A stretch of DNA of 64,000 nucleotides from an uncultured Candidatus Peribacteria bacterium. GTDB taxonomy: Bacteria; Patescibacteriota; Gracilibacteria; Peribacterales; Peribacteraceae. The notes beneath the pieces are model-generated. The model worked only from the letters and a program-made list of their open reading frames with translations. It did not search any database and was not told the DNA's origin. Location of the stretch: positions 20,240 to 84,239 of the forward strand of contig CAZRMM010000006.1 in the NCBI GenBank assembly GCA_964601225.1. The letters are read 5' to 3'. How positions within the stretch are numbered: position 1 is the stretch's first letter; every line of letters starts with the position of its first letter. Of the stretch, positions 1 through 64,000 are shown in pieces. Position numbers and translations under genes: made by a program.

Positions 1-731
1 GAACGCATCATGCGATGCATTTCGAACTGGAAGAACCCGGATGAATCGGCCTGTTCGCGCTTTCCGTTCGTCCCACGCCGCGTATTGCCTCTGCCGTCGA
101 CATCAATGGTTTCATCATCCTCGTTTTGCCGTCCGTCCGTATCATGCGCATCATTGCCATTTCTCGAACCGTTTCGCCCATGGAATCCGTTCCTACTTTT
201 TGCCTTGCCATTGCCATTGTGATGATAGCTTTCTGCACGGGCATACTCCTCACTCCGCTGCTCCTCGGTCTTGATGCGCGGCGCGATGCGGTCCAGATAA
301 TACTGTGATGCGCGCCCCGTAACCGCGGCTTTTTCGCGCTCGAGATACGATGCGAATTTTTCCGGATCGACATCTCCGATGCCGGCCGTTTTTTTCACCC
401 GTTCGCGCGTCTCTCCCATCATCGATCCGAACAATTCGTCACGACGCGGACGTTCGTGGTATTCGCGTGCGACCGTCTCGGCAAAGCCTTTCCAGATGGA
501 CGAAGCATCATGGGCGCGCAAGGCACCGAGATACAAACCCGCCGCATTATCGGCAATGCCTTGGTACGCGGCTGTCTCTCCGGCCCCGGCCTGTGTCCAG
601 AGCTGCTTTCGATTGCCCGAAGCCCTCGACGCGCGGAGGGCGCAGTACCGTGCCCACGCCAACTCCCCAAAGGCCCCGATGAGGGGCGATTGGGGTTCCT
701 GTTCCCGGTGGGGGGGAGGAGTATCTGGCAT
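1..731 (-). CDS. hypothetical protein, N-terminal 243 codons only (ORF runs off the left edge)
   Basis: Manual minus-strand translation from ATG 731..729 stays open to position 3 (MPDTPPPHREQEPQSPLIGAFGELAW...GFFQFEMHRMMR). It is absent from the ORF track because it has no in-window stop. It is co-directional with, and 58 nt downstream of, 790..2544. The start codon is uncertain and no family is recognised. Confidence 0.4.
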   Translation of the reverse strand, partial: MPDTPPPHREQEPQSPLIGAFGELAWARYCALRASRASGNRKQLWTQAGAGETAAYQGIADNAAGLYLGALRAHDASSIWKGFAETVAREYHERPRRDELFGSMMGETRERVKKTAGIGDVDPEKFASYLEREKAAVTGRASQYYLDRIAPRIKTEEQRSEEYARAESYHHNGNGKAKSRNGFHGRNGSRNGNDAHDTDGRQNEDDETIDVDGRGNTRRGTNGKREQADSSGFFQFEMHRMMR

Positions 732-789
732 AGGGTATCGATATTCGATGGTACGTTTTTTCGCGGGTTCTGGCGAGGATTTTCCGGAC

Positions 790-2544
790 TTACTTCTGTT
801 CGGCCTCGGCGACAACGCGATCAATGGCCTCGACAGAGACTCCGAACTCCTGAGCACAATCCCGGCGGGCTTCGTCCTTTTCAGCTTCTGCCGCAAGAGA
901 GACGTACGAACGAATGTTGACCTTGTCTTCCTCGGAGAGCCCGGCAACTTCGGCTTCGATGGCAGCCTGTGCGTCAACGGCCTCCGCAGGAGCCTCGGCC
1001 TCGTCAATGAGCTCAACCTCATCGCTGGCCCCGTCAACAATTTCCGGAATTTCCTCTGAAATACCGTCTGTCTTCGGAGCTTCGATGAGCGCCTTCACCT
1101 CGCCCTTCGTCTCGTCGGTGACATTTGCGGGAGTCTTGGCCGGAGTCGGCGTAACGACGATTTTGGCATCGGGAGACAGTGCGGCAAGAAGCGCAACGAC
1201 TTGTTCGTGCCGAACTACTTTCATCGGCCTCTCCGTGGTACGCACTTTCTGCAATTTCACATCACCCACTTTCTCACCGAGAAGACACGCCTCGTTAACG
1301 GGAAGTCCGAGCTTCGTCGCGCCCTCGCCCAGAAGAACAACGCCGGGACCGGAAAGACCCTGGATTTCGATCGGGAAATCCTCCTCTCCGACACGGACCG
1401 TACCTGTTACCTTGGAGGCCGACGTCAGCTCTTCGAACATTCTCCGCATGTTGTTCATATGGAAAACGCTGACCGTTTTGGCCTTCCCAGCCATTTCATC
1501 AATACGGGTCTTTTCCGTCGGCGTCACCTGCTGCGGGTTGTACGAATACGGAACATCATCGTCAAACGTCATTTCGACACGCGCAATGTCTGCGCCGCGT
1601 TTCGTTCCGTTCTTATCGATGGCCTTTTCCATATACTTCGAAGGACTGATCTTGAAGAGCTCAAGTTCGTCGGATCCCTCTTTCAGAAGCGTGCCGAGAG
1701 CTCCGCGTAACGACAGATCGGTAAGATCCGTCGTCTTCTGGCAAAGACCACGAAGCGTGTTTACGAGAATGGCCACTGCGATGTTCTTTTGAACCGTCTG
1801 CATTTTCCCCTCGGCGTATTGCATGAATTCCGTAGCCATCCGAGTAAGGAAAGTTTGAATGTGCGCATCGGCTTCCCCATTGAGGTAGGGGGAATGGAGA
1901 AAATTAAAGAGATCTTCTCCGAAAACCTTCTCCTCGAGAAAACCCTTGAACACCGGACCGAAGTCCTCGTCGTCTCCGAGCTCATCTTTCACGATCTCGG
2001 CGGCGGCGTACCGGCTCAGACTGCCCTTAAGCGCTTGCTCAAGAGCCTGTGACGCCTCGGGGATCCTGCCGATCAGTTCCGTGAAAAACCGCTCAACCGT
2101 GTCGAGGTCCTCAACGTTGATCTGCAACTTATACGCACCTGCCTCGGCTTCGGTCATATTCGCACGACGGGCAACCTTCTCCTGAATCCGCTGTGCCGCC
2201 GCGATAGCACGCTTGACGTTTTTCACGTTCTTCACGCGTCCGACAGCGGTGTCCTTCAAATCGGAAAGATACCCGACGAGCGACATTGCACCGTTCGATG
2301 CAATAAACCTCTGAAGTCGCGGCGTAATGCTTTCTCCCGGCTTCACCGTATCGAGCTTCATGCCGGTATTTCCCTCGAACTCATCAAGCTTTCCGACCGT
2401 TTTTTCACGCTGACCCTGGGCGAACACGGAAATACTCTCATTCGCCGCAGTGTTTTTCTGATCGGCAACTTCGGATCGAAGAACGAGACTTCCGGGGGTG
2501 ACCGACGTGTCATCCTTCTTCGTAAGGTCCGCGTCTTTCGTCAT
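790..2544 (-). CDS. hypothetical protein (584 aa, acidic Ala/Glu-rich C-terminus)
   Basis: Long ORF with balanced protein-like composition. The overlapping plus-strand ORFs (914..1792, 1201..1710) are Ser/Arg-rich shadows. It has its own promoter in the AT-rich gap upstream. No family recognised. Confidence 0.7.
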   Translation of the reverse strand: MTKDADLTKKDDTSVTPGSLVLRSEVADQKNTAANESISVFAQGQREKTVGKLDEFEGNTGMKLDTVKPGESITPRLQRFIASNGAMSLVGYLSDLKDTAVGRVKNVKNVKRAIAAAQRIQEKVARRANMTEAEAGAYKLQINVEDLDTVERFFTELIGRIPEASQALEQALKGSLSRYAAAEIVKDELGDDEDFGPVFKGFLEEKVFGEDLFNFLHSPYLNGEADAHIQTFLTRMATEFMQYAEGKMQTVQKNIAVAILVNTLRGLCQKTTDLTDLSLRGALGTLLKEGSDELELFKISPSKYMEKAIDKNGTKRGADIARVEMTFDDDVPYSYNPQQVTPTEKTRIDEMAGKAKTVSVFHMNNMRRMFEELTSASKVTGTVRVGEEDFPIEIQGLSGPGVVLLGEGATKLGLPVNEACLLGEKVGDVKLQKVRTTERPMKVVRHEQVVALLAALSPDAKIVVTPTPAKTPANVTDETKGEVKALIEAPKTDGISEEIPEIVDGASDEVELIDEAEAPAEAVDAQAAIEAEVAGLSEEDKVNIRSYVSLAAEAEKDEARRDCAQEFGVSVEAIDRVVAEAEQK

Positions 2545-2567
2545 GGGGGAGAGGGGGAATTGAGAGA

Positions 2568-2595
2568 ATTATAAACTAATTAATTATTTTGTCCA
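2568..2595 (-). promoter_or_regulatory. sigma70-like promoter TGGACA-16nt-TATAAT
   Basis: On the minus strand, TGGACA is at 2595..2590 and TATAAT at 2573..2568, 23 nt upstream of ATG 2544. It lies inside the only AT-rich stretch of this cluster. An AAGAATTT/AAATTCTT palindrome sits at 2652..2669. Confidence 0.55.
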
Positions 2596-2736
2596 GTACC
2601 ATTATGCAATGATGCTGTTACACATTTTCGAGAGAATCAACCGCATAGTGCAAGAATTTTTAAATTCTTGAAAAGGAAGCCAAAATGTCCCCTCATCAAC
2701 CTAGATGCTTATTGAACAAATTTTTTGCTCAAAAGG

Positions 2737-3282
2737 TCAGGCTGCCATGGAGGCCTGGTTTTCGGCAGAACCGGAGCCGATTTTTCCCTTCTTCTGTGCC
2801 GGAACCGTATTCGAGAGAAGGGCCCGCGCAGCATCGATCCCCTCCTGATCCACCGTTTCGCGCTGGGTGGTTTCATCCGCCTTGTCGCCTTCGCGGTCCG
2901 CCTGTTCGAACAGTTCCTGGATGGGATAGAGGGCACGCTGCGCCTCGGCAAGATCGCTGATCTGCTGCTTGGCAACCTCTTGTACTTCGTCCCATGCGCG
3001 CGCTTGAAGAGTGGGATCGTCGTTCACTTTTTTCAGTTCCTGGGCGATGTACACGTTCTCCTTTTCCAGTGCCTCGCGCTTGGTTTTCTGACGGACGTGG
3101 TCCTCGCCGAAGAGCTTCTGGAGCATGCTGCGGCGCTCTGGCGAAATGCCCACCGTGCTCATCTCGCCGCGAATCATCTTGTATTCCTTTGCGGAGAGAT
3201 TCCCCTGTTTCACGAGCCTCTCAAGATTGCGAGCGATAAAATCCTCGTTGGTGGCCGACGGTGTTTCGGGACGGTACGTCAT
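2737..3282 (-). CDS. hypothetical charged coiled-coil protein (181 aa)
   Basis: The track ORF 2737..3564 has an Arg/His-rich first 94 codons that overlap the upstream gene. The internal ATG at 3282 forms an ATGA overlap with the stop of 3279..4589 (tcat at 3279..3282). The remainder, MTYRPETPSATNEDFIARNLERLVKQG..., is protein-like. Confidence 0.6.
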   Translation of the reverse strand: MTYRPETPSATNEDFIARNLERLVKQGNLSAKEYKMIRGEMSTVGISPERRSMLQKLFGEDHVRQKTKREALEKENVYIAQELKKVNDDPTLQARAWDEVQEVAKQQISDLAEAQRALYPIQELFEQADREGDKADETTQRETVDQEGIDAARALLSNTVPAQKKGKIGSGSAENQASMAA

Positions 3283-4589
3283 GCGGCTTGGGAGTAGAGG
3301 GCTTCGGAAGAGGGATTGCGGAGGAAGGTGTCCTTGTTGCCGTGCTCGAACGTGCGCGTGACGATCGTGCCGTCCGGATCCACCGTGGAGCATTGCGCGT
3401 TCTCGCTGATGGCAACGAGCGCCGCTTCGTCGGATTCGCCTTGTTTCTGGAAAATCATGCTGCGCCCGCTCTTGCCCATGCCGACGTAGAAAGCGGCGAA
3501 ACGCTTGCCGGAGATCTGCAGCAGAATGGGTTGCACGGGAGGATTCTTGAAGAGCCTCTGGCAACGCTTTTCGATGGGCAGAGCGTCGTCCACCTCGGAC
3601 TGGAGTCCGAGCACAAGCTGAAGATCGGTGATCTGCATGCGTTCGGCCGCGGAGACCAATGTCTGACGGATCTCGATGGGCCTGGCCTTTTCTTTGAGAA
3701 GCGCGACCATCGTCTGGCGATTACCCCTGAGAAAATCGCGCGTCGCCGCCGTGATTTCCTTGGGACTGACTTTGGCGTCACTGAGAGCTTTCTGTGCGAG
3801 ACCGTACCACTGGCGCGCCGACGAGAAGTTCTGAGGCAACTGCTTTTCCTGGGCTAGTTCCGCATCGATCTGCACCCGCAAATCCGCGGCGGCCTTCGTG
3901 AATTGATCGCGCTGCTTGAGTTCCTCCGGGCGGATCCATTCATGCCGGGCACCGAAGTACGCTTCGAGCGCGGCGGATTCGCTCTCGGCGCGCGCCGTCT
4001 CTTCGCGTTCCACTTGGTTCAGCGCCGAAAGATCCTCGAGAACCTGTTTTTTGTACTGCAAGAGCAAAATTCGGTTTTCGGCCCGTTCGCGGCGCCAGAG
4101 GAGCACGCGTCGTGTCTTGTCCAAATCGCGGCCGCCCTGGCGAATGCGGCGCAGCGCCTCTTCCTCGATCGCGCGGTTGAAACGGGCCTCGTACGTCACC
4201 GCGGGAAGGCTGTGGCGGGGAAAGGGCTTCGCGGCGATGGCCAAGATGCCACCGATGATTGGCGTTGCCATCACGACGTCGCGAACGGCTTTCGCGGAAA
4301 ACGTCAGCGGGCTTGTAATGAACCGTGCGAGCCGGCGTGCCGCCTGTACGGGCATGGTATCGATGTATCCGCGCGGCATCGCTTCGAGCTTGTTCAAAAG
4401 CTGCTTCGTGTGCCCCTCGAGCGCCTCCGACGGATCGCCCTCCCCGACTTTCATCGCGTTTTTTAGGTCGCTCTCCGCCACAGTCTCCGATTTCGTCGGT
4501 TTATCCACCTTGAAGCCAAGAAGTCGGCGCTCCCGTACAAAGCCGAAGGACGATGAGGAGTATTTGTTCAAATCCGAGTATTGTAGCAT
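3279..4589 (-). CDS. hypothetical protein (436 aa), one hydrophobic segment plus a long helical charged region
   Basis: Long ORF with one hydrophobic stretch (VVMATPIIGGILAIAA). It is the first gene of the co-directional cluster 4589->1. Antisense ORFs 3261..3857 and 3916..4602 are Arg-rich shadows. Confidence 0.7.
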   Translation of the reverse strand: MLQYSDLNKYSSSSFGFVRERRLLGFKVDKPTKSETVAESDLKNAMKVGEGDPSEALEGHTKQLLNKLEAMPRGYIDTMPVQAARRLARFITSPLTFSAKAVRDVVMATPIIGGILAIAAKPFPRHSLPAVTYEARFNRAIEEEALRRIRQGGRDLDKTRRVLLWRRERAENRILLLQYKKQVLEDLSALNQVEREETARAESESAALEAYFGARHEWIRPEELKQRDQFTKAAADLRVQIDAELAQEKQLPQNFSSARQWYGLAQKALSDAKVSPKEITAATRDFLRGNRQTMVALLKEKARPIEIRQTLVSAAERMQITDLQLVLGLQSEVDDALPIEKRCQRLFKNPPVQPILLQISGKRFAAFYVGMGKSGRSMIFQKQGESDEAALVAISENAQCSTVDPDGTIVTRTFEHGNKDTFLRNPSSEALYSQAA

Positions 4590-4610
4590 TTTTTTGGCTT
4601 AGAGACAATT

Positions 4611-4671
4611 CCTCGTCAGGCTCGGAATGACAGTAGAAAAACCTTGGTTTGTCACGCCGAGCCTGACGAGG
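4611..4671. repeat. palindromic element (perfect 15-bp arms)
   Basis: CCTCGTCAGGCTCGG (4611..4625) pairs with CCGAGCCTGACGAGG (4657..4671), with an inner TGACA/TGTCA pair. The right arm encodes the last residues (ASSGSA) of the GIY-YIG ORF. The core resembles the CGTCAGGCTCAGGGTGACAG elements at 44.82 and 44.95 kb. Confidence 0.7.
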
Positions 4672-5032
4672 CGCACAGCGAAAGAAAGCGGAAAACTCGA
4701 CGTCGAGTGTTTTTTGAAATCGGATAAAGATACGCGTTGTTCGATGTATGACTTAGACGCGAGAGATCACTAATACGCCCTTCGCTTAAAGCTTTTTTCT
4801 TCGCATGACTCCATTTTTTCAAACGAGTCTCCCAAGCAATGGCGTCGTGCACGTACTGAAAATATGCCGAGTACACCAGAGTCACCGGTCGCCTCTTGTG
4901 CGTATAACTCCGGAGGTCAATTCCCTGCTGATGCTGCAAAACACGAGCAGCTATATCGTTGGTCACCCCCACATAGTACTTCCCATCCGCACAGCGCAGC
5001 ATGTAGACCCAGAAGTGATACGCGCGCCTCAT
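4652..5032 (-). CDS. GIY-YIG family small nuclease (YhbQ/UPF0213-like), 126 aa
   Basis: These are the C-terminal 126 codons of track ORF 4652..5401. The sequence FWVYMLRCADGKYYVGVTNDIAARVLQHQ...HKRRPVTLVY...AIAWETRLKKW fits the GIY..YVG..R..H...E pattern. ATG 5032 overlaps the stop of 5029..8124 (ATGA). Confidence 0.8.
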   Translation of the reverse strand: MRRAYHFWVYMLRCADGKYYVGVTNDIAARVLQHQQGIDLRSYTHKRRPVTLVYSAYFQYVHDAIAWETRLKKWSHAKKKALSEGRISDLSRLSHTSNNAYLYPISKNTRRRVFRFLSLCASSGSA

Positions 5033-8000
5033 ACCCTCCGCGCCAGCGTCACACCCTTCGCCGCGGCGACTCCGGAGAGTGCCCCGGCGAGCATAGCGGC
5101 GAGGACGATCACGAAAACCTGGGAAAGCGAGAGGCTGACGGCAAGCGAGGACGAGCTGAAGACAACGTCTTCCTGAGGACGATCGAAGGCCTGCGGCAGC
5201 AGCGATGCAAAGGACAGTATCGGTTCTTTTTTTGACGCGGTCTTCGCCGACGCCTTCCGCTTCGCGGCCGATGCTTTGGCGACGGATGCCTTTTTCTTTT
5301 TCGTAACAGGCTCGACGCAGCGATTCGGTCCTCCCGGCGTGGGAGCGAGCGTGACGCAGTACGCCTCCTCGGGATCGGCCGGCTCTCGCTCGCCGGTCCA
5401 CGCATACGCGGAACCGGGCGGGAGCTTCGGCAGGCTCACGCGGTCCGCAAGAGAGCCATCGGGCGCCAGGAGTCGCACGATATCGCCGGCGTCATTCAGC
5501 GATAGCTTAGTGACCGACTTCGGGAACACCGCGTATTCCCCCGGTACGAGCGGTAGCGGGCGGGCGATTCGCCACGGTTTGCTGCCGGCACTCTCCTCGT
5601 CGTCGAGTAACCAATTCCGAAGATCAACGGCACCGGTGCCCGTGTTTACGAGCTCGATCCATTCACCGCTTCCCGAAGATGGATGAGACAGCGCCTCGGA
5701 AATGCGAATTCCAGATGTATTTGATAAAAAATTATCCGATTGAGCCCAAATATAAGCCAATAAACCTGATCCACTTTTTTGATCTTTAATCAGCTGATCG
5801 AAAAGCGGATGCACCCAAATTCCACGGTGCGCTTCCCTCGCCGCTGTTTCATACGCCTGGTAATCCGTCTTCCGGTAAAAGGAAAATGCAGTCGTGACCC
5901 ACGCCATCCCCTCCGTCAGAATCGCCTTCTGCACATGTTCACCGGACGAGAGATTCACGTACGCAAGCACCCGACCGTACGGATCTTCTTGATCGTTTGA
6001 ATCAAAATTGAGTTCAACTTCTTTCTCTTCTAAAAGGGCTATTAAGAATTTCTTAGATTGATCTGCCATCGATCGTACAACCGGATTTCGGTCTTTAAGC
6101 TCTGGGGCGTCCACCCCGATGAGACGAACGCGAAGAGACGTCCCTGGGTCGTCGATCGCGTACGCGTCGAACGTATCGCCATCGAGCACTTCGGTCACCC
6201 GTACCCGAAGGCCGTCGGCTCGCTCCGGGCGCACGAGAATCACCTGGCCGGGCTTGGCATCGGACCAGTGTAGGCGAGACTGCGTCTGGCCGGACGAATC
6301 TTGAAGAAGCAAACTCCCGGATGTATTGCGAAGAGTGATATGGAGTTCGACCGCAGTAAGCTTTTTCGCAGTGCCTCCATCGAGAATAAGACGCGGCAAG
6401 AGAACGGTCTTTCCCTCGACCCGAACTGACCACCCGTCGAAGACCTTCCTGCCCGCATCCGTACTGACGATCCCGATCCATTCGCTCTCGGCCGTGTCCT
6501 TGCCCTCGGGATTCGGAAGGGCGCCGGTAAAGACCATATGCGCGCCACGTTCTGCTTCGGATACCGCCGATTCACTTAGAGATGGCCCGGAAAGCGAGGC
6601 GGGGGCCATCGACGAAGAACCCGAACTGGATACTCCGTTCGCCGCAACCTCTTGCGTAAGTTCTACCGTAGTACCACAATAATTCACTATGGACGCTGTC
6701 AAAAAATACCTTCCGGTGTCGACGTATCGATGACTCGGGGGATTGCAAGTGCTGACGACGATACCGTCATCGAAATCGACCGCGCAGGAGACGCCGGCCA
6801 GGGACTGACCCGGCACGGGCAGGATTTGGATATTGATCGAATGCGGCGCGGGCGCGGAATACGAACCCGATTGGAGATCAAGAACATACGCTGGCGCGAC
6901 AATGGCGTTCTCCTGACCGGGACTTGGCACACAGTATGGCTCGCCGATTGCCGACGGCGACCGACGACCGTACGAAACGCCTTCGGGAAGAGATGGGAAG
7001 GTCATCTGGTCGAGAAGGGAGCCAACGGAATCGATCAGCGAAACCGTTCCACCGGCATGACTGAGGGCAGCAGGAATCTTCGCTCGAGACAAAAGCATTC
7101 TGTCACCGGCAAGAAGCAATGTGCCGCTTTCGCCGAGCGGAAGGGTTTTCCCCGACTTGTCGTCGCGAATACGGACGCGATCGAGCGGGACATCGCTCTG
7201 CGCAACAAGCTCAATCCATTGACCGTTATCGTCCCCGATCGGATCGGGGAAGAGCTCACTGATCCAGAGGGATATCGCCATCACTGAAGACGATGATTGA
7301 TCACTTTCTGTACTCGAATTTTCTGTTGAATAGAAGGGCTCCGATGAAAAAAAGCCTGAAGAAGTAATAGAGGATGAAGAGATTGAAAAAGGAAGAGAGG
7401 TTATCGACGAGGAGGCCTCGAAACTGCTTGCCGTGGAAGACGATGCACTGCTTCGGGGAAGATACCCAGGCGTCGCAAGAACAAGCGCATCTGGATCAAG
7501 ACCCTGCGCGGTCGTGGCGACAGTCCAGTTCTCCTTGAGTTCACCGGAAGAGGCGAGATCGATGCGAACCATGCTCGCCTTGGACTCAGGCGCTTTGGCG
7601 TTGTTGCCGCTCATGGGATCGCCGATACCGTCGTCGGCCGTATCGCGCACGTTGCCGTCGGCATCCCACAGACGAAGAAGAAGCTTCGTATTCGGCAAAG
7701 TCATGGACGACGTGACGACCGCGGGATCCTGCAGCAGACGGGACGAGGACGCGGGATACCGTCCCACCACGAGCGCCGAGCCCGAGGCGATCGTGGTGCC
7801 GGTCCCAAAACGGACGACGGAGACTTCAACGCCGGAGGTGTTGAGACTCGTGAGCGTCCAGCCGTCGAGAACGCAGAGCGGGGTGGAACCGGAGCCGGTA
7901 CACGCGATCTCGATCCACTCGTCCGAAGCCGAGAGATCGGACCCCATCCAGAGAACCTCACTGATCACCGCTGCCGCTCCGACATGACGGACGAGGAAGA

Positions 8001-8124
8001 GAGCGACGCAACAGCCGAACAGCGCGGCAAGGCGAAAACGTGAGCGAGAGAATGACATAGAAGACCACGATGACGGACCGTCCATGCCGCCGGGAGCGGA
8101 CAAAACCGAGGCTCTTCGGTTCAT
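5029..8124 (-). CDS. membrane-anchored extracellular nuclease: 4 lamin-tail-like domains + PKD-like + staphylococcal-nuclease domain
   Basis: 1031 aa with an N-terminal hydrophobic signal. Four LTD-like segments are present (ISEVLWMGSDLSASDEWIEI, ISELFPDPIGDDNGQWIELV, ALPNPEGKDTAESEWIGIV, ISEALSHPSSGSGEWIELVN). There is a PKD-like segment (DFDDGIVVSTCNPPSHRYVDTGRYFL) and an SNase core (VTEVLDGDTFDA..RVRLIGVDAPE..DPYGRVLAYV). A Lys-rich stretch and a C-terminal TM helix follow. Confidence 0.85.
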   Translation of the reverse strand: MNRRASVLSAPGGMDGPSSWSSMSFSRSRFRLAALFGCCVALFLVRHVGAAAVISEVLWMGSDLSASDEWIEIACTGSGSTPLCVLDGWTLTSLNTSGVEVSVVRFGTGTTIASGSALVVGRYPASSSRLLQDPAVVTSSMTLPNTKLLLRLWDADGNVRDTADDGIGDPMSGNNAKAPESKASMVRIDLASSGELKENWTVATTAQGLDPDALVLATPGYLPRSSASSSTASSFEASSSITSLPFSISSSSITSSGFFSSEPFYSTENSSTESDQSSSSVMAISLWISELFPDPIGDDNGQWIELVAQSDVPLDRVRIRDDKSGKTLPLGESGTLLLAGDRMLLSRAKIPAALSHAGGTVSLIDSVGSLLDQMTFPSLPEGVSYGRRSPSAIGEPYCVPSPGQENAIVAPAYVLDLQSGSYSAPAPHSINIQILPVPGQSLAGVSCAVDFDDGIVVSTCNPPSHRYVDTGRYFLTASIVNYCGTTVELTQEVAANGVSSSGSSSMAPASLSGPSLSESAVSEAERGAHMVFTGALPNPEGKDTAESEWIGIVSTDAGRKVFDGWSVRVEGKTVLLPRLILDGGTAKKLTAVELHITLRNTSGSLLLQDSSGQTQSRLHWSDAKPGQVILVRPERADGLRVRVTEVLDGDTFDAYAIDDPGTSLRVRLIGVDAPELKDRNPVVRSMADQSKKFLIALLEEKEVELNFDSNDQEDPYGRVLAYVNLSSGEHVQKAILTEGMAWVTTAFSFYRKTDYQAYETAAREAHRGIWVHPLFDQLIKDQKSGSGLLAYIWAQSDNFLSNTSGIRISEALSHPSSGSGEWIELVNTGTGAVDLRNWLLDDEESAGSKPWRIARPLPLVPGEYAVFPKSVTKLSLNDAGDIVRLLAPDGSLADRVSLPKLPPGSAYAWTGEREPADPEEAYCVTLAPTPGGPNRCVEPVTKKKKASVAKASAAKRKASAKTASKKEPILSFASLLPQAFDRPQEDVVFSSSSLAVSLSLSQVFVIVLAAMLAGALSGVAAAKGVTLARRV

Positions 8125-8359
8125 CGGATGTTTTAGGCATTCAGATAAGGAAAATTACGTTCCAAGCTCGCGCGGAACTCCTCTCCTCGACAATCAAAAC
8201 CCCCCGTGTACACTGACGAACGAACTCCCATGCTCTCGCTCCCCTTCCGTCACACCGACTCTTCCCTCGGAACGAACGTTTCCCGAGGTTCACGACAACC
8301 GTTTTTGCGTGTGACGCGTTCCTGAGAGCGTGGGAGGGTACATCTTGCCCCTCACCACC

Positions 8360-9916
8360 ATGCCACTCTTCATCCCCTTCGTCGCCCTCGTTCTAGGATC
8401 CGTTCTCGGCATCGCAGCCGGCAAGGTCCTGTTCTCGCAGGGAAAGAAAATCTCCGCCGCGCTCCAGCAAAAGATCTCCGAGAAGGAAAGCGAGCTCCAT
8501 AAGACCGAATCGAAACTTGCGGAAGCTCGCGGACAAATCAAAGCCGCCGAAGCCGAGGCCAAAGCCACCGCCAAAGAAATCTTAGCCGAGGCCAAGGCGA
8601 GCGTGAGCGAGATGGAAGCAAAAGCGGAAAAGGAGCTGGGTCGCATCGAAGAAAAAGAGCGAAGCTTGGACCAAAAAGTGAAGGAGGTTGAACGCCAGAG
8701 AAGCGTCGTCGACAAGCTGAAGACCGATCTCGAAGAAACGAAGAAAGAAGTGAGCGACGCGGCGGTTAAACATCGTGAGGCATTGGAGAACATCGCAAAG
8801 CTCTCGACCGACGAAGCCAAAAAGCAGTTGGAGAAGCAACTCGAGGAAGAGTTCTCCGGCCATTTCGCGAAACAGATCAAGCTGAAGAGGCAGGAGATGG
8901 AACAGGAAGTGGAAGAGAAGGCGAAGGAACTCCTTGCACAGGCGATGCAGCGCTATGCCTCCGAAGTGGCAAGCGAATCGACGGCGACCGTGGTGCAGCT
9001 CCCGAGCGACGACGTGAAGGGCAAGATCATCGGCAAGGAAGGCCGCAACATCACCGCCTTCGAGCACGCCACGGGCGTCGACGTGATCATCGACGACACC
9101 CCGGGCGCGATCATCATCTCGGGCTTCGACCTCGTGCGCCGCTACGTGGCCAAACTCGCGATGGAGAAACTCGTCCAGGACGGTCGCATCCAACCCGCGA
9201 GGATCGAGGAGATCGTCGTGAAGGTGAAGGAGCAGGTGGGCAAGATGATGATGGAATTCGGCAAGCGCGCCTGCGAGGAGCTCGGCATCGCCGGCTACGC
9301 CCCGGATCTCCTCAAAATCATCGGACGCCTCCGTTTCCGCACCAGCTACGGCCAGAACGTTCTCAAACACTCCGTGGAAATGGCCAACATCGGGCGCATG
9401 ATCGCCGAAGAAATGGGCGCCAACGTCTCGACCGTCGTCGAAGGCTGTCTGCTCCACGACATCGGCAAGGCGCTCGACCACGAGGTCAGCGGCACGCACG
9501 TGGAGATCGGCGTGGAGATCTGCAAGCGCTACAAGATTCGCCCCGAAGTGATCCACTGTGTCGCGGCGCACCACGAGGACATTCCGATGGAGACGCCCGA
9601 GGCGTTCATCGTCGCGGCGGCCGACGCGATCTCCGGCGCCCGTCCGGGTGCCCGCAGGGAATCGCTCGAAGAGTACTTCAAGCGCCTGAAGGCGCTCGAG
9701 GACGTGGCCAAGTCGTTCGAGGGCGTGCACAGGGCCTTCGCGATCTCCGCGGGCCGCGAGGTGCGCATCTTCGTCGACACGAAGAAAGTCGACGACCTGG
9801 GTCAGGAGAAGCTCGCCAAGGACATCGCCAAGAAGGTCGAAGCCGAGCTCACCTACCCGGGCGTCATCAAGGTCAACGTGATCCGCGAAAGGAGAATCGA
9901 GGAACTCGCGAAGTGA
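8360..9916 (+). CDS. rny: ribonuclease Y
   Basis: It has an N-terminal TM helix (MPLFIPFVALVLGSVLGIAAG) and a coiled coil. The KH segment is KIIGKEGRNITAFEHATGVDVIIDD. The HD domain is LLHDIGKA...CVAAHHED. The tail GREVRIFVD...YPGVIKVNVIRE is conserved. The track starts at GTG 8330; I prefer ATG 8360. Confidence 0.9.
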   Translation: MPLFIPFVALVLGSVLGIAAGKVLFSQGKKISAALQQKISEKESELHKTESKLAEARGQIKAAEAEAKATAKEILAEAKASVSEMEAKAEKELGRIEEKERSLDQKVKEVERQRSVVDKLKTDLEETKKEVSDAAVKHREALENIAKLSTDEAKKQLEKQLEEEFSGHFAKQIKLKRQEMEQEVEEKAKELLAQAMQRYASEVASESTATVVQLPSDDVKGKIIGKEGRNITAFEHATGVDVIIDDTPGAIIISGFDLVRRYVAKLAMEKLVQDGRIQPARIEEIVVKVKEQVGKMMMEFGKRACEELGIAGYAPDLLKIIGRLRFRTSYGQNVLKHSVEMANIGRMIAEEMGANVSTVVEGCLLHDIGKALDHEVSGTHVEIGVEICKRYKIRPEVIHCVAAHHEDIPMETPEAFIVAAADAISGARPGARRESLEEYFKRLKALEDVAKSFEGVHRAFAISAGREVRIFVDTKKVDDLGQEKLAKDIAKKVEAELTYPGVIKVNVIRERRIEELAK

Positions 9917-10215
9917 TTTCCCTGTCTCCGACGCTGATTCTTCGCCAGGCTTAGGATCAACGTCGTCCGCGAGCACTGCATCGAAGAGTTGACTCAGTAA
10001 GGCGCGTTCCCAAAGAGCACCTGTGACCTCCATACCCGTGAACGAAGGTCCCGAAGAGCTGGCGCCACCGTGTCGAATTCACGATTGAAGCATCGACCTT
10101 CCCCGCATGGGCTCCTCGCCCGCACTCCGGGAAAAGCTGTACAAGCGACATCGTTCGTGGCGCGACCCCGAGAAAATACGCTATTCTGCGGACCGTCTCC
10201 TTACGGTCCTGCAGC

Positions 10216-11376
10216 ATGCGACGCGACACCGCTCTCACCATCGCATCGATCCTCGTCGCGGGCGGCATCGTGCTCGGCCCGACCATCGCGGACTACCGTG
10301 CAAACCATCGGGCTCAGGTCACCGATCCCATCTACACGACGCCGGTTGATCCGGCGGTATTCAATACCAGAACTGTCCCGCTTCGCCGGGTAAGCGACGA
10401 CGCGCGGCGCGATTTCTGCTCGATGCGACAGCTCAGCGGGGGCAAGTGCGTTCCTGCGGAAATCCGTTGCCCGACCGGATGGAAAAAAGTATGCCAAGGC
10501 ACGTGCGCGTGCGGCGGAACCATCTGCCAGTGCGTGAAGGAGGAGAAAGCGAACGAAAACAACACCTGCGGAAATGGCATATGCGAACCGGGGGAGTACC
10601 GAACGGAACTGCCTCCGTGCGATCTGAGAAGCAGTGACTGCGTACAGGCGCCGCGTCTGATTCCCATTTGCCAGAAAGATTGCAATTCCCTCGCCCGTTC
10701 GGGAACGCAGGAAAGCATGTGTTACGACACGCGATACGCCGACTGTGCGAGAGGCGTCACCGATCGGAATCGCCTCAAGGACTGCGAGATACTTGCCGAA
10801 CGTTTCTGCGGATCGAACGGACAAAATCCCACCTGTACCGAGGCGCAGCTCAAGCGCTGCATCGACCAGCTTCTTGTGCGAAACACATCCGCGATCGACG
10901 CGCAGAGGATTTGCAATGCAGATTGCAACGGCACCTTCGTGGCGCCTCCCGGAAGCACTTGTACGAACGACCAGGTGAAAATCTGCGTGAAAAGACTCAT
11001 GGAACGGGGCACTTCCGCAACGGACGCAGAGCGCCAGTGCCTTGCCGATTGCGCCCCTCCACCGGCTCTGCCGCCTCCCCCGGCGCCCGTGGGCGGTTGC
11101 ACAGGAGAGGAATACGCGCAGTGCGTGGAGAGGGTGATTCTCCAGGGAACAAGGCTCTCCGACGCCCAGGATCTCTGCAAAAAAATCTGCAACGACATCC
11201 AGGGTGACCGCACCTACCTGGATCAGCTGAAAAAACGCGTCAGCGTGTGCGACTTCTCCAGCATCGGACGGTGCTGCGAAGTCGCAAAACAATTGGGAAA
11301 CGACGCGGAAAAGGACTGCCTCACACTTTGCGAACGCAAGGGCGTATCGATACAGGACAAGGCCCTGTGCAACTGA
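10216..11376 (+). CDS. membrane-anchored/secreted Cys-rich repeat protein (386 aa)
   Basis: N-terminal TM helix (ALTIASILVAGGIVLGP). There are about 40 Cys, including three ~31-aa modules C-T-x2-[QE]-x3-C-x3-L-x4-T-S-A-x-D-A-x-R-x-C-x-A-D-C. The antisense ORF 10201..11292 is Arg-rich. Confidence 0.6.
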   Translation: MRRDTALTIASILVAGGIVLGPTIADYRANHRAQVTDPIYTTPVDPAVFNTRTVPLRRVSDDARRDFCSMRQLSGGKCVPAEIRCPTGWKKVCQGTCACGGTICQCVKEEKANENNTCGNGICEPGEYRTELPPCDLRSSDCVQAPRLIPICQKDCNSLARSGTQESMCYDTRYADCARGVTDRNRLKDCEILAERFCGSNGQNPTCTEAQLKRCIDQLLVRNTSAIDAQRICNADCNGTFVAPPGSTCTNDQVKICVKRLMERGTSATDAERQCLADCAPPPALPPPPAPVGGCTGEEYAQCVERVILQGTRLSDAQDLCKKICNDIQGDRTYLDQLKKRVSVCDFSSIGRCCEVAKQLGNDAEKDCLTLCERKGVSIQDKALCN

Positions 11377-12354
11377 TTATCCGGGAAGCTCCCACGCCCC
11401 CGGAGAAGAACGGACAAGCCCGTCGTGCTCGAGTTTTTGCAAAAGACCGAGAAGCCACGCCTCATGCTCCAAAGCATTCCAATCGATACACACTGCTTCC
11501 CCAATCACCCGCAAAGGCAATTTCTTTCTGGCGTCTCGAAGCACCTCCACGATTCGCCCGCGAAAAATGCGATTGGGAACGAAGACCGAACCGACAAGTC
11601 GACCCGGTTCTTTTTTTGCGACTTTCGGCCGCGGATCGACTGCCACCCTGTGCGCGGCTTTCATGAGTCCGCGTCTCGTCAGAGGGCAGATGCCCCATTG
11701 CGGATTTCTCTTTGTACAAATAATTGATCCAAAATCCATGAGTGCCGCATGCCAATTTCGCGCGTCGTGCGGTATCGAATTTCGGACATCGGATGTCGAG
11801 ATCGCCGCCGCCAGAACCTCCGACGCAAGCGTGAGCAAGCGATCGTCACCGATGGGAAACGTACCGTCGGATCTTTCGGGGCCGAAGAACGCGCGGTGAA
11901 GGATGCGTCGAATGTTGGTATCGAGACAGGCGGTCGGAAGATTGAACGCAAAATTACGGACTGCCGCTGCCGTGTAGTGGCCGATTCCGGGGATCGATCG
12001 AAGATCGTCCATCTCTTTCGGAAAAGATCCCCGTGCAACGACCGCTTTCGCCGCGTCGCGCAACCGCAGAGCACGACTGTTGTACCCAAGCCCTCTCCAA
12101 GCAATGAGAACATCGCGATTGGAAGCAGAAGCCAAATCCTCGATTTTCCTAAACTTTTCGAGGAATTCTTTGTACAAAATTTTTACTCTACTAACCTGCG
12201 TTTGCTGAAGCATGATCTCGGAGACAAGCACGCGATACGCCCGCTCGCTCTCGTTCGTGATCGCAAGATCACGCCAAGGGAGTTCGCGCTTGTGAGCAAC
12301 GAACCATTCCCAGATGGTATCGGTGAACGCCCGAATACGATCCGCTTTTTTCAC
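11377..12354 (-). CDS. mutY: HhH-GPD base-excision glycosylase, MutY-like
   Basis: Matches include LPWR near the N-terminus, SEIMLQQTQVSRV, WRGLGYNSRALRL, the HhH motif IPGIGHYTAAAV and the catalytic-Asp region LDTNIRRILHR. It uses a GTG start. The Fe-S loop retains only 2 of the 4 usual Cys (ICTKRNPQWGICPLTRRG). Confidence 0.75.
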   Translation of the reverse strand: MKKADRIRAFTDTIWEWFVAHKRELPWRDLAITNESERAYRVLVSEIMLQQTQVSRVKILYKEFLEKFRKIEDLASASNRDVLIAWRGLGYNSRALRLRDAAKAVVARGSFPKEMDDLRSIPGIGHYTAAAVRNFAFNLPTACLDTNIRRILHRAFFGPERSDGTFPIGDDRLLTLASEVLAAAISTSDVRNSIPHDARNWHAALMDFGSIICTKRNPQWGICPLTRRGLMKAAHRVAVDPRPKVAKKEPGRLVGSVFVPNRIFRGRIVEVLRDARKKLPLRVIGEAVCIDWNALEHEAWLLGLLQKLEHDGLVRSSPGAWELPG

Positions 12355-12512
12355 GCTCCCATCGTAGAAGAAAATTCATGCGGTGAAATTCCAAAAGCGG
12401 GAAAACGGATTTTTCGGCATTTCCGTCTCAATTTCGCCCTGAATTTCTGCGCGCACAATTCCTGTTTTTTTCGTGGTGGCGGAAAAATAAAACTGACAGA
12501 CTGACTCTTCCG

Positions 12513-14420
12513 ATGCTTCTCATTCTCACGCTTCTCTGGCGGCACGCACGGCGTCACCCCTGGAAAACGGGTATCACTTTTGCGCTCGTTCTCGCCGTTG
12601 CCGCGCTGTGGATCGCCGAACCTCTCTATGCAAAGTGGGCGGTCGATACGCTCTTAAGAGCAAAAGACGGAGCGACCGTTCCCTACGCGCGCGTTTTTTT
12701 CGGTTGGGGAGCACTCGTCGTCACGATGGCCATCGTCCAGGCTCTCGAAAAATACTGGACCTGGGAAATCGACAACACTCTCGTGCTCGACCGGCGCCAG
12801 GACGTGTACGAAAAAGTGCTGCACTTGGACGTCGCGTTCCATACTTCCCAGAAAAGCGGCGAAGTGATCAAGATTCTGGATGAAGGCGCGGATCAATTGA
12901 TGGACATGCAACGGGAAATCTTCGTGAACTTCCTCCCGTCACTCATCGCCGCCGTGGTATTCCTCGCCATCGGAATCACCATCGAACCGATCCTTGTCGG
13001 AGTCCTGGCAATCACGCTTTCGCTCTACTTCGTGGTCGTAGTGCTCGGCGTGCAAAGAACCGTCGTTCTGCAGCAGCAAATCAATAAATTGTGGGTGGAG
13101 TCTATCGGCCGCGCGTACGACGCGGTGCTCAATATCTCTTCCGTCAAATCAGGAGCGCAGGAGAAACGGGAGCTCCAGCACATGGAAAAGCTCCATGCGA
13201 CCGCGCACCGTAAGCAATCGCGCGTGAACTATCGCTGGGCACTGATTGAAAGCATGAACTTCTTCCTGCTGACGAGGGTATTGCTTATCGGCATCGGCAT
13301 CGTGCTCTACGTGCACGGGCGCATCACGCTCGGCGAACTCTACTTCTTCCAATCGTCTTTCTTCCGCGTGCTCACTCCGTTCGAAATACTCTCGGGAATC
13401 CTTCCTCAATGGAACAAACGACTTGGAAAAATCCGCATGAGCGAGGAAATCTTCCAGACACCGGTAACCGTAAAAAGCATGGGCGGCCAGACCCTCGGCG
13501 CCCTCCGGGGTGAGATCGTGCTCGAGAACGTGTGCTTCTCGTACGAGGAGAAACCGACCGTCTACGACACGGACGCACTCGACGCGAGCGCAGACCACGG
13601 AGGTACGGAACAGAACAGGGAATCGGAACCTTCGGAGGCCGCGATCGAGAAACTCCACGTCATGCGAGAAGAACCCCGACGCGAAGAAGCGTCCGACGAC
13701 GATGCGACCCATTGCCACGACTATGACGTGCTTGAAAGCGTTACTCTGACGATCAAGGCAGGAGAGAAAGTTGCCTTTGTGGGGCACTCCGGCGCAGGCA
13801 AAACCACGATGGCCATGTTGTTGACGCGCTTCTATGACGTCACCAAGGGCAAGATCGTAGTGGACGGTACGGATCTTCGGAAATTGGATCTCCAGTGGTG
13901 GAGGAGCCGCATCGGTCTCGTCCTCCAGGACAACATCCTCTTCAACGACTCGGTGCTGGAGAACATCCGCTACGCGCGCCCCGACGCGACCAAAGAGGAC
14001 GTGATCGACGCCGCCCGGCGCGCGGCCGCCCACGAGTTCATCGAGAAACTCCCGAAAGGCTACGATACGCTCATCGGCGACCGCGGGATCCGTCTCTCGG
14101 GCGGCCAGCGTCAGCGCGTCGCCATCGCACGGGCAATCCTCAAGGACCCGGCGATCGTCATTCTCGACGAAGCGACGAGCGCCCTCGATTCCGTAACGGA
14201 GCGCGCCGTGCAGCAGGGTATCGAAAGTCTTACGAAGGAGAGAACATCTTGCATCATCGCGCACCGCCTTTCGACCGTACGCAGCTGCGACCGCATCGCC
14301 GTGCTCGATGGGGGAAGGCTTATCGCCTACGCACCGCACGAGGAACTCATGAAAACCTGCGCCATCTATAAGGAAATGGTGGAATTGCAAAGCCAGGGAA
14401 TGTTGGCGGAGAATTCATGA
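12513..14420 (+). CDS. ABC exporter, fused permease/ATPase (MsbA-like type)
   Basis: Six-TM N-terminal half. Walker A is GHSGAGKTT, the signature is LSGGQRQRVAIARA, Walker B is VILDEATSALD and the H-loop is IIAHRL. A ~55-residue acidic insertion sits between the FSY strand and the VLESV strand of the NBD (about 13545..13725). Confidence 0.85.
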   Translation: MLLILTLLWRHARRHPWKTGITFALVLAVAALWIAEPLYAKWAVDTLLRAKDGATVPYARVFFGWGALVVTMAIVQALEKYWTWEIDNTLVLDRRQDVYEKVLHLDVAFHTSQKSGEVIKILDEGADQLMDMQREIFVNFLPSLIAAVVFLAIGITIEPILVGVLAITLSLYFVVVVLGVQRTVVLQQQINKLWVESIGRAYDAVLNISSVKSGAQEKRELQHMEKLHATAHRKQSRVNYRWALIESMNFFLLTRVLLIGIGIVLYVHGRITLGELYFFQSSFFRVLTPFEILSGILPQWNKRLGKIRMSEEIFQTPVTVKSMGGQTLGALRGEIVLENVCFSYEEKPTVYDTDALDASADHGGTEQNRESEPSEAAIEKLHVMREEPRREEASDDDATHCHDYDVLESVTLTIKAGEKVAFVGHSGAGKTTMAMLLTRFYDVTKGKIVVDGTDLRKLDLQWWRSRIGLVLQDNILFNDSVLENIRYARPDATKEDVIDAARRAAAHEFIEKLPKGYDTLIGDRGIRLSGGQRQRVAIARAILKDPAIVILDEATSALDSVTERAVQQGIESLTKERTSCIIAHRLSTVRSCDRIAVLDGGRLIAYAPHEELMKTCAIYKEMVELQSQGMLAENS

Positions 14421-14755
14421 CCGTCTTCCCCTCTCTTCCTATGACAAAGAAAACATTCACGATCGATCCGGAAAAGCGGACCGACGCCGCCAAAGCGCTC
14501 GGAGACCTGAAGAAAAAAATTCTCGATACTAATCCGGACGATGTCGTGGGCGAACTTCCTGCCGGAAGGAAAAAGGAAATCTCCCTTGGATTCAACGATC
14601 TCATGCAGGCGGTCCGATCAGGTACCGCCTCCATCGGCGCGTACATTTTCACGGAGAAATTCAACGACCCGGACGCAACCATCGACGATTTCACGCGTAG
14701 TATTGCGGAAAAAGCGCAGGCCATCCTGGAGCAATTTTCGTCCTCGGTTTCCTGA
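14417..14755 (+). CDS. hypothetical protein (112 aa)
   Basis: ATGA overlap with the ABC exporter stop (14417..14420). Composition is protein-like. No family recognised. Confidence 0.5.
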   Translation: MTVFPSLPMTKKTFTIDPEKRTDAAKALGDLKKKILDTNPDDVVGELPAGRKKEISLGFNDLMQAVRSGTASIGAYIFTEKFNDPDATIDDFTRSIAEKAQAILEQFSSSVS

Positions 14756-14821
14756 AAACACCGTGGAGGAAGTGTGCGATCTTTCCTGCCCTGCGTTTCC
14801 GGACGTACGAACCACTTCCTA

Positions 14822-14851
14822 TTGACGCATCCGGCGCGCTTTCCCTAGACT
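14822..14851 (+). promoter_or_regulatory. promoter TTGACG-18nt-TAGACT upstream of tuf
   Basis: TTGACG is at 14822..14827 and TAGACT at 14846..14851, 70 nt upstream of the tuf ATG. Confidence 0.5.
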
Positions 14852-14921
14852 GCCGCGGCTATTTAAAGGTAATCTCCCTCTCCGGAAGACACCTTTTCCC
14901 CACTTTTTTCCTCCCTTCGTT

Positions 14922-16121
14922 ATGGCCGAGCAGAAGAAATTCGACCGAACCAAGCCGCACGTTAACGTCGGCACCATCGGTCACATTGACCACGGAAAGA
15001 CCACGCTCACCGCTGCCCTATCAGCTCGCGGCGCGGCCAAGTACGGCTCCACGGCCATTGACTATAAGTCGATTGCAAAGGGTGGTACGGAACGCGATTC
15101 CACCAAGACGATCACGATCGCCTCGGCCCACGTCGAGTACGAGACGGCCAACCGTCACTACGCCCACGTCGACTGTCCCGGTCACGCCGACTACGTCAAA
15201 AACATGATCACGGGTGCCGCTCAGATGGACGGCGCCATTCTCGTCGTCTCGGCGGCGGACGGTCCGATGCCCCAGACCCGCGAGCACATTCTTCTCGCCC
15301 GCCAGGTCGGCGTGCCGAAGATCGTGGTCTTCCTCAACAAGATCGACCTCGTGAAGGACAAGGAACTCCTCGACCTCGTCGAGGAAGAGGTTCGCGAGCT
15401 CCTCACGAAGTACGGCTTCCCGGGCAAGGACACGCCGGTCGTGAAGGGTTCTGCTCTTCCCGCCTACTCGAACCCGAAGGACGACACCGCCAACGCCTGC
15501 ATCGACGAGCTCTTCAAGACGCTCGACGAGTACATCCCGATCCCGCAGCGTGAAGTGGACAAGCCGTTCCTCATGTCCGTCGAGGACGTCTTCTCCATCA
15601 AGGGTCGCGGCACCGTCGCCACGGGCCGTATCGAGCAGGGTAAGGTGAAGGTCAACGAAGAAGTCGAGATCATCGGTCTCAAGGACACCCGCAAGTCCGT
15701 CTGCACGGGCGTTGAAATGTTCCACAAGCTCCTCGACGAAGGTATGGCCGGTGACAACGTCGGTCTCCTCCTCCGCGGCGTTGAGCGCGAGGACGTTGAG
15801 CGCGGCCAGGTTATCGCGAAGCCGGGCAGCATCACCCCGCACACGCAGTTCGATTCTGAGGTATACATCCTCTCCAAGGAGGAAGGCGGCCGTCACACCC
15901 CGTTCTTCAAGGGTTACAAGCCGCAGTTCTACATCCGCACCACGGACGTTACGGGTTCCGTAGAGTTGGCCCCCAGCGTCGAAATGGTGATGCCGGGTGA
16001 CAATACGAAGTTCACCGTCACACTCGGTCTTCCCGTCGCTCTCGAGCAGGGAACGCGCTTCGCCATCCGCGAAGGCGGCCGCACCGTCGGTGCCGGCGTC
16101 GTGACCAAGATCATCAAGTAA
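14922..16121 (+). CDS. tuf: elongation factor Tu
   Basis: G1 is [10 protein letters not shown]3 is DCPGHADY and G4 is NKID. The full-length 399-aa protein aligns with EF-Tu. The switch-I region is unusual ([13 protein letters not shown] instead of the ARGITI type). Confidence 0.97.
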
Positions 16122-16220
16122 TCTCCCCGTCCCGAAGGGGTAATGGCTCGACTTCGCTCACCATTGCCCCTTCGGCCCACGGTCCCTATACTCCCCCGCT
16201 CTTTCTCCCCCTCTCTGCCC

Positions 16221-16682
16221 ATGGCAACCGCCAAGAAGTCCACGGAAAAGAAGACTCCCGCCAAGAAAGCCGCCCCGAAAGCGGCCTCCCCTGCAGAGAA
16301 GAAGCCGAAGACGGCCGCGGTTTCGGCGAGTGCCGTTACGGCCGAGAAGTCCGTCAGCGGCAAGAAAGAGATTAAAGCTGCCGTCATCCGCATTCGTCTT
16401 TCGGCCTTCGACCACACGGTCTTGGACGAGGCCGCCGCGAAGATCATCGAGACTTCCGAGCGCTCCGGCGCCGTCGTCCACGGACCGATCCCGTTGCCGA
16501 CGATCCTCAAAAAGTGGACCGTGAACCGTTCGACGTTCGTCCACAAGGACGCCCGCGACCAGTTTGAGATGCGTATTCACCGCCGCCTGATCGACCTTTC
16601 TGAGACCACCTTCAAGACCGTGGAGAGCCTGCAATCGTTGTCTTTGCCCTCCGGCGTGGACATCGAGATCAAGATGGGTTGA
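16221..16682 (+). CDS. rpsJ: 30S ribosomal protein S10 with ~50-aa Lys/Ala/Pro-rich N-terminal extension
   Basis: The core [39 protein letters not shown]...RIHRRLIDL...[10 protein letters not shown] is S10. I start at ATG 16221 ([20 protein letters not shown]...). A TTGCCC-17-TATACT promoter-like site lies at about 16183..16211. Confidence 0.9.
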
Positions 16683-16736
16683 TTCGTTCTCTTGTAGAAC
16701 TGTAAAACCAAAGAATCCACCTGTGTGGAATTGACG

Positions 16737-17078
16737 ATGGAAGGATGTAAGCTAGCTTGCTCCCATATGGTCAATACCATCAGCTTCGAAGAGGTTCCGC
16801 CGATTTTACGAGATCTCATGGAGTGTGTTGTAGAAAAAAATTCCGTCAACGCATGGCTCACGAACAAGAAATCTTTCCCGGGGGAAGGCCGACCGATTGA
16901 TCTGTTGTCTGCGGATCGGCGCGATCTCTATTGGAATATTAGGCGAATTACTGAACGCTTTTACTCGGGAATAGGTATGGCATCCGCTCCGAATATCCCG
17001 CAACAAGAAGAATTGATAAAAAGGTGCGTAGCGGAACTCCTGGGTTGGGACAGTGAAGGGGAGGATATCCTCGCCTGA
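16737..17078 (+). CDS. DUF2384-like (Xre/MbcA/ParS antitoxin C-terminal domain-like) protein
   Basis: NAWLTNKKSFPGEGRPIDLLSADRRDLYWNIRRITERFYSG resembles the toxin-binding domain pattern (WL..P...LGG..P.DLL). The track starts at GTG 16725. No RES-type partner gene is adjacent. Confidence 0.45.
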   Translation: MEGCKLACSHMVNTISFEEVPPILRDLMECVVEKNSVNAWLTNKKSFPGEGRPIDLLSADRRDLYWNIRRITERFYSGIGMASAPNIPQQEELIKRCVAELLGWDSEGEDILA

Positions 17079-17142
17079 CGTGCTCACACACCGCTTCATC
17101 GTCTTCTTTTTTTCCCCACGCCCGTCCCTTACACTTCTTTCC

Positions 17143-17835
17143 GTGCCATCCCCCTCCCCCCTCACGGAGCTCGAGCGTGTCATCGGCGTCGACTTTAAGC
17201 GAAAAGAACATCTTCGCCAGGCACTGATCCACCGTTCCGCGGTGAAGGAAGCGCGCGCATACGGGCATAACGAACGCCTGGAGTTCCTCGGGGACGCGGT
17301 CCTGGAGCTTGCGACGACGGAGTACCTCTTCCACCTCTCCGAACGCCCGGAAGGCGAGCTGACGAACTGGCGCTCGGCGCTGGTACAAGGCGACCACTTG
17401 GCCCAAGTGGCGAGGCAGCTCGACCTGGGAAAATATCTTTCCATGAGCAAAGGCGAGGAGGCTTCCGACGGCCGCAACAAGGATTCCACCCTGGCAAACG
17501 CCCTTGAAGCGCTTATCGGGGCGATCTACCTCGATAAAGGCTTCGCCGTGGCCAAGCGCTTCTGCGAGGAGCACATTCTGACGAACCTGAACGATCTGCT
17601 TGCGATGGGAAAACATCGCGATGAGAAGAGTCTCTTCCAAGAACGTGCGCAGGAGCGCATGGGTGTTACGCCCCATTACGAAGTTGTGGGCGAGGAAGGA
17701 CCGGATCATGACAAGAAGTTCACCTGTGCCGTCTTCATCGGAGCGGAGAAAATCGCCGAAGGCAGCGGCAACAGCAAGCAGCGCGCCGAAACCGCCGCGG
17801 CCAAGGAGGGATTGAAAGTGAAGGGCTGGGCGTGA
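17143..17835 (+). CDS. rnc: ribonuclease III
   Basis: The signature is NERLEFLGDAVLELATTEYLF. Further matches are NALEALIGAIYLD and a C-terminal dsRBD (HDKKFTCAVFIGAEKIAEGSGNSKQRAETAAA). The start is uncertain: GTG 17143 gives 230 aa, while the track start at 17053 adds an implausible Pro/Phe-rich leader. Confidence 0.85.
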   Translation: MPSPSPLTELERVIGVDFKRKEHLRQALIHRSAVKEARAYGHNERLEFLGDAVLELATTEYLFHLSERPEGELTNWRSALVQGDHLAQVARQLDLGKYLSMSKGEEASDGRNKDSTLANALEALIGAIYLDKGFAVAKRFCEEHILTNLNDLLAMGKHRDEKSLFQERAQERMGVTPHYEVVGEEGPDHDKKFTCAVFIGAEKIAEGSGNSKQRAETAAAKEGLKVKGWA

Positions 17836-18468
17836 TCACTCCCCCTCCAAGAAGTTTTTTTCGCGCTCCTGTTTCTTCGCATCCTCGGTCCAGCGATCTT
17901 TCGGGACGTACGTAAACGCCCGCAAAGGCTTATAGCGAACCTTGCCCTTTGCGAAAACGTCACCGTAGGGAACGCGGACAAAGGAATTCGACACGGTCTC
18001 CGCGACCCAGATGCCGTCTGCGTCGAAACTGTACGCCGCCGCGACGTGGGGCACGGTTTTAAGCGAGCCGTCCTTTGCGCGATACGCGAGCATGTAGGAA
18101 ATCGCCACAGGATCGCCGTCGCGCAGGTGATCGAAGAGAAAACCGATGTCACTCGATTCTTCGACCTTCGCATGCACCGCGTTCAGAAAATTCCGCTGAT
18201 CGGCCGCCGTGGACAACCGTTTCGGATCCTTACCGATGGCCTTTTCGACGGAACTCACATAGATCCCGATGCCGTACTTCTCTTTGAGAATGTTGCGCAC
18301 TGCGAAAAAATAACAGGCGTTGAGCGACTGCTTCTTCAGGGGAAAAACATACGTCGGCGGAAGCCTGGGCTCATACCCGGCACGGAGAAAATCGTCCGGC
18401 GACATCATGGCTTTCGCCCCAAATGGCAGGGCGAAGACCGTGATAACCAGAACGAAGCGGAGGCGCAT
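17836..18468 (-). CDS. secreted protein, possible papain-like (C39-like) cysteine peptidase
   Basis: Signal peptide MRLRFVLVITVFALPFGAKA. A candidate Cys (SLNACYFFAV) and His (VPHVAAAYSFD) sit in the order expected for papain-fold enzymes. The assignment is weak. Confidence 0.5.
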   Translation of the reverse strand: MRLRFVLVITVFALPFGAKAMMSPDDFLRAGYEPRLPPTYVFPLKKQSLNACYFFAVRNILKEKYGIGIYVSSVEKAIGKDPKRLSTAADQRNFLNAVHAKVEESSDIGFLFDHLRDGDPVAISYMLAYRAKDGSLKTVPHVAAAYSFDADGIWVAETVSNSFVRVPYGDVFAKGKVRYKPLRAFTYVPKDRWTEDAKKQEREKNFLEGE

Positions 18469-18483
18469 GCCCGTACTATACCG

Positions 18484-18885
18484 TCACTTCTTGTGCGCGA
18501 TGGCGTTGAGCACCCCGTTGACGAACTTTCCGCCTTCACCGGTGCCATACTCCTTGGCAATATCGATAGCCTCATTCATGACCACCGCCTGGGGAGCATC
18601 TTTATTGAACAGAAGCTCATAGGCGCCGACGAGCAGGATGCAGCGCGAAATAGGATCCATGCGCTCGAGCGGCCACTGTGGGGCGTGCGTTTGGATGACG
18701 TCTTTCAGCTCCTGCTCCTTTTCCACCGTGCCGCGGACGAGGGACTCGGCGAAATCGCGGTCGCAATCCCCGAGCTCATCCATGTTACGACCGAGAGCCG
18801 CGGAAAGATCGCTCATCGAATGTTTCTCGCGCTCGAAGAGCACTTGCATGACGGCAACGCGGGAGAGGTGACGGCGACGGGCCAT
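18484..18885 (-). CDS. nusB: transcription antitermination factor NusB
   Basis: 133 aa. RRHLSRVAVMQVLFE lies at the N-terminus. EAIDIAKEYGTGEGGKFVNGVLNAI matches the conserved NusB C-terminal motif. Confidence 0.85.
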   Translation of the reverse strand: MARRRHLSRVAVMQVLFEREKHSMSDLSAALGRNMDELGDCDRDFAESLVRGTVEKEQELKDVIQTHAPQWPLERMDPISRCILLVGAYELLFNKDAPQAVVMNEAIDIAKEYGTGEGGKFVNGVLNAIAHKK

Positions 18886-18898
18886 GAGAGCTGGATGA

Positions 18899-19084
18899 TT
18901 ACGCCTTCACGCGCGTAATGCCTTTGAGCGCCTTGCTAGCCTTGTTCTTCGGCTCGGCAACGCCGGCATACGGGGAGTTCTGGCGGTTCTGGAGACGGCG
19001 GACTTCCTTCTGAAGATAGACGGAGTGCTGACGGCGCCCGTGCGATTTCGCACGGCGCTTCTTCGGTGTTGGTCGCTTACCCAT
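18899..19084 (-). CDS. rpmF: probable 50S ribosomal protein L32
   Basis: 61 aa and basic. RPTPKKRRAKSHGRRQHS resembles the bL32 N-terminal P.PK.K.SK.R...RR.H signature. There is no Cys knuckle. Confidence 0.5.
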   Translation of the reverse strand: MGKRPTPKKRRAKSHGRRQHSVYLQKEVRRLQNRQNSPYAGVAEPKNKASKALKGITRVKA

Positions 19085-19220
19085 GGTTCTGAGGAGAATC
19101 GATGCCGGGGGCTCTCCGCCCGCGGCGAAAACGGGGGTATCCTACGGAAATTGATGAGAGAAAACCAGGGGAAATGGCGACCAGGCTTCCCAAATCTTGA
19201 ACACAAAAAGTGATCATGAA

Positions 19221-19913
19221 TCAGCCACGCCTGTTGCCGGACACCGCGATCATAAACCGCAGAATTGTGAGGAAGAGATTGAAGATGTCGAGATAGAGCG
19301 AAAGCGCCATCAGGAACGGATTCGCTCCGGCTCTTCCCTGTTCACGGATGCGCTGCAGGTCGTACGCGGTGAAACCGGCGAAGAGCAGGATCGCGGCACC
19401 GGACAGCAACATCTCGAAGGCGCCCGTTCGGAGGCCGGGAACAAATATCTGGAAAAGACCGGCAACAATGATGCCAAGGAGACCGAAAATCAGCGCGCCA
19501 ATCCATCCGCGCGTGTTGATGCCGCTGCGGGCGACAACCGCGCACGCCAATGCCGTCGTCGCCGTGGCACCGAGGGCATTCAACAGGATTGCACCGCCGT
19601 TGGCATACCCCGTGAGAACCATGAGGATATACGGCGTGACCGTAACACCCGAAAGGAGGGGGAAGGCAAGAAACAAGATCGCATTGAGAGGACTATGACG
19701 AGCCCAGAGACGGGAGGTGAGGATGAGCGCAAACTCGCAAAGCGTGCAGAGAAGAAGGATGCCCGTTGTGAGCAAACTGTTTGCGAAGGCGATTCCCAGA
19801 TACACCCCCAGCGTTGTGAGGCCCATGGCTACGCCAAAGAGCGCATACGTGTAGGCCTCGGTAGAGGCTCCGATATCGATAGGCTGACTGCGCGGTACAG
19901 AGAAGGTTGTCAT
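19221..19913 (-). CDS. Bax inhibitor-1/YccA family membrane protein
   Basis: Seven hydrophobic segments. The C-terminal AYDLQRI...LALSLYLDIFNLFLTILRF is typical of the family. Confidence 0.8.
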   Translation of the reverse strand: MTTFSVPRSQPIDIGASTEAYTYALFGVAMGLTTLGVYLGIAFANSLLTTGILLLCTLCEFALILTSRLWARHSPLNAILFLAFPLLSGVTVTPYILMVLTGYANGGAILLNALGATATTALACAVVARSGINTRGWIGALIFGLLGIIVAGLFQIFVPGLRTGAFEMLLSGAAILLFAGFTAYDLQRIREQGRAGANPFLMALSLYLDIFNLFLTILRFMIAVSGNRRG

Positions 19914-19999
19914 GACCCCATTCTATGCCGCCGGGACCGACGGGCAATTCGATCGCCGGTTTTTTTGCAAACATTCATGGAACGGTATGATCGTTCCGC

Positions 20000-21484
20000 A
20001 TGCGCCCTATCGAGATCTCCTTCGTTTCTCTCCTCGTCTCGGTCATCTCCGTACCCATACTCGCGAGTGCGCACGAGGGAGGTTCCTGGATCGTTGACGT
20101 GAATGAACGCGGCTTCTCACCGTCGACACTCACGATCGCGCAAGGTGATACCGTCGTTTTCCGTAACACGGGAACAGCGGCTCACTGGCCGGCATCGGAT
20201 CTTCACCCGACACACGGCGTCTACCCCGCGTTCGATCCGAAAAAGGCGATCCTTCCAAATGATTTCTGGTCATTCCGTTTTACGAAAGTTGGAACATGGC
20301 GCATGCATGACCATCTCGCGGCAAAATTCACCGGGGCGATAACCGTGGAATCGGATCCCGACTTCGTCGACGCCGAAACCGTAACGACGGAGACACCGAC
20401 GTTCGACGAACGTTTTTCCGAAAACTTCGGACGTCTCCTGCTCTTTCTCTTTCCCTCTCAGCGCACCGAATCCCTTAAGCACATGGATGTTCGCAAGATC
20501 ATCGCCGACGAGAAAAACCTGAAACGATGGGCAAAACTCGTGGGCCCAACTGCGCTCCTCGATAATCTTCTCATCGTCACAAACGGAGGGGCTCTGGAGG
20601 ACTGCCACACCGAAGCGCATACGCTTGGACATGTGGCTTACGAAATCGATGGCGACAAGGCATTCGCCGAGGGCAACTCCGCATGTCACTCGGGGTTCTA
20701 TCACGGGGCAATGGAGGTCATGCTCCAGGAACGAGGTACGGAAGATCTGGAGACGACGGTCAAAGACATCTGTCGTTCGTTTCCGACGAATTTCGGAACA
20801 TTCGAGTGTCTCCACGGCATCGGTCACGGTCTTCTCGCCACTCTGAACTACGATCTGCCCGCCGCGCTCGCCCTGTGCAAGACTCTCGAGGACGATTTCA
20901 CGGTGTCCTCCTGCTACGGGGGCGTATTCATGGAGAACGTCGTCACCGGTCTTGGAATCGGCGCGGCGGCAGACCACACGACGCCGTGGCTCAACGACGA
21001 CCCGCTCTTTCCATGCAATGCACTCGACCAGAACGACGCGCCGATTCAGCGCGAGTGCTATCAGATGCAAACGAGCTGGATGCACAATCTGTATCCCGGC
21101 GACTACGGACGCATCGCCGACGAATGCGAGAAAGCGGGAATCCTGGGTATCGATTTCTGTTTTGTCAGCTACGGGAGAGATGCGGCTGGAATGACGCTGC
21201 GAGACCCCGTGAAGATCATCGAGAAATGCTCGCTTATCCAAGACGTCCACCATCGTGAACGATGTCTCTACGGAGGACTGGGGGTGATCGTGGATTTCTG
21301 GGGCGAACGCCTGCGCGACCAGGCAACAGCACTCTGCAAGCTCCTGACGGGAAACGAGAAAGATCTCTGCTACGACACATTGATCGGCAGACTCCCCGAC
21401 CTGTTTCCCGATCATGCGATCATCGGCGAGATTTGTGCCAACGTCGACGAAGCCTACCGCGAAAAATGCTTTTCTAAGATTTAG
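20000..21484 (+). CDS. secreted protein: cupredoxin-like N-domain + Cys/His-rich repeat domain
   Basis: It has a signal peptide. FSPSTLTIAQGDTVVFRNTGTAAHWPASD...GTWRMHDHL looks cupredoxin-like. The C-terminal 350 aa carry repeated C..(H)G.GHG-like motifs (CHTEAHTLGH, CHSGFYHG, CLHGIGHG). Confidence 0.6.
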   Translation: MRPIEISFVSLLVSVISVPILASAHEGGSWIVDVNERGFSPSTLTIAQGDTVVFRNTGTAAHWPASDLHPTHGVYPAFDPKKAILPNDFWSFRFTKVGTWRMHDHLAAKFTGAITVESDPDFVDAETVTTETPTFDERFSENFGRLLLFLFPSQRTESLKHMDVRKIIADEKNLKRWAKLVGPTALLDNLLIVTNGGALEDCHTEAHTLGHVAYEIDGDKAFAEGNSACHSGFYHGAMEVMLQERGTEDLETTVKDICRSFPTNFGTFECLHGIGHGLLATLNYDLPAALALCKTLEDDFTVSSCYGGVFMENVVTGLGIGAAADHTTPWLNDDPLFPCNALDQNDAPIQRECYQMQTSWMHNLYPGDYGRIADECEKAGILGIDFCFVSYGRDAAGMTLRDPVKIIEKCSLIQDVHHRERCLYGGLGVIVDFWGERLRDQATALCKLLTGNEKDLCYDTLIGRLPDLFPDHAIIGEICANVDEAYREKCFSKI

Positions 21485-21587
21485 GCTTTAATTAGAGGAA
21501 ATTTCAGAATTTTGAACACTTTTTGTGATCAAAAGGCGACAGTGCAAGATCTTCCCATGGAAGGACCTTCCGAAATTGCGATTTTTC

Positions 21588-21596
21588 TGCTACAAT
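21588..21596 (+). promoter_or_regulatory. extended -10 element TGCTACAAT (followed by AAGAG)
   Basis: tttttcTGCTACAATAAGAG lies 21 nt upstream of ATG 21618. It is nearly identical to ttttgTGCTACAATAAGAG at 47328..47341. Confidence 0.6.
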
Positions 21597-21617
21597 AAGA
21601 GGATTTTTAGAGATTCT

Positions 21618-22454
21618 ATGCGCTTCTTGCGTACCCTCCCGGCCATCCTCCTGGGAATCACGCTGCCCCTTGCTGCGCACGCCTTCGAATTGAGCAACGA
21701 CTGGGGAATGCTCTGCAATTACATCCCATGTTCGGCGGGAGGCGGAGGGGCTTTCGGCTTGAGCGGTTATGTTTTCTCGAAGATCGTCCTCGCCATGGAA
21801 GGACTTTTCGTGGCAGCCGCGGGTTTGGCCTTATTCTTTTCGGCCGCACGCATGACCCTCCAGAGCTCGGACGAAGGAGCAGTCACGGAATCCCGCACCG
21901 CTTTCCTGTACGCGATCGGCGGTGCCACGGTCGTCGGCTTCGCGCGTTGGATCGTCATGGCATTCGCCCCCTCCGAAACGGGTGCCGCTCTGGTGAACAC
22001 GAACATCATTGTCGCCGGTGCTAATAACATCGTGACGTATGTCCGCCTCGCCCTGGCGACGGTTCTGCTCGCAAACATCGTCATTCAAGCTTTCCGTTTG
22101 ATCGCGTCCCAAGGTCAGGATGAACAGACGAACAAGGCAAAAACGCGTCTTATCGCCAGCTTCATCGGCGTGGGCATCGTGATGCTCGCCAACGTCGTCA
22201 TGGTCGCCGTGAACCCGGAACTCGGCAGTTCCTCGATGATCGCCGAAGAAATCGCCGGTATCGGCAATTTCCTCATCACCCTGTTCGGCTTCCTCGCCGT
22301 CGTGGCAATCATGGCTGCGGGACTCATGCTCATACTGTCCGCCGACGACGGAGTGAAAGAAAAAGCGAAAAACATCATCAAGACGGCCGTCGTCGCACTC
22401 GTCGTTGTGACCGTCGCATACGCTCTCGTCAACGAATTCATCACCCTCGCATGA
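21618..22454 (+). CDS. polytopic membrane protein, three VirB2/TrbC-like two-helix units (278 aa)
   Basis: Signal peptide MRFLRTLPAILLGITLPLAAHA and a Cys pair (LCNYIPC). Three units of TM helix, short polar loop ending in a K/R-A-K-type motif, then TM helix. The track starts upstream at GTG 21525; I prefer ATG 21618, downstream of the promoter. Confidence 0.65.
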   Translation: MRFLRTLPAILLGITLPLAAHAFELSNDWGMLCNYIPCSAGGGGAFGLSGYVFSKIVLAMEGLFVAAAGLALFFSAARMTLQSSDEGAVTESRTAFLYAIGGATVVGFARWIVMAFAPSETGAALVNTNIIVAGANNIVTYVRLALATVLLANIVIQAFRLIASQGQDEQTNKAKTRLIASFIGVGIVMLANVVMVAVNPELGSSSMIAEEIAGIGNFLITLFGFLAVVAIMAAGLMLILSADDGVKEKAKNIIKTAVVALVVVTVAYALVNEFITLA

Positions 22455-23332
22455 ACCGCCATCTCACCCGCATCGGCCTCGCACTCGGCCTCCTCTTCGC
22501 TCCGACGGCAGCATTGGCCGATTACTCGGTGATCAATAACAGCGTCAATCTCGTGGGTGGCATGATGCCGAATCTTGAAGTATTCACTGGCGGATCGCTG
22601 TGCGACGCCATCGACGGACCCTGCGGCTTCGCGGCGATCGCAAGCATGCTCCTGCTGCGTTTCCGCCCGCTTCTGACGATCGTGGGCATCATGGGAATGA
22701 GCTTCGCGGGCATTCGCATGATCATCGCCCAGGAAGACGAATCGATCGGGAAGGCTCGAAGCGTACTGAGCGCCTGCATTGCCGGAATCATGCTCGCGTA
22801 TCTCATTGAACCTTTCCTTGCGGCCTTCTACGGCCAGAGTGGCTCCGTGCAGCAAGGAGGAATGGCAGCGGGTGTTTCGGTGCTCTCCGACGAAGTGGCC
22901 GGCGTCATCAACTGGGTACTCGTCATTGCCGCCTCACTCGCCGTCGTGATGATCATCCTGAGTGCGCTCAAATCGTTCCAAAGCTCCACAAGCGAGGAGG
23001 GAATCAGCAATATCCGCAAGACCGTCATCAGCGTCGTCATCGGCATCATCCTGCTCGTCGTGCGCACGGCACTCGCCGCATCGTTCACGACGGGCAACGC
23101 CGAAAGTCTCATCTCCATCGTCGTCGCGTTCATCGCCTACGTACTCGGATTCCTCGCTCTTGCCGCGGTGTGCATGATAATTTTCGCGGGAGTCCAACTC
23201 GTTCTTTCATGGGGAAATCAGGATGCGATGACCCGCGCAAAGAGCATCGTGATCAGATCGGCACTGGGATGCATCGTTTTCATGCTCTCCCTCGCACTCG
23301 TCCGTTTCGTCATTGAGCCGGGAGTGTCCTGA
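22451..23332 (+). CDS. paralog of 21618..22454: polytopic membrane protein with three two-helix units (293 aa)
   Basis: ATGA overlap with the upstream gene. It has a signal peptide, a Cys pair (SLCDAIDGPC) and the same three-unit architecture, with loops IAQEDESIGKAR, FQSSTSEEGISNIRK and SWGNQDAMTRAK. Confidence 0.65.
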   Translation: MNRHLTRIGLALGLLFAPTAALADYSVINNSVNLVGGMMPNLEVFTGGSLCDAIDGPCGFAAIASMLLLRFRPLLTIVGIMGMSFAGIRMIIAQEDESIGKARSVLSACIAGIMLAYLIEPFLAAFYGQSGSVQQGGMAAGVSVLSDEVAGVINWVLVIAASLAVVMIILSALKSFQSSTSEEGISNIRKTVISVVIGIILLVVRTALAASFTTGNAESLISIVVAFIAYVLGFLALAAVCMIIFAGVQLVLSWGNQDAMTRAKSIVIRSALGCIVFMLSLALVRFVIEPGVS

Positions 23333-23425
23333 TGGGCAGTTTTCGGAAACGCGTCGCGAAACTTTGCGCTTTTATCCGACGCATTCGCGGCATCGAATTT
23401 CAATGGCTTTGTATGCAGAAGCGCG

Positions 23426-24241
23426 TCACATCTTCTCCCGAATCCGCTGGGTAATTTCGCATGCGCGGCGAACTTCCAGCACGTCATGCGTACGGATGTA
23501 GTCGGCACCGCGAAGAACGGCGATCGCGGATGCCGCAATCGTCCCGGGAAGACGATCCAACGTCTTAAGCTTCTCGGAACCGGCGACGAAGGACTTACGC
23601 GACGGACTGAGGAAAATCGACGACCCGAGCGAGGCGAATTCTGGAAGGCGGGCGATGATCTCGAGAGACGGTCCTGGCAGGCTCGAAACGAAGTGCCCGA
23701 GGCCGGGATCGAGAATAACTTGCTCAGCACGCACGCCGGCGGCGACGGCCGCGTCCTTGCGCTCGGCGAGGAACGCTTTGACCGTGACGACAATGTCGTC
23801 GTATTCCACGTCCGCGATCGTAGTGCGCGGAGACGCATCCTTGCTATACATAAGCACCAAAGAAACGTCGGGGTACCTCGCGAGAACATTGAACATTGCA
23901 GGATCGGACCGTCCCGCGGTGACGTCATTGACCATGCGGACGCCGAGCACGATCGCCTCCTCGGCAAGACTCGATTTATACGTGTCGATCGAAAGTCGCG
24001 CCGCCGGAAACGTCGCCCGGATCGCCTCGATCGCGGGCAGGACGCGCGCTCGCTCCTCATCAAGGGAGACACCGGGGGAATTCGGCCCCGTCGATTCGCC
24101 GCCGATTTCGATAATGTCCGCACCGTCGCGGACCAACTTTTCCGCCTGCGCGAGCGCGGACTCAGCACCGACGTACTTCCCGCCGTCGTGGAAGGAATTC
24201 GGGGTGACATTGAGGACGCCGACGATCTGAGTCGCATGCAC
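23426..24241 (-). CDS. folP: dihydropteroate synthase
   Basis: VGVLNVTPNSFHDGG, DIIEIGGESTGP, LSIDTYK, MVNDVT and ILDPGLGHF are the DHPS motifs. Confidence 0.9.
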   Translation of the reverse strand: MHATQIVGVLNVTPNSFHDGGKYVGAESALAQAEKLVRDGADIIEIGGESTGPNSPGVSLDEERARVLPAIEAIRATFPAARLSIDTYKSSLAEEAIVLGVRMVNDVTAGRSDPAMFNVLARYPDVSLVLMYSKDASPRTTIADVEYDDIVVTVKAFLAERKDAAVAAGVRAEQVILDPGLGHFVSSLPGPSLEIIARLPEFASLGSSIFLSPSRKSFVAGSEKLKTLDRLPGTIAASAIAVLRGADYIRTHDVLEVRRACEITQRIREKM

Positions 24242-24337
24242 GGAACGACTCTAGCGCGAGGGGATGCAAATCGGAACGGGGGGCACCGGTTTTTCCTTGG
24301 AGGAATATCGAACGGAATTTAGAGTCGCGTATTCAGC

Positions 24338-25342
24338 ATGCAAGACGAACGCGTTCTCATCCTCACCGACCTCCACCTTGGCGGCGTTCGCTGGAAACCG
24401 AGAGACGGTCAACCCGATCACTATGGGGAAATCGCCGAAACGGACGACGAGCGGGCGGCGCTGAAAACGAGGGCCGTTGAAGCAGCCTTTCGCTACGCAA
24501 TACGACAGGGGGTCCATCATTTACTCCTCGGCGGCGACGTCCTTGACCAGTCGGGAGACGAGAAAGGCATTCGCCAAGAAGCGAGCCACCTGCGCGATCT
24601 CATCGTCGATGCCAATCTCTCGACGGCTTCCACGGACGGGAATCATGAAGAACGACTCCGGAAAGCGAACCACGAACTGACCATTCCCAAACTCTTCGGC
24701 AACTCGGTGCGACATGATCCTCACTTTATCTCTAGAGAAAAAATCGTGACCGTACTGCATGGCCATCAATTTGATCACGCGACTCGCAATACCCATGCGC
24801 ACGAATGGCTGGGACATCAGTCGATCCCGGAAGCTATCGATGTACACACGATCGGCAACATGCTCGATTGGCTCTCTCTGGCCGCGTTCCGATCCTCGTC
24901 GCATCTGCTCGGACTGAACGGCAACAATCTTGCGGAGCTGCCGACGGTCGATGAATGCCGAAAAAAATTCCTCTCCTGCCTCGCCTTTTCGCGAAAAAAA
25001 ATGAATGGAAACGGACAATCGCCGGTGCCCCCGTGTCTGCGAGTCATCCGCGAAACGGTCGGCGCGCACTTGGCTTCATTCACGCATTCCAATGCGGTGG
25101 TACTCGGGCATTCGCATCATCCGCGGCTCTTTGAGACAACGGTCATAACAAAAAAGGGGAAATGGCGAAAAATTCTCGTGGGGAACGCGGGCGGCTTCAA
25201 GGAACCGCTCAAACCCATTACGGCCATCGAGGCAGGAGCGGATTCGCTGACGCTGCTCGAGTACGTCGCGAACGGACGCAACGACGGAAACTTCGTCCGC
25301 TCAAAGAGCATTCGACGGGAACCTGACCCCGTCCGCGAATGA
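24338..25342 (+). CDS. calcineurin-like metallophosphoesterase
   Basis: Motifs appear in the expected order: LTDLHLG, GGDVLD, GNHE, HGHQFD, GHSHHP. Confidence 0.7.
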   Translation: MQDERVLILTDLHLGGVRWKPRDGQPDHYGEIAETDDERAALKTRAVEAAFRYAIRQGVHHLLLGGDVLDQSGDEKGIRQEASHLRDLIVDANLSTASTDGNHEERLRKANHELTIPKLFGNSVRHDPHFISREKIVTVLHGHQFDHATRNTHAHEWLGHQSIPEAIDVHTIGNMLDWLSLAAFRSSSHLLGLNGNNLAELPTVDECRKKFLSCLAFSRKKMNGNGQSPVPPCLRVIRETVGAHLASFTHSNAVVLGHSHHPRLFETTVITKKGKWRKILVGNAGGFKEPLKPITAIEAGADSLTLLEYVANGRNDGNFVRSKSIRREPDPVRE

Positions 25343-26742
25343 TGTACCATGACGGCATGGCCATCGATCCCCATATTTTTCGCGCGTACGACATCCGCGG
25401 AAAGGCATATAGCCAACTCTCGTCCGACGCCTGCGAGAAGATCGGCGCTGCGTTCGGCACGGTGCTCCGAAGAAAGACCGGCAAACCGCATCCGACCGTG
25501 ATCGTAGGTCGGGACGCGCGCACGCACGGGCCCGAGCTGCAGGCCTCTCTCATCAAGGGACTGGTCTCAACCGGATGCCACACAGAGGAAATCGGCCCCA
25601 CGCCGAGTCCTGTCTGCTATTTCACGATCTGCGCCCGAAACGCCGACGGCGGCGTGCAGGTGACCGCGAGCCATAACCCCAAAGAGGACAATGGCCTCAA
25701 ACTCTGCACCGCGAACGCGCAAGCCCATAGCGGTGAAGACATCCAGGAGCTCCGACGCATGATCGAAAAGGGAGACTTTGAAACCGGCAAGGGATCCACG
25801 AAGACGATCGACGCGACGAGGCCCTATGTGGAGTACGTTTCCTCGCTTTTCGCGGGCGTCGGAGAAGGACTTTTTGTCAGCATAGACGGTGGCAACGGCA
25901 TCGGCGGACCGACGAACGTGGAAGTGCTCCGTCGCATCGGCGCCGGGGTGAGCGAACTCTATACCGAGCCCGACGGCACGTTCCCCAATCACCCTGCCGA
26001 CCCGAGCAAGCGATCGACACTCAAGGAACTCCAGGCGGACGTCTTAAGCGAGGACGCGGCCGCGGGATTCGCATTCGACGGGGACGGCGACCGCTTGGGC
26101 GTCGTGAATGAGAAAGGCGAGATTTTGTCCGCAGACGAAATTCTTCTTCTTCTCGCGAAGGACCACCTCTCGCGACATCCGGGTGCGACGGTTGTCTTTA
26201 CCGTAAGCAACTCCGGGATCCTGCAGAGCGAGATCGCCGCGTGGGGCGGCAAACCCGTGATGTGCAAAGTCGGACACTCCTTCGTAGAGCACGCGATGCA
26301 CGAGGCGGGTTCGCTCCTCGGCGGGGAGCAATCGGGGCATTTCTTCTGCGGCGAGGGCTACCATCCGTACGACGATGCGCTCGTAGCGGCGTTGCGGCTG
26401 CTCTCAATCCTCAAGCGAGAGAAAAAGCCTCTCTCCGATCTCACCGCGAAATTCCCGCGCGTGTTCCAGGCAGACGAGATGCGCCCCTTCTGTCCCGACG
26501 ATGAGAAGGGAACGGTGATCAAGGCGGTAAGCGATCACTTTGCGAAGGAGTTTCCCGTGCTCACCCTCGACGGCGCGCGCATCGACTTCGGCGACGGCGC
26601 CTGGGCGGGTATCCGCCAGAGCAACACGAGCCCCTGCCTCTCGATCTGTCTCGAGGCCCGGAACCCCGAAAAGCTGGCAGAGATCGAGACGCTGGTTCTG
26701 AGCCATATGAAGAGCTATTCCGCAGTGGATTTTACGAAGTAA
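25339..26742 (+). CDS. phosphoglucomutase/phosphomannomutase family protein
   Basis: The phosphoserine loop is TASHNPKEDNGLK, the metal loop is FDGDGDRLGV and the sugar loop is GGEQSGH. ATGA overlap with the upstream gene. Confidence 0.85.
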   Translation: MMYHDGMAIDPHIFRAYDIRGKAYSQLSSDACEKIGAAFGTVLRRKTGKPHPTVIVGRDARTHGPELQASLIKGLVSTGCHTEEIGPTPSPVCYFTICARNADGGVQVTASHNPKEDNGLKLCTANAQAHSGEDIQELRRMIEKGDFETGKGSTKTIDATRPYVEYVSSLFAGVGEGLFVSIDGGNGIGGPTNVEVLRRIGAGVSELYTEPDGTFPNHPADPSKRSTLKELQADVLSEDAAAGFAFDGDGDRLGVVNEKGEILSADEILLLLAKDHLSRHPGATVVFTVSNSGILQSEIAAWGGKPVMCKVGHSFVEHAMHEAGSLLGGEQSGHFFCGEGYHPYDDALVAALRLLSILKREKKPLSDLTAKFPRVFQADEMRPFCPDDEKGTVIKAVSDHFAKEFPVLTLDGARIDFGDGAWAGIRQSNTSPCLSICLEARNPEKLAEIETLVLSHMKSYSAVDFTK

Positions 26743-26817
26743 ATTGCGGATTGCGAAATCCGTCATTTCTCTTGCAGAAGCCTTTCATCCTGATCACCTT
26801 TTTGATACAACTATCAC

Positions 26818-26970
26818 ATGTGGCCGTTTCGCCGAGCAAAGAAGGAGAAGAAAGGACGCATTGTCCAGAAAGTCGTCGTGGGCGTCATCATCGGCGGCGC
26901 CATCGGCTCGATCATTGGGAAGAAGATCCTCGAGAAGCACGAGCGAGAGAGGGAGGAAGATGGGGATTGA
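26818..26970 (+). CDS. small single-TM protein (50 aa), below the ORF-track length cutoff
   Basis: Manual translation gives MWPFRRAKKEKKGRIVQKVVVGVIIGGAIGSIIGKKILEKHEREREEDGD. TGATACAAC (26803..26811) lies 6 nt upstream of the ATG, the leaderless-type arrangement seen elsewhere in the window. Confidence 0.4.
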   Translation: MWPFRRAKKEKKGRIVQKVVVGVIIGGAIGSIIGKKILEKHEREREEDGD

Positions 26971-27963
26971 TCAGTCATCCAACTCTCCCACCAAACTCTT
27001 CTCCATCAGCTCCCGAACGCGTGCCGGCGTTTTCGCCTGCGTGAGCGCCCACATGAGCTTGACCACACTGCACTCGAAACCCATGTTTTTGCCGGAGATG
27101 ACGCCGAGTTCCTCGAGCGTGAGCTGGCGGCGGAATTTCTGCAGATCCACGGCGCCGCGGAGCGTTTGCGAGATGATGACGGTGGGAATGTCCCGTTTCT
27201 TGAGCTCGCGAAGCCACGGGAAGAGGTGATCCGGGAGCATTCCCGGACCGTACGCGCGCAGAATCACGCCATGCGGGTTGCCCGCAAGCACGGCGGCGAG
27301 ATAGTCCTGAGAAATGCCCGGCACAAGCGTGATCACGACCACGTTGGGATCGAATTCGGGACGACAAAGCAGTGTCCGCTTGCGACGGACCATGCGCCAC
27401 GGATGAAGGCGAATCTCGTTGCTGAAGTCGGCGAGCGCGGGGAAGCGGGGACTGTCGAACGTCTGGAGGAGCGAATCATCGACCTTCTTCGCGCGCGTGC
27501 CTCGAATCACGCGCGGGCCGAGCACCACGCAAACTTCCGCGATATCAAGGCATGCGGCACGGATCGCAAAAATGAGGTTCATGCGTCCGTCGCCGGCAAT
27601 GTCGTTGATCGGGAGCAGGGCGCCGGTGACGACGACGGGCTTGCGAAGATTCTGCAACGCAAAACTCAGCGCGCATGCGGTATAGGCCATGGTATTCGTA
27701 CCGTGTACGACGACAAAACCGTCGAAATCCTCGTAGAGATGTTCTATTTTCCGGGCGATATCCACCCAGTGCTGCGGTGTGACGTCGGAGGAACCGACGT
27801 TCGCGATGGCGAAGAACTCAAGGGAGACCTCCTTCTGCATCTCGGGCACCGCGCGGTGCACCATGCCGAGCGACTCGACGGGCTCGATGCGGTGCGTCTT
27901 TTGGTTCATCACCATCCCGATGGATCCGCCGACGTAGAGCAGTGCGATCTTGGGTCTGGCCAT
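26971..27963 (-). CDS. ansA: type I L-asparaginase-like protein (AnsA family) with altered catalytic motifs
   Basis: Aligns by eye over its full length with cytoplasmic asparaginase (LLYVGGSIGM, VVVHGTNTMAYTA, PVVVTG, ILRAYGPG). I start at ATG 27963 rather than the track start 28056. GCTACAAT lies 6 nt upstream of the ATG. Confidence 0.8.
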   Translation of the reverse strand: MARPKIALLYVGGSIGMVMNQKTHRIEPVESLGMVHRAVPEMQKEVSLEFFAIANVGSSDVTPQHWVDIARKIEHLYEDFDGFVVVHGTNTMAYTACALSFALQNLRKPVVVTGALLPINDIAGDGRMNLIFAIRAACLDIAEVCVVLGPRVIRGTRAKKVDDSLLQTFDSPRFPALADFSNEIRLHPWRMVRRKRTLLCRPEFDPNVVVITLVPGISQDYLAAVLAGNPHGVILRAYGPGMLPDHLFPWLRELKKRDIPTVIISQTLRGAVDLQKFRRQLTLEELGVISGKNMGFECSVVKLMWALTQAKTPARVRELMEKSLVGELDD

Positions 27964-27969
27964 GGCGAG

Positions 27970-27977
27970 ATTGTAGC
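27970..27977 (-). promoter_or_regulatory. -10 element GCTACAAT, 6 nt from the ansA-like ATG (leaderless)
   Basis: The minus strand reads taaGCTACAATctcgccATG. Confidence 0.5.
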
Positions 27978-28090
27978 TTATTTTGCCGAACATCTGAACG
28001 AGCGGGTCTCGCGGGCCCCGCTCGTGAGGATTTCCTTGAAGGGAAAGAGAGCCCACGAGAGGAAACCGACAAGGTTTCCTTTCGTGAATG

Positions 28091-28135
28091 AAAAAACCCC
28101 GCTGCCGACTTCCGGAGAAGACAGTGCGAGCGGGG
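28091..28135 (-). terminator. intrinsic terminator
   Basis: The minus strand reads CCCCGCT..(inner GTCTTC/GAAGTC pairing)..AGCGGGG followed by TTTTTT. The stem arms are 28097..28103 and 28129..28135, and the run is 28091..28096. Confidence 0.65.
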
Positions 28136-28520
28136 GGTTACGACGCGACCAACGTCGTAGCTCCCTACCTTTCGGCGCCGTTTGGGTGAGGTGGCGGCCG
28201 AACCTCGTGTGTATGTGTGTGGAGCCCGCCCTTCGACAAGCTCAGGACGGGCGTCGGTTCCCTTTTTCTGCTGGGAAGGCAGTATGGTTTGTGTTTGTTT
28301 GTCATCTCGAACGAAGTCGAGAGACGATTGGTCGAGATCCCTCCAGTGGAGAGAACCTCTTGCGTGCGGGAGTCGTCGATTCCCCGCAGGGAATCGTCCG
28401 CGGAAGAGGCAGGGAGGAATGAAGGACGACCGATCGCGAGAAGGTTTCCAATGATGGAATTTCCGCCGTCGTCCCTCGTTCCTCCCGCCTCGGAAGGTAG
28501 AGAGATGGAAAAGAGCAAAT
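28091..28520 (-). ncRNA. candidate ~430-nt structured non-coding transcript, class unknown
   Basis: It is bounded by the best promoter in the window (28527..28555) and an intrinsic terminator. It contains a ~24-bp imperfect helix (GAGGCGGGAGGAACGAGGGACGAC / GTCGTCCTTCATTCCTCCCTGCCTC) and several short perfect hairpins. The ORFs crossing it are Arg-rich and read through the terminator. Confidence 0.35.
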
Positions 28521-28526
28521 CTCATA

Positions 28527-28555
28527 AGTATAGCAGAAATTCTCCATTTTTACAA
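28527..28555 (-). promoter_or_regulatory. promoter TTGTAA-17nt-(TGC)TATACT
   Basis: On the minus strand, TTGTAA is at 28555..28550 and TATACT at 28532..28527, preceded by TGC. The spacer is exactly 17 nt. Confidence 0.65.
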
Positions 28556-28605
28556 GGGGCGGTGGCAGCTCGTTTACAGAGGTTTGGAGCCGAAATTCCA
28601 AGCTT

Positions 28606-28658
28606 TAAGCACTAAATCCAAAAAGATGCATTCCTCTGCGTTTAGAATTTAGTGCTTA
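28606..28658. repeat. perfect 12-bp inverted repeat overlapping the gmk -10 region
   Basis: TAAGCACTAAAT (28606..28617) pairs with ATTTAGTGCTTA (28647..28658). The right arm overlaps TGCTTACAAT (28653..28662), which lies 14 nt upstream of the gmk ATG. Confidence 0.6.
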
Positions 28659-28676
28659 CAATTTCGTTTTTTCCCC

Positions 28677-29309
28677 ATGTTGGACGATCTTCGGCAAAAC
28701 CCTTACTCTCTCGCACAACGAATGCCCCACGGAAAACTCGTCCTCATCATCGGCCCGAGCGGCGTCGGGAAGAGCGTGATTCTCAAGAATTTGCGGACCA
28801 CTTTTCCAGAACTTCACTTCCCGCGTTCGGCTACGACGCGTGCGAGGCGCGAAGGCGAGGGGGACGACCTCTACCGCTTCGTCTCGGACAAGGAATTCGA
28901 CACTCTCCTCAAGAACGATCAGATCCTCGAGTGGGCAGTAGTGCACGGCGGCGCCCGGTACGGCACCCTCAAGGAGGAAATCATTCCCTACATCGAGAAG
29001 GGCGTGATCGTGGTGCGCGAGGTGGATGTGCAAGGCTTCGTCAGTATTCAGAACAATCCCCTCTTTGCGGACGGCTCTGCCCCCTATCGCCTGCAGTCGG
29101 TGTTCATCCTCCCCGAGAGCAAGGAGCAACTCATCGAGCACATCACGAAACGTGCGCCCATCGACGGGGAAGAACTTCGCCGCCGCCTCTCGAGCATGGA
29201 AAAGGAGCTCGCCTACGCCGAACACTGCGATGCCCGCGTAACCAACAAAGAAGGAAAGCTTGCCGAGACGCTCGAGACGGTGGAAAACATCATCTTCGAT
29301 CGGGACTGA
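28677..29309 (+). CDS. gmk: guanylate kinase
   Basis: The P-loop is GPSGVGKS. RSATTRARREGEGDDLYRFVSDKEF and EWAVVHGGARYGT match GMP kinase. Confidence 0.9.
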   Translation: MLDDLRQNPYSLAQRMPHGKLVLIIGPSGVGKSVILKNLRTTFPELHFPRSATTRARREGEGDDLYRFVSDKEFDTLLKNDQILEWAVVHGGARYGTLKEEIIPYIEKGVIVVREVDVQGFVSIQNNPLFADGSAPYRLQSVFILPESKEQLIEHITKRAPIDGEELRRRLSSMEKELAYAEHCDARVTNKEGKLAETLETVENIIFDRD

Positions 29310-29346
29310 ACAAAAAATTTGCGCTCCCCCCGGGGCGAGGTGCAGA

Positions 29347-30123
29347 ATGCCGACCATGCACCACACCGCCCAGCGCGTTTCCGCGCTCCGAATCGCCCCC
29401 TTCGCCGCCGGCTTCGCCGCGGTCGCCGGAGCCCTTCTGCTACTCCCGATCCTGCACTCTTCCGCCGCAGGCATTTGCCCGAACGTGGATGATTCGATCG
29501 CGGTGTGCAAGAGCACGGGCCTCGACTATCAAATGAACACCCGAGCCGACGGCTGCAGCATTGCCACCTGCGTGCCGATCGGCATGTGTCCCGAATTCAA
29601 AGATGAAGCAAAAGTTTGTCGTCAGACCGGATTGGACTACGAAGCATTCTGGGACGAGCGCCGCTGCAAACGCGCCAAGTGCGTGATGCCGAAGATCGAC
29701 GAAACCACGGGCTGCCCGATGCCCTGGGACGAAGCGAAGAGCAAGATTCAAAACTGTGAGTCGACGCCGGGTTTCCGCGCGATCGTGACGGAATCGGCCA
29801 CCTGTACCGTCTTCACCGGATGCGAGCGCGTCCAATCGACAGCGAAAAAAGGTGAAGTGAGCTGCACGAAGAAAATGCTCGACAATTGCGCGATCATCAA
29901 ATGCGAGGACGGCTTCACCTGGAACTCCTGCGGTGCCTCCGCCGTGACGAGCTCGGCCATGTCCGTACAGCCCGACCCCTGCGCCGAGATCCAAGCAAAA
30001 GCCAAAGAAGCCGACGAGATCTTTGCGGTGAAAAAGCGCGATGCCGACGCCAGGAACCGCCGCAATGATCTTAACGTGCAGCTCCGCCGCTGCAGGCTTC
30101 AGCATAAGAATGCTTCGAAATAA
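29347..30123 (+). CDS. secreted Cys-rich protein (258 aa)
   Basis: The signal peptide region is APFAAGFAAVAGALLLLPILHSSAAG. About 24 Cys occur in repeated C..TGLDY..(R/D)..C..A.C modules. I start at ATG 29347 because the track start 29260 overlaps gmk. Confidence 0.55.
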   Translation: MPTMHHTAQRVSALRIAPFAAGFAAVAGALLLLPILHSSAAGICPNVDDSIAVCKSTGLDYQMNTRADGCSIATCVPIGMCPEFKDEAKVCRQTGLDYEAFWDERRCKRAKCVMPKIDETTGCPMPWDEAKSKIQNCESTPGFRAIVTESATCTVFTGCERVQSTAKKGEVSCTKKMLDNCAIIKCEDGFTWNSCGASAVTSSAMSVQPDPCAEIQAKAKEADEIFAVKKRDADARNRRNDLNVQLRRCRLQHKNASK

Positions 30124-30235
30124 GGTCTCTTCCTCGCGGATTGCCTAGAAAAGCCCTCGGAAGGCTGGTACCCTCTCACGGCTCGTCCTTCGGCTTCGCC
30201 CAGGACTGGCCGACTCGATCTTTCCTTGTGTACGT

Positions 30236-30313
30236 GCGCCCGTAGTTCAGCCCGGATAGAACGCCAGGTTGCGGACCTGGAAGTCGTAGGTTCAAATCCT
30301 GCCGGGCGCACCA
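30236..30313 (+). tRNA. tRNA-Arg (anticodon GCG as read)
   Basis: The cloverleaf reads: acceptor GCGCCCG/CGGGCGC, D arm GTTC..GAAC, anticodon arm CCAGG-TTGCGGA-CCTGG, T arm GTAGG-TTCAAAT-CCTGC, discriminator A, encoded CCA. Confidence 0.85.
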
Positions 30314-30319
30314 TCTTTT

Positions 30320-30396
<77 letters not shown>

Positions 30397-30404
30397 CCGA
30401 CATC

Positions 30405-30623
30405 TCATTTTTTTGGGGAAAGAATGGAAGTTGCCCGTGATTTTTTGTCGTTCTCCACAAAGAGGTCCATAGGACCCGTCCGTACGCCGACCGCCCCGAG
30501 CAGCGCGTCGCCGATCGGGTTGAGCCGGAGCAGGCACGGGATGCCGGCGGCCTCGAGAGCGCAGCGGGCGATCTCCGCTTCCGTCTCATTTGGAAAAGAA
30601 TCCAGAAGAATCCACTGCGACAT
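30405..30623 (-). CDS. DUF2007-like small protein
   Basis: MSQWILLDSFPNETEAEIARCALEAAGIPCLL resembles the DUF2007 (putative signal-transducing) N-terminal pattern. I start at the internal ATG 30623. Confidence 0.45.
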   Translation of the reverse strand: MSQWILLDSFPNETEAEIARCALEAAGIPCLLRLNPIGDALLGAVGVRTGPMDLFVENDKKSRATSILSPKK

Positions 30624-30712
30624 GGAAAAACTGTATCGCAGTGCGATGAACAACGCGAATACGCCATACCCCTTCGTTGCGAGGACCCTATCCGCGCAGT
30701 ACGCTGACCGCC

Positions 30713-31429
30713 ATGATGACCCTTCCTCGTACAGTCGCCCTGGGATCCTTCGCCGTGATGCTCTTCACGGGACTCGGGCTCGCAAGCGTTTCATTCCTCG
30801 CGCCAAAACCAACCGAGGTGACGGATAAAACTCTCCCGCCCGCCCCGCCGTTGACGGCACAAGTCCGAGCGCAGGCACTCGGCATGTACCACGAGGATGC
30901 CGAATTGTTCCAACCGCTCACGTTTCAGCCCGGTATCGCACACTACTTCCGCTGTCCTCAGGGCGGATCGGTATCGAACATCGTCCTTCCGGCCGATTCG
31001 GGATATTGGGGATATGTTTTCAGCGGCAGAGAAGCGGTCAATTCGCTGACGGGACGTGAAATTTGGGATGGAGAGTGGTTCGCTTCGGATTCGATTAAAA
31101 ATGCGCAGGACACGTCCGGGTACCGCATGACGGAAGAAATTCCCACCGGACAATGGGTGTATCTCATGTCGAACGATCCAGTTCTCGTGAACTGCACCGG
31201 CTATCCTCTGGATGAGGACATGCAGGTCAATGTCTTGCGCCGCCCGCCCGCCAATGACCAAATACCGCTCTACGTGGACAATGCCCAGTGCACCTCCGGT
31301 TTTATGACCTGCGACGGCTCGCATAATTGCGTCTGCGGCGGCGACGAGGAAGCGTGTGCGAAGGCCAGGAAAAACAGCTATGAAAATTGCTTTTGCATGC
31401 AGGGCACATGGACGTGCGCCGTGAATTAG
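30713..31429 (+). CDS. secreted protein with Cys-rich C-terminus (238 aa)
   Basis: The signal/anchor is MMTLPRTVALGSFAVMLFTGLGLASV. The C-terminal 50 aa carry 9 Cys (CTSGFMTCDGSHNCVCGGDEEAC...CFCMQGTWTC). Confidence 0.5.
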   Translation: MMTLPRTVALGSFAVMLFTGLGLASVSFLAPKPTEVTDKTLPPAPPLTAQVRAQALGMYHEDAELFQPLTFQPGIAHYFRCPQGGSVSNIVLPADSGYWGYVFSGREAVNSLTGREIWDGEWFASDSIKNAQDTSGYRMTEEIPTGQWVYLMSNDPVLVNCTGYPLDEDMQVNVLRRPPANDQIPLYVDNAQCTSGFMTCDGSHNCVCGGDEEACAKARKNSYENCFCMQGTWTCAVN

Positions 31430-31539
31430 GAGTGAATTCGTTGCCTTCGGAGAGCGACGAAGGATCCTGAATCAGTCGCCTGCTTGCACTCGTCACGATG
31501 AGGATCTAGGCTCCGTTCCTTTCCTTTTTCCCTGAAAAA

Positions 31540-32451
31540 ATGCCTGTTGAGACGCCAATATCAGCAAATGCGGATCGTGAGGCCCGCGGAGCCGTGGGAC
31601 TTACGCGGAAAGAGGCGGCGTCCGTCATGGGCTTCAGTGAAGTCATCGTCAGAAAACTTGCAAAGAGCGGCGTCCTGCCGACTATCGCCGCGGATGACGG
31701 CAGGGTCGACGCATTGGCTCTGCGCGAAATGCTTGCTGCCCGCGGAATCACGACGGCCCCGCTCGATCGCATGATCGCAGAGAAGCGCGGCGAGCCGAAG
31801 CCGCCGATACGCCTTCAGCAACTTGACGACGAGCAGCTTCTCACGATGCAAAAAATCGGCGATCTCCTCGGTCTATCGCAACGCACAGTACAAAAACGAA
31901 TCGATTCGGGGAAAATTTCCCGGTGGTATTTTCCGGAATTTCCTGACCGACGCGCGACGCTTGCGAGCGTCTTGGCTTTTTGCCGCAGTGTCGATTTTCC
32001 AACGGAGAACATCGAAGAGCAATTTCCGCAGACGTCCATCGCACTGCTCGGCGATGCATCGCTTGCGCACGAACTAGACGCGTACCTCCCCCATCAACGC
32101 GAAGGGAAACCGACCGTGGAACCGGTGAGCGCGATATCGGACGTACACGAACTCATGAAGAAGCGTCGTCTCGCAGCAGTGCTCATGAGTCGCGAAGGGC
32201 AGCGCGCGATGGGGCAGGATTTGCCAGCCATCACCGACGCACTTGATGCCCCCATGATCGATGAAGTTATTCCTCCGTACGTCCTCGTAGGAGACGACGA
32301 GTACGACGCGGCGGAATGGGATGGCATCGCTCGGCGAAAGTGTCTTCCCGTGGCGCTCGCCGTTGATCGGAAGGACCCGGCGAATGCAGCAAGGAAGATC
32401 GCGGAGCTCCTCGGATGGGAACTTCCCGGGCACAACGGCTCGCAAGGGTGA
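31540..32451 (+). CDS. protein with two excisionase/MerR-type helix-turn-helix segments
   Basis: LTRKEAASVMGFSEVIVRKLAKSGVLP and LLTMQKIGDLLGLSQRTVQKRIDSGKI both look like HTH_17-type motifs. The C-terminal half is unassigned. Confidence 0.5.
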   Translation: MPVETPISANADREARGAVGLTRKEAASVMGFSEVIVRKLAKSGVLPTIAADDGRVDALALREMLAARGITTAPLDRMIAEKRGEPKPPIRLQQLDDEQLLTMQKIGDLLGLSQRTVQKRIDSGKISRWYFPEFPDRRATLASVLAFCRSVDFPTENIEEQFPQTSIALLGDASLAHELDAYLPHQREGKPTVEPVSAISDVHELMKKRRLAAVLMSREGQRAMGQDLPAITDALDAPMIDEVIPPYVLVGDDEYDAAEWDGIARRKCLPVALAVDRKDPANAARKIAELLGWELPGHNGSQG

Positions 32452-32454
32452 GGC

Positions 32455-32721
32455 TCAGCAATTCTTCGCTTTCCTCCATCCCGCATCCCTGGCTTCTTTC
32501 TCCGTGCAAAACCATCGCTCGCCCGAAGAGGGATCGATGACGGTAGCCTTGTAGCTCGCACAGCCTGGCAGGTGATAAATTCTCTCCTTCTTATTGATAT
32601 TTCCTTTGATGACGCAAGAAGTAGCCGACGCCTTTGGCGGTGCAGCCTTCTTCGTCGCTGCCAAGGCGGACCCGGGAGCGCAAACCGCAAGGACAATCGC
32701 AAGCGCAAAGAAGTACCGCAT
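32455..32721 (-). CDS. secreted sunset-domain-like protein
   Basis: It has a signal peptide. CVIKGNINKKERIYHLPGCASYKATVIDPSSGERWFCTEKEARDAGWRKA fits the IKGN...IYH.PG...Y....I......WFC.E.EA..AG.R pattern. Confidence 0.65.
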   Translation of the reverse strand: MRYFFALAIVLAVCAPGSALAATKKAAPPKASATSCVIKGNINKKERIYHLPGCASYKATVIDPSSGERWFCTEKEARDAGWRKAKNC

Positions 32722-32811
32722 ACGGATAGACTAAAAGGAATCCTCTCGATTCGCGCTTGCATAGAGACCCCGGTGCTGCCGTAGAATCACTTCCACTTTC
32801 CCCCTGCCCTC

Positions 32812-33264
32812 ATGCACGTCCGTTTCCTCCTCGGATCGAAAGCCGACACCGAATACGCAGAGAAGATCGCCGGCATGATCAAGGAATACGGCGTGGAGAC
32901 GCAGATCACCGTGGCTTCGGCGCACAAGGTGCCCGAGAAGGTCGCCGTGATCATCGACGAATTGAACGGGCGCACAGACCCCACGCTCGTCATCACCGTC
33001 GTCGGCATGAGCAACGGCCTCGGAGGAGTCATGGCCGGCGGTTCCGTGCACCCGGTCCTCAACTGCCCGCCGTTCAAGGACTTGAACGATTATCTCGTGA
33101 ACGTGCACTCCAGCCTGCAGATGCCCTCCGAGGTTCCGGTGATGACCGTCCTCGGACAGAAGAACGCCGCGCTCGCGGCGCTCCGCATCCTGGCGCTCAG
33201 CGACCCGGCCCTAAAGAAGAAACTGCTTGAGCGCATCGCGAAGCTGAAGGCGGAGTATCAGTAA
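32812..33264 (+). CDS. purE: PurE-family AIR carboxylase/mutase
   Basis: Matches are LLGSKADTEY, VASAHKVPEKV and VVGMSNGLGGVMAG. 150 aa. Confidence 0.75.
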   Translation: MHVRFLLGSKADTEYAEKIAGMIKEYGVETQITVASAHKVPEKVAVIIDELNGRTDPTLVITVVGMSNGLGGVMAGGSVHPVLNCPPFKDLNDYLVNVHSSLQMPSEVPVMTVLGQKNAALAALRILALSDPALKKKLLERIAKLKAEYQ

Positions 33265-33276
33265 TGTCGATGGGCG

Positions 33277-33388
33277 GTTATTGGTTACTCGTTATTGGTT
33301 ATCCGATACGAATCGAGTGACCATTCGTCCTCTGTAGTACCCACCACGAGCACTCCTCGTAACCAATAACGGATAACGAGTAACGAGC
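33277..33388. repeat. hairpin element with tandem heptamer arms (GGTTAYT)n / (ARTAACC)n
   Basis: The left arm is GGTTATT GGTTACT CGTTATT GGTTATC (33277..33304). The right arm is CGTAACC AATAACG GATAACG AGTAACG (33359..33386). It ends 6 nt before the udg ATG. Confidence 0.7.
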
Positions 33389-33393
33389 TCCCC

Positions 33394-33981
33394 ATGATCA
33401 CTCTCGACTTCCTCCAACAGCGGCTCCGTGAATGGAAAGGTTGTGAGCTGTACAAGACTGCGACCCAAGCCGTGCTCGGCGAAGGCAATTCGGAAGCCGA
33501 AATCATGTTCATCGGCGAAGCGCCCGGACAACGCGAGGACGAGCAGGGCCGGCCCTTCGTGGGACCGGCTGGACAGTTCCTGGACGAGCTCCTCGGCACG
33601 ATCGGCCTCAAGCGGGAAGACGTGTACATCAGCAACGTCGTGAAGTACCGGCCGCCAAACAACCGCGACCCCACGCCTGAGGAGAAGGAACAGTGCATGC
33701 CGTGGCTCATGCTTGAGATCGCCATCATCAAGCCGACGGTAATCGTTCCTCTCGGGCGCCACGCGCTCGGCCACTTCGTCACGACGATCTCGATCACCGA
33801 TGCGCACGGCAAGCCGATCATGATCCCAGCGAAGTCGAAGAATGGCATCGCCAATGACGTGACGGTATTTCCCATCTACCACCCCGCCGCCGCGCTCCAC
33901 AACGGAGGCCTTCGTCAATCGCTGTACGACGACTTTAAGGCGCTGGGGGAGTTTTTAAAGAGGAGAAAAGAGAAGACATAG
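33394..33981 (+). CDS. udg: uracil-DNA glycosylase, family 4 type
   Basis: GEGNSEAEIMFIGEAPGQREDEQGRPFVGPAGQFLDELL, VYISNVVKYRPPNNRDP and the late HP motif fit family 4/5 UDGs. Confidence 0.85.
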   Translation: MITLDFLQQRLREWKGCELYKTATQAVLGEGNSEAEIMFIGEAPGQREDEQGRPFVGPAGQFLDELLGTIGLKREDVYISNVVKYRPPNNRDPTPEEKEQCMPWLMLEIAIIKPTVIVPLGRHALGHFVTTISITDAHGKPIMIPAKSKNGIANDVTVFPIYHPAAALHNGGLRQSLYDDFKALGEFLKRRKEKT

Positions 33982-33982
33982 C

Positions 33983-34050
33983 GGTTACTCGTTACTGATT
34001 ATTCGTTACTCGATAGTGATACTAGTAACCAATAACGAATATCCAGTAAC
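33983..34050. repeat. second heptamer-arm hairpin element
   Basis: GGTTACT CGTTACT GATTATT CGTTACT ... AGTAACC AATAACG AATATCC AGTAAC starts 2 nt after the udg stop. Confidence 0.7.
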
Positions 34051-34091
34051 TTCTCCGACCCTCCCTCCATCACATACACTTTCGCTGCTCA

Positions 34092-34454
34092 ATGACCTCG
34101 CTCCTCTTCGCCATCACTCTCTCGTCGCTGCTGTCCGTAGCATCATTCCTCGTGGTCATTTTCCGCGTCAGCCCCATCATTTCGCCCGAGTACGCACTTC
34201 CCGCATTTTTCCTGAGCCTCCTCCTTGCCGTGAGTTCGACGGGCACATTGCTGTTGTACTTCTTTTGGCGCCTGATGCCGGTACACGCGTGGGATCTGGG
34301 TCAACTGATCGGCATATCGCTGCGACAAGGAATTTTCTTGGGAATTGCCACCATTATCATGGTGATATTCCATCTGCTTGGCCTCCTCACCTGGTGGATC
34401 GTGCCGATGATCTACGGGGTGTTCGTGCTGGTGGAGCTGGCGCTGAACTCGTGA
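34092..34454 (+). CDS. small membrane protein (120 aa, 4 hydrophobic segments)
   Basis: The profile is hydrophobic throughout. No family recognised. Confidence 0.5.
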   Translation: MTSLLFAITLSSLLSVASFLVVIFRVSPIISPEYALPAFFLSLLLAVSSTGTLLLYFFWRLMPVHAWDLGQLIGISLRQGIFLGIATIIMVIFHLLGLLTWWIVPMIYGVFVLVELALNS

Positions 34455-34455
34455 A

Positions 34456-34520
34456 GATACCGAGGATACCGACGATGGGCTTCTTCGGGCTCTTTGGAAT
34501 ACTCGGAATCCTCGGTATCC
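34456..34520. repeat. hairpin with tandem 9-mer arms
   Basis: GATACCGAG GATACCGAC (34456..34473) pairs with AATACTCGG AATCCTCGG TATCC (34498..34520). It lies in the 73-nt gap before pheS. Confidence 0.6.
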
Positions 34521-34527
34521 TTGTGCC

Positions 34528-35538
34528 ATGACCGACTTCAGCGCTTACGAAGGCAAGATCCTCGCCGCCAAGACCCCCGCGGAACTCGAGAGCATCGAGC
34601 TCGAGATCTTCGGACGAAAACAAGGCGCCCTCACGGCAGCCATGAAGGGCCTCGGCACCCTCACGCCCGAGGAACGCACGAAACGAGGACAGGAATTGAA
34701 CCAGATCAAGACGACGCTCGCGACCGCCGTCGAAAGTCGACGCAAGGCGCTCGAACGCGAGGCCATGGGCTCCCTGGGCGACAACGACCGTCTCGACGTA
34801 ACACTCGAACTTCCCCGCGACGAGCAGGGCCACCTGCACCCGATCGCCGAATTCATCCGTCAGGTGGAAGACGTTTTCACGAGGATGGGCTTCGACGTCG
34901 TCTCCGGCCCCGAAGCCGAGAGCGAGCGCACCAACTTCGACCTCCTCAATTTCCCGCTCCAGCACGCCGCCCGCGACGCGCAGGACATCTTCTACCTGGA
35001 CATGCCGGAAACCGACGGCACGCGCCCGCTGCTCCGCGGACACACGTCCACGGTGCAGGTCCGCTACATGCAGAGCCACAAGCCGCCCTTCCGCATCATC
35101 TGCCCGGGCCGCGTGTATCGGAAGGATGCCGATGCGACGCACTCGCCGATGTTCCACCAGTTCGAAGGACTCATGATCGGCAAGGACGTGAACCTTGCGA
35201 ACATGAAGGCCGTAATGATGGAAGCGATCCGCGAGCTCATCGATCCCGATACCGAATTCCGCTTCCGCACGGGCTTCTTCCCGTTCGTGGAACCGGGCCT
35301 CGAGGTGGACGTCCGCTGGCGCGGCGACGAATCGAAGAGTCGCGAGGGCAAGTGGCTCGAGATCTGCGGCTGCGGCATGGTGCACCCCAACGTCCTCAAG
35401 AACTGCGGCATCGATCCCGAGGAATTCCAGGGCTTCGCCTTCGGTTTCGGCGTCGAACGCATGATCATGATCCGCAACCAAATCCCCGACCTCCGCTCGT
35501 TCTACGTCGGGGACATGCGGTTCTTGCGACAATTCTAA
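34528..35538 (+). CDS. pheS: phenylalanine--tRNA ligase alpha subunit
   Basis: FRIICPGRVYRKDADATHSPMFHQFEGL and GFAFGFGVERMIMIRNQIPDLR are class II motifs 2 and 3 of PheS. No pheT follows. Confidence 0.95.
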   Translation: MTDFSAYEGKILAAKTPAELESIELEIFGRKQGALTAAMKGLGTLTPEERTKRGQELNQIKTTLATAVESRRKALEREAMGSLGDNDRLDVTLELPRDEQGHLHPIAEFIRQVEDVFTRMGFDVVSGPEAESERTNFDLLNFPLQHAARDAQDIFYLDMPETDGTRPLLRGHTSTVQVRYMQSHKPPFRIICPGRVYRKDADATHSPMFHQFEGLMIGKDVNLANMKAVMMEAIRELIDPDTEFRFRTGFFPFVEPGLEVDVRWRGDESKSREGKWLEICGCGMVHPNVLKNCGIDPEEFQGFAFGFGVERMIMIRNQIPDLRSFYVGDMRFLRQF

Positions 35539-35591
35539 AAAAAGTCGTCCCGAACGTATCGAAGGATGAACCATTTTTGTATACAAGAAAA

Positions 35592-35611
35592 GACCCGCTC
35601 AACAGCGGGTC
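35592..35611. terminator. bidirectional hairpin terminator between convergent genes
   Basis: GACCCGCT-caac-AGCGGGTC is flanked by AAAA upstream and TT downstream. It lies between pheS (+) and 35629..35982 (-). Confidence 0.5.
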
Positions 35612-35628
35612 TTCATGAGAAAAACGCA

Positions 35629-35982
35629 TTAGCTCAACTGAATAAATCCATCTCCCGTACCGGGCTTGTAATTTGTCACAAACTTGTTCTTTTTTGCAGG
35701 AAGTTCTTTTTGTACGTCGGCACCACCGACCGGATGCATGGAAACATTATCCGACTTCTCTGCGGGCATTATCAAGCTCCAATCCTTTGGAACATCGGTA
35801 GACAGAGGATTTCTCCCGATATTCGGAGCATTGTAAGACACCTGAACCAAGTCCTTCACGCCGCCTGCAGTGGAGGCAAAATACGCATCGATCGCTGCGT
35901 TTCGATTATCGTGAGGAGGCTGAACCCCCGAGGCCCGATCGAGACGGTGATCCGAATGCTCGGGAAGAGCGTGTGATGCCAT
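35629..35982 (-). CDS. hypothetical protein (117 aa) in an AT-rich island
   Basis: This is the only long ORF here. A TTGACA-containing promoter-like region and an 18-bp palindrome lie upstream. No family recognised. Confidence 0.4.
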   Translation of the reverse strand: MASHALPEHSDHRLDRASGVQPPHDNRNAAIDAYFASTAGGVKDLVQVSYNAPNIGRNPLSTDVPKDWSLIMPAEKSDNVSMHPVGGADVQKELPAKKNKFVTNYKPGTGDGFIQLS

Positions 35983-36005
35983 AAATTATATTGGTATGAG
36001 GAGTA

Positions 36006-36023
36006 ATGATATTATAATATCAT
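36006..36023. promoter_or_regulatory. perfect 18-bp palindrome ATGATATTATAATATCAT (operator-like)
   Basis: It sits 24 nt upstream of the start of 35629..35982. On the minus strand it overlaps the TATAAT-like hexamers downstream of TTGACA. Confidence 0.5.
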
Positions 36024-36055
36024 ATATTCAAATTTTGTCAATATTCAATGACGTA

Positions 36056-36343
36056 CTAGAAACCCTCATCTCTCTTGAGTTCTTCCAGGGTTGGACGGAC
36101 AAAAGGGCCAAGATTCGGCCCCAGTCTCTCCAGAGGCTTCAGAGCCTGAAACAAAAGCCACCCCAGATCGATCTGTTCGATAAGACGATCAATATCCTCA
36201 CGGACCGCAGGTAATGGGATAACAAAACCGGAGACATCGTTCGACGGAACGATACCCTCGGACGATAAAAGGGGGGCCGTACTGAATTCCGTCGACGAGG
36301 TGAAATTTTTCATGCGCGGTAGAGTGCATGAAAGAAGTGTCAT
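36056..36343 (-). CDS. hypothetical protein (95 aa)
   Basis: This ORF lies in the AT-rich island and overlaps a 72-aa plus-strand ORF (35996..36214). The strand choice is uncertain. Confidence 0.3.
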   Translation of the reverse strand: MTLLSCTLPRMKNFTSSTEFSTAPLLSSEGIVPSNDVSGFVIPLPAVREDIDRLIEQIDLGWLLFQALKPLERLGPNLGPFVRPTLEELKRDEGF

Positions 36344-36380
36344 TGCAAAAGAATTTTCCTCAAAAATTCATTTTACGGCT

Positions 36381-37022
36381 TCATCGAACCATTTTTCCCC
36401 AGTTCTCCGGATCCTTCGCAAACGCCTCCACAAGCTCTGCTTGCTCCTGAGTAATGCGATCCTGGTTCACCGCGACCCGGAGCAAGGTGCCGATCGTCGT
36501 GAGCGGATGGAGCATCACGCCGTGTTCCATGGCGGCTTCGCGCGAGGCGAGAAAATCATAGGTGAAGATCGAGACGATGTCGCTCACCGTGGCTTGGCCC
36601 TCCTCGCGGAGCGCGCTCACGGTAGAGACCGAACTCCCTCCGGTGGACAGGAGATCCTCAACGACCACCACGTGCTTGCCGGGCTTCAGATCGCCCTCGA
36701 TGCGCTTCTTGGCGCCGTGTTCCTTGGCTTTGGCGCGGACGTACACGAAGGGCAGGTTAAGCTTGTCGGCGACGAGCGCCGCCCATCCGATCGCGGCGGT
36801 GGCCGTGCCGGCGACGACGTCGACCGGTACGTGCAGCGACCGCACGCACGACGCGAGGGACTGCACCACGAAACTGCGGGCCTCCGGATGACTGTAGATC
36901 ATGCGGTTGTCGCAGTAGATGGGCGACTTGATACCACTGGTCCAGGTGAAAGGCTGGTCGGGCGACAGACGCACGGCACCGATCGAAAGGAGGAATTCCG
37001 CGATGCGTTCTCCGTGGGGCAT
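36381..37022 (-). CDS. pyrE: orotate phosphoribosyltransferase
   Basis: The PRPP loop is VVVVEDLLSTGGS. SGIKSPIYCDNR and AGTATAAIGWAALVA also match. I start at ATG 37022 (MPHGERIAEFLL) rather than 37082. Confidence 0.85.
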   Translation of the reverse strand: MPHGERIAEFLLSIGAVRLSPDQPFTWTSGIKSPIYCDNRMIYSHPEARSFVVQSLASCVRSLHVPVDVVAGTATAAIGWAALVADKLNLPFVYVRAKAKEHGAKKRIEGDLKPGKHVVVVEDLLSTGGSSVSTVSALREEGQATVSDIVSIFTYDFLASREAAMEHGVMLHPLTTIGTLLRVAVNQDRITQEQAELVEAFAKDPENWGKMVR

Positions 37023-37080
37023 GGGACAAGAATAGACAGCGAGGAACATCACGATCAAGTAGACTACGGTACCGATACGC

Positions 37081-37116
37081 ATTATTGGTTACTGGTTCCT
37101 GGTTATTCGTTATTCG
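37081..37116. repeat. single-arm heptamer array (GTTAYTN)5
   Basis: ATTATTG GTTACTG GTTCCTG GTTATTC GTTATTC is preceded by CCGATACG, an octamer also found next to the array at 33304..33311. Confidence 0.6.
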
Positions 37117-37130
37117 CCATCGCATCAACG

Positions 37131-37817
37131 ATGACTTCCGACCTTCCACCGCAGGCCACCCTCCACGAAGCGGATCTCCGACGCCTGATGGACGCTTTCC
37201 TCGCGGAGAACGCGAAGCTGAACCTTTCGGCGCTCCGCACGCCCGAGACGTGCTGGCACGGGAACATCCTGGATTCATTGCCCGTACTCGACGTACTCCC
37301 GGCGACGGCGATGAAGATCCTCGACGTTGGGACCGGCGGCGGTTTTCCGCTCCTGCCCGTCGCGGTTTGCAGACCGGAGTGGGTCTGCGTGGGCCTCGAT
37401 TCCGTGGAGAAGAAGATCAACGCGCTCGACCGCATCGTGCGGACGATTGGGATCGGCAACGTCGATCTGCTCTGCGGGCGGACCGAGGAACTCGGCAGGA
37501 ATCCGAAGTACCGCGAGACCTTCGACGCCGTCTTCGCGCGCGCCGTCGCGCCCATCAACGTACTCCTCGAATATGTCAGCCCCTTCTGTAAGCCGGGCGG
37601 GAAAGTGATCCTGTGGAAGAGCCTACAGGTGGAAGAGGAGCTGAAGGACTCGCTCCTCGCGCGAGCCGAACTCTCCTGTCATCTCGCCTCGCGCCACGAG
37701 TACGCGCTGCCGGGCACGTGGGGGACGCGCCAACTCCTGATTTTCGAGAAAACGTCTCGCCTGTCGGAGAAATACCCGCGGGGACTCGGGGTGCCGAAGA
37801 AGGATCCGCTGCGCTGA
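37131..37817 (+). CDS. rsmG: 16S rRNA (guanine527-N7)-methyltransferase RsmG
   Basis: These are the C-terminal 228 codons of track ORF 36300..37817. The SAM motif is ILDVGTGGGFPLLPVAV. FDAVFARAVAP and GGKVILWKS also match. Confidence 0.85.
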   Translation: MTSDLPPQATLHEADLRRLMDAFLAENAKLNLSALRTPETCWHGNILDSLPVLDVLPATAMKILDVGTGGGFPLLPVAVCRPEWVCVGLDSVEKKINALDRIVRTIGIGNVDLLCGRTEELGRNPKYRETFDAVFARAVAPINVLLEYVSPFCKPGGKVILWKSLQVEEELKDSLLARAELSCHLASRHEYALPGTWGTRQLLIFEKTSRLSEKYPRGLGVPKKDPLR

Positions 37818-37908
37818 AGGCAGAAAGGCAGCAGGGCAAGAGGGTAGAACGTCTGCGCTCTTTGCGGATCGGCGACCTGCTGCCCTTCTGCCGTTCTGCC
37901 TTGCTGCC
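37816..37908. repeat. hairpin with tandem octamer arms (nAnGGCAG)4 / (nTnCTGCC)4
   Basis: GAAGGCAG AAAGGCAG CAGGGCAA GAGGGTAG (37816..37847) pairs with CTGCTGCC CTTCTGCC GTTCTGCC TTGCTGCC (37877..37908). It begins at the rsmG stop. Confidence 0.65.
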
Positions 37909-37944
37909 CTCGATTCCCGAGGATAAACAAGGCACACTTTCCCC

Positions 37945-38535
37945 GTGGCTAAACCCTACGTCCCCAACGACAAATGGAGCCAGAAGGCCGCGGAACTTGG
38001 ATATCGAGCGCGGTCGGTATTCAAGCTCATGGAGCTCGATGAAAAATTCGACCTCCTGCAAGCCGGAATGACCGTGGTGGACATCGGTGCCGCTCCGGGA
38101 AGTTGGTTGCAGTACGCGAAGGAAAAAGTGGGGCCGAGTGGCCGTGTTTTCGGATTCGATCTGACACCGATCGAACCCATAGCGGAAAACGTGATTACGG
38201 AACAGATCGATGCCCTCGATCGTACGAAGGTGGAATCGGCGCTGCGTAAACACGGCTTTGAACACCCCGACCTGGTGCTGTCCGATATCGCTCCGAATAC
38301 GAGCGGCGTGCGCGACGTGGATCAGTGGAAATCGGTGGAACTGGCAACCGCAGTTTCTCAGGTAGCGAGGTCGATTCTCTCCGTCGGAGGCAGATGCGTC
38401 ATCAAAGTCTTCCGCGGCGGAGATTTTGACGAATTCTTTCGGCGACAAAAAGCCGCCTGGCGCGAATCGAAAGTGGTGGAAGTGACCGCGACGCGCGAAA
38501 GTAGCAGGGAGGTGTACGTGGTGCTAAGGAAGTAA
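37945..38535 (+). CDS. rlmE: 23S rRNA 2'-O-ribose methyltransferase RlmE/FtsJ
   Basis: Matches are YRARSVFKLMELDEKFDLL, VVDIGAAPGSWLQ, LVLSDIAPNTSG and IKVFRG. It uses a GTG start. Confidence 0.85.
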   Translation: MAKPYVPNDKWSQKAAELGYRARSVFKLMELDEKFDLLQAGMTVVDIGAAPGSWLQYAKEKVGPSGRVFGFDLTPIEPIAENVITEQIDALDRTKVESALRKHGFEHPDLVLSDIAPNTSGVRDVDQWKSVELATAVSQVARSILSVGGRCVIKVFRGGDFDEFFRRQKAAWRESKVVEVTATRESSREVYVVLRK

Positions 38536-38611
38536 TCATTCTGACGCCCTGTTTTTCCCGAACATCGTGAGAGACGAATAAGACGACAGGACGACAGGAC
38601 TTCAAGAGATA

Positions 38612-39499
38612 ATGCCCGCAGACGGCGATACACTCCCCTCCATGCTCGTCCTCAAAAACGTCGGCGTGATGCGCGGCAAGCGAACGGTGCTTTCACAGGT
38701 CAATGTGACGATCGAACCCGGCGAGTTCGTGTGCATCGCGGGCGGAAGCGGCAGCGGCAAGACCACGATACTCGAACTTCTTGCGGGCCTGCGAAAGCCG
38801 CAGACGGGAAGCACGGAGGTCGATGGCGTGGACCTTCGAGACATTCCGGAGCCGGCGCTGCAGCTGTATCGCCGACGGCTGGGAGTGGTCTTCGAAGGAG
38901 GGAAACTCATCCCCTATCGTACCGTCGCGGAAAACGTGGCGTTTCCCCTTGAGATCTGCGGCGCTCCGGACAACGTCATTGAGAAGCGCGTGAAAGAGGC
39001 GCTCAGACAAGTGGATCTGACTGGGCGCGACGACGAACTCCCCGACCATCTCACCGCCGACGAACGAACGCGCGTGGCGATTGCGCGGGCAATCGCGCAT
39101 AAGCCTTTGATCGTTCTTGCCGATGAACCGCTGGCGCTGCTCGACCGATCCGAGACCTCCCATATTCTCTCTCTGCTCAAGGAAATCCACGCATCGGGAA
39201 CGACCGTGGTGGTATTCACGCACGACCCGGACGCACTCAAGGGCATTGCCACCCGTATGATTGATCTCGGCGGAAAGATGAGTCCGACCGCGACGACAGA
39301 AGAAACGCCTCGTCACGACGTCTTTGAGAAAATGCCCGCGACGGCACCGATGCCCGTCCCGGCCGCATTCGCGGATCCGACCGCCGTCGCACCGGAGTAC
39401 GAACCAGCGGCCGAGGCGAAAAACGAGCCATCGGACGAAGCCTCGAGATCCAAGACCGGAGGACGAAAGATCCGTGTGACGTCGATCCATTCGGATTGA
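38612..39499 (+). CDS. FtsE-like ABC ATPase with degenerate signature motif and C-terminal extension
   Basis: Walker A is GGSGSGKTT, Walker B is IVLADEP and the H-loop is VVVFTHD. The signature reads LTADERTRVAIARA instead of LSGGEQQR. A ~70-aa Pro/Ala/Glu-rich tail follows. No FtsX gene is adjacent. Confidence 0.7.
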   Translation: MPADGDTLPSMLVLKNVGVMRGKRTVLSQVNVTIEPGEFVCIAGGSGSGKTTILELLAGLRKPQTGSTEVDGVDLRDIPEPALQLYRRRLGVVFEGGKLIPYRTVAENVAFPLEICGAPDNVIEKRVKEALRQVDLTGRDDELPDHLTADERTRVAIARAIAHKPLIVLADEPLALLDRSETSHILSLLKEIHASGTTVVVFTHDPDALKGIATRMIDLGGKMSPTATTEETPRHDVFEKMPATAPMPVPAAFADPTAVAPEYEPAAEAKNEPSDEASRSKTGGRKIRVTSIHSD

Positions 39500-39575
39500 G
39501 AATGACGAACTTCGGGCTTCGAGCTGCGGGATTCTCGCTGCCCTCGGCCCGCCACTCGAAGCCTTTCGTCAAGGT

Positions 39576-40649
39576 ATGAGTTTTCCGTATACTGTGGCCA
39601 TGACCTCCAAGAATTCCCGTTCCCTCTCCTATGCCGCAGCCGGCGTGAACATCGACGAAGCCGATGCCGCCAAAACACGGATGGAGTCGATGCTCAAAAG
39701 CTCCGACAAGCGCGTCTTGAACCAGGTCGGCGCCTTCGCGAGCCTCTACGACGGTCGTTTCCGCGGCTACAAGCAGCCCGTGCTCGTCCTCAAGACGGAG
39801 GAGCCGGGAAGCAAGCAAAAGCTCGCGATCGACAACGGCAAGGTGGAATCGATCTGCCAGGACCTCGTGAATCACCTGCTCAACGACATCATCGTGATGG
39901 GCGCCACACCGCTCTCGGTACAAGACTGCATCGTCTGCGGCAAGCTCGACAAAGAAGTGATCACAAGAATTGTTCAGGGAATGTCGCAAGCCTGCAAGGC
40001 ACAAGGCTGCGTGCTTACGGGTGGCGAGACGTCGGAACAGCCGGGGATCATTCCGGCCGGCACGTACATTCTGAGCGCGAGCGTCATCGGCGTCGCGGAG
40101 AAGCGCGACGTCATCGACGGGCGCAAGATCAAGAAAGGCGACAAAGTGCTGGCGATCGCCAGTAACGGCCTGCATACCAACGGCTACTCCCTCGTGCGCC
40201 GACTGATGAAGGAGGATCCGAAACTCGCGAAGAGGAAAATCGGGCGCGACACGTTCCTGGATGCGATCCTCAAGCCGCACTTGTGTTATTACCAGGCGGT
40301 CCGCCGCCTGTTCCGCGATCGCGGACTCCATGGCATGGCGCACATCACGGGCAGCGGCATCGAGGGGAATCTGTGTCGCATCCTTCCGAAGAACGTGAAC
40401 GCGGTGATCGACCTCTCGACTATCAAGGTGCTCCCGATTTTCAAAGCGATCCGCGACGCGGCTGACGCTCCGGATTCCGAAATGTTGAGAACCTACAACA
40501 TGGGTGTCGGCCTGACGATCGTGGTATCGCGCGCAGCGAAGAAACGCATCCAGACTTCCATCCGGCGCCAAGGCTACGATTGCTATGAAATCGGAGAGAT
40601 CGGTCTCGGTGACGGGAACGTCACCTTCGCAGGGAACATCGACTGGTGA
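39576..40649 (+). CDS. purM: phosphoribosylformylglycinamidine cyclo-ligase (AIR synthetase)
   Basis: YAAAGVNIDEADA, DLVNHLLNDIIVMGATPL, LTGGETSEQPG and SNGLHTNGYSL are PurM motifs. Confidence 0.9.
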   Translation: MSFPYTVAMTSKNSRSLSYAAAGVNIDEADAAKTRMESMLKSSDKRVLNQVGAFASLYDGRFRGYKQPVLVLKTEEPGSKQKLAIDNGKVESICQDLVNHLLNDIIVMGATPLSVQDCIVCGKLDKEVITRIVQGMSQACKAQGCVLTGGETSEQPGIIPAGTYILSASVIGVAEKRDVIDGRKIKKGDKVLAIASNGLHTNGYSLVRRLMKEDPKLAKRKIGRDTFLDAILKPHLCYYQAVRRLFRDRGLHGMAHITGSGIEGNLCRILPKNVNAVIDLSTIKVLPIFKAIRDAADAPDSEMLRTYNMGVGLTIVVSRAAKKRIQTSIRRQGYDCYEIGEIGLGDGNVTFAGNIDW

Positions 40650-40734
40650 TCGCGGCGCTAGCGCGAGCCCAGGAAAGCGACGCCTTCTCCGGAAAATTTG
40701 CCGGAGGATCGCCGCGTCGTAGACTCAAGAGTTG

Positions 40735-41736
40735 ATGCTCCTTCGCCCCAAACCGCCGCCTGCCCCCGAGAAAGGGCCGAAGGTGGCGCCGGGAAGGGTG
40801 GGCGCGCTCGTCTCGGCCGTCACGGCTCCCATCCGCGCCGTCCGCGACGCGATCGCGCGCCGGTTGATCGAACCCTTCGAATCGACGGTGCCGGAGGGAT
40901 ACCGCACGAGCTTTGCTCACAAACGTCTCCTCGCGGTGTGCGGCGCGTTCGGCCTCAGCGTCGCAGCGCTGCTCCATGCCGTTCGCGAACCCGACAATCC
41001 CATCCCTTTCGCATACGCAGGAGATTCTTTCGACGAGCCGGGAAAATGCGAGAGACCGGGGCTCGATGCGCCGATGGAATCTCTCATGGTTCATCTCCGA
41101 CATCCCGACGACCTCAGCGCGTTCCTCCACGAACACACGGAGCACTCGTACCCGGAAGGACTTCTCGATTTTCTCGAGACATACCGCGCGCCTCCCGAAG
41201 AATTTTTCCGGCGGACAAAGAGGATCCAGAGCATCAACGGCGAAACGAAAGAAAAGGCCCACGGTCCCTGCAACAATCCCGCGGAGCACGTCGCCCGCTG
41301 GCTGTGGGCACACGGCGTGCAACCGAGTATCGGACGCACAAGACCGCCCGTCGCCGATCTCATTTTTGATTGGCAGTGGAAAAAATGCCATGAGGTGATG
41401 ATCTACCGGACAGTCGGCGACGAATACGTCGTATTCAGCAACAGCGGATACAGCGTGATACGGGCCCCCTCTCCCAAAGAGGCGCTCGAGAAATTGGATC
41501 CCGGTTCGACCGTGCTCGAACAAGGCGGGATCGTGCCGTGGAAGCAGACCCGAGACAACGCGGTCGCCCGCTTCTTTCACACGCTCGGCGGCAATCAGAC
41601 CGAGCTTCCGGAGCATCCCCGCCATCGGATCGCAGAGCGACATCCGGCCGTTGTCGCCGACGCGGGGATTTCTTGGTTTTCTTCGACGATCTCCAATGCA
41701 ATTTCTGCACTTCAGGATGCCAAAAAAACGGAGTAG
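40735..41736 (+). CDS. hypothetical single-TM protein (333 aa), weak Cys/His hydrolase-like pattern
   Basis: TAGACT (40720..40725) lies 9 nt upstream of the ATG. There is one TM helix (LLAVCGAFGLSVAALLHAV). GPCNNPAEHVARWLWAHGV ... CHEVMIYR ... FSNSG loosely resembles transglutaminase-like cores. The antisense 436-aa ORF is Arg-rich. Confidence 0.5.
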   Translation: MLLRPKPPPAPEKGPKVAPGRVGALVSAVTAPIRAVRDAIARRLIEPFESTVPEGYRTSFAHKRLLAVCGAFGLSVAALLHAVREPDNPIPFAYAGDSFDEPGKCERPGLDAPMESLMVHLRHPDDLSAFLHEHTEHSYPEGLLDFLETYRAPPEEFFRRTKRIQSINGETKEKAHGPCNNPAEHVARWLWAHGVQPSIGRTRPPVADLIFDWQWKKCHEVMIYRTVGDEYVVFSNSGYSVIRAPSPKEALEKLDPGSTVLEQGGIVPWKQTRDNAVARFFHTLGGNQTELPEHPRHRIAERHPAVVADAGISWFSSTISNAISALQDAKKTE

Positions 41737-41929
41737 AAACCCTGTCTGCTTGCGCGCCGATTCCCGGAGCGCATACTGCTCGTGGACATGAACTGTCGCG
41801 AACTCTTCCTCGGCAAGCTCTTCCTCTCCCTTACGACGGGAGCGGTGCTGCGCTGAGTGACCGAACGAAACGCGAGCACCCCTCCCCAGCAGCCGGAGGA
41901 TTTTTTTCATCACTTTCCCCCAATTCCCC

Positions 41930-42310
41930 ATGGTTCACCCTGAAACAATCGACGGCCGTACCGACATCCCCGATGAACTGAAATACGAAGCCGCAACGAC
42001 GGTCGGAGACACCGTTGATCCTCAAGACGGCATGCTCTGGAAAATCGAGGAAACCCCAGACGGACATAAAGTCGTCATTCTTTCCGCGGACGCCTTGGCA
42101 CTCGCAGAAGGAAGAACGAACAATATCCCTCCCGCATACGAACCGCTCGTCGCGACCGTTACGAATACCCGCGGCAACGTGATCAAAGCGACGACCCGGA
42201 ACAATCATTGGCATCCAAAAGTCGTAAAGATCAGCGATACTCTGGAACTGGGATTGCACGACTTCGCCGAGCTGAATCGCGACATACAACTGCAGATGGG
42301 CGCGCAATAA
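41930..42310 (+). CDS. hypothetical protein (126 aa)
   Basis: The ORF is followed immediately by a strong terminator. No family recognised. Confidence 0.45.
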   Translation: MVHPETIDGRTDIPDELKYEAATTVGDTVDPQDGMLWKIEETPDGHKVVILSADALALAEGRTNNIPPAYEPLVATVTNTRGNVIKATTRNNHWHPKVVKISDTLELGLHDFAELNRDIQLQMGAQ

Positions 42311-42317
42311 TTTCCCC

Positions 42318-42352
42318 GGGCATCCGTCGGTTCGGTCGGATGCCCTTTTTTT
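42318..42352 (+). terminator. intrinsic terminator
   Basis: GGGCATCCG-(10 nt)-CGGATGCCC is followed by TTTTTTT. Confidence 0.75.
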
Positions 42353-42654
42353 CCCTCATTGGTATGCCATTCGGCACTCAACCCCGTATTGCAGTTTCTC
42401 TTGAAAACGACCCCCGAGTCCTTCAAGGCATTCTTGCAAACCGTGCAAAGAACCCCGATCACTACGGCAATCATCCTATTGCCACAGAAGAGATCAAACG
42501 AGCCCTCCAGGAGATTCTCGTAAGAAGAAGGGCAAGAGCGAGTTAAACGGCATACCGGCTTTTCGGCCAAATTTTTGCAGGTGAAAACATGGTTTCGGCC
42601 CTTGCAGATCACAAAAAAATCCCTAGACTCCCCGCAATCCGCTTTCCCCCTTCT

Positions 42655-43071
42655 ATGGACCTCGCCACCCAGGTGACCGTCGTCATGAAGAACGTCCCGA
42701 GCTCGCTTGCGAAGGTCGGCGACAAGCTGCGTGCGTCGGAGGTGAACATCGAAGCGATCTCCTGCACGGAAGGCCGTGACAGCACGGCAATCCATCTCAT
42801 TGTGAGCGACCCAGACACCGCGAAAATCGTACTCCGCGAGCTTGGCACCGTCAGCGCTCTCGACGTTCTCGCCTTGAAAATGAAGAACAAGACCGGTGCG
42901 ATCGCCGACATCGGCCGCGCTCTTGCCGCCGCGGGCATCAACATCGGAAGCATCTACGCCACGACGTGCGGCAAGGAGGCGATGGTCTACGTGACGGTGC
43001 TCAACGCCGACCCCGCCGAAGCGCTCAACGCGATGAGGGCCTGGGAGAAGAAGCGAAACGCCATGATCTGA
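42655..43071 (+). CDS. tandem ACT-domain protein
   Basis: Two beta-alpha-beta-beta-alpha-beta-like units are present (VTVVMKNVPSSLAKVGDKLRASEVNIEAIS and LALKMKNKTGAIADIGRALAAAGINIGSIY). TAGACT at 42624..42629 acts as the -10. Confidence 0.6.
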   Translation: MDLATQVTVVMKNVPSSLAKVGDKLRASEVNIEAISCTEGRDSTAIHLIVSDPDTAKIVLRELGTVSALDVLALKMKNKTGAIADIGRALAAAGINIGSIYATTCGKEAMVYVTVLNADPAEALNAMRAWEKKRNAMI

Positions 43072-43118
43072 GCCGCTCGGCGAGAGCGCTGAAAATACCG
43101 GAAGGGTATTCTTTCGAC

Positions 43119-44138
43119 ATGGCCCTCTTCTCCCGCCCATCTCACTCCCCCTTCGGACCGCGACTCCGCTGGATGTATGCCGTCGCATCGACGCTGTTTG
43201 TGGGGGGACTCTACATGGACGGCTGGGCGCACCTGCACGTCCCGGAACTGGAAACGTTCTTCACGGTCTGGCACGCGATTTTCTACTCCGGCTTCGCCCT
43301 GACGGCCGGACTGCTCATCCACGAGATTTTTCGCCGAAGGAACCGATCCAAAGACTGGCGAAGTGCCGTCCCAAGCGGACAGGGCCTGACACTCCTCGGA
43401 ATCGGGATCTTTGCACTCGGAGGAATCGGCGACATGCTGTGGCACACCGTTTTCGGTATCGAGATAGATATCGAAGCCCTGTTGAGCCCCACGCATTTAC
43501 TCCTCGCTTTCGGTCTTTTCCTCATCGTCACCGGAGGCATCCGGGACCAATGGTCTCGGAGCGAGAATGCGTACGGAGGAAATCTTTTTGCCTCCATGCC
43601 CTACGTACTCTCGATGAACTGCGCATTTGCGGGAATCGTTTTTCTCATCCAATTCGGCGAATTCACAGACTTCGGCTTCGCGAAAGAGTGGATACCCGAT
43701 TCCGGAGCGCTGCGCTTTTACCAGCAAGCGACGCCGATCCTCGGTGCGATGCTCTTCTCCGCAATCCTCACCGGAACGTTCACAACGCTCCTCAAGCGCG
43801 GACGCCTGCCCTTCGGCGCCGTGACGCTGGTGCTCGGGCTCACGATGACGGGACTCAGCGTGAATCGCGGGGGCACTGCATACATCCCCGCGGCGCTCCT
43901 TGCAGGACTCGTCGGTGATACGTTGCTTGAAACAGCCGAGTGGAGCCGCAACCGCACCCGTTGGCTCCGCCTCTTCTCCTTTCTCCTGCCCTTCTCCCTC
44001 TACGCCTTCATGATGACGACCCTCACCGTCGTGAAGGGCACGTGGCTCACGGTGCACATGTGGACGGGGATCCCCGTGCTCGCCGGACTCGCCGGAGGCC
44101 TGATCGGCCTGACGGCCTTCGGCAACGACGACCAGTGA
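43119..44138 (+). CDS. polytopic membrane protein (339 aa)
   Basis: About 9 hydrophobic segments with conserved His/Trp (WAHLHVPE, WHAIFY, DMLWHTVFGIE). I start at ATG 43119. No family recognised. Confidence 0.55.
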   Translation: MALFSRPSHSPFGPRLRWMYAVASTLFVGGLYMDGWAHLHVPELETFFTVWHAIFYSGFALTAGLLIHEIFRRRNRSKDWRSAVPSGQGLTLLGIGIFALGGIGDMLWHTVFGIEIDIEALLSPTHLLLAFGLFLIVTGGIRDQWSRSENAYGGNLFASMPYVLSMNCAFAGIVFLIQFGEFTDFGFAKEWIPDSGALRFYQQATPILGAMLFSAILTGTFTTLLKRGRLPFGAVTLVLGLTMTGLSVNRGGTAYIPAALLAGLVGDTLLETAEWSRNRTRWLRLFSFLLPFSLYAFMMTTLTVVKGTWLTVHMWTGIPVLAGLAGGLIGLTAFGNDDQ

Positions 44139-44185
44139 CGCGGAACTCCCTTGTTTTTCGTTTTTCGCACAAGTATATTTTTCCC

Positions 44186-44680
44186 ATGCGCCGTATTGCC
44201 ATTATCACGGCCCTGATCGTCACCGTTTTGACTCCTCACGCCTCGCAAGCGGCTGAGTCACGCGCGGAAAAGTTCAACGCAATGACCCCCGTCCAAAAGG
44301 AGGATTTCATGAGGGCGTATCTTCCGCGCAGAGGCCTACTCAATCTGGCGATGTCCGGCGAAGGCGGACATTTGAATCGCAACGGCACCCTGAACGTCGT
44401 CTGGAAGCTCGACTACGCAGGCGAAAACGACACTCGCCCGACACTCGGGGAAGGAGCGTGGAATATTTCCCGGGGGGCACTCACGATCACGGGGACATCG
44501 ATCTCCGACGGAACTTTCTCCATCGGGAAGTTCCGCGCATTCACGTACAAACGAAGGCTTGTCCTCTCGAACTGCGCGGAGAACTCACCTCTGCTGGGCA
44601 CCCAACCCTCATGGCGGACTACGCTGACGAATGCCGACCGCTTGGCACTGTCCGAACTGCAGTGGCAAGAGTGCCAATAA
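44186..44680 (+). CDS. secreted hypothetical protein (164 aa)
   Basis: The signal peptide is MRRIAIITALIVTVLTPHASQA. I start at ATG 44186. Confidence 0.45.
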   Translation: MRRIAIITALIVTVLTPHASQAAESRAEKFNAMTPVQKEDFMRAYLPRRGLLNLAMSGEGGHLNRNGTLNVVWKLDYAGENDTRPTLGEGAWNISRGALTITGTSISDGTFSIGKFRAFTYKRRLVLSNCAENSPLLGTQPSWRTTLTNADRLALSELQWQECQ

Positions 44681-44744
44681 CGGCTTATTCGCCCCCAAAC
44701 CCGATTGCCTGACCGCTGTTTTCTGATATCGTCTACCGGCGCAT

Positions 44745-44819
44745 TGGGGAGTCGCCAAGTGGTAAGGCAGTAGCCTCTGGAGCTACCATTCGGGGGTTCG
44801 AATCCCTCCTCCCCAGCCA
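44745..44819 (+). tRNA. tRNA-Gln (anticodon CTG)
   Basis: TGGGGAG TC GCC AAGTGGTAA GGC A GTAGC CTCTGGA GCTAC CATTC GGGGG TTCGAAT CCCTC CTCCCCA G CCA. The 3-bp D stem and U1:A72 pair match bacterial tRNA-Gln. Confidence 0.9.
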
Positions 44820-45056
44820 CCCTTCGTCAGGCTCAGGGTGACAGTCTTTGGGCGAGAGTCGGAGGGATGAGAAGTTTACCCTGAGCGAGTCCTGAGGAGC
44901 ATCGTGCGACGAAGGACGAGTCGAATGGGAATCCCTCCTCCCCAGCCACCCTTCGTCAGGCTCAGGGTGACAGTCTTCGGGCGAGAGTCGGCAGGATGAG
45001 ACGTTTTTCCTGAGTGAGGAGCGCCGAGCGCGACGAGTCGAAGAAAATCCGTTCCC
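44800..45056. repeat. 2 copies of a 129-bp tandem unit that begins inside the tRNA-Gln T-arm/3' end
   Basis: GAATCCCTCCTCCCCAGCCACCCTTCGTCAGGCTCAGGGTGACAGTCTT occurs at 44800 and again at 44929, with a single mismatch at the last base shown. The rest of the unit is diverged. Each unit contains the palindrome CCTTCGTCAGGCTCAGGGT...ACCCTGAG...GACGAAGG. Confidence 0.8.
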
Positions 45057-45127
45057 ATCGCCATTTTTCGAGAGTGGTATCCGGGAACGACGATGATTTT
45101 TTTCGGTGTTCAAAGCATGATTTTTCC

Positions 45128-45135
45128 GCTATAAT
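45128..45135 (+). promoter_or_regulatory. -10 element GCTATAAT, 7 nt from ATG 45143 (leaderless)
   Basis: The sequence reads tttttccGCTATAATaagggaaATG. Confidence 0.55.
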
Positions 45136-45142
45136 AAGGGAA

Positions 45143-46411
45143 ATGCTCAAAACAAACCCCCCACATCAGCGGATGATCTATCCACTGCTGTGCGGTTTCT
45201 TTTTCCTGCTTCTTCTCTTCCTCAGTGTCCGGTTGTATCAACGAAGCAAGGCGGTCGCGGAAAACCACATTCGCAATGCAGTTCTGGCCGTCGTCAGCAT
45301 TGCCGCGAACGACTTCGCCAAGGAATCCGGCGCCCTCGAATCGATGCGCACCCGCGCCGACATGACACGGAAGGATTTTTCCGCCGTGGTTCAGAGGCTG
45401 AAAGACATTCGCACGAGCATCCCCGGTATCCGTTTCGCATACATCATGCGAAGAACCGAGGATCCCATGACGCTGGAATTCATCGCCGATGCCGATTCCC
45501 TGGCGACGGACGGAGAATTGGACGTAAACGGGAACGGTACCGTGGACGATGATGAAAAGGGATCCTATCCCGGCGACTCCTACGACATCAGCGAGACGCC
45601 GGCGATGCGGGAATCCGCTTTCGAAGGACCAACGACCGACGCCGATTTTTCGCACGACTCCTGGGGGACATGGATTTCCGCGTACGCACCGATCCGCAGC
45701 ACCGACGGAAAAGTCGTCGGCATTCTGGGAATAGACATGGGATCCTCGGAGTATGACCGTTTCGTGAACGAAATATTTCCGCAAATTTTCGCTCTCCTCG
45801 GATCAGGATTGCTGTTCTGCCTTGGAGTGACATTCACGGGCTTCCTCCTGCATTTCAGCCGCGTGAGCGCGGAACAAAAAGCGGAGAGCACAGCGGAAGA
45901 GCTCCGGTCCGCGGAGGACGTACTGCACACCATTCTCGAAAACCTTCCCGTCGCGCTCTTCTGCAAGGACGTAAAAAACGGCTACCGCTTCAACATGTGG
46001 AACAAGGAAAGCGAAAAGATGTTCGGTCTGCAATCGAACGCCGTGATCGGAAAGAGCGACTACGATCTCTTTACGAAAACGGAAGCTGATTTCTTCCGAC
46101 AAACCGATGAGAAAGTGATGTCGCAGGGAAAGATCGTCGATATCCCCGTCGAGACGATCGTCTCGAAGAGTCTCGGAAAAATATTTCTTCACACGCGCAA
46201 GGTGCCCATCGTCGATCAGGACGGCAATCCCCAGTATTTGCTCGGCATCTCAGAAAACATCACCGACCGCAAAATCCACGACGATGAAATGAAAAAGAGG
46301 GCGATCGAGCTGCAGCAAATGAACGATCTGATGGTTGGCAGGGAACTTCGAATGCAGGAACTCAAAAAAGAAATTGAAAAACTTAAGGAAAAAAAAGATT
46401 CAACATCTTAA
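45143..46411 (+). CDS. sensor protein: TM - Cache-like periplasmic domain - TM - PAS - coiled coil, no output domain
   Basis: The periplasmic part looks Cache-like (IRFAYIMRR...PGDSYD...WGTWISAYAPIRSTDGKVVGILGIDM). The PAS part is LENLPVALFCKD...GKIFLHTRKVPIVDQDGNPQYLLGISENITDRK. It ends in ELQQMNDLMVGRELRMQELKKEIEKLK. There is no HisKA, GGDEF or other output domain. Confidence 0.75.
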   Translation: MLKTNPPHQRMIYPLLCGFFFLLLLFLSVRLYQRSKAVAENHIRNAVLAVVSIAANDFAKESGALESMRTRADMTRKDFSAVVQRLKDIRTSIPGIRFAYIMRRTEDPMTLEFIADADSLATDGELDVNGNGTVDDDEKGSYPGDSYDISETPAMRESAFEGPTTDADFSHDSWGTWISAYAPIRSTDGKVVGILGIDMGSSEYDRFVNEIFPQIFALLGSGLLFCLGVTFTGFLLHFSRVSAEQKAESTAEELRSAEDVLHTILENLPVALFCKDVKNGYRFNMWNKESEKMFGLQSNAVIGKSDYDLFTKTEADFFRQTDEKVMSQGKIVDIPVETIVSKSLGKIFLHTRKVPIVDQDGNPQYLLGISENITDRKIHDDEMKKRAIELQQMNDLMVGRELRMQELKKEIEKLKEKKDSTS

Positions 46412-46534
46412 GAGAAAAACCGAAAGCGCCATGCCCATCCCGCAGAACCATATCCTTCCCGTGAGGAAGAGAGTGACAATGGAAGATTGGGATTGCGCAA
46501 CCGCAACATCGTAGGAAAAGAGCACGAATTTGAC

Positions 46535-46568
46535 GCTCTTTCCATGCGTTTTTGCATCGCAAAAGGAG
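46535..46568 (+). promoter_or_regulatory. possible SD-sequestering leader hairpin upstream of yhhQ
   Basis: GCTCTTTCC (46535..46543) can pair with AAAGGAG (46562..46568, the only strong SD seen in the window). This encloses the inner hairpin ATGC-GTTTTT-GCAT (46544..46557). Confidence 0.35.
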
Positions 46569-46574
46569 AAATGA

Positions 46575-47276
46575 ATGCCTTTGTTCCCTATGCTCAAAAG
46601 CATGAACGGGTTTCTCTTGCTCCTCCTCGCGATCGCCGACCTCAGTTTCGTTTTTTTCTGCTGGTACCTCGGCGAAGAATGGGTGTACGCCTCAATCGTG
46701 GTCAACATGCTTCTCATCGTGTGCTTCGCGCAGAAACTCATAACGATTTTCGGTTTTATGACAAATGCCGGCAATGTTTTCTACGCCGCAACATTCCTGG
46801 CCATGGGAATCATTATCGAGAACAAAGGTGCCACGCGCGCCTACAAAATGGTGTGGCTGGGTCTGGTTGTTCTCATGACGTTCATTCTGTTCAGTCAAAT
46901 CGTCCTGGGGATGGAAACCGCAAGCTCCTCATTGGCAATTTCCCGTTCGATGAACTCACTTTTTTCCGCCAGCCCCCGCGTCGCCCTTGCTTCATTTCTT
47001 GGCTACAGTTTGAGCCAAACTTTCAATATTTGGTGTTATGATTTTATACGAAAAAAAACGGGCGACGGCTATCTGTGGTTCCGAAAAAACGTCAGTACTT
47101 GGTTTGCCCAAATCGTGGATTCTGTGATTTTTTTCAGCATTGTCTTTGCCGGAGTGGTCGATTTTACAAGCGTTCTGCAGATCATGATCGTAGGACTGAT
47201 TGTAAAGATCGTCGTTGCCATTCTCGATACGCCGTTCCTCTACCTCAGCAGAGTCATCCGCCCGCTGGAAGAGTAA
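46575..47276 (+). CDS. yhhQ: queuosine-precursor transporter (YhhQ/DUF165 family)
   Basis: It has six or more TM segments. WFRKNVSTWFAQIVDSVIFFSIVFAG ... KIVVAILDTPFLY matches the conserved YhhQ C-terminal half. Confidence 0.8.
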   Translation: MPLFPMLKSMNGFLLLLLAIADLSFVFFCWYLGEEWVYASIVVNMLLIVCFAQKLITIFGFMTNAGNVFYAATFLAMGIIIENKGATRAYKMVWLGLVVLMTFILFSQIVLGMETASSSLAISRSMNSLFSASPRVALASFLGYSLSQTFNIWCYDFIRKKTGDGYLWFRKNVSTWFAQIVDSVIFFSIVFAGVVDFTSVLQIMIVGLIVKIVVAILDTPFLYLSRVIRPLEE

Positions 47277-47327
47277 AAACCGGCAGCGATACTTGGGGGA
47301 GATTCGTTTTTAAAAAATCGACTTTTG

Positions 47328-47336
47328 TGCTACAAT
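47328..47336 (+). promoter_or_regulatory. extended -10 element TGCTACAAT (followed by AAGAG)
   Basis: ttttgTGCTACAATAAGAG lies 20 nt upstream of ATG 47357. Confidence 0.6.
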
Positions 47337-47356
47337 AAGAGCAAATACCCATATTT

Positions 47357-48934
47357 ATGAAGGCGCCACAAACCTCCCGGCAATTCTCTATTCTTGCCTG
47401 GGGAATTTTTGTTCTGTGCATCGCCGCGACAATTCTGTGCGGGGCCATCGTCCGACGCTCCGAGAACGAATCCGCACAATTTGCCTTCACCTCAAAAGTG
47501 GATGTCGTTTTGCAGACGATCGCCAACCGAATGATCGACTATGAATCCGTGCTGAACGGGGTCAAAGGACTTTACTTGGCATCGAAATCCGTCGAGAGGG
47601 ATGAATTTGCAAGCTACCTGTCCTCGCTGCAACTTTCCCGCAGACTTCCAGGCATCCAGGCGATCGGCTACAGCGAATTCGTCGGATCAAAGGAAAATCT
47701 CAAGGCATTTGAGGAATCCGTACGGGCCGAGGGGTTTTCCAATTTTGTCGTCACGCCGGAAAATGATCGCAATGAATACCATTCCATCAGATTCATAGAA
47801 CCGTTTGACGAACGCAATCGGCGCGCCTTCGGCTTCGACATGCATACGGAAAGCACACGCGCCGCCGCGATGGATCGAGCGCGCGACACGGGAGTCGCAA
47901 TCCTATCGGGCAAAGTCACGCTCAAGCAGGAAAACAACTCACAACCCCAGGCGGGAACGCTCCTCTATTTACCCATCTACCGCAAGGGAGAGCCCGTCGA
48001 TACGCCGGAACAGCGTCGTGCCGCTTTCCAGGGATTCGCCTATGCGGCTTTCAGAATGGAAGATTTGTTCACGGCGATTCTGAGCACGGTCGACACCTCG
48101 TACATCGATCTCGAAATTTATTCCGTAACGGGAAAAAACGGGGAGGAGGATCTCCTATACACAAATGAAGACCCCGAGGAAAAAGAATCATACCTTCCCG
48201 AAATCGCAGGAACGCATACGCTGCGTATCGGAGGGCAATCATGGTCCGTCCGTTATCACACATCGAAAGAATTCGACAGGTCGCACTCTCATCTCAGCTC
48301 AATCATCGCTTGGGCATCCGGAACTGTCGTCAGTATTCTGGTTTTTACGATTGCCATGCTCCTCAGCTTGGCAAAAGAAACAGCAGAGGGCCGGGCACAA
48401 AAGATTGCGCAGGAAATGGCAAAGAACGAGGACACGTGGAAACTCGCGATGGAGGCGAGCGGCGATGCCGTGTGGGAATGGAATCTCTTAAGCAATCAAT
48501 GGAGGAACAGCGAGCGCGGCGCCCGCATGCTCGGATACAATCCGGGCGAATTGAAAGATGACGAGCTTGCGTGGCCGAAAGTGGTGCATCCCGACGATTT
48601 TGCAAAAATCACGACGGAACGAGAGCGTCACATCCAAAACCAAAACGAGATTTTCTTCTGCGAAGTACGCATGCGCTGCAAAGAAGGGAATTATAAGTGG
48701 GTCTCTCTTCGAGGAAGGGTGGTGGTGCGCTCGGCAAACGATAGGCCCGTACGCATGATCGGCACCACGACCGATATCACAGAACGAAAAGCATACGAAG
48801 AAAATCTTCAAGAGAAGAATGCGGAACTTGAGCGCATGAACGAGTTGATGGTCGGTCGCGAACTGAAAATGCGTGATATGAAAGATGAATTGAAAAAATT
48901 ACGCGGCTCTACGGACGATTCCGCGTCGTCATAA
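47357..48934 (+). CDS. sensor protein: CHASE - TM - PAS - coiled coil, no output domain
   Basis: The CHASE-like region is LPGIQAIGYSEFV...YHSIRFIEPFDERNRRAFGFDM...RARDTGVAILSGKVTL...LLYLPIY. The PAS region is WEWNLLSNQW...VHPDD...YKWVSLRGRVV. The C-terminus ELERMNELMVGRELKMRDMKDELKKLR is near-identical in pattern to that of 45143..46411. Confidence 0.75.
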   Translation: MKAPQTSRQFSILAWGIFVLCIAATILCGAIVRRSENESAQFAFTSKVDVVLQTIANRMIDYESVLNGVKGLYLASKSVERDEFASYLSSLQLSRRLPGIQAIGYSEFVGSKENLKAFEESVRAEGFSNFVVTPENDRNEYHSIRFIEPFDERNRRAFGFDMHTESTRAAAMDRARDTGVAILSGKVTLKQENNSQPQAGTLLYLPIYRKGEPVDTPEQRRAAFQGFAYAAFRMEDLFTAILSTVDTSYIDLEIYSVTGKNGEEDLLYTNEDPEEKESYLPEIAGTHTLRIGGQSWSVRYHTSKEFDRSHSHLSSIIAWASGTVVSILVFTIAMLLSLAKETAEGRAQKIAQEMAKNEDTWKLAMEASGDAVWEWNLLSNQWRNSERGARMLGYNPGELKDDELAWPKVVHPDDFAKITTERERHIQNQNEIFFCEVRMRCKEGNYKWVSLRGRVVVRSANDRPVRMIGTTTDITERKAYEENLQEKNAELERMNELMVGRELKMRDMKDELKKLRGSTDDSASS

Positions 48935-48941
48935 AACCCTC

Positions 48942-51326
48942 ATGGCAAAGACCCTCTCCATTCAGGCCCGACTTATCCTCCTGCTCCTGCCGGCGGTTTT
49001 CGCGATCACGGTCGTTTCCCCCCTCGTGTTTTTCGGCATCGTCGGCACCGCGATCGAAGATTCGAGCATCCGGGAAAATCTTCTCGTTCTTAAAAAAAAC
49101 AGCGAAACCACGAGGCAATTCGTCGAAAGTGACAAGCGCCTCATTTTGGCTCTTCGCGATGTGCCGCCGATTCAAGGAATGATTCGTTCGAGGAAAACGG
49201 GTTTGGACAAGCAGGACAACAGTACGTACGAACAGTGGTCCACGCGATTGTCGCAGATTTTCCGAGCCCATTTGAAAGCGAACAATTCCATTTACCAGTT
49301 GCGAGTCTTCGACGAGAAAGGCAACGAAGAAGTTCATGCGGAGCTTATCGGCGGGCAGATCGTCATCACGCCGCCGAATCTTCTGCAAAACAAAAAGGAT
49401 CGTCCGTACTTTCTCGAGGCGATGCAGCTCTCGAACGACGAACTCTATGTGTCGAGCGTCGAGCTCAATCAGGAGTACGGTAAAATTGAAATGCCGTACG
49501 TCCCGGTCTTGCGCATCGCAACGCCCGTTTTCGACTCAGAGGGGAAAAGAAAGGGCGTGATTATGGGAAACTTTCTCGCCGGCGAGATATTTTCGCCCCT
49601 GCGGGAACAGTCCGCGATCCTGGAAAATTTCGTCGTGGATCACGGGGGATTCTTCGCCCTGCACCCAAACGCAGAAATGGAATTCGGGGCTGACCTCAAA
49701 AAGCCAGAAGCGACAATCGTCAACGAATTCCCGACACTCGCCCCGCTGATTCGGAAATCGAAAAACGGAAACTATTACGATCAGGGCACCGAGCGCGAAT
49801 TCCTGTGGGAGACCATCAAATACGGACCGAATGCCGAACAAACATGGACCGTCATTTCCTCCATAGACCGAATGGCTCTGGTCGCCCCGATACAGCGGCT
49901 GAGAAGCATCATCATCGCGGTATCGACGATGCTTGCCTTTTCGATCATCGGTCTTATCGCCTACTCGGCGCACAATCTTTCCTCGCCTATTCGTCATCTC
50001 ACGAAGGCCGTAAGCGCCGTCGCAGCCGGAAAAATTGACACGGTCATTCAGGAAAATGCGAACACGGCGGAAATGGCGGAGCTCAATCAGGGATTTAAAA
50101 AAATGCAAAACGCACTCAATCAAACATATACGGACATGGAGGGGAGAATTCAAGAAAGAACGAAAGACGTCGCCTATGCCCTTGCGAAACAGAAGCAATC
50201 CAATCTGGCAATGCTGAACATCATGGAGGACCTGGAGAATGCAAAAACTCAATTGCAGAACGAGGCGACGGAGACGAAAAAATTCCAGAACGCCGTGGAG
50301 GGCTCGACGGACGCAATCGCCATTACAAGCATCGAAGGAAAGATCGTTTTCGTCAACAGAGCCTTCGAAATACTGACGGGATACAGCTCGGAAGAAGTCG
50401 TCGGAAAAAATCCCAAGATTCTCCGGAGCAACCAAACAAAAGAGGAGACCTACAGCCAAATGTGGAAGGCAATTCTTGAAGGGAAGGTTTTCGCCACGGA
50501 TGATATAGTCAACAAACGAAAGGACGGTACGCTCTACAATGCAGAACTGACCGTCTTCCCGGTACTCAAGAACAACAAGCCCATCTACTTCGTGGGCGTG
50601 CAACGGGACATCACACAACGAAAGAATGAGGATCGGGTGAAATCCGAGTTTATTTCTCTGGCTTCGCATCAATTACGAACGCCGCTCACGGCCCTGCGCC
50701 TGTCTCTTGAACTTCTGTCGAAGGGCCGTTTCGGTCCTCTCACGGAGGAACAGGAGAATATTGTCCAGAGCGGTCTCCGATACGCTGTGGCGCTGGCAGA
50801 GACAATCCACACCATGCTCTCGATCTCGCGCGTGGAAGTGGGAAAGGCATCCATCGATGCGACTGCAATCCACGTGCAAGAATTCCTACGGGAAATTTCC
50901 AAAGAGCTGTCATACAGCGCTTCGCAAAAATCCCTGCAGGTCGTCGTCGATTGCCCGGAAGACATCGTCATTCATACCGACAAAAACTTCCTGAAAGAAA
51001 TTATCGCGAACCTCACGAGCAACGCGATCCGCTACACGCCCGAGAAGGGCAGGATCGAGATTCGCGCCCTTGTCGTCGAAAATAATTTGAAGATTTCCGT
51101 TCAGGACAACGGCTATGGCATTCCCGCGGAAGCACAAGAACGGATCTTCCAAAAATTCTTCCGGGCAGACAACGCGCAAAAGAAAGTGCCGGACGGAACC
51201 GGCCTCGGTCTGTATCTCGTACAATCGCTGGTCTCAATAATCGGCGGGAGGATCTCCTTCGTCTCCGAGGAAAACAAAGGAACGACCTTCACCCTTTCCC
51301 TCCCCTATTCCCCTTCGCAATCGTGA
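48942..51326 (+). CDS. sensor histidine kinase: Cache-like - TM - HAMP - PAS - HisKA - HATPase
   Basis: The H-box is SEFISLASHQLRTPL, the N-box is LTSNAIRYTP and the G-boxes are VQDNGYGIP and GTGLGLYLV. No response regulator is present in the window. Confidence 0.85.
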   Translation: MAKTLSIQARLILLLLPAVFAITVVSPLVFFGIVGTAIEDSSIRENLLVLKKNSETTRQFVESDKRLILALRDVPPIQGMIRSRKTGLDKQDNSTYEQWSTRLSQIFRAHLKANNSIYQLRVFDEKGNEEVHAELIGGQIVITPPNLLQNKKDRPYFLEAMQLSNDELYVSSVELNQEYGKIEMPYVPVLRIATPVFDSEGKRKGVIMGNFLAGEIFSPLREQSAILENFVVDHGGFFALHPNAEMEFGADLKKPEATIVNEFPTLAPLIRKSKNGNYYDQGTEREFLWETIKYGPNAEQTWTVISSIDRMALVAPIQRLRSIIIAVSTMLAFSIIGLIAYSAHNLSSPIRHLTKAVSAVAAGKIDTVIQENANTAEMAELNQGFKKMQNALNQTYTDMEGRIQERTKDVAYALAKQKQSNLAMLNIMEDLENAKTQLQNEATETKKFQNAVEGSTDAIAITSIEGKIVFVNRAFEILTGYSSEEVVGKNPKILRSNQTKEETYSQMWKAILEGKVFATDDIVNKRKDGTLYNAELTVFPVLKNNKPIYFVGVQRDITQRKNEDRVKSEFISLASHQLRTPLTALRLSLELLSKGRFGPLTEEQENIVQSGLRYAVALAETIHTMLSISRVEVGKASIDATAIHVQEFLREISKELSYSASQKSLQVVVDCPEDIVIHTDKNFLKEIIANLTSNAIRYTPEKGRIEIRALVVENNLKISVQDNGYGIPAEAQERIFQKFFRADNAQKKVPDGTGLGLYLVQSLVSIIGGRISFVSEENKGTTFTLSLPYSPSQS

Positions 51327-51643
51327 CAAAGATTCCCGTTGCGGGGGATGAAGAACGTATTGGAAAGCTTTACGCTTTCTCGATCCTCCGATGTCCGACA
51401 TGAACGAATGAGGGACTCGTCCGGCTCAAGAGCGAAGAATTCGGAGCCATCGATTTCATTGTAAAAAGTGATACAGGGAAGCGATCTTGGGGTGAAAATC
51501 CGGGAATATTTCAATTCCCGTCAATCAGTGACTCCAAACTGCGGAATCATCTCCGCCACCGAGAGTACTTGTCTGTTCGTCAGAAGAATTTTTTTGAACA
51601 CAAAATTTGATCATAGTTTTTCCCATTTTCGGCTGAGATCTTC

Positions 51644-51675
51644 AAAAAAAGGACGACCGTGGTCGTCCCTTTTTT
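51644..51675. terminator. bidirectional intrinsic terminator
   Basis: The sequence is AAAAAAA-GGACGAC-cgtg-GTCGTCC-c-TTTTTT. It lies 21 nt after the hcp-like stop on the minus strand and 318 nt after the kinase stop on the plus strand. Confidence 0.75.
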
Positions 51676-51696
51676 AGTCATGAAACACTTAGACAA

Positions 51697-52284
51697 TTAC
51701 TTCTTGGCGGCCTTGAGATCGTAGGTGGCCTTGATTGCAGTGTCCAAACTACCGTCACTCTTTTGCGGACTGTATGAAAATTCGATTTTCGTGAAATTCA
51801 AACTGAGCGACTCCATCGGACGATCGGAGCCACTCTGAGTCATTAGAGAAGAAACCATGACATCCGCGAGTGTTACCTGATAGTACTCCTGGCCAGAAGA
51901 ATTTTTGCAGCTCAGTTTTGCTGACTTCATGTGCGTCCCGGAGACGGCATTCAGAAAGAGCTGAGGAGAAGTTTTATCGATGCGCTTCGTCACCATGAAA
52001 CTAATATCGCTCATCGAAACTTTTCCTGCTCCCATGCCGCTGCTGCCAACGGATGTAGCATTCGACATTCCCCAGCTGAAAGACTGGACTTCGATTGAAC
52101 CGGTGGCGTTTTCCCCTTGGACGCCATCGAGCCAAAGAGTGCAGCCCGGCATGGAAGTTGCCATGGAAGTGGGCGAGATCGTTTTCGCGGTTGTTCTCGT
52201 AGATTGCGCCAATGCCGTCGAGGCGCCGAAGAGAGCCGCAACCACGCCCGCGGAAAGCAGGAGGAATGATGTTCGTTGTTTCAT
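51697..52284 (-). CDS. hcp: Hcp-family (T6SS tube / phage tail-tube fold) protein with N-terminal Sec signal peptide
   Basis: LWLDGVQGENATGSIEVQSFSWGMSN...GMGAGKVSMSDISFMVTKRIDKTSPQLFLNAVSGTHMKSAKLSC...YYQVTLADVMVSSL...ESLSLNFTKIEFSYSPQKSDGS aligns by eye along the whole length with Hcp1-type proteins. The preceding MKQRTSFLLLSAGVVAALFGASTALAQS is a canonical signal peptide. I start at ATG 52284. Confidence 0.8.
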   Translation of the reverse strand: MKQRTSFLLLSAGVVAALFGASTALAQSTRTTAKTISPTSMATSMPGCTLWLDGVQGENATGSIEVQSFSWGMSNATSVGSSGMGAGKVSMSDISFMVTKRIDKTSPQLFLNAVSGTHMKSAKLSCKNSSGQEYYQVTLADVMVSSLMTQSGSDRPMESLSLNFTKIEFSYSPQKSDGSLDTAIKATYDLKAAKK

Positions 52285-52480
52285 AGAAGAAAAGAAAGAA
52301 AGATAGTCTAAGACTAGCACGCGTTTGACGTTTGTTGAGCCTCTCAACACAGGAACGTGCAAAAAAAACAAGGAGAATCGCTCTTCGTAAATTTCGTTTC
52401 AGCTGCTCTTGATTTGAACAATCCCGCACATGATGTGTTATCAAAATTTTTCTTTGCTTTCGAAAAAAGCCCTTTGGTTT

Positions 52481-52489
52481 GTGTACAAT
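52481..52489 (+). promoter_or_regulatory. -10 element GTGTACAAT
   Basis: It lies 39 nt upstream of ATG 52529. Confidence 0.45.
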
Positions 52490-52528
52490 AGGAATCCCTT
52501 TTCCTCTCTACTCTTCTTTCCTCTATCT

Positions 52529-52966
52529 ATGATCCACCTCATCGCCGTTGGGCAGTACGTCGGCACGCACATGCTCGGCATTCTCCTCGCGATCCTTGCG
52601 ACGTACGTCATCGGATTCATCTGGCACGGTCCGCTCTTCGGCAAGCAGTGGATGGCCTACAACAACATCACGCCGCCGAAGAAGGAAGATATGAAATTCT
52701 CCATGATGCTCCCCGGTCTCGCCGCAAACTTCGTCATGGTCTTCGTGCAATCGGCCGTTCTCGGACGAACGTTCCAGATCGTGAGCCTGCGGGGCATCGT
52801 CGACGCGTTGATCATCGCCGTCATTCTCTGGCTCCCCTTTACCGCGCTTGCATTCGCCAATTCGTACGCCTGGGAAGGAAAAAAGCCAGGCCACTGGTGC
52901 CTGGACGCCGGATACTACCTCATCTCAATATTGGCGGTGTCCGCGATCCTCTACATCACCCTCTGA
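52529..52966 (+). CDS. DUF1761-like membrane protein (145 aa)
   Basis: Four TM segments. GFIWHGPLFGKQWM is typical of DUF1761. Confidence 0.55.
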   Translation: MIHLIAVGQYVGTHMLGILLAILATYVIGFIWHGPLFGKQWMAYNNITPPKKEDMKFSMMLPGLAANFVMVFVQSAVLGRTFQIVSLRGIVDALIIAVILWLPFTALAFANSYAWEGKKPGHWCLDAGYYLISILAVSAILYITL

Positions 52967-53070
52967 AAACACGCCTCTTTTTCAAAAATCCCGCACCGTT
53001 CGATGCGGGATTTTTTGATGCGGTTGCGCGACGTTGCCTCAAGAACGGGCGCATGGGTAGAATGGATCCC

Positions 53071-54114
53071 ATGATTGCTTCCGCCCGCAGATTCGCTTCC
53101 TTCTTTTTTCTCGCGCTCGTTTTCGTAACGACGGTTCCCGCCGCGACCGCGCAGGGAATGTCCTTCAAGGACCTGCCGACATCGCACTCCGCCTACGCCG
53201 CGGTGCAGTACCTCACGGGCCTCGGCATCCTCAAGGGGTACGACGACGGCACGTTCCGCCCCGACAAGAAGGTGGCGCGGTCCGAAGCGATCAAGATCAT
53301 CGTGAGCGCCGTGGCCCAGGGGAAGACCTTCACGCCCGGAACTTCTTCCTACACCGATATCCCCGACGGCGCGTGGTACGAGCCGTACGTGGCATACGCC
53401 TGGAAGGAGCTCGGCATCGTCGACGGCCCGCCGACCGCCACCCTTTTCCGGGGAGACAAGAACGTCACGAAGGTGGAGTTTTTGAAGATGCTCCTGCTCG
53501 CGTACAAGGTGGATCCGAAGTCGTTTGGCGAGATCCAATTGCCGCTCGCGAGCGACGTGACGGATCCGGGCGCCTGGTACTACCCCTACATGCGCTACGC
53601 GATCACCGCGTCGATGACCACCGTGCAATCCGACGGCGCCATGGGTCCGAGCCAGGAACTCAGCCGCGCGCAAGTGGCGCTCCTCCTGCACCGCTTCCTC
53701 ACCTACCGCGACGGCCGCCGCACGCAGGCGCTCCTCTCCTCCACGGAAAGCGATCTCGTGAACGTACTCAAGATGCTCGAGGCGAAGGATCTGTCGCAGG
53801 CCGAATACGCGTCGGCGCGCGCGCTGCTCGCCGCCCGCGGCGCGCTGCAATCGAAGCCGGACACGCCGCTCGTGCAAGGCGCGCTCAAGACGACGGAAGC
53901 CTTCCGCGCGCTGGTGCGCGCGTACCGCGCCGGCTCGGAACAGCGCTTCGACGACGCGGTGACGCTCGCCAAGGAATCCTGGTCGCTTGCCGAGGCGGCG
54001 CGCCAGAAGAGCTCCGATCTCGACGGCCTCTCGTCGCAGGTGCAGGGACTCGCGAAGGAAATGGCCGACAGCGCGCGCGACCTCAAGACGAAGTCTGCGA
54101 TGCCGACACCCTAA
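53071..54114 (+). CDS. secreted protein with three S-layer-homology (SLH) domains and a helical C-terminal region
   Basis: It has a signal peptide. The three SLH units are FKDLPTSHSAYAAVQYLTGLGILKGYDDGTFRPDKKVARSEAIKII, YTDIPDGAWYEPYVAYAWKELGIVDG and ASDVTDPGAWYYPYMRYAI...LSRAQVALLLHRFL. The start could be 53053, 53062 or 53071. Confidence 0.75.
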   Translation: MIASARRFASFFFLALVFVTTVPAATAQGMSFKDLPTSHSAYAAVQYLTGLGILKGYDDGTFRPDKKVARSEAIKIIVSAVAQGKTFTPGTSSYTDIPDGAWYEPYVAYAWKELGIVDGPPTATLFRGDKNVTKVEFLKMLLLAYKVDPKSFGEIQLPLASDVTDPGAWYYPYMRYAITASMTTVQSDGAMGPSQELSRAQVALLLHRFLTYRDGRRTQALLSSTESDLVNVLKMLEAKDLSQAEYASARALLAARGALQSKPDTPLVQGALKTTEAFRALVRAYRAGSEQRFDDAVTLAKESWSLAEAARQKSSDLDGLSSQVQGLAKEMADSARDLKTKSAMPTP

Positions 54115-54131
54115 GTTCCTTATCCCCAACC

Positions 54132-55064
54132 ATGAAAAAGAACGGATCGGTTGTCCTGACGCTGAGCCTCCTCATGAACGTCTTCGCGGGTCCCATGCTC
54201 TACAGTACGTGGATCCGCAGTGCGCAGTTTCCGCTGCTTTCTCCCCGCATTTTCGCGCAGAATCGCAATGACATCATCATTAACTTCACGACGCTGCGCG
54301 GGCAGATACGGACCTTTATGGAAAATCAGAAGGACATGCACGTGGGCGTGTACTTCGAATATCTGCCGTCGGGCGTCTCCGTCGGCGTGAACGAGAAAGA
54401 CAACTTCATCTCCGCAAGCCTCATCAAGGTGCCTCTCATCATGGGCATCACGAAGATGATCGAACGGGGAAAGATTTCCCCGTCGCAAACCATCACGCTC
54501 GAAGCATCGGACCTCGACAGAAATTTCGGCCAGCTTTGGCAACGCGGCGCGGGCGCAACGCTCACGGTACAGGAGGCGATCGACCTTACGCTAAAGGAAT
54601 CCGACAACACGGCGGCGCGGGCGCTCGACAGGCTCGTAACCAACGATCCGATCCGCGAAGTGTACGACGCTCTCGACATTCCGACGGATTGGACGGGGCC
54701 CTTGCCCGTCGTGAGTCCGAAGAACTACTCCTCGGTCTTCCGTTGCCTGTACCTCTCGTGCTTCCTCAGCTTCGAGCATTCGCAGCAGATTCTGCGCACC
54801 CTCACGCAGACCGCATTCAACGAGAGCGGCATCGCAGCGGGCGTCCCGCAATTCGTGCCCGTCGCGCACAAAATCGGAATGTTCGATTCGTCGAAATCGG
54901 ATGAGCGCGTGCGGCTGGACTGCGGCATCGTCTACGTTCCCAAACGCCCGTACGTCCTCTGCATCCTCGGCGAGGCAAAAACGGGAACCGAGAACCAGAT
55001 CAATGAGTTCGCGCAGCAAATGTCGGACCTGATCTTCCGCTACGTGAGTACCTTCACGCCCTGA
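54132..55064 (+). CDS. class A beta-lactamase-fold serine hydrolase
   Basis: The SxxK motif is SASLIKV, the SDN motif is ESDNTAA and the KTG-like motif is HKIGM. It has an N-terminal hydrophobic segment. These are the C-terminal 310 codons of track ORF 53373..55064. Confidence 0.7.
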   Translation: MKKNGSVVLTLSLLMNVFAGPMLYSTWIRSAQFPLLSPRIFAQNRNDIIINFTTLRGQIRTFMENQKDMHVGVYFEYLPSGVSVGVNEKDNFISASLIKVPLIMGITKMIERGKISPSQTITLEASDLDRNFGQLWQRGAGATLTVQEAIDLTLKESDNTAARALDRLVTNDPIREVYDALDIPTDWTGPLPVVSPKNYSSVFRCLYLSCFLSFEHSQQILRTLTQTAFNESGIAAGVPQFVPVAHKIGMFDSSKSDERVRLDCGIVYVPKRPYVLCILGEAKTGTENQINEFAQQMSDLIFRYVSTFTP

Positions 55065-55071
55065 TACCTGC

Positions 55072-55371
55072 TTAGAAGAACGAGTAGACGCGGACTTCGC
55101 CGCGGCCTCCCGCGCCTCCCGCGCCGCCCGTGTTCGTCCCGCCTCCGCCGCCGCCTCCGCCGCCGCCAAGCGCGCCGCCCGCGCCTCCCGCGCAACCGGT
55201 ACTGTCCGTATCGGACCCGCCGCCGCCGCCTCCCGTGCCGTTCTTCGTGGAATTGCCCGCGGTGCCGGCGGTACCGACGGTACACGTTGCGCTACTGGTA
55301 CCGGCAGCGCCTCCGCCCGCCGTTGAGTAACCGTTCACCTTGCCACCCGCACCGGCAGTTTTACGCGGCAT
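55072..55371 (-). other. out-of-frame 3' continuation of the glycine-rich domain of 55361..57262 (frameshift or indel)
   Basis: The frame offset by one nucleotute is not the case here to be clear: the frame offset by one nucleotide encodes ...KTAGAGGKVNGYSTAGGGAAGT...GGGGGGGGGGTNTGGAGGAGGRGEVRVYSFF*. This continues the Gly-rich domain after the in-frame TAA at 55363..55361. C5 and C6 homopolymers lie at about 55396..55410. Confidence 0.55.
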
Positions 55372-57262
55372 TTCCTGTCGTGATGCCGCCGCCGCCCCCG
55401 CCTCCCCCCGCGCCGTAGAGCGAACCGCCACCGGTGCCGGCCGCGCCCGGCGTTGCGCTGGAACCGTTCCCACCGCCGCCACCGTACTCGGCCTGACCGT
55501 TGTTGGTGCCGATATTGCCGCCGCCGCCCTGGCCAGAGACACCGTTGGCTCCGGCGGTTGCCGCGGGCAATCCGCCAAGGTTGGTTGCAGCCGCACCGTT
55601 GGAACCGGCGCCGCCGGTACCGCCTCCGCCCCCGCCTGCCGAAATCGCCGCGGCAACGCCGCCCTTTCCGTATCCCCCACCGTAACACGTGAGATAGGTA
55701 CCGAACGACGAGTTGCCGCCCGCGGTTCCGTTGGATCCGGAGGCACCGGCGTTACCGTTTCCGCCCGTGCCACCCGTGCCGACCGTGACGCTTTCCGTAG
55801 CACTAAGATCGCTCGCAGTGAACCACATGTCGCCCCTCGCCCCTCCCCCTCCGCCTCCGCCTCCGATGCGTGCCGTGCCGGCAGCGCCACCCGTACCACC
55901 GCCTCCTCCACCGCCCGCACCCACGCAGATGACATACACGGCCTTGGCACCCGTGGGTTTGGTCCAGGTACCGTTGCCCGTGAACGTCTGCACGTCGACG
56001 CTTTCGGTGGTATAGGCGGTCTCCACCCAATCCGTGCCGTCGTACATGAGAGTAAGTGCCTTCTTTGCCGTGATCTCGCGCAAGGTCGTGCCGAGCTGGA
56101 GGTTGGAACTACCGAGAGTATCCTGGTCCTGGAGGATTACTTTGTTCGTCTCAGCGTTATCGGCGACAATCGTGACTGTTTGACCGGCCACGCCGTCGGC
56201 GATCGTGGGCGTCGAGGTAAGCGTCACGTTGCCCGTGGGATCGATCTTCACGACCCCGGCATTCGCCAAAATGGAGTTGCCAGCGGCGCTGATCGTCTGC
56301 GTCGCGGAGGGCTTGAGAGTCACTGTGCCGCGGACGACGAGAGAACCGGAGCTCTCAAGCGAATCCATTGCGCGGAGGATGCGACCGGAGGAAACACCGA
56401 CCACTTCGAGAGTAGCATCCGGCGCGGCGGTGCCGATGCCGAAGCGATTGTTGGTGGCGTCGAACACCACGGAGTTGCCGTCGAGCACGAACGTGTTTCC
56501 CGAGGTCCCGGTGACGTTGAGCGTCGCGCCCGAGAGGTTGCCCGTCGCGCGGATGTTGCCGGTGACAGAGACGTTCTTGCTGAACTCGAAGCGTTGGTTG
56601 GCGTGCGAATACGTGATCGCCTGGGCAAGCGTGGCGTTGCCGAAGGTGAGCACCGCGTCGGTGGCGCCGTTGTCGCTGTTGAGGGTGAGATCGCCGTTCG
56701 TGAGGATCGTGCCCGACGCGTTGATGCCGCCGGCATTGCGGATGGTAAGCGTGCCCGTCATCGTGTCGCCGGACGTGTTCACGTAGCGAGCGTCGGCATC
56801 CGTCTGGCTGATGCCGCTGCCGGCGCCGCCCTGGTCGCTGCCGCAGGAGAAGCGCTGCGTGGCGCTGTCCCAGAGAAGCTTGTCGTTGGTGCCGTTGCTG
56901 CAACCGGTGAGGCCGGCTCCGGAGAACGCGCGCTGGACATAGAGAGCGTTGCCGGACATGGACCCCGTGACGCCGAGGCTGCCCTGGACGTAAAGCGGGG
57001 CATCGAATTGAAAACGGGAAGTGGTGCGAACGTACGTAAGATTCTTATTGAGAGTACCTCCGAACTTCACGGAGATGTTGGACGAAGAATCCGTGTCGTC
57101 GATCGTTTGGAACGCCTCGGTGTTCACGAGCAGCGTCGGCGCCCACGCGCTCGTCGCAAACGCGGGTGTATGAACCGAAAACGCGAACGCGAGCACGAGC
57201 ATCGCGCGTACCAGGGAGCGACGGGCGCGAGAACTGCCGGGAATGACTTCAGACACGGACAT
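55361..57262 (-). CDS. secreted tail-fibre-like protein A: shared N-module, beta-helix-like repeats, glycine-rich C-terminal domain (interrupted)
   Basis: It has a signal peptide. WAPTLLVNTEAFQTIDD...FGGTLNKNLTYVRTTSRFQFD and DAVLTFGNATLAQAITYSHANQRFEFSKNVSVTGNIRATGNLSG are shared with genes B and C. The C-terminus VQTFTGNGTWTKPTGAKAVYVICVGAGGGGGGG... is a glycine-rich domain. Confidence 0.75.
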   Translation of the reverse strand: MSVSEVIPGSSRARRSLVRAMLVLAFAFSVHTPAFATSAWAPTLLVNTEAFQTIDDTDSSSNISVKFGGTLNKNLTYVRTTSRFQFDAPLYVQGSLGVTGSMSGNALYVQRAFSGAGLTGCSNGTNDKLLWDSATQRFSCGSDQGGAGSGISQTDADARYVNTSGDTMTGTLTIRNAGGINASGTILTNGDLTLNSDNGATDAVLTFGNATLAQAITYSHANQRFEFSKNVSVTGNIRATGNLSGATLNVTGTSGNTFVLDGNSVVFDATNNRFGIGTAAPDATLEVVGVSSGRILRAMDSLESSGSLVVRGTVTLKPSATQTISAAGNSILANAGVVKIDPTGNVTLTSTPTIADGVAGQTVTIVADNAETNKVILQDQDTLGSSNLQLGTTLREITAKKALTLMYDGTDWVETAYTTESVDVQTFTGNGTWTKPTGAKAVYVICVGAGGGGGGGTGGAAGTARIGGGGGGGGARGDMWFTASDLSATESVTVGTGGTGGNGNAGASGSNGTAGGNSSFGTYLTCYGGGYGKGGVAAAISAGGGGGGTGGAGSNGAAATNLGGLPAATAGANGVSGQGGGGNIGTNNGQAEYGGGGGNGSSATPGAAGTGGGSLYGAGGGGGGGGITTGNAA

Positions 57263-57270
57263 TTCCTCTT

Positions 57271-57279
57271 ATTATAGCA
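57271..57279 (-). promoter_or_regulatory. extended -10 element TGCTATAAT, 8 nt from ATG 57262 (leaderless)
   Basis: The minus strand reads tttttGCTATAATaagaggaaATG. Confidence 0.6.
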
Positions 57280-57323
57280 AAAATATCGCCATCTTGCCAC
57301 GCGGCGTCCTTGCGAAAAACCAG

Positions 57324-57349
57324 AAAACATCGTCAAAAAAAACGGGCAC
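57324..57349 (-). terminator. intrinsic terminator after fibre gene B
   Basis: The minus strand reads CGGGCAC-ttcg-GTGCCCG followed by TTTTTTTT. Confidence 0.75.
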
Positions 57350-57384
57350 CGAAGTGCCCGTTCGGATTCAAGGAAAGAGGTTCA

Positions 57385-58749
57385 TCACGGGGTCGTGGTC
57401 GACCAGTTGACGTTGATGTAGCCGGCATCGGAGTAGCCCGTGCTGGTGCTGGCGAGCTTCACGAGGATCGTAATGAATCCGTCGGGAGTATAGGTGCCGC
57501 TCGAGACGTTCGTGAGCGTCGCCGTGGCCCATGTGTTAGACGATCCGCTGGCGAGCGCGGCGCCGCCGGAAGTGGCGACGAGGGCACCCGTCGTGTCGAG
57601 AAGCTTGATCGTCAGGTAGTTCGCGGCGGTCGACGTGGAGCTTGTGCGGTAGCGGAATTGGATCGGGGTGGGCGTCCAGTTGTTGAAGTTCTTCGGCACC
57701 TTCACGCGCACGGCGATCCAGTAATCCTGCATCGTTCCTTGCGACGAGGTCCAACGATAGAAGTTTTCTTTGTTCGTGCTGTCGTAGCTATACGTGAGCG
57801 TGCCGACGTTCGCCGAGGAACCGGATGCGGTATAGACGGCGTTCGGATACTCGGGATGGAGCGAGAGCGAGCCGCCGGAACCGTTGGCGGTGGACGTCGT
57901 GGACCATGTGAGGTTGCCCGCGCCGTCGTTTTTCAGGTAGGTGTTGGCCGAACCCTGCGAGGTCGGAGCGGAGTACGTCACCCCCTTGAGCGTGAGGTTT
58001 CCGTCCACGGTGAGCGTGGAACCGGAGAGGTTGCCCGAGGCGCGGATGTTACCCGTGACCTTCACGTCCTTGCTGAACTCGAAACGCTGGTTAGTGTGCG
58101 AGAACTTCACGGTCTGCGCCGAGGTCTGGTTGCCGAAGGTGAGGGTGGCGTCGTTCGTATCGTTGTCGCCGTTGATGGTGAGGTTGGACTTCGTCGTGAT
58201 GGCCCCAGTGGCAGAAAGTGTGCCGTTGACGATGGCCGTGCCGTCCACGTTAAGAGTAGAACCGGAGAGGTTGCCGCGGACCTTGGTGTTGCCCGTGATG
58301 GTGGCAGCGCCGGTGATCGACGTGTTACCCGTGATCGTGGTGGCGCCGTTCACGGTCGCCGTGCCGTCGACGTTAAGAGTGGAACCGGAGAGGTTGCCAC
58401 GGACCTTGGTGTCGCCCGTGATGGTGGTAGCGCCGCGGATGTTGGCGGTGCCGTCGATCGAGAGGGTCGAACCGGAGAGGGTGCCGCGGACGCTCACGCT
58501 GTCGTTGAATTCGAAGCGGCTGTTCGTACGGTTATACGTAATGGTCTTATTGAGCGTCTGACCGAACTGGATGTACACGTTGGAAGTACCATTGCCTTCG
58601 TCGATGACCTCGAACGACTCCGTATTGACGAGCAGGGTCGGGTTCCAGGTGGAAACCGCAAGGGCATTTCCCGCAAGGAGGGAAAAAGTGAGCACCGCGG
58701 CAAGTGCGCGAGCCGAGCTCTTGGCGATGGAGGGAAAACGGGTTTCCAT
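57385..58749 (-). CDS. secreted tail-fibre-like protein B (454 aa)
   Basis: It has a signal peptide. The N-module WNPTLLVNTESFEVIDE...FGQTLNKTITYNRTNSRFEFND is present. Repeats GNLSGSTLNVDGTATVNGATTITGNT follow, then the DATLTFGNQTSAQTVKFSHTNQRFEFSKDVKVTGNIRASGNLSG module. The C-terminal ~150 aa domain (NFYRWTSSQGTMQDYW...) is shared with C. Confidence 0.8.
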   Translation of the reverse strand: METRFPSIAKSSARALAAVLTFSLLAGNALAVSTWNPTLLVNTESFEVIDEGNGTSNVYIQFGQTLNKTITYNRTNSRFEFNDSVSVRGTLSGSTLSIDGTANIRGATTITGDTKVRGNLSGSTLNVDGTATVNGATTITGNTSITGAATITGNTKVRGNLSGSTLNVDGTAIVNGTLSATGAITTKSNLTINGDNDTNDATLTFGNQTSAQTVKFSHTNQRFEFSKDVKVTGNIRASGNLSGSTLTVDGNLTLKGVTYSAPTSQGSANTYLKNDGAGNLTWSTTSTANGSGGSLSLHPEYPNAVYTASGSSANVGTLTYSYDSTNKENFYRWTSSQGTMQDYWIAVRVKVPKNFNNWTPTPIQFRYRTSSTSTAANYLTIKLLDTTGALVATSGGAALASGSSNTWATATLTNVSSGTYTPDGFITILVKLASTSTGYSDAGYINVNWSTTTP

Positions 58750-58773
58750 GTGGGTATGGGAGGTAATCGGATA

Positions 58774-58782
58774 AGTATAGCA
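58774..58782 (-). promoter_or_regulatory. extended -10 element TGCTATACT
   Basis: The minus strand reads tagTGCTATACTtat, 24 nt upstream of ATG 58749. The same nonamer plus TAT occurs at the ncRNA promoter (28535..28527). Confidence 0.55.
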
Positions 58783-58787
58783 CTAGA

Positions 58788-60506
58788 TCAGTTTTTCTGC
58801 AACTCGGTGAAGAGGAGCCGAATACTACCGAGATGCACCTGATAATTGTCCTTCGCCGAAACCCTGCACTTGACAATGAACGTGCCGCCCGGCGTCCATG
58901 TGGGTGTTCCACCGAATCCGACGGCCGCATCCGCCCACGTAATAGAGGAGAGACCGCCGTAGGAACCGGTGAGGCTCACGGGCTGGCCGTTCGTGTCGAA
59001 GACCGAGATATCGAGGCGGGCGTCCGACGGCGAAGCCGACGTGCCGCGATACTGGACCGTGATCGGATCATCCCTCCATCCCCGGAATCCTTCCGGCAGC
59101 GTGATGGGAAGAACGACCTCGTAATCCTGCAGTGAACTTTGCGTGCTCGTCCAGAGATAGAAGTTGTGCGCGTTGATCTCGTCGTGGGACACGGAGAGGC
59201 GTCCCACGTTGTCCGTCGCGTCGCCGCGAACGGATGCGCCCGGATACGGCGCGTGATACGAGGTCATCTGCTGGATCTCGCGCAGGTCGCTCTGGAGGGC
59301 GCGCATGTCCTCCACGCCCGTCACCGATCCGCCGGAAGTTGTGACTGTCGCGAGCGGAATATAAGCCTGGTCCGTCGGGAAGCCCGAGGTGGACGACGAG
59401 AGGCCGGACGAGACGAAATAAAGGTACGTGGTCGCGTTATCGCCGACGGCGTAACCGGTGACGCCCGCATACTGCGTCGGAGCGCCGCTGACGCGGTACA
59501 CGCCGGCCGCGACGTTCACCGTGAGGCCGGCGCCGGCCGAAACCTGGAGCGGGGCACTGGAGAGCGACGTGAGATCGACGCCGTTCACCGTTCCGGTGAC
59601 GGTGAGGTTGCCTTCGACGCGGACGTCGGCGGAGAACTCGAAGCGCTCATCGCTCGACGAGTAGCGGAGGGTCTCGGGAAGGATGTCGTTGCCGAAGGTG
59701 ATGACGGCGTCGCGCGCGGCGTTGTCCGCGTTGATGGTAAGATCTCCGCCGGCCGCGACGGAACCCGAGGCGGTGACCGTGCCGTCCACGAACACGTCAG
59801 TGGAGAACTCGAAGCGCTGGTTGGCCTGCGAGAAGGTGATCGTCGCGGGCAGGAGCGAATTGCCGAAGGTGAGCGCTGCGTCGGCGGCGGAGTTGTCTGC
59901 GTTGATCGTGAAGCCGTTCGCGTTCGTACCGTCGCCCATCTGGGCGTCGTTCAGCGTGCCGTCGACGCCGAGGATCACGAGATCGCCGGATCCGGTTCCC
60001 GGCGCGCGGCCGTCGACGTTCTGGGCATTGCGTGCGAACGGAACGGAAGTGATGGGCTTGCGGTCGTCGGTATCGGCGCCGACGTCGCCGGTGGGATCCA
60101 TGAGCTGATAGCTGGTGTCGGGCTGACCCGCGTACTTCACCTCCACCTGGAGGTATTTGTGACGGTTGAAATCGAACGTGGGCAGCGCGACGGCGCCGCC
60201 AAGCAGCACGTTCGCGACGCCGTTTTGCGGGGTGACCGTCTGCGCTTCGGACCAGCCGCCGTAGGTCGCGGAGCCCGTGTTGATGGAACCGCCCGACGCG
60301 TCACCGGAGACCCAGTCGCCCGAGGACCACAGCGAGAAGCGCAGCTCGATCGGCACGGTGACGGGATTGTCGCTCGCGTCGAGGAAACGGCCGGTGTACG
60401 TCAGCGTCGTCGGCGTGCCGCCGGCGACGGCGACGGGCATGGCGATGTTTGCCATGAGCAAGCTCAGGAGGGAGAGCAGGCCGATGCGGGCGACGAGGCG
60501 GCGCAT
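58788..60506 (-). CDS. secreted tail-fibre-like protein C (572 aa)
   Basis: I start at ATG 60506 (MRRLVARIGLLSLLSLLMANIAMP, a signal peptide). The N-domain YTGRFLDASDNPVTVPIELRFSLW...WSEAQTVTPQNGVANVLLG...YLQVEV...ITSVPFARNA is the pattern seen at the N-termini of many phage tail-fibre-like proteins. Two ..TFGN..RFEFS.. modules follow. The C-terminal domain (NFYLWTSTQSSLQDYE...) is shared with B. Confidence 0.8.
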   Translation of the reverse strand: MRRLVARIGLLSLLSLLMANIAMPVAVAGGTPTTLTYTGRFLDASDNPVTVPIELRFSLWSSGDWVSGDASGGSINTGSATYGGWSEAQTVTPQNGVANVLLGGAVALPTFDFNRHKYLQVEVKYAGQPDTSYQLMDPTGDVGADTDDRKPITSVPFARNAQNVDGRAPGTGSGDLVILGVDGTLNDAQMGDGTNANGFTINADNSAADAALTFGNSLLPATITFSQANQRFEFSTDVFVDGTVTASGSVAAGGDLTINADNAARDAVITFGNDILPETLRYSSSDERFEFSADVRVEGNLTVTGTVNGVDLTSLSSAPLQVSAGAGLTVNVAAGVYRVSGAPTQYAGVTGYAVGDNATTYLYFVSSGLSSSTSGFPTDQAYIPLATVTTSGGSVTGVEDMRALQSDLREIQQMTSYHAPYPGASVRGDATDNVGRLSVSHDEINAHNFYLWTSTQSSLQDYEVVLPITLPEGFRGWRDDPITVQYRGTSASPSDARLDISVFDTNGQPVSLTGSYGGLSSITWADAAVGFGGTPTWTPGGTFIVKCRVSAKDNYQVHLGSIRLLFTELQKN

Positions 60507-60507
60507 G

Positions 60508-61014
60508 TCAGGCAAGAGACGGATCGGCGTCGGAAGAAAGCAAGGAAAAGGAAGCGTCGGCGGGCGCATCATCGGCGGGCGCGGGCTCGCGGTCCGCGCG
60601 GGCGGCGCGCTTGCGACGATGGGCGGGGGTGTCGGCGAAGAAGAATCCCTCCCGGGCGATCACGCGACCGACGGTGGAGGCGGACGCATCGATCCCCTCA
60701 CCCGCAAGCAAGCGGCTGATCTCCTCCTTGCCCATGAGCGGATGCGCGCGGCGAAGAGCGCCGATGCGCGCAACCGTGGCGGGCGCGGTCTCCGGGCGGC
60801 GCACGGAAAGCGGCCGACGCGAATGCTCCTCGAGCGACGACGGATCGTCGGGGCGGAAGCGATCGAGCCAGCGCACGAGCGTGGAACGAGCGATGCCGAA
60901 GTAGCGGCACGTGAGTGAGACGTTCTCGCCGTGCTGGTGGAAGTACTCGAACCACCGCAAACGCAGCACCGCGGCGGCACTGAGTTCCAGCTCCTCGGCT
61001 TGTTTGAGGAGCAT
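60508..61014 (-). CDS. HTH-only protein resembling the N-terminal DNA-binding region of IS481-type transposases (no DDE domain)
   Basis: VSLTCRYFGIARSTLVRWLDRF...LEEHSRRPLSVRRPETAPATVARIGALRRAHPLMGKEEISRLLAGEGIDASASTVGRVIAREGF matches the HTH plus winged-helix N-terminus pattern. It is 168 aa starting at the internal ATG 61014. The stop at 60510..60508 lies 1 nt before the fibre C ATG. Confidence 0.65.
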   Translation of the reverse strand: MLLKQAEELELSAAAVLRLRWFEYFHQHGENVSLTCRYFGIARSTLVRWLDRFRPDDPSSLEEHSRRPLSVRRPETAPATVARIGALRRAHPLMGKEEISRLLAGEGIDASASTVGRVIAREGFFFADTPAHRRKRAARADREPAPADDAPADASFSLLSSDADPSLA

Positions 61015-61090
61015 CTGAACTTCCGGCAATCGACCAGACCAGGGCGTCACGGCAGAGTTGGAGTTTGTATGTGTTCGATGACTTATGATT

Positions 61091-61096
61091 ATTGTA
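61091..61096 (-). promoter_or_regulatory. candidate promoter TGGACT-17nt-TACAAT for the HTH/fibre C unit
   Basis: The minus strand reads ctGGACTtttttgcaaaaaaagatTACAATaat, about 75 nt upstream of ATG 61014. It contains a TTTTTTGCAAAAAA palindrome. Confidence 0.4.
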
Positions 61097-61119
61097 ATCT
61101 TTTTTTGCAAAAAAGTCCA

Positions 61120-61735
61120 GAGACACGGAATGATGTATATGAACTTTCGGCGCATTTTCGACAAAGCTGTCGCAAAATCGAAAAGCAATATGAAGTGTAT
61201 CTCTCTGAACTTTTCGCATCGAAAAAAGAATTTTCCTTCGTAAAAAAGGGTTGCGAGCCGCATGGCGCGCTCTCTCTGAGCTTTCGATCCGAAGGGGATG
61301 TGCCCGCGGATGCTCGCGATGAACTTTTCAGGAAGCCTGTCGACGCGCACTTTGGAGATCGGCCTCCGCGGGACGTCGCACGATACGAAAACCAAAATGG
61401 AGCGGATCTCCTTGAACTTTACTTTTCTGAATGCAACCGATCGATCCACAGATCGATCGATCAGCGGGAACATTCGGCTGAGTCATCCTAAAAATCGGCA
61501 GGGAGAAGGGCTCAACTGCCTCATGTTGTCCGGATGTTTTTTGGGGGAAAATATGGAGCGATTGTCTGCGAACTTTCCTCGTATTTCAGGGCTCTTCGAA
61601 TAGATGAGATGAAAATGACCGCGCAAAAGCAATGACCGGGCGGGGTCTCGCCCCGCGATTCCGAGAGAAAAGTCCGCAGACAACCGGGCACGCCCTCCTT
61701 GTATCGATTCTCCGTGAACTTTCTGCGGGAATCAG
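61120..61735 (+). repeat. six direct copies of a degenerate ~27-nt repeat with invariant GAACTTT core
   Basis: GAACTTT occurs at 61141, 61207, 61321, 61414, 61570 and 61716, all on the plus strand. Copies 2, 4, 5 and 6 share AAyATGrAGyG.ATyTCTC..GAACTTT. Spacing is irregular (66 to 156 nt). Confidence 0.75.
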
Positions 61736-62895
61736 CGCTTCGCAGTTTTGCGCGTGCGTCGGCGGCGCGGCCAGAACGGCACGAGGAGGGAGACCGGAAC
61801 CCCGCCTGGACGCAGGGCTCCCAAAGCACTGAGGGCCTCCGCAGGCGAAACGTAGGCGGGGATGGTTCCGTAGAAGGCCTCGACGCGGTACACCCATCCC
61901 AGACGCGCAACGATGCCGAGCTCGGCCATGGTCATGCCTCCCATCGTCACGCTGCCGACAGTCGACGAACCGGAAAGCACGCTCGCGGCCAGTGATTCAA
62001 AACGCCCGTTTTCCGACGGAGAAGGTGCGGGGGGAATATCGGGCGGCGTTCCCGGGAGTGGCGAAGATCCGCCGGACTCCGACGCATCCAAGGACGACGC
62101 GGAAGATGCAGATGCCGATTCGACACCCTCCATCGACGACGAGGACGAAGCCCGCGACGGCTCGGACGCAGCCGGATGCGTTACCGGGCGCGGTGACGGC
62201 GGGACGGGTGTGACGGAAGGCGCGGACGAGGGCGGCGATGCGGAAGAATACGCGGCGTCGTGCGTCGGCGCGGAAGACGACGGGGCCGCTGCGGAGGAAC
62301 CCGACGCTCCTTCGGAAGAACGGTGTGAGCCGCCAGAACCGGCGCCTGTTTCGCCGCTCCCCTCGCCCGACGTCGCGGACTCATCGCGCGTGCACGACGA
62401 GGTGTCGTATGTGCAATTGCTGCGGCAACCGAGGCTGCCCCCCGCGAAGCCGAGCGTCGTGCAACTCGCGGAACCGCGGTCGGATGCGTCGCACTGTTCG
62501 TCGCCCTCCTTGACCCCGTTCCCGCAGAGCGGCAGCACTCCTTCGGCAGCGGGAAAATCTGCATGAAAAACCGGAGACGTTCCCGTCAACACCGACCCAT
62601 CGAGCGAATCGCGATCGATATGAATGGATTGCGCGCTCGCGCCGGCGCTCGTTACGAGCGCAACGACGGAACACAGCACGGTCAACCGCAGCCGGCGACG
62701 GGTGTTTGGTGTGTATGTAATCGGATCATTGTACAGAAAAACACCCTTTTTCTCAATGCACTCCTCCGTAGGAAGGAATGGAAAAATGGAAAGTTTTTTA
62801 GACAAAAATGCACGAAGTAACACCCGAAGGAATTTGTCTGCTCTGGAGACGGGATCGGAAGCCGTTTTTTTGCTACAATGAAACGATGCACACAA
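61732..62895 (-). CDS. secreted protein: Cys-rich CGNG-type repeat, Ser/Ala/Pro-rich low-complexity region, C-terminal hydrophobic + Arg-rich tail
   Basis: CGNGVKEGDEQCDASDRGSASCTTLGFAGGSLGCRSNCTYDTSSC resembles the myxococcal-type cysteine-rich repeat. The tail is GGVPVSLLVPFWPRRRRTRKTAKR. The true start is probably downstream of the CTGTACAAT -10 element at 62736..62728 (a non-ATG start before TVLCSVVALVTSAGASAQS), so the 5' end is uncertain. Confidence 0.6.
   Translation of the reverse strand: MCASFHCSKKTASDPVSRADKFLRVLLRAFLSKKLSIFPFLPTEECIEKKGVFLYNDPITYTPNTRRRLRLTVLCSVVALVTSAGASAQSIHIDRDSLDGSVLTGTSPVFHADFPAAEGVLPLCGNGVKEGDEQCDASDRGSASCTTLGFAGGSLGCRSNCTYDTSSCTRDESATSGEGSGETGAGSGGSHRSSEGASGSSAAAPSSSAPTHDAAYSSASPPSSAPSVTPVPPSPRPVTHPAASEPSRASSSSSMEGVESASASSASSLDASESGGSSPLPGTPPDIPPAPSPSENGRFESLAASVLSGSSTVGSVTMGGMTMAELGIVARLGWVYRVEAFYGTIPAYVSPAEALSALGALRPGGVPVSLLVPFWPRRRRTRKTAKR
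62871..62879 (+). promoter_or_regulatory. extended -10 element TGCTACAAT, 6 nt from ATG 62886 (leaderless)
   Basis: The sequence reads tttttTTGCTACAATgaaacgATG. Confidence 0.6.
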
Positions 62896-63989
62896 AAATC
62901 AATCGCACGCTCTTCGCGGGGCTTCTCCTCGTGAGCCATCTTCCGATCGTCGGCGCCGTCGATGCGCCGGCAACACCCTTCGAAAGGAACCTCATCATTA
63001 CCGCGTACTATTCGCCGCTCGAGGGACAATGTTGCTACGTCAAAGGCTCACTGGAAGACGACAGGGTGCTCAACGGCCAAGGCGTGCGAGGCGCCGATGG
63101 CACCGCGGTATACCCGGGTATGGCGGCGGCGCCGAAGTCGTATGCATTCGGCACGAGGATCGAACTCCCGGGAATTGGAATCGTTACAGTGCACGATCGC
63201 GGCGGCGCAATCGTGGACGGAAAGGACACCGACCGGCTGGATCTTTGGATGGGAAGCGGCGAGGAAGGATTGGCGCGCGCCCTTGAATTCGGCGTGCAAC
63301 GCGTTCGGGCAACCATCTATCCGCCGACGGCGTCGCTCCCCGTCGAAAAATTTTCCCTGGACGATTTCGCATCGCCCGTAGAACGAGTGCAACCGTATCA
63401 ACTGGAGGACACGACACTTATGGATATTCGCGTGACGCTCGGCGATCACTCTGCGTCGGCCGCGATGCTCCAGGAAGCCCTCAAGAGCGCCGGTTTTGCC
63501 GTGACGGGCAAGAAAGCGACCTTTGACGAATCCACGCGCGCGTCTTTGCGATCATTCCTCGATGAAGCGGGCCTCTCCGAGCCAGATGACCGACTGACGC
63601 CAAGGGCCGCCGCGCATCTTCTCGCGGCGATGAATCACCGTCATGACCCGGACCGACTCAATTCCCCCATCCGCGAAGGAAGCCCCGCGGATGCCGTTGC
63701 CGAAGCAAAAACCGTTCTCTATACCATTGGACGCTATTCCGGACCGATTGACGGTCGTTACGACGACGAACTTCGCGATACCGTGAAACAATTGCAACTC
63801 TCCAGCGGAATCATCGACGGACCGGAAGACACCGGTGCCGGACAAATCGGACCAAAGACGCTTATCGTCCTCAATCGTCTCTGGAAAATACGCTCCGCAT
63901 CCATCGACGCCGAAGACGCCCTAGCGCTTCGCGCCTCGCCGTTCGGCACACAGGTGCATGAAGCACTGGTCGCCTACCGTTCTCACTAA
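62886..63989 (+). CDS. secreted 3D-domain (MltA/RlpA-like double-psi barrel) cell-wall protein with peptidoglycan-binding-like repeats
   Basis: It has a signal peptide. ITAYYSPLEGQ...NGQGVRGADGT...AAPKSYAFGTRIELPGIGIVTVHDRGGAI...DRLDLWMGSGEEG is the 3D-domain pattern. The later GPIDGRYDDELRDTVKQLQLSSGI...GQIGPKT is PG_binding_1-like. Confidence 0.75.
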   Translation: MHTKINRTLFAGLLLVSHLPIVGAVDAPATPFERNLIITAYYSPLEGQCCYVKGSLEDDRVLNGQGVRGADGTAVYPGMAAAPKSYAFGTRIELPGIGIVTVHDRGGAIVDGKDTDRLDLWMGSGEEGLARALEFGVQRVRATIYPPTASLPVEKFSLDDFASPVERVQPYQLEDTTLMDIRVTLGDHSASAAMLQEALKSAGFAVTGKKATFDESTRASLRSFLDEAGLSEPDDRLTPRAAAHLLAAMNHRHDPDRLNSPIREGSPADAVAEAKTVLYTIGRYSGPIDGRYDDELRDTVKQLQLSSGIIDGPEDTGAGQIGPKTLIVLNRLWKIRSASIDAEDALALRASPFGTQVHEALVAYRSH

Positions 63990-64000
63990 ATATTTTTCAG

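Follow-up and report, generated by a model that had tools for sequence, protein, structure and literature searches.

Do exported proteins that recall parts of phage tails, encoded side by side, form one machine on the surface of their host? This question is raised by a locus from Candidatus Peribacteria (CPR), a tiny uncultured groundwater-type bacterium, in which an Hcp homologue, an SLH-domain protein, a beta-lactamase-fold hydrolase and three fibre-like proteins lie within 9.3 kb, and which an earlier note had tentatively read as a surface system assembled outside the membrane from domesticated tail modules. The DNA covered here is about 64 kb of a 90.5-kb contig (this whole stretch is called the window), from a genome of probably about 1.2 Mb. 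Our preferred reading, to which we give a probability of roughly 60%, is that the region combines a Peribacteria-wide surface-fibre locus with an unrelated orphan exported Hcp. Neither this fibre locus nor the class of signal-peptide Hcp proteins was found described in the literature searched. All six genes named by the earlier note were confirmed from open reading frames and Pfam searches, including matches to both of the families it had named (T6SS_HCP and SLH), and a seventh relevant gene, encoding an HTH protein, was added. The features are as follows.

51697..52284, minus strand: orphan Hcp homologue with an N-terminal signal peptide (Pfam T6SS_HCP, 1.3e-27)
52430..52966, plus strand: DUF1761 membrane protein, divergent from the Hcp gene (Pfam DUF1761, 8.3e-22)
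53062..54114, plus strand: SLH cell-wall anchor (Pfam SLH, 2e-24)
54132..55064, plus strand: exported beta-lactamase-fold serine hydrolase (Pfam Beta-lactamase2, 1.8e-35)
55361..57262, minus strand: fibA, exported, with a C-terminal glycine-rich domain (Pfam Gly_rich_2, 1.8e-8; phrog_863, 1.6e-18)
57271..57300, minus strand: promoter-like site upstream of fibA (10/12 consensus plus extended TG; a consensus match only)
57340..57363, minus strand: intrinsic-terminator-like hairpin directly 3' of fibB (10-bp stem, 6 G-C pairs, T run)
57385..58749, minus strand: fibB, exported fibre with a shaft of extended repeats and a C-terminal lectin-like beta-sandwich
58788..60506, minus strand: fibC, exported fibre with its own N-terminal domain, the shared repeats and a fibB-type C-terminal beta-sandwich
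60508..61014, minus strand: HTH_28/HTH_32 DNA-binding protein (Pfam HTH_32, 8.7e-11)
61091..61119, minus strand: promoter-like site upstream of the HTH-fibC-fibB unit (9/12 consensus; a consensus match only)
61732..62895, minus strand: exported protein with a Cys-rich repeat, a Ser/Pro-rich region and a conserved C-terminal tail
62886..63989, plus strand: exported 3D-domain and PG_binding_1 protein (Pfam PG_binding_1, 4.2e-10; 3D, 1.3e-3)

The other genes of the window are housekeeping ones (Pfam; the best 25 of 37 families listed). Signal peptides were called by eye and by a hydrophobicity rule, and on this basis the N-terminal signals or leaders ascribed to all six proteins are present and kept in orthologues; each consists of a basic stretch followed by a hydrophobic one, with an AxA-type site in all except the beta-lactamase-fold protein. 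The window also proved free of other T6SS genes, as had been claimed, in that a search with 11 canonical T6SS loci as query gave Hcp only, plus one marginal match (2e-4).

The Hcp protein is a genuine tube-protein homologue, clearly related to the T6SS Hcp1 of P. aeruginosa (PDB ID: 1y12; 6.6e-24) over the entire Hcp domain, and for this one component the notion of a domesticated tail module holds. Unlike the T6SS tube protein Hcp/TssD, it has a predicted cleavable Sec signal peptide (MKQRTSFLLLSAGVVAALFGASTALA, with the cleavage point directly before QS), and two invariant cysteines mark its clade. Signal-peptide Hcp homologues form a broad class that occurs in CPR bacteria, Nitrososphaera, Halobacteriales, Akkermansia and others, and among the ORFs near 15 such loci no T6SS family was matched by two or more. 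In contrast, the ORFs of 11 control loci included TssF (9), VipA (8), VipB (8), TssG (6) and gp25 (6). CPR bacteria and archaea are lineages from which a T6SS is not known. We regard it as improbable that the exported Hcp serves a contractile system encoded elsewhere and that its N-terminal extension is a start-codon artefact. While our view covers part of the genome, and one database entry (P0003) is called from an internal start with the leader missing, the four closest homologues all have the leader, conserved and in frame, as do other CPR Hcp proteins, and in-frame starts near the beginning of the Hcp domain lie only within the leader region. Moreover, T6SS neighbours are present at leaderless Hcp loci and absent at signal-peptide ones, and the account of complete Peribacteria genomes describes a type II system and type IV pili and leaves type VI unmentioned (PMC4736985).

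Whether this Hcp is a tube that joins the SLH anchor and the fibres in a single extracellular appendage can be judged from its company in other genomes. For such an appendage speak the export of all parts from within 9.3 kb, the true tube homology of Hcp, and a window without T6SS or phage genes. However, Hcp was found in 0/81 fibre loci of other genomes, and conversely no fibre, SLH or beta-lactamase homologues were found in the 5 closest Hcp loci (59-69% identity) or in 80 wider genome loci. The nearest syntenic relative (L007) has the gene set of the window without Hcp, and the Hcp gene itself is a separate transcription unit in a segment of lower GC content (51% versus 61-65% for the fibre genes). 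Because Hcp and fibres do not co-occur, an appendage role of Hcp is largely refuted, and we consider the single-appendage explanation very improbable. Membership of the window's Hcp in the conserved fibre locus is not supported; it merely neighbours that locus in this genome.

What relatives do conserve is the remainder of the co-localisation, namely that of SLH and fibre genes. An SLH orthologue lies no more than 3.8 kb upstream of fibC, always divergent, in 25/30 informative loci, and nearly all loci have a fibC orthologue immediately upstream of fibB. The SLH-fibre adjacency recurs in Ca. Peribacter riflensis as well as in the complete genome CP082927.1. Across dozens of genomes, the proteins of the fibre locus share 30-65% identity and keep intact reading frames and signal peptides. 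One SLH orthologue (L205) is an exception: its neighbours are housekeeping genes, and no fibre gene lies less than 9 kb away. The SLH and fibre set was not accompanied by phage or T6SS genes. These observations support a functional link between the SLH protein and the fibre paralogues as a conserved set of exported proteins, and since this set comes without phage or T6SS genes, a surface structure assembled outside the membrane is a reasonable interpretation for SLH and fibres, with Hcp no longer a member.

In the window, the SLH gene does not adjoin fibC, as fibA and the beta-lactamase-fold gene lie between them, and several neighbours are found in this window-like arrangement. The DUF1761 protein has an orthologue (66% identity) in L007 only. 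The protein at 61732..62895 gave zero matches in the Pfam search, though L007, L008 and L091 have a conserved copy of its C-terminal segment upstream of fibC. Similarly, orthologues of the 3D/PG_binding_1 protein, which from its domains is likely a cell-wall-remodelling enzyme, adjoin fibC in L007, L008 and L094. The beta-lactamase-fold gene starts 17 nt downstream of the SLH gene and has homologues near fibre genes in about 10 loci. Its product scored 80.8 bits against the NCBIfam class A model, where the cut-off is 200 bits, and SxxK and SDN motifs can be read from its translation, with KIG in place of KTG.

The SLH protein consists of a signal peptide, three SLH motifs and a conserved C-terminal five-helix bundle, and its AF2 model is of high confidence values (pLDDT 92, pTM 0.86). 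In Foldseek, the SLH half matched the SLH domain of B. anthracis Sap (PDB ID: 3pyw; TM 0.85), and it superposes on the SLH domains of Sap and SpaA with a TM of about 0.8; the five-helix bundle gave zero matches in the PDB. There were 335 matches to the protein, the named ones coming from Peribacteria or Peregrinibacteria and one labelled Woesebacteria, and among the matches listed the homologues are mostly 338-350 aa long. Mean column identity in the alignment is 59%, and 58 sequences without exception keep the TRAE-type arginines of SLH1 and SLH3. With its three-motif domain and conserved TRAE-type arginines, the protein resembles the anchoring modules of Sap and SpaA (B. anthracis, P. alvei), and as a putative anchor for a separately encoded exported partner it recalls the SLH-bearing anchoring scaffoldins of the C. 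thermocellum cellulosome. It differs from known SLH anchors in being small (350 aa) and in carrying as passenger a five-helix bundle that lacks a structural match, with no cohesin.

The paralogy of the three fibre proteins was borne out by pairwise BLASTP (1e-42 and 2e-38, the latter for fibC versus fibB) and by a common repeat, 'DN..DA.LTFGN..T..YS..NQRFEFS'. For fibA, an orthologue of 58% identity occurs in a relative (L006), and the gene appears to have its own promoter. For fibB, at least 262 homologues were found, the named ones belonging to Peribacteria, Peregrinibacteria or the Patescibacteria group; shaft length varies among them, a conserved N-terminal motif ('SxWxPTLLVNTE') sits at the predicted cleavage site, and the C-terminal domain is well conserved across the lineage. 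Named homologues of fibB and of the SLH protein together fall almost entirely within Peribacteria, Peribacteraceae or Peregrinibacteria. The AF2 model of fibB (pLDDT 82) is extended with a confident C-terminal beta-sandwich, and in structure comparison this domain resembles carbohydrate-binding modules and a tailspike C-terminus.

The earlier description of these proteins as tail-fibre-like is supported at the level of architecture only. Like phage tail fibres and tailspikes that bear an intramolecular chaperone of the endosialidase type (Peptidase_S74), they have an extended repeat shaft and a C-terminal binding domain. PHROG tail-fibre families match fibA and fibB (5e-7 for the latter), fibB matches fibre proteins of uncultured phages in BFVD (Foldseek, 4e-10), a motif of 21-40 residues ('NDGAGNLTW'-type) is common to the fibres and viral contigs, and one paralogue in a relative carries Peptidase_S74, a tail-fibre chaperone domain. 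In contrast to phage tail fibres, however, the fib genes are chromosomal, conserved lineage-wide and unaccompanied by phage genes, their products are Sec-exported, and the three proteins of the window are without S74. Full-length homologues were sought in 50,697 phage genomes and 2.9 million viral contigs and none were found; an origin of the fibres as domesticated tail modules is weakly founded. The PHROG matches might also suggest a decayed prophage or tailocin remnant, with the HTH gene, which resembles the N-terminal domains of IS481/IS630 transposases, as an insertion-sequence fragment. Against this stand the intact frames, the signal peptides and the conservation described above, the lack of a full-length counterpart in phage genomes and viral contigs, and, for the HTH gene, its own conservation and the fusions set out below. 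Locus conservation and these fusions rule the explanation out, and we leave it next to no probability.

Several members of the fibre family are named Bactofilin by JGI, and the Pfam Bactofilin model does match the repeat region weakly (30.2 bits; cut-off 27.9). Bactofilins are cytoplasmic polymers, whereas the fib proteins have signal peptides, a lectin-like head and a fibre architecture, and we therefore consider the name a misannotation.

The most unusual part of the locus is the HTH gene, which belongs to it. A single base separates its stop codon from the start of fibC, and the junctions between HTH and fibre genes read TAA-CCC-ATG and TGA-C-ATG; the stop-1 nt-ATG junction supports the fibC start at 60506, and translational coupling of the HTH gene to fibC is predicted. 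Of 30 HTH-bearing ORFs in fibre loci, 29 are linked to a fibre, 20 by fusion and 9 by a fibre ORF that follows immediately. The fusions in many relatives run in frame from HTH through a membrane segment to the fibre, with Pfam HTH_28 or HTH_32 above cut-offs, and among the best 150 database representatives, 28 are HTH-TM-fibre proteins of at least 700 aa, these 28 deriving from independent gene calls. A transposase catalytic domain was sought in the HTH protein with Pfam and not detected. With a cytoplasmic N-terminal DNA-binding domain and a single membrane segment, the fused relatives resemble ToxR, TcpP, CadC and RsgI-type anti-sigma factors, and like those RsgI-type factors that bear extracellular carbohydrate-binding modules, they end outside the cytoplasm in a lectin-like module. 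Unlike in ToxR, TcpP and CadC, the DNA-binding domain is of the transposase-like HTH_28/HTH_32 kind and not of the OmpR type. Other differences from membrane-bound one-component regulators are that a fibre of 500-2000 residues makes up the ectodomain, and that HTH and fibre are separate genes in the window. Because an AxA cleavage site follows the membrane segment in the fused relatives, the fibre may be cut free.

A possible though unlikely alternative is that fibB and fibC form the S-layer lattice of Peribacteria, with the SLH protein as their link to the wall, instead of discrete adhesive fibres. This would agree with the lineage-wide SLH-fibC-fibB set and its well-conserved N- and C-terminal domains, with the strong terminator-like hairpin 3' of fibB, and with literature reports of S-layers on CPR cells and of S-layer genes in Peribacteria genomes. 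A structural lattice or a role in self-binding would account for the conservation of the fibB C-terminal domain better than would an adhesin tip that varies rapidly. Conversely, the shaft is extended, repeat-rich and variable in length, structure searches point to fibres and lectin modules and not to known lattice proteins, and the family has paralogues with the tail-fibre chaperone domain or with a dockerin (a further likeness to the cellulosome), some members reaching 2208 aa.

For a surface-fibre locus beside an orphan Hcp, we propose that fibC, fibB and fibA are exported by Sec and cleaved after the AxA site. Once outside the membrane they would form extended shafts of the tail-fibre kind, probably as trimers, with a lectin-like beta-sandwich at the tip of fibB and fibC and a glycine-rich domain at that of fibA. 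The co-conserved SLH protein would hold these fibres on the wall, its three SLH motifs binding wall polymer and its five-helix bundle offering a docking surface for the invariant mature fibre N-terminus; gene order is the one line of evidence that points to the trimeric state and to this SLH-fibre contact. The small HTH protein may regulate the locus, and in relatives the HTH-TM-fibre fusions could couple fibre export or ligand binding to transcription. The beta-lactamase-fold hydrolase and the 3D/PG-binding protein would act as accessory wall enzymes. As for the signal-peptide Hcp class, it would work without a type VI apparatus, perhaps, at a guess, as a ring-forming extracellular or wall-zone scaffold. 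With the fibres, an organism that is predicted to depend on others would likely attach itself to surfaces or partner cells.

The genes considered here are as follows (coordinates, strand, and product).

51697-52284, minus: Hcp gene (Pfam T6SS_HCP, 1.3e-27; PDB 1y12, Hcp1 of P. aeruginosa, 6.6e-24)
53062-54114, plus: SLH protein (Pfam SLH, 2e-24)
54132-55064, plus: beta-lactamase-fold hydrolase (Beta-lactamase2, 1.8e-35)
55361-57262, minus: fibA, tail-fibre-like paralogue with a glycine-rich domain at its end
57385-58749, minus: fibB, paralogue
58788-60506, minus: fibC, paralogue
60508-61014, minus: HTH_28/HTH_32 protein of 168 residues, start of the HTH-fibC-fibB unit
61732-62895, minus: Cys-rich exported protein with one copy of the 'CGNG..E.GE.CD' repeat

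Translation and Pfam searches confirmed that the six genes named in the earlier note (the Hcp, SLH, beta-lactamase-fold, and three fibre genes) are all present in the window. Their products each begin with a basic-hydrophobic leader, with an AxA site in five of the six, and the orthologues keep these leaders; here, signal peptides were judged heuristically from the basic-hydrophobic-AxA pattern and are hence predicted. The ORFs of 11 canonical type VI secretion system (T6SS) loci, which by Pfam include TssB, TssC, TssE, TssF, TssG, TssK, TssA, ClpV, and TssM, matched nothing in the window other than Hcp, one marginal match at 2e-4 excepted. Otherwise the window is ordinary chromosome, with genes for EF-Tu, ribosomal protein S10, RNase III, GidB, FtsJ, PAS sensor kinases, and two T4SS-pilin-like proteins, together with three tRNAs, which were all that an Rfam scan of the window found. 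Among the 49 ORFs of the stretch 1-51323, two gave Pfam T4SS_pilin matches (best 1.3e-13), and others encode a CHASE-domain sensor and a protein with a lamin-tail domain. Complete Peribacteria genomes have been described as holding S-layer genes, a sortase, a type II system, and type IV pili, the same paper making no mention of a type VI system (PMC4736985).

Consensus scans, which are pattern matches only, fit three transcription units, these being Hcp by itself, DUF1761-SLH-beta-lactamase-fold (genes about 95 and 17 nt apart), and HTH-fibC-fibB. For the last of these, a promoter-like site was located at 61119-61091 and, at 57363-57340, a strong hairpin resembling a terminator. fibA comes after this third unit and has a separate promoter-like site at 57300-57271, likewise a pattern match. 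Upstream, the cysteine-rich repeat of the 61732-62895 protein, which we take to be of the Myxococcus type, is followed by a long Ser/Pro-rich stretch and a conserved hydrophobic-basic C-terminal tail; a gene resembling it sits between the HTH gene and fibC in L091 (L-numbers denote loci fetched from other genomes).

To trace the neighbourhood in relatives, the homologues of every window gene were mapped in loci around fibB relatives, taken from individual contigs and a metagenome-wide scan (76 loci). In the commonest layout, the SLH orthologue is divergent from fibC-fibB, and fibA-like genes and a beta-lactamase-fold gene often lie downstream. In fact, an SLH gene is found no more than 3.8 kb upstream, always divergently oriented, in 25 of the 30 loci that hold fibC and fibB together with at least 3.8 kb of upstream sequence. 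The five exceptions are L007, L008, L091, L094, and L163, and all but the last of these show the arrangement of the window, whole or partial, with L007 having its full order (3D-domain protein, Cys-rich protein, fibC, fibB, fibA, beta-lactamase-fold, SLH, and DUF1761). Ca. Peribacter riflensis and the complete genome CP082927.1 show the SLH-fibre pairing as well. This pairing is strong but not absolute, since the SLH orthologue in L205 is surrounded by housekeeping genes with no fibre gene nearby. Named homologues of fibB and the SLH protein are nearly all from Candidatus Peribacteria, Peribacteraceae, or Peregrinibacteria, with a few labelled as Patescibacteria group or Woesebacteria. From these names, the window is assigned to a CPR bacterium. 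A conserved, exported, SLH-linked fibre system exists in Peribacteria. Our searches of the open-access literature returned nothing specific on the fibre or SLH proteins of Peribacteria, and we found no description of the SLH/HTH/fibre locus in the literature searched.

As one reading, the earlier note had placed Hcp, the SLH protein, and the fibres in one extracellular appendage, and while the SLH-linked fibre part of this proposal holds, the Hcp proves to be a bystander. Co-localisation of hcp with the SLH and fibre genes fails in relatives, with an Hcp homologue in 0 of 81 fibre loci and, conversely, homologues of the window's fibre, SLH, and beta-lactamase proteins in 0 of 80 Hcp loci (a scan with one genome per species). 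The closest Hcp homologues (59-69% identity) instead neighbour genes for PurP-like, thioredoxin, PGI, RuvA, GyrA, and PMSR proteins, with no fibre-family ORF beside them. Because Hcp and fibre loci do not co-occur, the single-appendage reading fails the check in related genomes that the earlier note itself put forward. Moreover, the window Hcp gene is a separate divergent unit in a segment of lower G+C (51% vs 61-65% for the fibre genes). This segment, 46000-52400, has a G+C of 49-53% against about 58% in the rest of the window, and contains two PAS/histidine-kinase genes, the Hcp gene, and DUF1761. A rearrangement is suggested here, because in L007 kinases similar to those of the window flank the opposite end of the fibre locus.

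Considered by itself, the window Hcp shares with T6SS Hcp/TssD the PF05638 domain (97 bits vs a 23.5-bit cut-off) and homology to solved Hcp structures, though it scores 45.9 bits with NCBIfam TIGR03344, under the 58.9-bit cut-off. T6SS Hcp/TssD is cytoplasmic, free of a signal peptide, and exported via the sheath/baseplate machine, whereas the window protein begins with MKQRTSFLLLSAGVVAALFGASTALA followed by QS, with cleavage predicted before QS. This 26-residue leader has the basic-hydrophobic-AxA pattern, and by the same heuristic is kept in the closest homologues and in other Hcp proteins of the CPR, the bacterial group that holds Peribacteria. In addition, genomes with T6SS Hcp/TssD encode the TssA-M core, usually near hcp, while the 64-kb window is without another T6SS match.

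Such leaders are widespread, as about half of the Hcp database homologues have predicted N-terminal signal peptides. In our genome scan, signal-peptide Hcp proteins were found in the CPR (a Patescibacteria-group genome, Ca. Peribacteria, and Saccharimonadia), as well as in Akkermansia, Saprospiraceae, and Kapaibacterium. Signal-peptide-like forms also occur in archaea, in L023, L036, L037, L057, and L077 (Nitrososphaera/Thermoproteota) and L059 (Halobacteriales), which amounts to several Nitrososphaera genomes, one Thermoproteota, and one Halobacteriales. At least some of these contigs are truly archaeal, since the Hcp neighbours include DNA polymerase D and an archaeal threonyl-tRNA synthetase editing domain. 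One Candidatus Kapaibacterium locus (L088, JBKJTT010000069.1) carries three tandem signal-peptide Hcp paralogues at 9700-12400, each with an additional N-terminal domain ahead of the Hcp domain. Longer Hcp forms from actinomycetes (280-290 aa) carry, N-terminal to the Hcp domain, a conserved region that includes a hydrophobic segment and an additional domain, which suggests a membrane-anchored extracytoplasmic Hcp in these monoderm bacteria. Examples are the database proteins P0008, P0011, and P0014, and the loci L047, L055, and L076 from uncultured Actinomycetes.

In the neighbourhoods of 15 signal-peptide Hcp loci (144 ORFs within 6.5 kb), no T6SS family other than Hcp was matched by two or more ORFs. 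As a control, 11 leaderless Hcp loci (113 ORFs) gave TssF 9, VipB 8, VipA 8, ImpA 8, TssG 6, gp25 6, VasE 4, and IcmF 3. Since these Sec-signal homologues sit away from type VI genes, the phage-tail tube fold has a second use, outside contractile injection systems. A rough neighbour-joining tree of Hcp domains places the signal-peptide forms in many clades, interleaved with leaderless ones, and a single origin is therefore unsupported. Within the Peribacteria Hcp clade, C48 and C126 of the window Hcp are invariant and could form a disulfide in the exported protein. This two-cysteine feature is specific to that clade; a general enrichment of cysteine pairs in exported Hcp was rejected, with at least two Cys in 26% of these vs 43% of leaderless forms. 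Our guess would be that exported Hcp serves as a ring-forming extracellular scaffold. No description of signal-peptide Hcp in CPR or archaea was found in the open-access literature searched, and automatic 'T6SS Hcp' labels are misleading in genomes with the exported form (CPR, ammonia-oxidising archaea, haloarchaea, and Akkermansia, among others).

Returning to the fibre locus, the HTH gene upstream of fibC, not among the six of the earlier note, ends one base from the fibC start in the window (TGA-C-ATG), the corresponding junction in relatives being TAA-CCC-ATG. The fibre loci contain 30 HTH-bearing ORFs. In-frame fusion to a fibre is seen in 20 of them, and nine of the remaining ten are immediately followed, on the same strand, by a fibre ORF. 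The fused proteins, in which Pfam places the HTH above its cut-offs, run in the order of HTH, linker, single hydrophobic segment flanked N-terminally by basic residues, AxA site, and fibre. Searching 1.84 billion representative proteins with the window HTH supported this independently, as the best 150 matches include 28 of at least 700 residues with the HTH at the N-terminus, and all 28 have fibC- or fibB-type sequence, most with a hydrophobic segment at about 150-250. In Ca. P. riflensis, two HTH-fibre proteins, 1121 and 1638 residues long, are encoded directly upstream of the SLH gene. None of 123 fibB-type proteins carries an HTH, so the fusion concerns fibC-type and other paralogues. That the HTH is fused to the fibre in some genomes and split from it in others is classical evidence for a functional link between the two.

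Two other explanations of the HTH gene and its junction were considered. That the gene is a transposase fragment was rejected, as it is coupled or fused to fibre genes. Stop read-through or recoding at the HTH-fibre junction was also considered, given that in L158, L111, and L164 the HTH and fibre ORFs are in one frame with one stop between them; for L158 and L111 this was rejected, the boundary being an ordinary stop-3 nt-ATG, and the L164 junction is a TCCTAAG repeat. Elsewhere in the family, a fibA-like protein (L099, 12562-14844, plus) has two tandem HTH modules ahead of the membrane segment. Among the 111 stand-alone HTH proteins within the set P0352-P0501, 52 have a hydrophobic segment beyond residue 120, and such membrane-anchored, fibre-less proteins are possibly the stub form of split genes.

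In its overall build, the fused HTH-fibre resembles ToxR-type regulators, with DNA-binding domain, membrane segment, and ectodomain in one chain, or RsgI-type sensors with carbohydrate-binding modules on the outside. However, this one-chain build is found in the fused proteins of relatives and not in the window, where HTH and fibC are separate genes, and unlike either type the fused HTH-fibre combines a transposase-type HTH with a very long fibre ectodomain. The AxA site is retained, and therefore the fibre may be cut free to leave an HTH-membrane stub, which, speculatively, would couple export to regulation.

The fibres themselves have a common repeat of about 45 residues. A C-terminal domain of some 150 residues is found in both fibB and fibC, and fibA ends in a glycine-rich domain. 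In fibA and fibB, the mature N-terminus 'SxWxPTLLVNTE' is nearly invariant and lies exactly at the predicted cleavage site. The AlphaFold2 monomer model of fibB (72 sequences, pLDDT 82) has a long shaft, largely lacking regular secondary structure, and a C-terminal beta-sandwich that is modelled with confidence. Structural matches of this sandwich include carbohydrate-binding modules, the K2-2 tailspike C-terminus, Cry toxin domain III, and ephrin-receptor ligand-binding domains. Phage tail fibres and tailspikes have an elongated shaft with a distal binding domain; the fibB monomer model is extended with a sandwich head, and its matches to fibres have low TM-scores, the best viral-model matches being uncultured-phage fibre proteins at 4e-10.

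PHROG tail-fibre families match both fibA and fibB. A recent phage origin was rejected from tblastn against 50,697 phage genomes, where fibB gave four marginal matches and fibA none. No full-length relative was found in these genomes or in 2.9 million viral contigs, and the viral contigs share just one stretch of fibB, GVTYSAPTSQGSANTYLKNDGAGNLTWS, over 21-40 residues at 50-76% identity (window 57900-58000, fibB residues ~250-290), apparently a module that phage fibres have in common. Unlike phage tail fibres, which are encoded with phage or tailocin structural genes, the fibre loci have none identified, either in the window or in the related-locus synteny maps, which tracked homologues of window genes. 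The phage-fibre chaperone Peptidase_S74 is likewise missing from the three window fibres, though present in a paralogue. The fibres are thus chromosomal, cellular-lineage proteins of tail-fibre-like build and not recent phage genes.

That chaperone-bearing paralogue (L119, 12377-19000, minus) is a 2208-aa protein in which an HTH at the N-terminus and a membrane segment precede the C-terminal Peptidase_S74 (2.9e-13); another (L159, 9641-11431, plus) combines an HTH with a type I dockerin. The fibB homologues, numbering at least 262, are unnamed, hypothetical, or called bactofilin (JGI), with P0129, P0131, P0149, and similar members misnamed 'cytoskeletal protein CcmA (bactofilin family)'. The Pfam Bactofilin match to the fibres is marginal, and whereas bactofilin is a cytoplasmic, polymer-forming DUF583 beta-helix, the fibres have a predicted signal peptide and a fibre-plus-lectin build.

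The partner of the fibres, the SLH protein, belongs to a tight family of 335 matches, mostly 338-350 residues among those listed, with a mean column identity of 59% in a 58-sequence alignment; its 350-aa form is P0232 at 100% identity, and another orthologue, P0257, is misnamed 'DNA-binding antitoxin AbrB/MazE fold protein'. The AlphaFold2 model (pLDDT 92, pTM 0.86) has three helix-pair SLH motifs followed by a five-helix bundle. Here, Foldseek matched the SLH half to the B. anthracis Sap SLH domain (3pyw; 4.5e-6, TM 0.85) and to SpaA-SLH, but gave no PDB match for the bundle. As in SLH-anchored surface proteins, there is a three-motif SLH domain with conserved TRAE-type arginines, and such motifs bind pyruvylated wall polymer. 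The motif is 'ARSE' in SLH1 (family consensus NRAE) and 'SRAQ' in SLH3 (consensus TRGD), with R73 and R202 invariant in the 58 sequences, while SLH2 ('TKVE') has no arginine, as is presumably also the case for the equivalent motif of SpaA. A CsaB pyruvyl transferase was not among the 25 listed of the window's 37 Pfam families. The SLH protein would tie the fibres to the wall, with the five-helix bundle as a putative docking site. More generally, gene order, domain content, and monomer models point to wall anchoring via SLH, trimeric fibres, adhesion, and HTH regulation as probable features of the system.

For the product of 54132-55064, a class A beta-lactamase identity was rejected, as its NCBIfam bla_class_A score (80.8 bits) is below the curated 200-bit cut-off and its translation, though having SLIK and SDN, has KIG instead of KTG. 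It is best called a beta-lactamase-fold serine hydrolase.

Two findings are real, these being an SLH/HTH/fibre locus with HTH-membrane-fibre fusions and a type-VI-independent class of exported Hcp. Beyond them, we give odds of about one in four to a fuller reading, by which the Peribacteria fibres are the outer halves of membrane-tethered HTH factors with a contact-sensing role, and the neighbouring Hcp belongs to a Sec-exported, type-VI-independent use of the tail tube in CPR and archaea. On this contact-sensing reading, HTH and fibre, one chain in many relatives and split yet translationally coupled in the window, would act together, and gene expression would be directly coupled to fibre export or partner-cell contact, whether through cleavage by signal peptidase or through a ligand bound at the lectin-like tip. 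A cytoplasmic HTH, a membrane segment, and a long lectin-tipped fibre make an unusual architecture, which suggests a testable tie between surface contact or fibre export and transcription. The locus brings together an SLH anchor with a new helical domain, a large exported fibre family now filed as hypothetical or bactofilin, and a DNA-binding domain that many genomes fuse to these fibres. Little is known of how CPR bacteria attach to and sense other cells, and most of their surface proteins lack annotation; the locus is a concrete, lineage-wide candidate for both functions and, if the reading is true, would represent a one-component system for contact sensing, with a tail fibre as its scaffold, in a CPR bacterium that depends obligately on partners.

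Follow-up and report, generated by a model that had tools for sequence, protein, structure and literature searches.

An Hcp-domain protein with a predicted Sec signal peptide from a Peregrinibacterium, encoded apart from type VI secretion genes

Hcp is a hallmark type VI secretion system (T6SS) substrate and has no signal peptide; its appearance in the supernatant is the standard test of an active T6SS. The stretch of DNA analysed here as a whole, referred to below as the window, is 64 kb long and encodes an Hcp-like protein that opens with what reads as a Sec leader. The locus raises the question of whether this domain is a genuine Hcp, whether the leader belongs to it, and what such a protein might do away from a T6SS. 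The host is a Peregrinibacterium, a tiny-genome, groundwater-type member of the CPR; this placement follows from a phosphomannomutase of the window, which shares 63-67% identity with proteins that bear the names Peregrinibacteria or Peribacteraceae. The Hcp precursor frame starts with the ATG at 52284 and runs for 195 codons to a stop at 51699-51697 (Table 1). A histidine-kinase gene converges with it on one side and a DUF1761 gene diverges from it on the other, there are no phage genes on either flank, and G+C around it is about 0.49-0.52 vs 0.58 for the whole window.

Table 1. Coordinates of the Hcp precursor gene, its parts and the adjoining signals in the window
Feature	Position	Strand	Description	Basis
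Hcp precursor CDS, complete	51697..52284	-	195 aa + stop; monocistronic	ORF listing, sequence, PF05638
Signal peptide (predicted) MKQRTSFLLLSAGVVAALFGASTALA	52207..52284	-	residues 1-26; predicted SPase I cut after A26 (A-L-A/Q)	sequence reading, orthologues
Linker QSTRTTAKTISPTSMATSMPG	52144..52206	-	residues 27-47; Thr/Ser-rich, probably disordered	composition, low pLDDT
Hcp domain	51700..52143	-	residues 48-195, from Cys48	Pfam, PDB sequence search, AF2 + Foldseek
Cys48 codon	52141..52143	-	first residue of beta-strand 1	alignment of relatives
Cys126 codon (LSCKN)	51907..51909	-	inferred disulfide partner of Cys48	alignment of relatives
Intrinsic terminator	51644..51674	-	7-bp GC-rich stem GGACGAC/GTCGTCC, 4-nt loop, seven T	sequence + terminator scan
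CT (pyrimidine-rich) tract	52285..52303	-	directly 5' of ATG	sequence
Palindrome TAGTCT-T-AGACTA, 6-1-6	52304..52316	.	19 nt upstream of ATG; significance unproven	

The preliminary description had aligned the mature part by eye with Hcp1-type tube proteins over essentially its full length, and every peptide string that it quoted is found in the translation. Profile and structure comparisons bear this alignment out. The Pfam family PF05638 (T6SS_HCP) aligned positions 4-129 of its 129-position profile to residues 52-171 with a strong score of 97.1 bits (E=1.3e-27; gathering score 23.5 bits), and a PDB sequence search retrieved Pseudomonas aeruginosa Hcp1 (PDB 1Y12) at E=6.6e-24, so that the assignment of residues 48-195 to Hcp is far beyond chance. 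Averaged over 10-residue blocks, pLDDT in an AF2 model reached about 90 or higher for residues 51-70 and 101-170; values were lower (51-77) for the loop formed by residues 71-100. The predicted structure is the beta-barrel typical of Hcp, including its single helix and its long loop. When the model was searched with Foldseek, Hcp structures ranked on top (E~1e-12, TM up to 0.83-0.85), and the best 50 matches were either Hcp entries (8YUN, 1Y12, 4TV4 and others) or engineered Hcp1 fusions (4KSR, 7O42). The NCBIfam TssD model TIGR03344 scored 45.9 bits, under its cut-off of 58.9; this score is consistent with divergence from working tube proteins and is silent on function.

The leader, MKQRTSFLLLSAGVVAALFGASTALA followed by Q-S, has the tripartite layout of a Sec/SPase I signal peptide: a positively charged n-region (K2, R4), a hydrophobic core of 15 uncharged residues (F7-A21) that falls within the usual 7-15-residue h-region, and small residues at -3 and -1 in A24-L25-A26, ahead of Q27. 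Modelled pLDDT across it was below 50. Behind it lies the Thr/Ser-rich linker of the earlier description, which is present at about 21 residues (27-47) rather than about 25 and contains six Thr and four Ser per 20 residues over positions 27-46. Among orthologues the length and sequence of the linker vary while its composition stays. Leader, linker and an M-x-G-C motif are in frame at four orthologous loci, namely the window, L001 (P0001), L002 (P0002) and L029 (P0003), and a further protein, P0129, likewise keeps all three. At the four loci with DNA, indels are exclusively in-frame, AxA-Q[ST]-R is conserved, and pN is below pS over the leader in all six pairwise comparisons. By these patterns the leader is translated and conserved in the orthologues, in keeping with the earlier claim of a Sec-type leader ahead of the Hcp domain, and export with SPase I cleavage after A26 is predicted from sequence rules and conservation. 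The alternative routes that we considered were rejected. The leader lacks the twin arginine of a Tat substrate. A lipobox, [LVI][ASTVI][GAS]C directly after the h-region, would be expected for SPase II; the sole N-terminal Cys, C48 (S-M-P-G-C), lies 27 residues past A21 and has no Leu at -3. The chain ends straight after the Hcp domain with ...ATYDLKAAKK, with neither the motif nor the hydrophobic tail of sortase (LPXTG) or PEP-CTERM anchoring.

Database products give a different impression of the N-terminus, as gene calls cut off the leader in two of the four orthologous loci. A 105-aa product, P0125 (residues 91-195), is all that the protein collection lists for the source contig, and the orthologue P0003 was called as 155 aa and appears leaderless because of this truncated call. 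The orthologues that carry the leader in frame support ATG 52284 as the start, whereas a start codon further downstream, raised earlier as a possible objection, would remove the leader. No purine-rich Shine-Dalgarno sequence precedes this ATG; comparable CT-rich tracts stand immediately before the leader ATG in L001, L002 and L029 as well. The gene's own terminator, also described earlier, is real: both the sequence and a terminator scan place a hairpin at 51651-51668 followed by seven T on the strand of the Hcp gene, and it is probably bidirectional, since an A-run lies on its other side. The two upstream elements fared less well. The palindrome is present at a distance of 19 nt from the ATG, not 18, but is not remarkable per se, since six short palindromes, this one included, occur within 200 bp, and no counterpart was obvious in the 200-nt upstream stretches of the orthologous loci. 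A promoter scan did not report the -10-like TAGACT. Both elements stand without statistical or comparative support and are given no weight.

If the protein were a conventional T6SS tube subunit, other T6SS genes might be expected nearby. None had been noticed in the window, and for the families tested this holds. A tblastn search with TssB, TssC, TssE, TssF, TssG, ClpV and ImpE, all taken from a T6SS cluster of Gemmatales, gave no match in the 64-kb window; of the queries from this cluster, Hcp alone matched there. Pfam scans of 30 further ORF translations from the window, all of the largest included, returned no T6SS families; TssK, TssJLM and VgrG were covered through these scans only. Both searches covered the 64-kb window, which is part of a 90.5-kb contig. 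The same pattern was seen among homologues: TssB/C/E/F/G genes were nearby at none of 12 leader- or anchor-bearing loci (the window gene and 11 other homologues) vs nine of 16 leaderless loci (Fisher p=0.003). Between TssC and TssE of a complete T6SS cluster in Gemmatales lies the gene of a leaderless Hcp that is 49-54% identical to the window protein, with 53.6% identity between the window Hcp domain and the Hcp of the Gemmatales cluster. Complete genomes from a related class, Peribacteria, encode an S-layer, sortase, type II secretion/type IV pilus genes and a disulfide-forming protein, while T6SS and an outer membrane go unmentioned in the paper that describes them (PMC4736985).

The window gene is not a one-off. 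A survey of leader-bearing homologues, as proposed in the preliminary description, found a hydrophobic leader in 124 of 185 single-domain relatives, including proteins from Saccharimonadia, Staskawiczbacteria, Actinomycetes, SAR202, Gaiellaceae, Akkermansiaceae and Saprospiraceae, and thus from CPR, Actinomycetota, Chloroflexota, Verrucomicrobiota and Bacteroidota. The clade of the window protein itself was found in metagenome contigs only, and a genome-collection scan based on a 7-sequence alignment returned no close orthologue (>50% identical) in species-representative genomes. No gene neighbourhood is conserved among the orthologues (L001, L002-5, L029 and the window), and none points to a partner or cargo. 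Full-text literature searches, which reach few subscription journals, turned up no account of Hcp proteins that have a signal peptide, come from monoderms or are built in tandem; the leader-bearing homologues form a large annotated set that is apparently unstudied. One PHROG, of unknown function, matches the window protein (E=2.3e-16). A phage origin was considered and rejected, as no relatives were found among 2.9 million viral contigs and fold matches to tail-tube proteins were weak.

The Hcp domain has evolved under constraint. Among orthologues its dN is 0.19-0.36, and in the four pairs with unsaturated dS the dN/dS ratio is 0.08-0.28, with nonsynonymous divergence well under synonymous. 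Per-site conservation in leader-bearing and leaderless groups is closely correlated (rho=0.82). In Pirellulales, 27 proteins contain exactly six tandem Hcp domains, while other relatives contain two or three, and these chains stand behind the Planctomycete extracellular motif PF07595, some of them fused to Ig-like, cadherin-like or RTX modules. The conserved site pattern, which resembles that of leaderless Hcp, together with tandem arrays of six, three and two domains hints at ring assembly, and the six-domain chains behind an extracellular motif argue that ring formation is the property under selection. Solved fusions with a C-terminal Hcp1 indicate that N-terminal additions are tolerated. 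By analogy, the mature window protein may likewise assemble into rings.

A pair of cysteines is associated with the leader. Among 180 aligned relatives, a Cys in the Cys48 column always occurs with one at Cys126 (8/8), and all eight proteins are leader-bearing and come from at least four lineages that are at most 50% identical. From this co-occurrence we infer that Cys48 and Cys126 probably form a disulfide. Leader-bearing homologues are not enriched in Cys overall (0.84 vs 1.36 Cys per domain in exported proteins vs others); it is solely the 48/126 pair that goes with the leader.

Several other explanations of the locus were weighed against export and cleavage. The leader could stay uncleaved as an N-terminal membrane anchor; six Thr/Ser-rich stalks would then fasten a ring to the cytoplasmic membrane on its outer side. 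S6-A26 does provide 21 uncharged residues, the flexible linker resembles the stalk to be expected, and a related actinobacterial class (P0008, P0014, L010) clearly consists of an N-terminal transmembrane segment, a collagen-like stalk and an Hcp domain. However, the hydrophobic core proper is just ~15 residues long and is broken by G13 and G20, and AxA-Q[ST]-R, past the core, is kept at all four orthologous loci while the remaining leader drifts, as expected of a peptidase site and not of an anchor. We regard an anchored ring as unlikely. With a start further downstream, at Met41, Met45 or Met91, the protein would instead be cytoplasmic, an ordinary tube subunit of a T6SS or another contractile machine whose genes lie in some other part of the genome, of which we see 64 kb. 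The short collection products and the missing Shine-Dalgarno sequence would fit such a start, but Met91 would cost one third of the Hcp domain that is aligned by Pfam and all homologues. The upstream frame is moreover open at every orthologous locus with the same leader architecture and the in-frame indels and low pN described above, leader-bearing homologues never adjoin T6SS genes at the 12 loci compared, and the Peribacteria genome paper reports no T6SS, which leaves a downstream start very improbable.

Two further possibilities concern function. An exported Hcp might act as a defensive decoy or sponge that binds Hcp-carried effectors or other T6SS parts of Gram-negative attackers, a proposal in line with the attachment of CPR bacteria to other bacteria or their life among them. 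Given its identity to a working-type planctomycete T6SS Hcp, lumen binding could persist, and the nearly invariant G-A-G-K loop is retained. We nevertheless consider a decoy quite unlikely: there was no PADLOC match, in a library that represents phage defence only, neither the window nor the orthologous loci link the gene to immunity-like genes, and the six-domain planctomycete chains, with their fused adhesin-type modules, have the look of structural proteins and not of defensive ones. It is still harder to credit that the gene is what is left, in decay and with no present function, of a T6SS gene gained by horizontal transfer. Its lower G+C stretch and the planctomycete T6SS genes that are its nearest leaderless relatives would suit a remnant, yet the frame is intact, the dN/dS values are low, site-wise constraint is like that of working Hcp, and the gene has its own terminator; we judge this explanation highly improbable.

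The best reading of the locus, which we favour with somewhat better than even confidence, is a Sec-exported Hcp ring that is independent of a T6SS. According to this reading, an Hcp-fold protein would have left the type VI pathway and entered the general secretory one. The precursor would be synthesised with a 26-residue Sec signal peptide, pass the cytoplasmic membrane unfolded via SecYEG and be cleaved by signal peptidase I after A-L-A, and the mature protein would fold outside the cytoplasm of the Peregrinibacterium, where a Cys48-Cys126 disulfide would probably staple strand 1 to the central sheet. Mature domains would form hexameric rings, as other Hcp proteins do, with a flexible, Thr/Ser-rich N-terminal tail of ~21 residues on each subunit, and these rings would function with no sheath, baseplate or spike. 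As to their role, we can only guess at a ring scaffold on the cell surface or outside the cell, or at a carrier that binds another exported molecule in its lumen.

Compared with Hcp1/TssD (1Y12, PF05638), the window protein shares the full-length domain, the predicted fold, the G-A-G-K loop and the C-terminal strand. It differs in its Sec-type leader and Ser/Thr linker, its clade-specific Cys pair, a D-x-x-H-x-G loop that is five residues shorter, its CPR host and its TIGR03344 score under the cut-off, as well as in having no T6SS genes nearby. Orphan Hcp and Hcp-ET proteins of Proteobacteria resemble it in being encoded by stand-alone genes outside a main T6SS cluster; they are leaderless, their genomes have a T6SS elsewhere and they exit through it, whereas the window protein carries an N-terminal export signal, has no toxin extension and comes from a host not known for T6SS. 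Hcp genes with PEP-CTERM signals also pair an Hcp domain with a signal for the general secretory route, but the C-terminus of the window protein bears no sorting signal. The nearest item in the literature is a methods note by Howard et al. 2021 (PMC8262886), who removed such genes from their survey and did not study them; the survey was a Gram-negative set that does not extend to the source of our protein. The best-scoring relatives in a 1.84-billion-protein library were the six-domain Hcp proteins of Pirellulales (P0388 from Pirellulaceae bacterium SH467; P0135 with PF07595). They too place the Hcp domain in chains with hallmarks of extracellular proteins; unlike the single-domain window protein, they comprise six domains in ~1000-2100 aa, have a planctomycete N-terminal motif and often include modules of the Ig, cadherin or RTX kind. 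A distantly related fold is seen in the tail-tube proteins of phages and eCIS, of the T4 gp19 and lambda gpV type (BFVD E ~1e-6 to 1e-4, best 2.7e-6), but at TM 0.4-0.55 and rmsd 7-12 A they match far more weakly than Hcp.

The significance of the locus lies in an Hcp domain, ~50% identical to a working-type tube protein, on a predicted general secretory route in a lineage with no reported T6SS. The leader form is common, not a curiosity, as it is present in two out of three among the 185 nearest relatives with a single domain, and a PF05638 match or the label 'T6SS tube protein Hcp' is consequently not evidence of a T6SS in metagenome-assembled genomes. Because gene callers clip leaders, the class is hidden in databases. 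The finding raises the question of what an extracellular Hcp ring does without sheath or spike, for which cultured planctomycete isolates, with their six-domain proteins, provide a natural single-chain ring to study.

The many uncharacterised relatives with an export signal suggest that Hcp rings also work outside cells, independently of type VI secretion. A broader proposal, which we put forward tentatively and hold to be possible but doubtful, is that Sec-exported Hcp rings are a widespread, T6SS-independent part of extracellular machines, found on monoderm, CPR and planctomycete cell surfaces; single-domain proteins would come together six-fold, and chains of two, three or six domains would need fewer polypeptides for the same ring. 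Such rings or ring stacks would serve as a conduit, cargo carrier or attachment platform, and in an episymbiotic Peregrinibacterium they could be part of the apparatus that contacts the host cell. If this is true, the T6SS tube protein would be one specialisation of a broader family of ring proteins.

The product of the 195-codon gene belongs to the Hcp family (PF05638) by sequence and fold. The Pfam profile matched residues 52-171 over nearly its whole length (97 bits, E=1.3e-27), and the closest solved structure by sequence was P. aeruginosa Hcp1 (1Y12, E=6.6e-24). An AlphaFold2 model, for which 63 homologues were used as input, had mean pLDDT values per 10-residue block of ~90 or more at residues 51-70 and 101-170 and of 51-77 in the loop at 71-100, with values below 50 at residues 1-32 and 39-41. 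In a Foldseek search of the PDB, each of the top 50 matches was an Hcp structure or an engineered Hcp1 fusion (8YUN, 1Y12, 4TV4, 5XEU; E ~1e-12, TM up to 0.85), while the structural match to phage tail-tube proteins was far weaker than that to Hcp. The full-length Hcp-type domain claimed in the preliminary description is borne out by profile and predicted structure, and all the peptide strings quoted there were found in the translation. A match to phrog_27303 in PHROGs (E=2.3e-16; no annotated function) indicates that Hcp-like genes are present in some phage genomes; a scan of IMG/VR found no relatives.

Reading of the sequence, together with comparison to orthologues, suggested that residues 1-26 (MKQRTSFLLLSAGVVAALFGASTALA) are a leader. 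Two basic residues are followed by an uncharged core (F7-A21) and by A-L-A ahead of Gln27, which as a sequence pattern is that of a classical Sec and signal peptidase I substrate. By the same reading, the protein has no twin arginine, lipobox, or C-terminal sorting motif. Its nearest relatives, the homologous proteins P0001, P0003, P0002, and P0129 (69%, 66%, 62%, and 53% identity), have a common layout: the leader and A-x-A-Q-[ST]-(x)-R come first, then a linker of ~15-27 residues rich in Thr/Ser/Ala/Pro, and finally M-x-G-C and the Hcp domain. Solved chimeras with Hcp1 at the C-terminus (4KSR, 6AP1, 7O42) show that Hcp tolerates N-terminal additions. P0003 is called in the database as a leaderless protein of 155 residues, and its contig has an open frame further upstream that codes for MRTSSLATIAAVTTLVVLAGTATVHAQTR... 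(locus L029, 9884-10468). When the codons of the four loci with DNA were aligned, leader and linker had only in-frame indels, and nonsynonymous change stayed below synonymous change within each pair (dN/dS 0.19-0.83 in the leader). As judged from these comparisons, the leader is real and translated, and the Sec-type leader reported ahead of the Hcp domain is upheld by sequence pattern and in-frame conservation. The only protein collection entry for the window's contig is the 105-residue P0125, corresponding to residues 91-195, which cannot be the correct product because a third of the Hcp domain is missing. Both truncations indicate that gene callers repeatedly drop these leaders, and leader-bearing Hcp genes are probably under-counted in protein databases.

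The Hcp gene stands alone, with a convergent histidine-kinase gene at 48942-51326 and a divergent DUF1761 gene at 52430-52966. Sequence inspection and a terminator scan confirmed that it has its own terminator, which could act in both directions given the A-run on one side of the hairpin and the T-run on the other. A CT-rich tract abuts the leader ATG in all four orthologues with DNA (in the others, upstream of L001 3320, L002 3590, and L029 9884), where it replaces a purine-rich Shine-Dalgarno sequence; the L001 and L002 tracts have the string ATTCTTCCCCC..TTCT in common. This tract could have a regulatory role or one in translation initiation that is specific to the lineage. The palindrome upstream of it is present, 19 nt from the ATG, but it is one of six short palindromes within 200 bp and was given no weight, and a promoter scan gave no match at the -10-like hexamer said to overlap it. 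A block at ~45000-52900 has a G+C content of 0.48-0.53, compared to 0.58 for the whole window and >0.6 beyond 54 kb. The block, which holds genes for a PAS protein, a Vut_1 transporter, a CHASE-PAS sensor, and a Cache/HAMP/PAS histidine kinase as well as the Hcp and DUF1761 genes, may be a horizontally acquired island.

Features of the Hcp gene and other genes of interest in the window
Feature	Position	Strand	Remarks
Staphylococcal-nuclease and lamin-tail protein	5029-8124	-	1031 aa
Terminator	51644-51674 (hairpin 51651-51668)	-	7-bp GC-rich stem ~30 nt past stop, then seven T on the gene's strand
Hcp precursor gene	51697-52284	-	ATG at 52284, 195 codons, TAA at 51699-51697
Pyrimidine-rich (CT) tract	52285-52303		19 nt, directly upstream of ATG
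Palindrome TAGTCT-T-AGACTA	52304-52316		upstream of pyrimidine tract
SLH-domain protein with own signal peptide	53040-54114	+	just past DUF1761 gene
Class-A-like beta-lactamase-family protein	54200-55064	+	just past DUF1761 gene

In tblastn searches of the window with proteins of a Gemmatales T6SS cluster, TssB, TssC, TssE, TssF, TssG, ClpV, and ImpE gave no match. Only the Hcp gene was found, with the cluster's leaderless Hcp, P0016 (53.6% identity, E=3e-41; 49% by BLASTP), in agreement with the earlier statement that the window has no other T6SS gene. The P0016 gene itself lies between TssB-TssC and ImpE-TssE-TssF-TssG-ClpV. Relatives were pooled from two protein searches, with a leader defined as an uncharged hydrophobic 10-mer in the N-terminal extension before the Hcp domain; 124 of 185 single-domain relatives were leader-bearing and 55 leaderless. 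Leader or anchor forms occurred in species-representative genomes of Saccharimonadia, Staskawiczbacteria, Actinomycetes, SAR202, Gaiellaceae, and Akkermansiaceae, and in one Saprospiraceae MAG, while leaderless forms occurred in Gemmatales, Fimbriiglobus, Pyrinomonadaceae, Rubrivivax, and others. In the flanking DNA covered, no TssB/C/E/F/G gene was found near a leader-bearing gene in 12 independent loci, the window included, compared to T6SS neighbours in 9 of 16 leaderless loci, P0016 and eight others (Fisher p=0.003). Gene context separates the two groups. In a rough neighbour-joining tree the window's clade of five was leader-bearing throughout and leader state switched at least 17 times, although gene calls cut short may account for some of the "leaderless" entries.

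Leaderless Hcp genes were also observed in Chloroflexota and Gaiellaceae MAGs, at loci L012 (Chloroflexi, 20 kb), L020 (Limnocylindria, 12 kb), L009, and L013, with no T6SS structural genes in the flanking DNA. These cytoplasmic orphan Hcp proteins, from lineages that are probably monoderm, make up a third category for which no reading given here accounts. An actinobacterial class of 277-303 residues (P0008, P0011, P0014, P0019, P0026, and others) begins with an arginine-rich cytoplasmic part and a single transmembrane segment; after these come a segment with cysteine, a stalk of collagen-like G-P-x repeats, and the Hcp domain at the C-terminus. Locus L010, from an uncultured Actinomycetes MAG, has two Hcp matches ~2 kb apart (7702-8163 and 9605-10468). 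A leader-bearing subclass of 210-240 residues (P0051, P0057, P0062, P0067, P0073, P0077, P0081, P0082, and others) has a ~45-residue insertion past strand 1 (...DQNGACSFKLTKPGKYKASLLLPAVQK...), which may form an additional small domain on the ring.

The top-scoring relatives in a library of 1.84 billion proteins were ~1000-2100 residues long, with six tandem Hcp domains. By phmmer domain tally, 27 proteins had six domains, 20 two, 8 three, 9 four, and 7 five; Pfam confirmed six stretches in all four six-domain proteins checked, and the four- and five-domain proteins may be fragments. The six-domain proteins are from Pirellulales (P0109-P0124 and P0383-P0399, as well as P0135; P0388 is from the isolate Pirellulaceae bacterium SH467). 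Their arginine-rich N-terminus is followed by "LE-x-R-x-LL", a motif that marks extracellular proteins in planctomycetes (P0135 has a PF07595 entry), and in some of them Ig-like, cadherin-like, or RTX modules are attached. Six domains per chain is as expected if selection acts on a closed six-fold ring; these proteins bear extracellular hallmarks, and their sequences look like single-chain Hcp rings. We found no description of six-domain Hcp proteins in the literature. Among the relatives, Cys48 never occurred without Cys126 (8/8 cases, all leader-bearing, from at least four lineages at 50% identity or less), the pattern to be expected of a disulfide made outside the cytoplasm. General cysteine enrichment in exported forms was not seen.

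Sequence and gene context make it highly probable that the window Hcp is exported and T6SS-independent. We propose that the precursor would cross via Sec and be cut after Ala26, and that the mature protein would fold, probably with a 48-126 disulfide. Hexameric rings carrying six flexible Ser/Thr-rich tails would then form and act on the cell surface or in the surrounding medium, independently of any T6SS. This full chain of steps, cleavage and ring assembly included, is favoured with more modest confidence. A role as scaffold or lumen carrier may be imagined by analogy with what Hcp rings do in T6SS.

Several other explanations were weighed. The leader might stay uncleaved and serve as an anchor; we regard this as unlikely. 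That the protein is a decoy against T6SS attack is a little less likely again. Less probable still is a mis-set start in an organism whose T6SS genes lie in another part of the genome. That the gene is a dead remnant is very improbable. In the codon alignment, dN/dS for the Hcp domain was 0.08-0.28 in pairs with unsaturated dS. Site conservation in leader-bearing and leaderless proteins was correlated (Spearman 0.82) with similar mean entropy. The window protein retains both the C-terminal strand and the G-A-G-K loop, a nearly invariant feature. These results indicate that the constraints shaping a working Hcp still apply.

The window's phosphomannomutase/phosphoglucomutase shared 63-67% identity with proteins whose names give Candidatus Peregrinibacteria or Peribacteraceae, the only lineages stated among its named top matches. 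The remaining content (numerous proteins with no Pfam family, an SLH-domain protein, the lamin-tail/nuclease giant protein, EF-Tu, PurM) fits a CPR genome, and the nuclease, presumably exported, fits a scavenging CPR lifestyle. Complete Peribacteria genomes encode S-layer genes, sortase, a type II secretion/type IV pilus system, and one disulfide-forming protein; T6SS and an outer membrane go unmentioned in that paper (PMC4736985). At L029, an SLH protein lies ~9 kb from the Hcp orthologue, and a link between exported Hcp and the S-layer is a faint possibility.

A large Hcp survey covered only Gram-negative bacteria and discarded Hcp genes with a PEP-CTERM sorting signal (PMC8262886). A search of full-text literature, from which most subscription journals were absent, found no description of Hcp proteins that bear a signal peptide, come from monoderms, or have tandem domains, so that prior work is possible. 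Public annotation names these relatives "type VI secretion system tube protein Hcp". The window protein differs from a working TssD in three defining features: it scores 45.9 bits against the NCBIfam TssD model TIGR03344, a stricter model than Pfam's, under the cut-off of 58.9; it lacks T6SS gene context; and it carries a predicted signal peptide. Overall, the finding in the preliminary description is real and its interpretation supported. The protein is best described, from its sequence, as a putative Hcp-fold ring protein on the Sec route, one member of a class that is widespread and, it appears, has not been studied. The textbook rule is that Hcp has no signal peptide; in this class that rule would be broken at scale, and the action of Hcp rings outside T6SS becomes a testable question.
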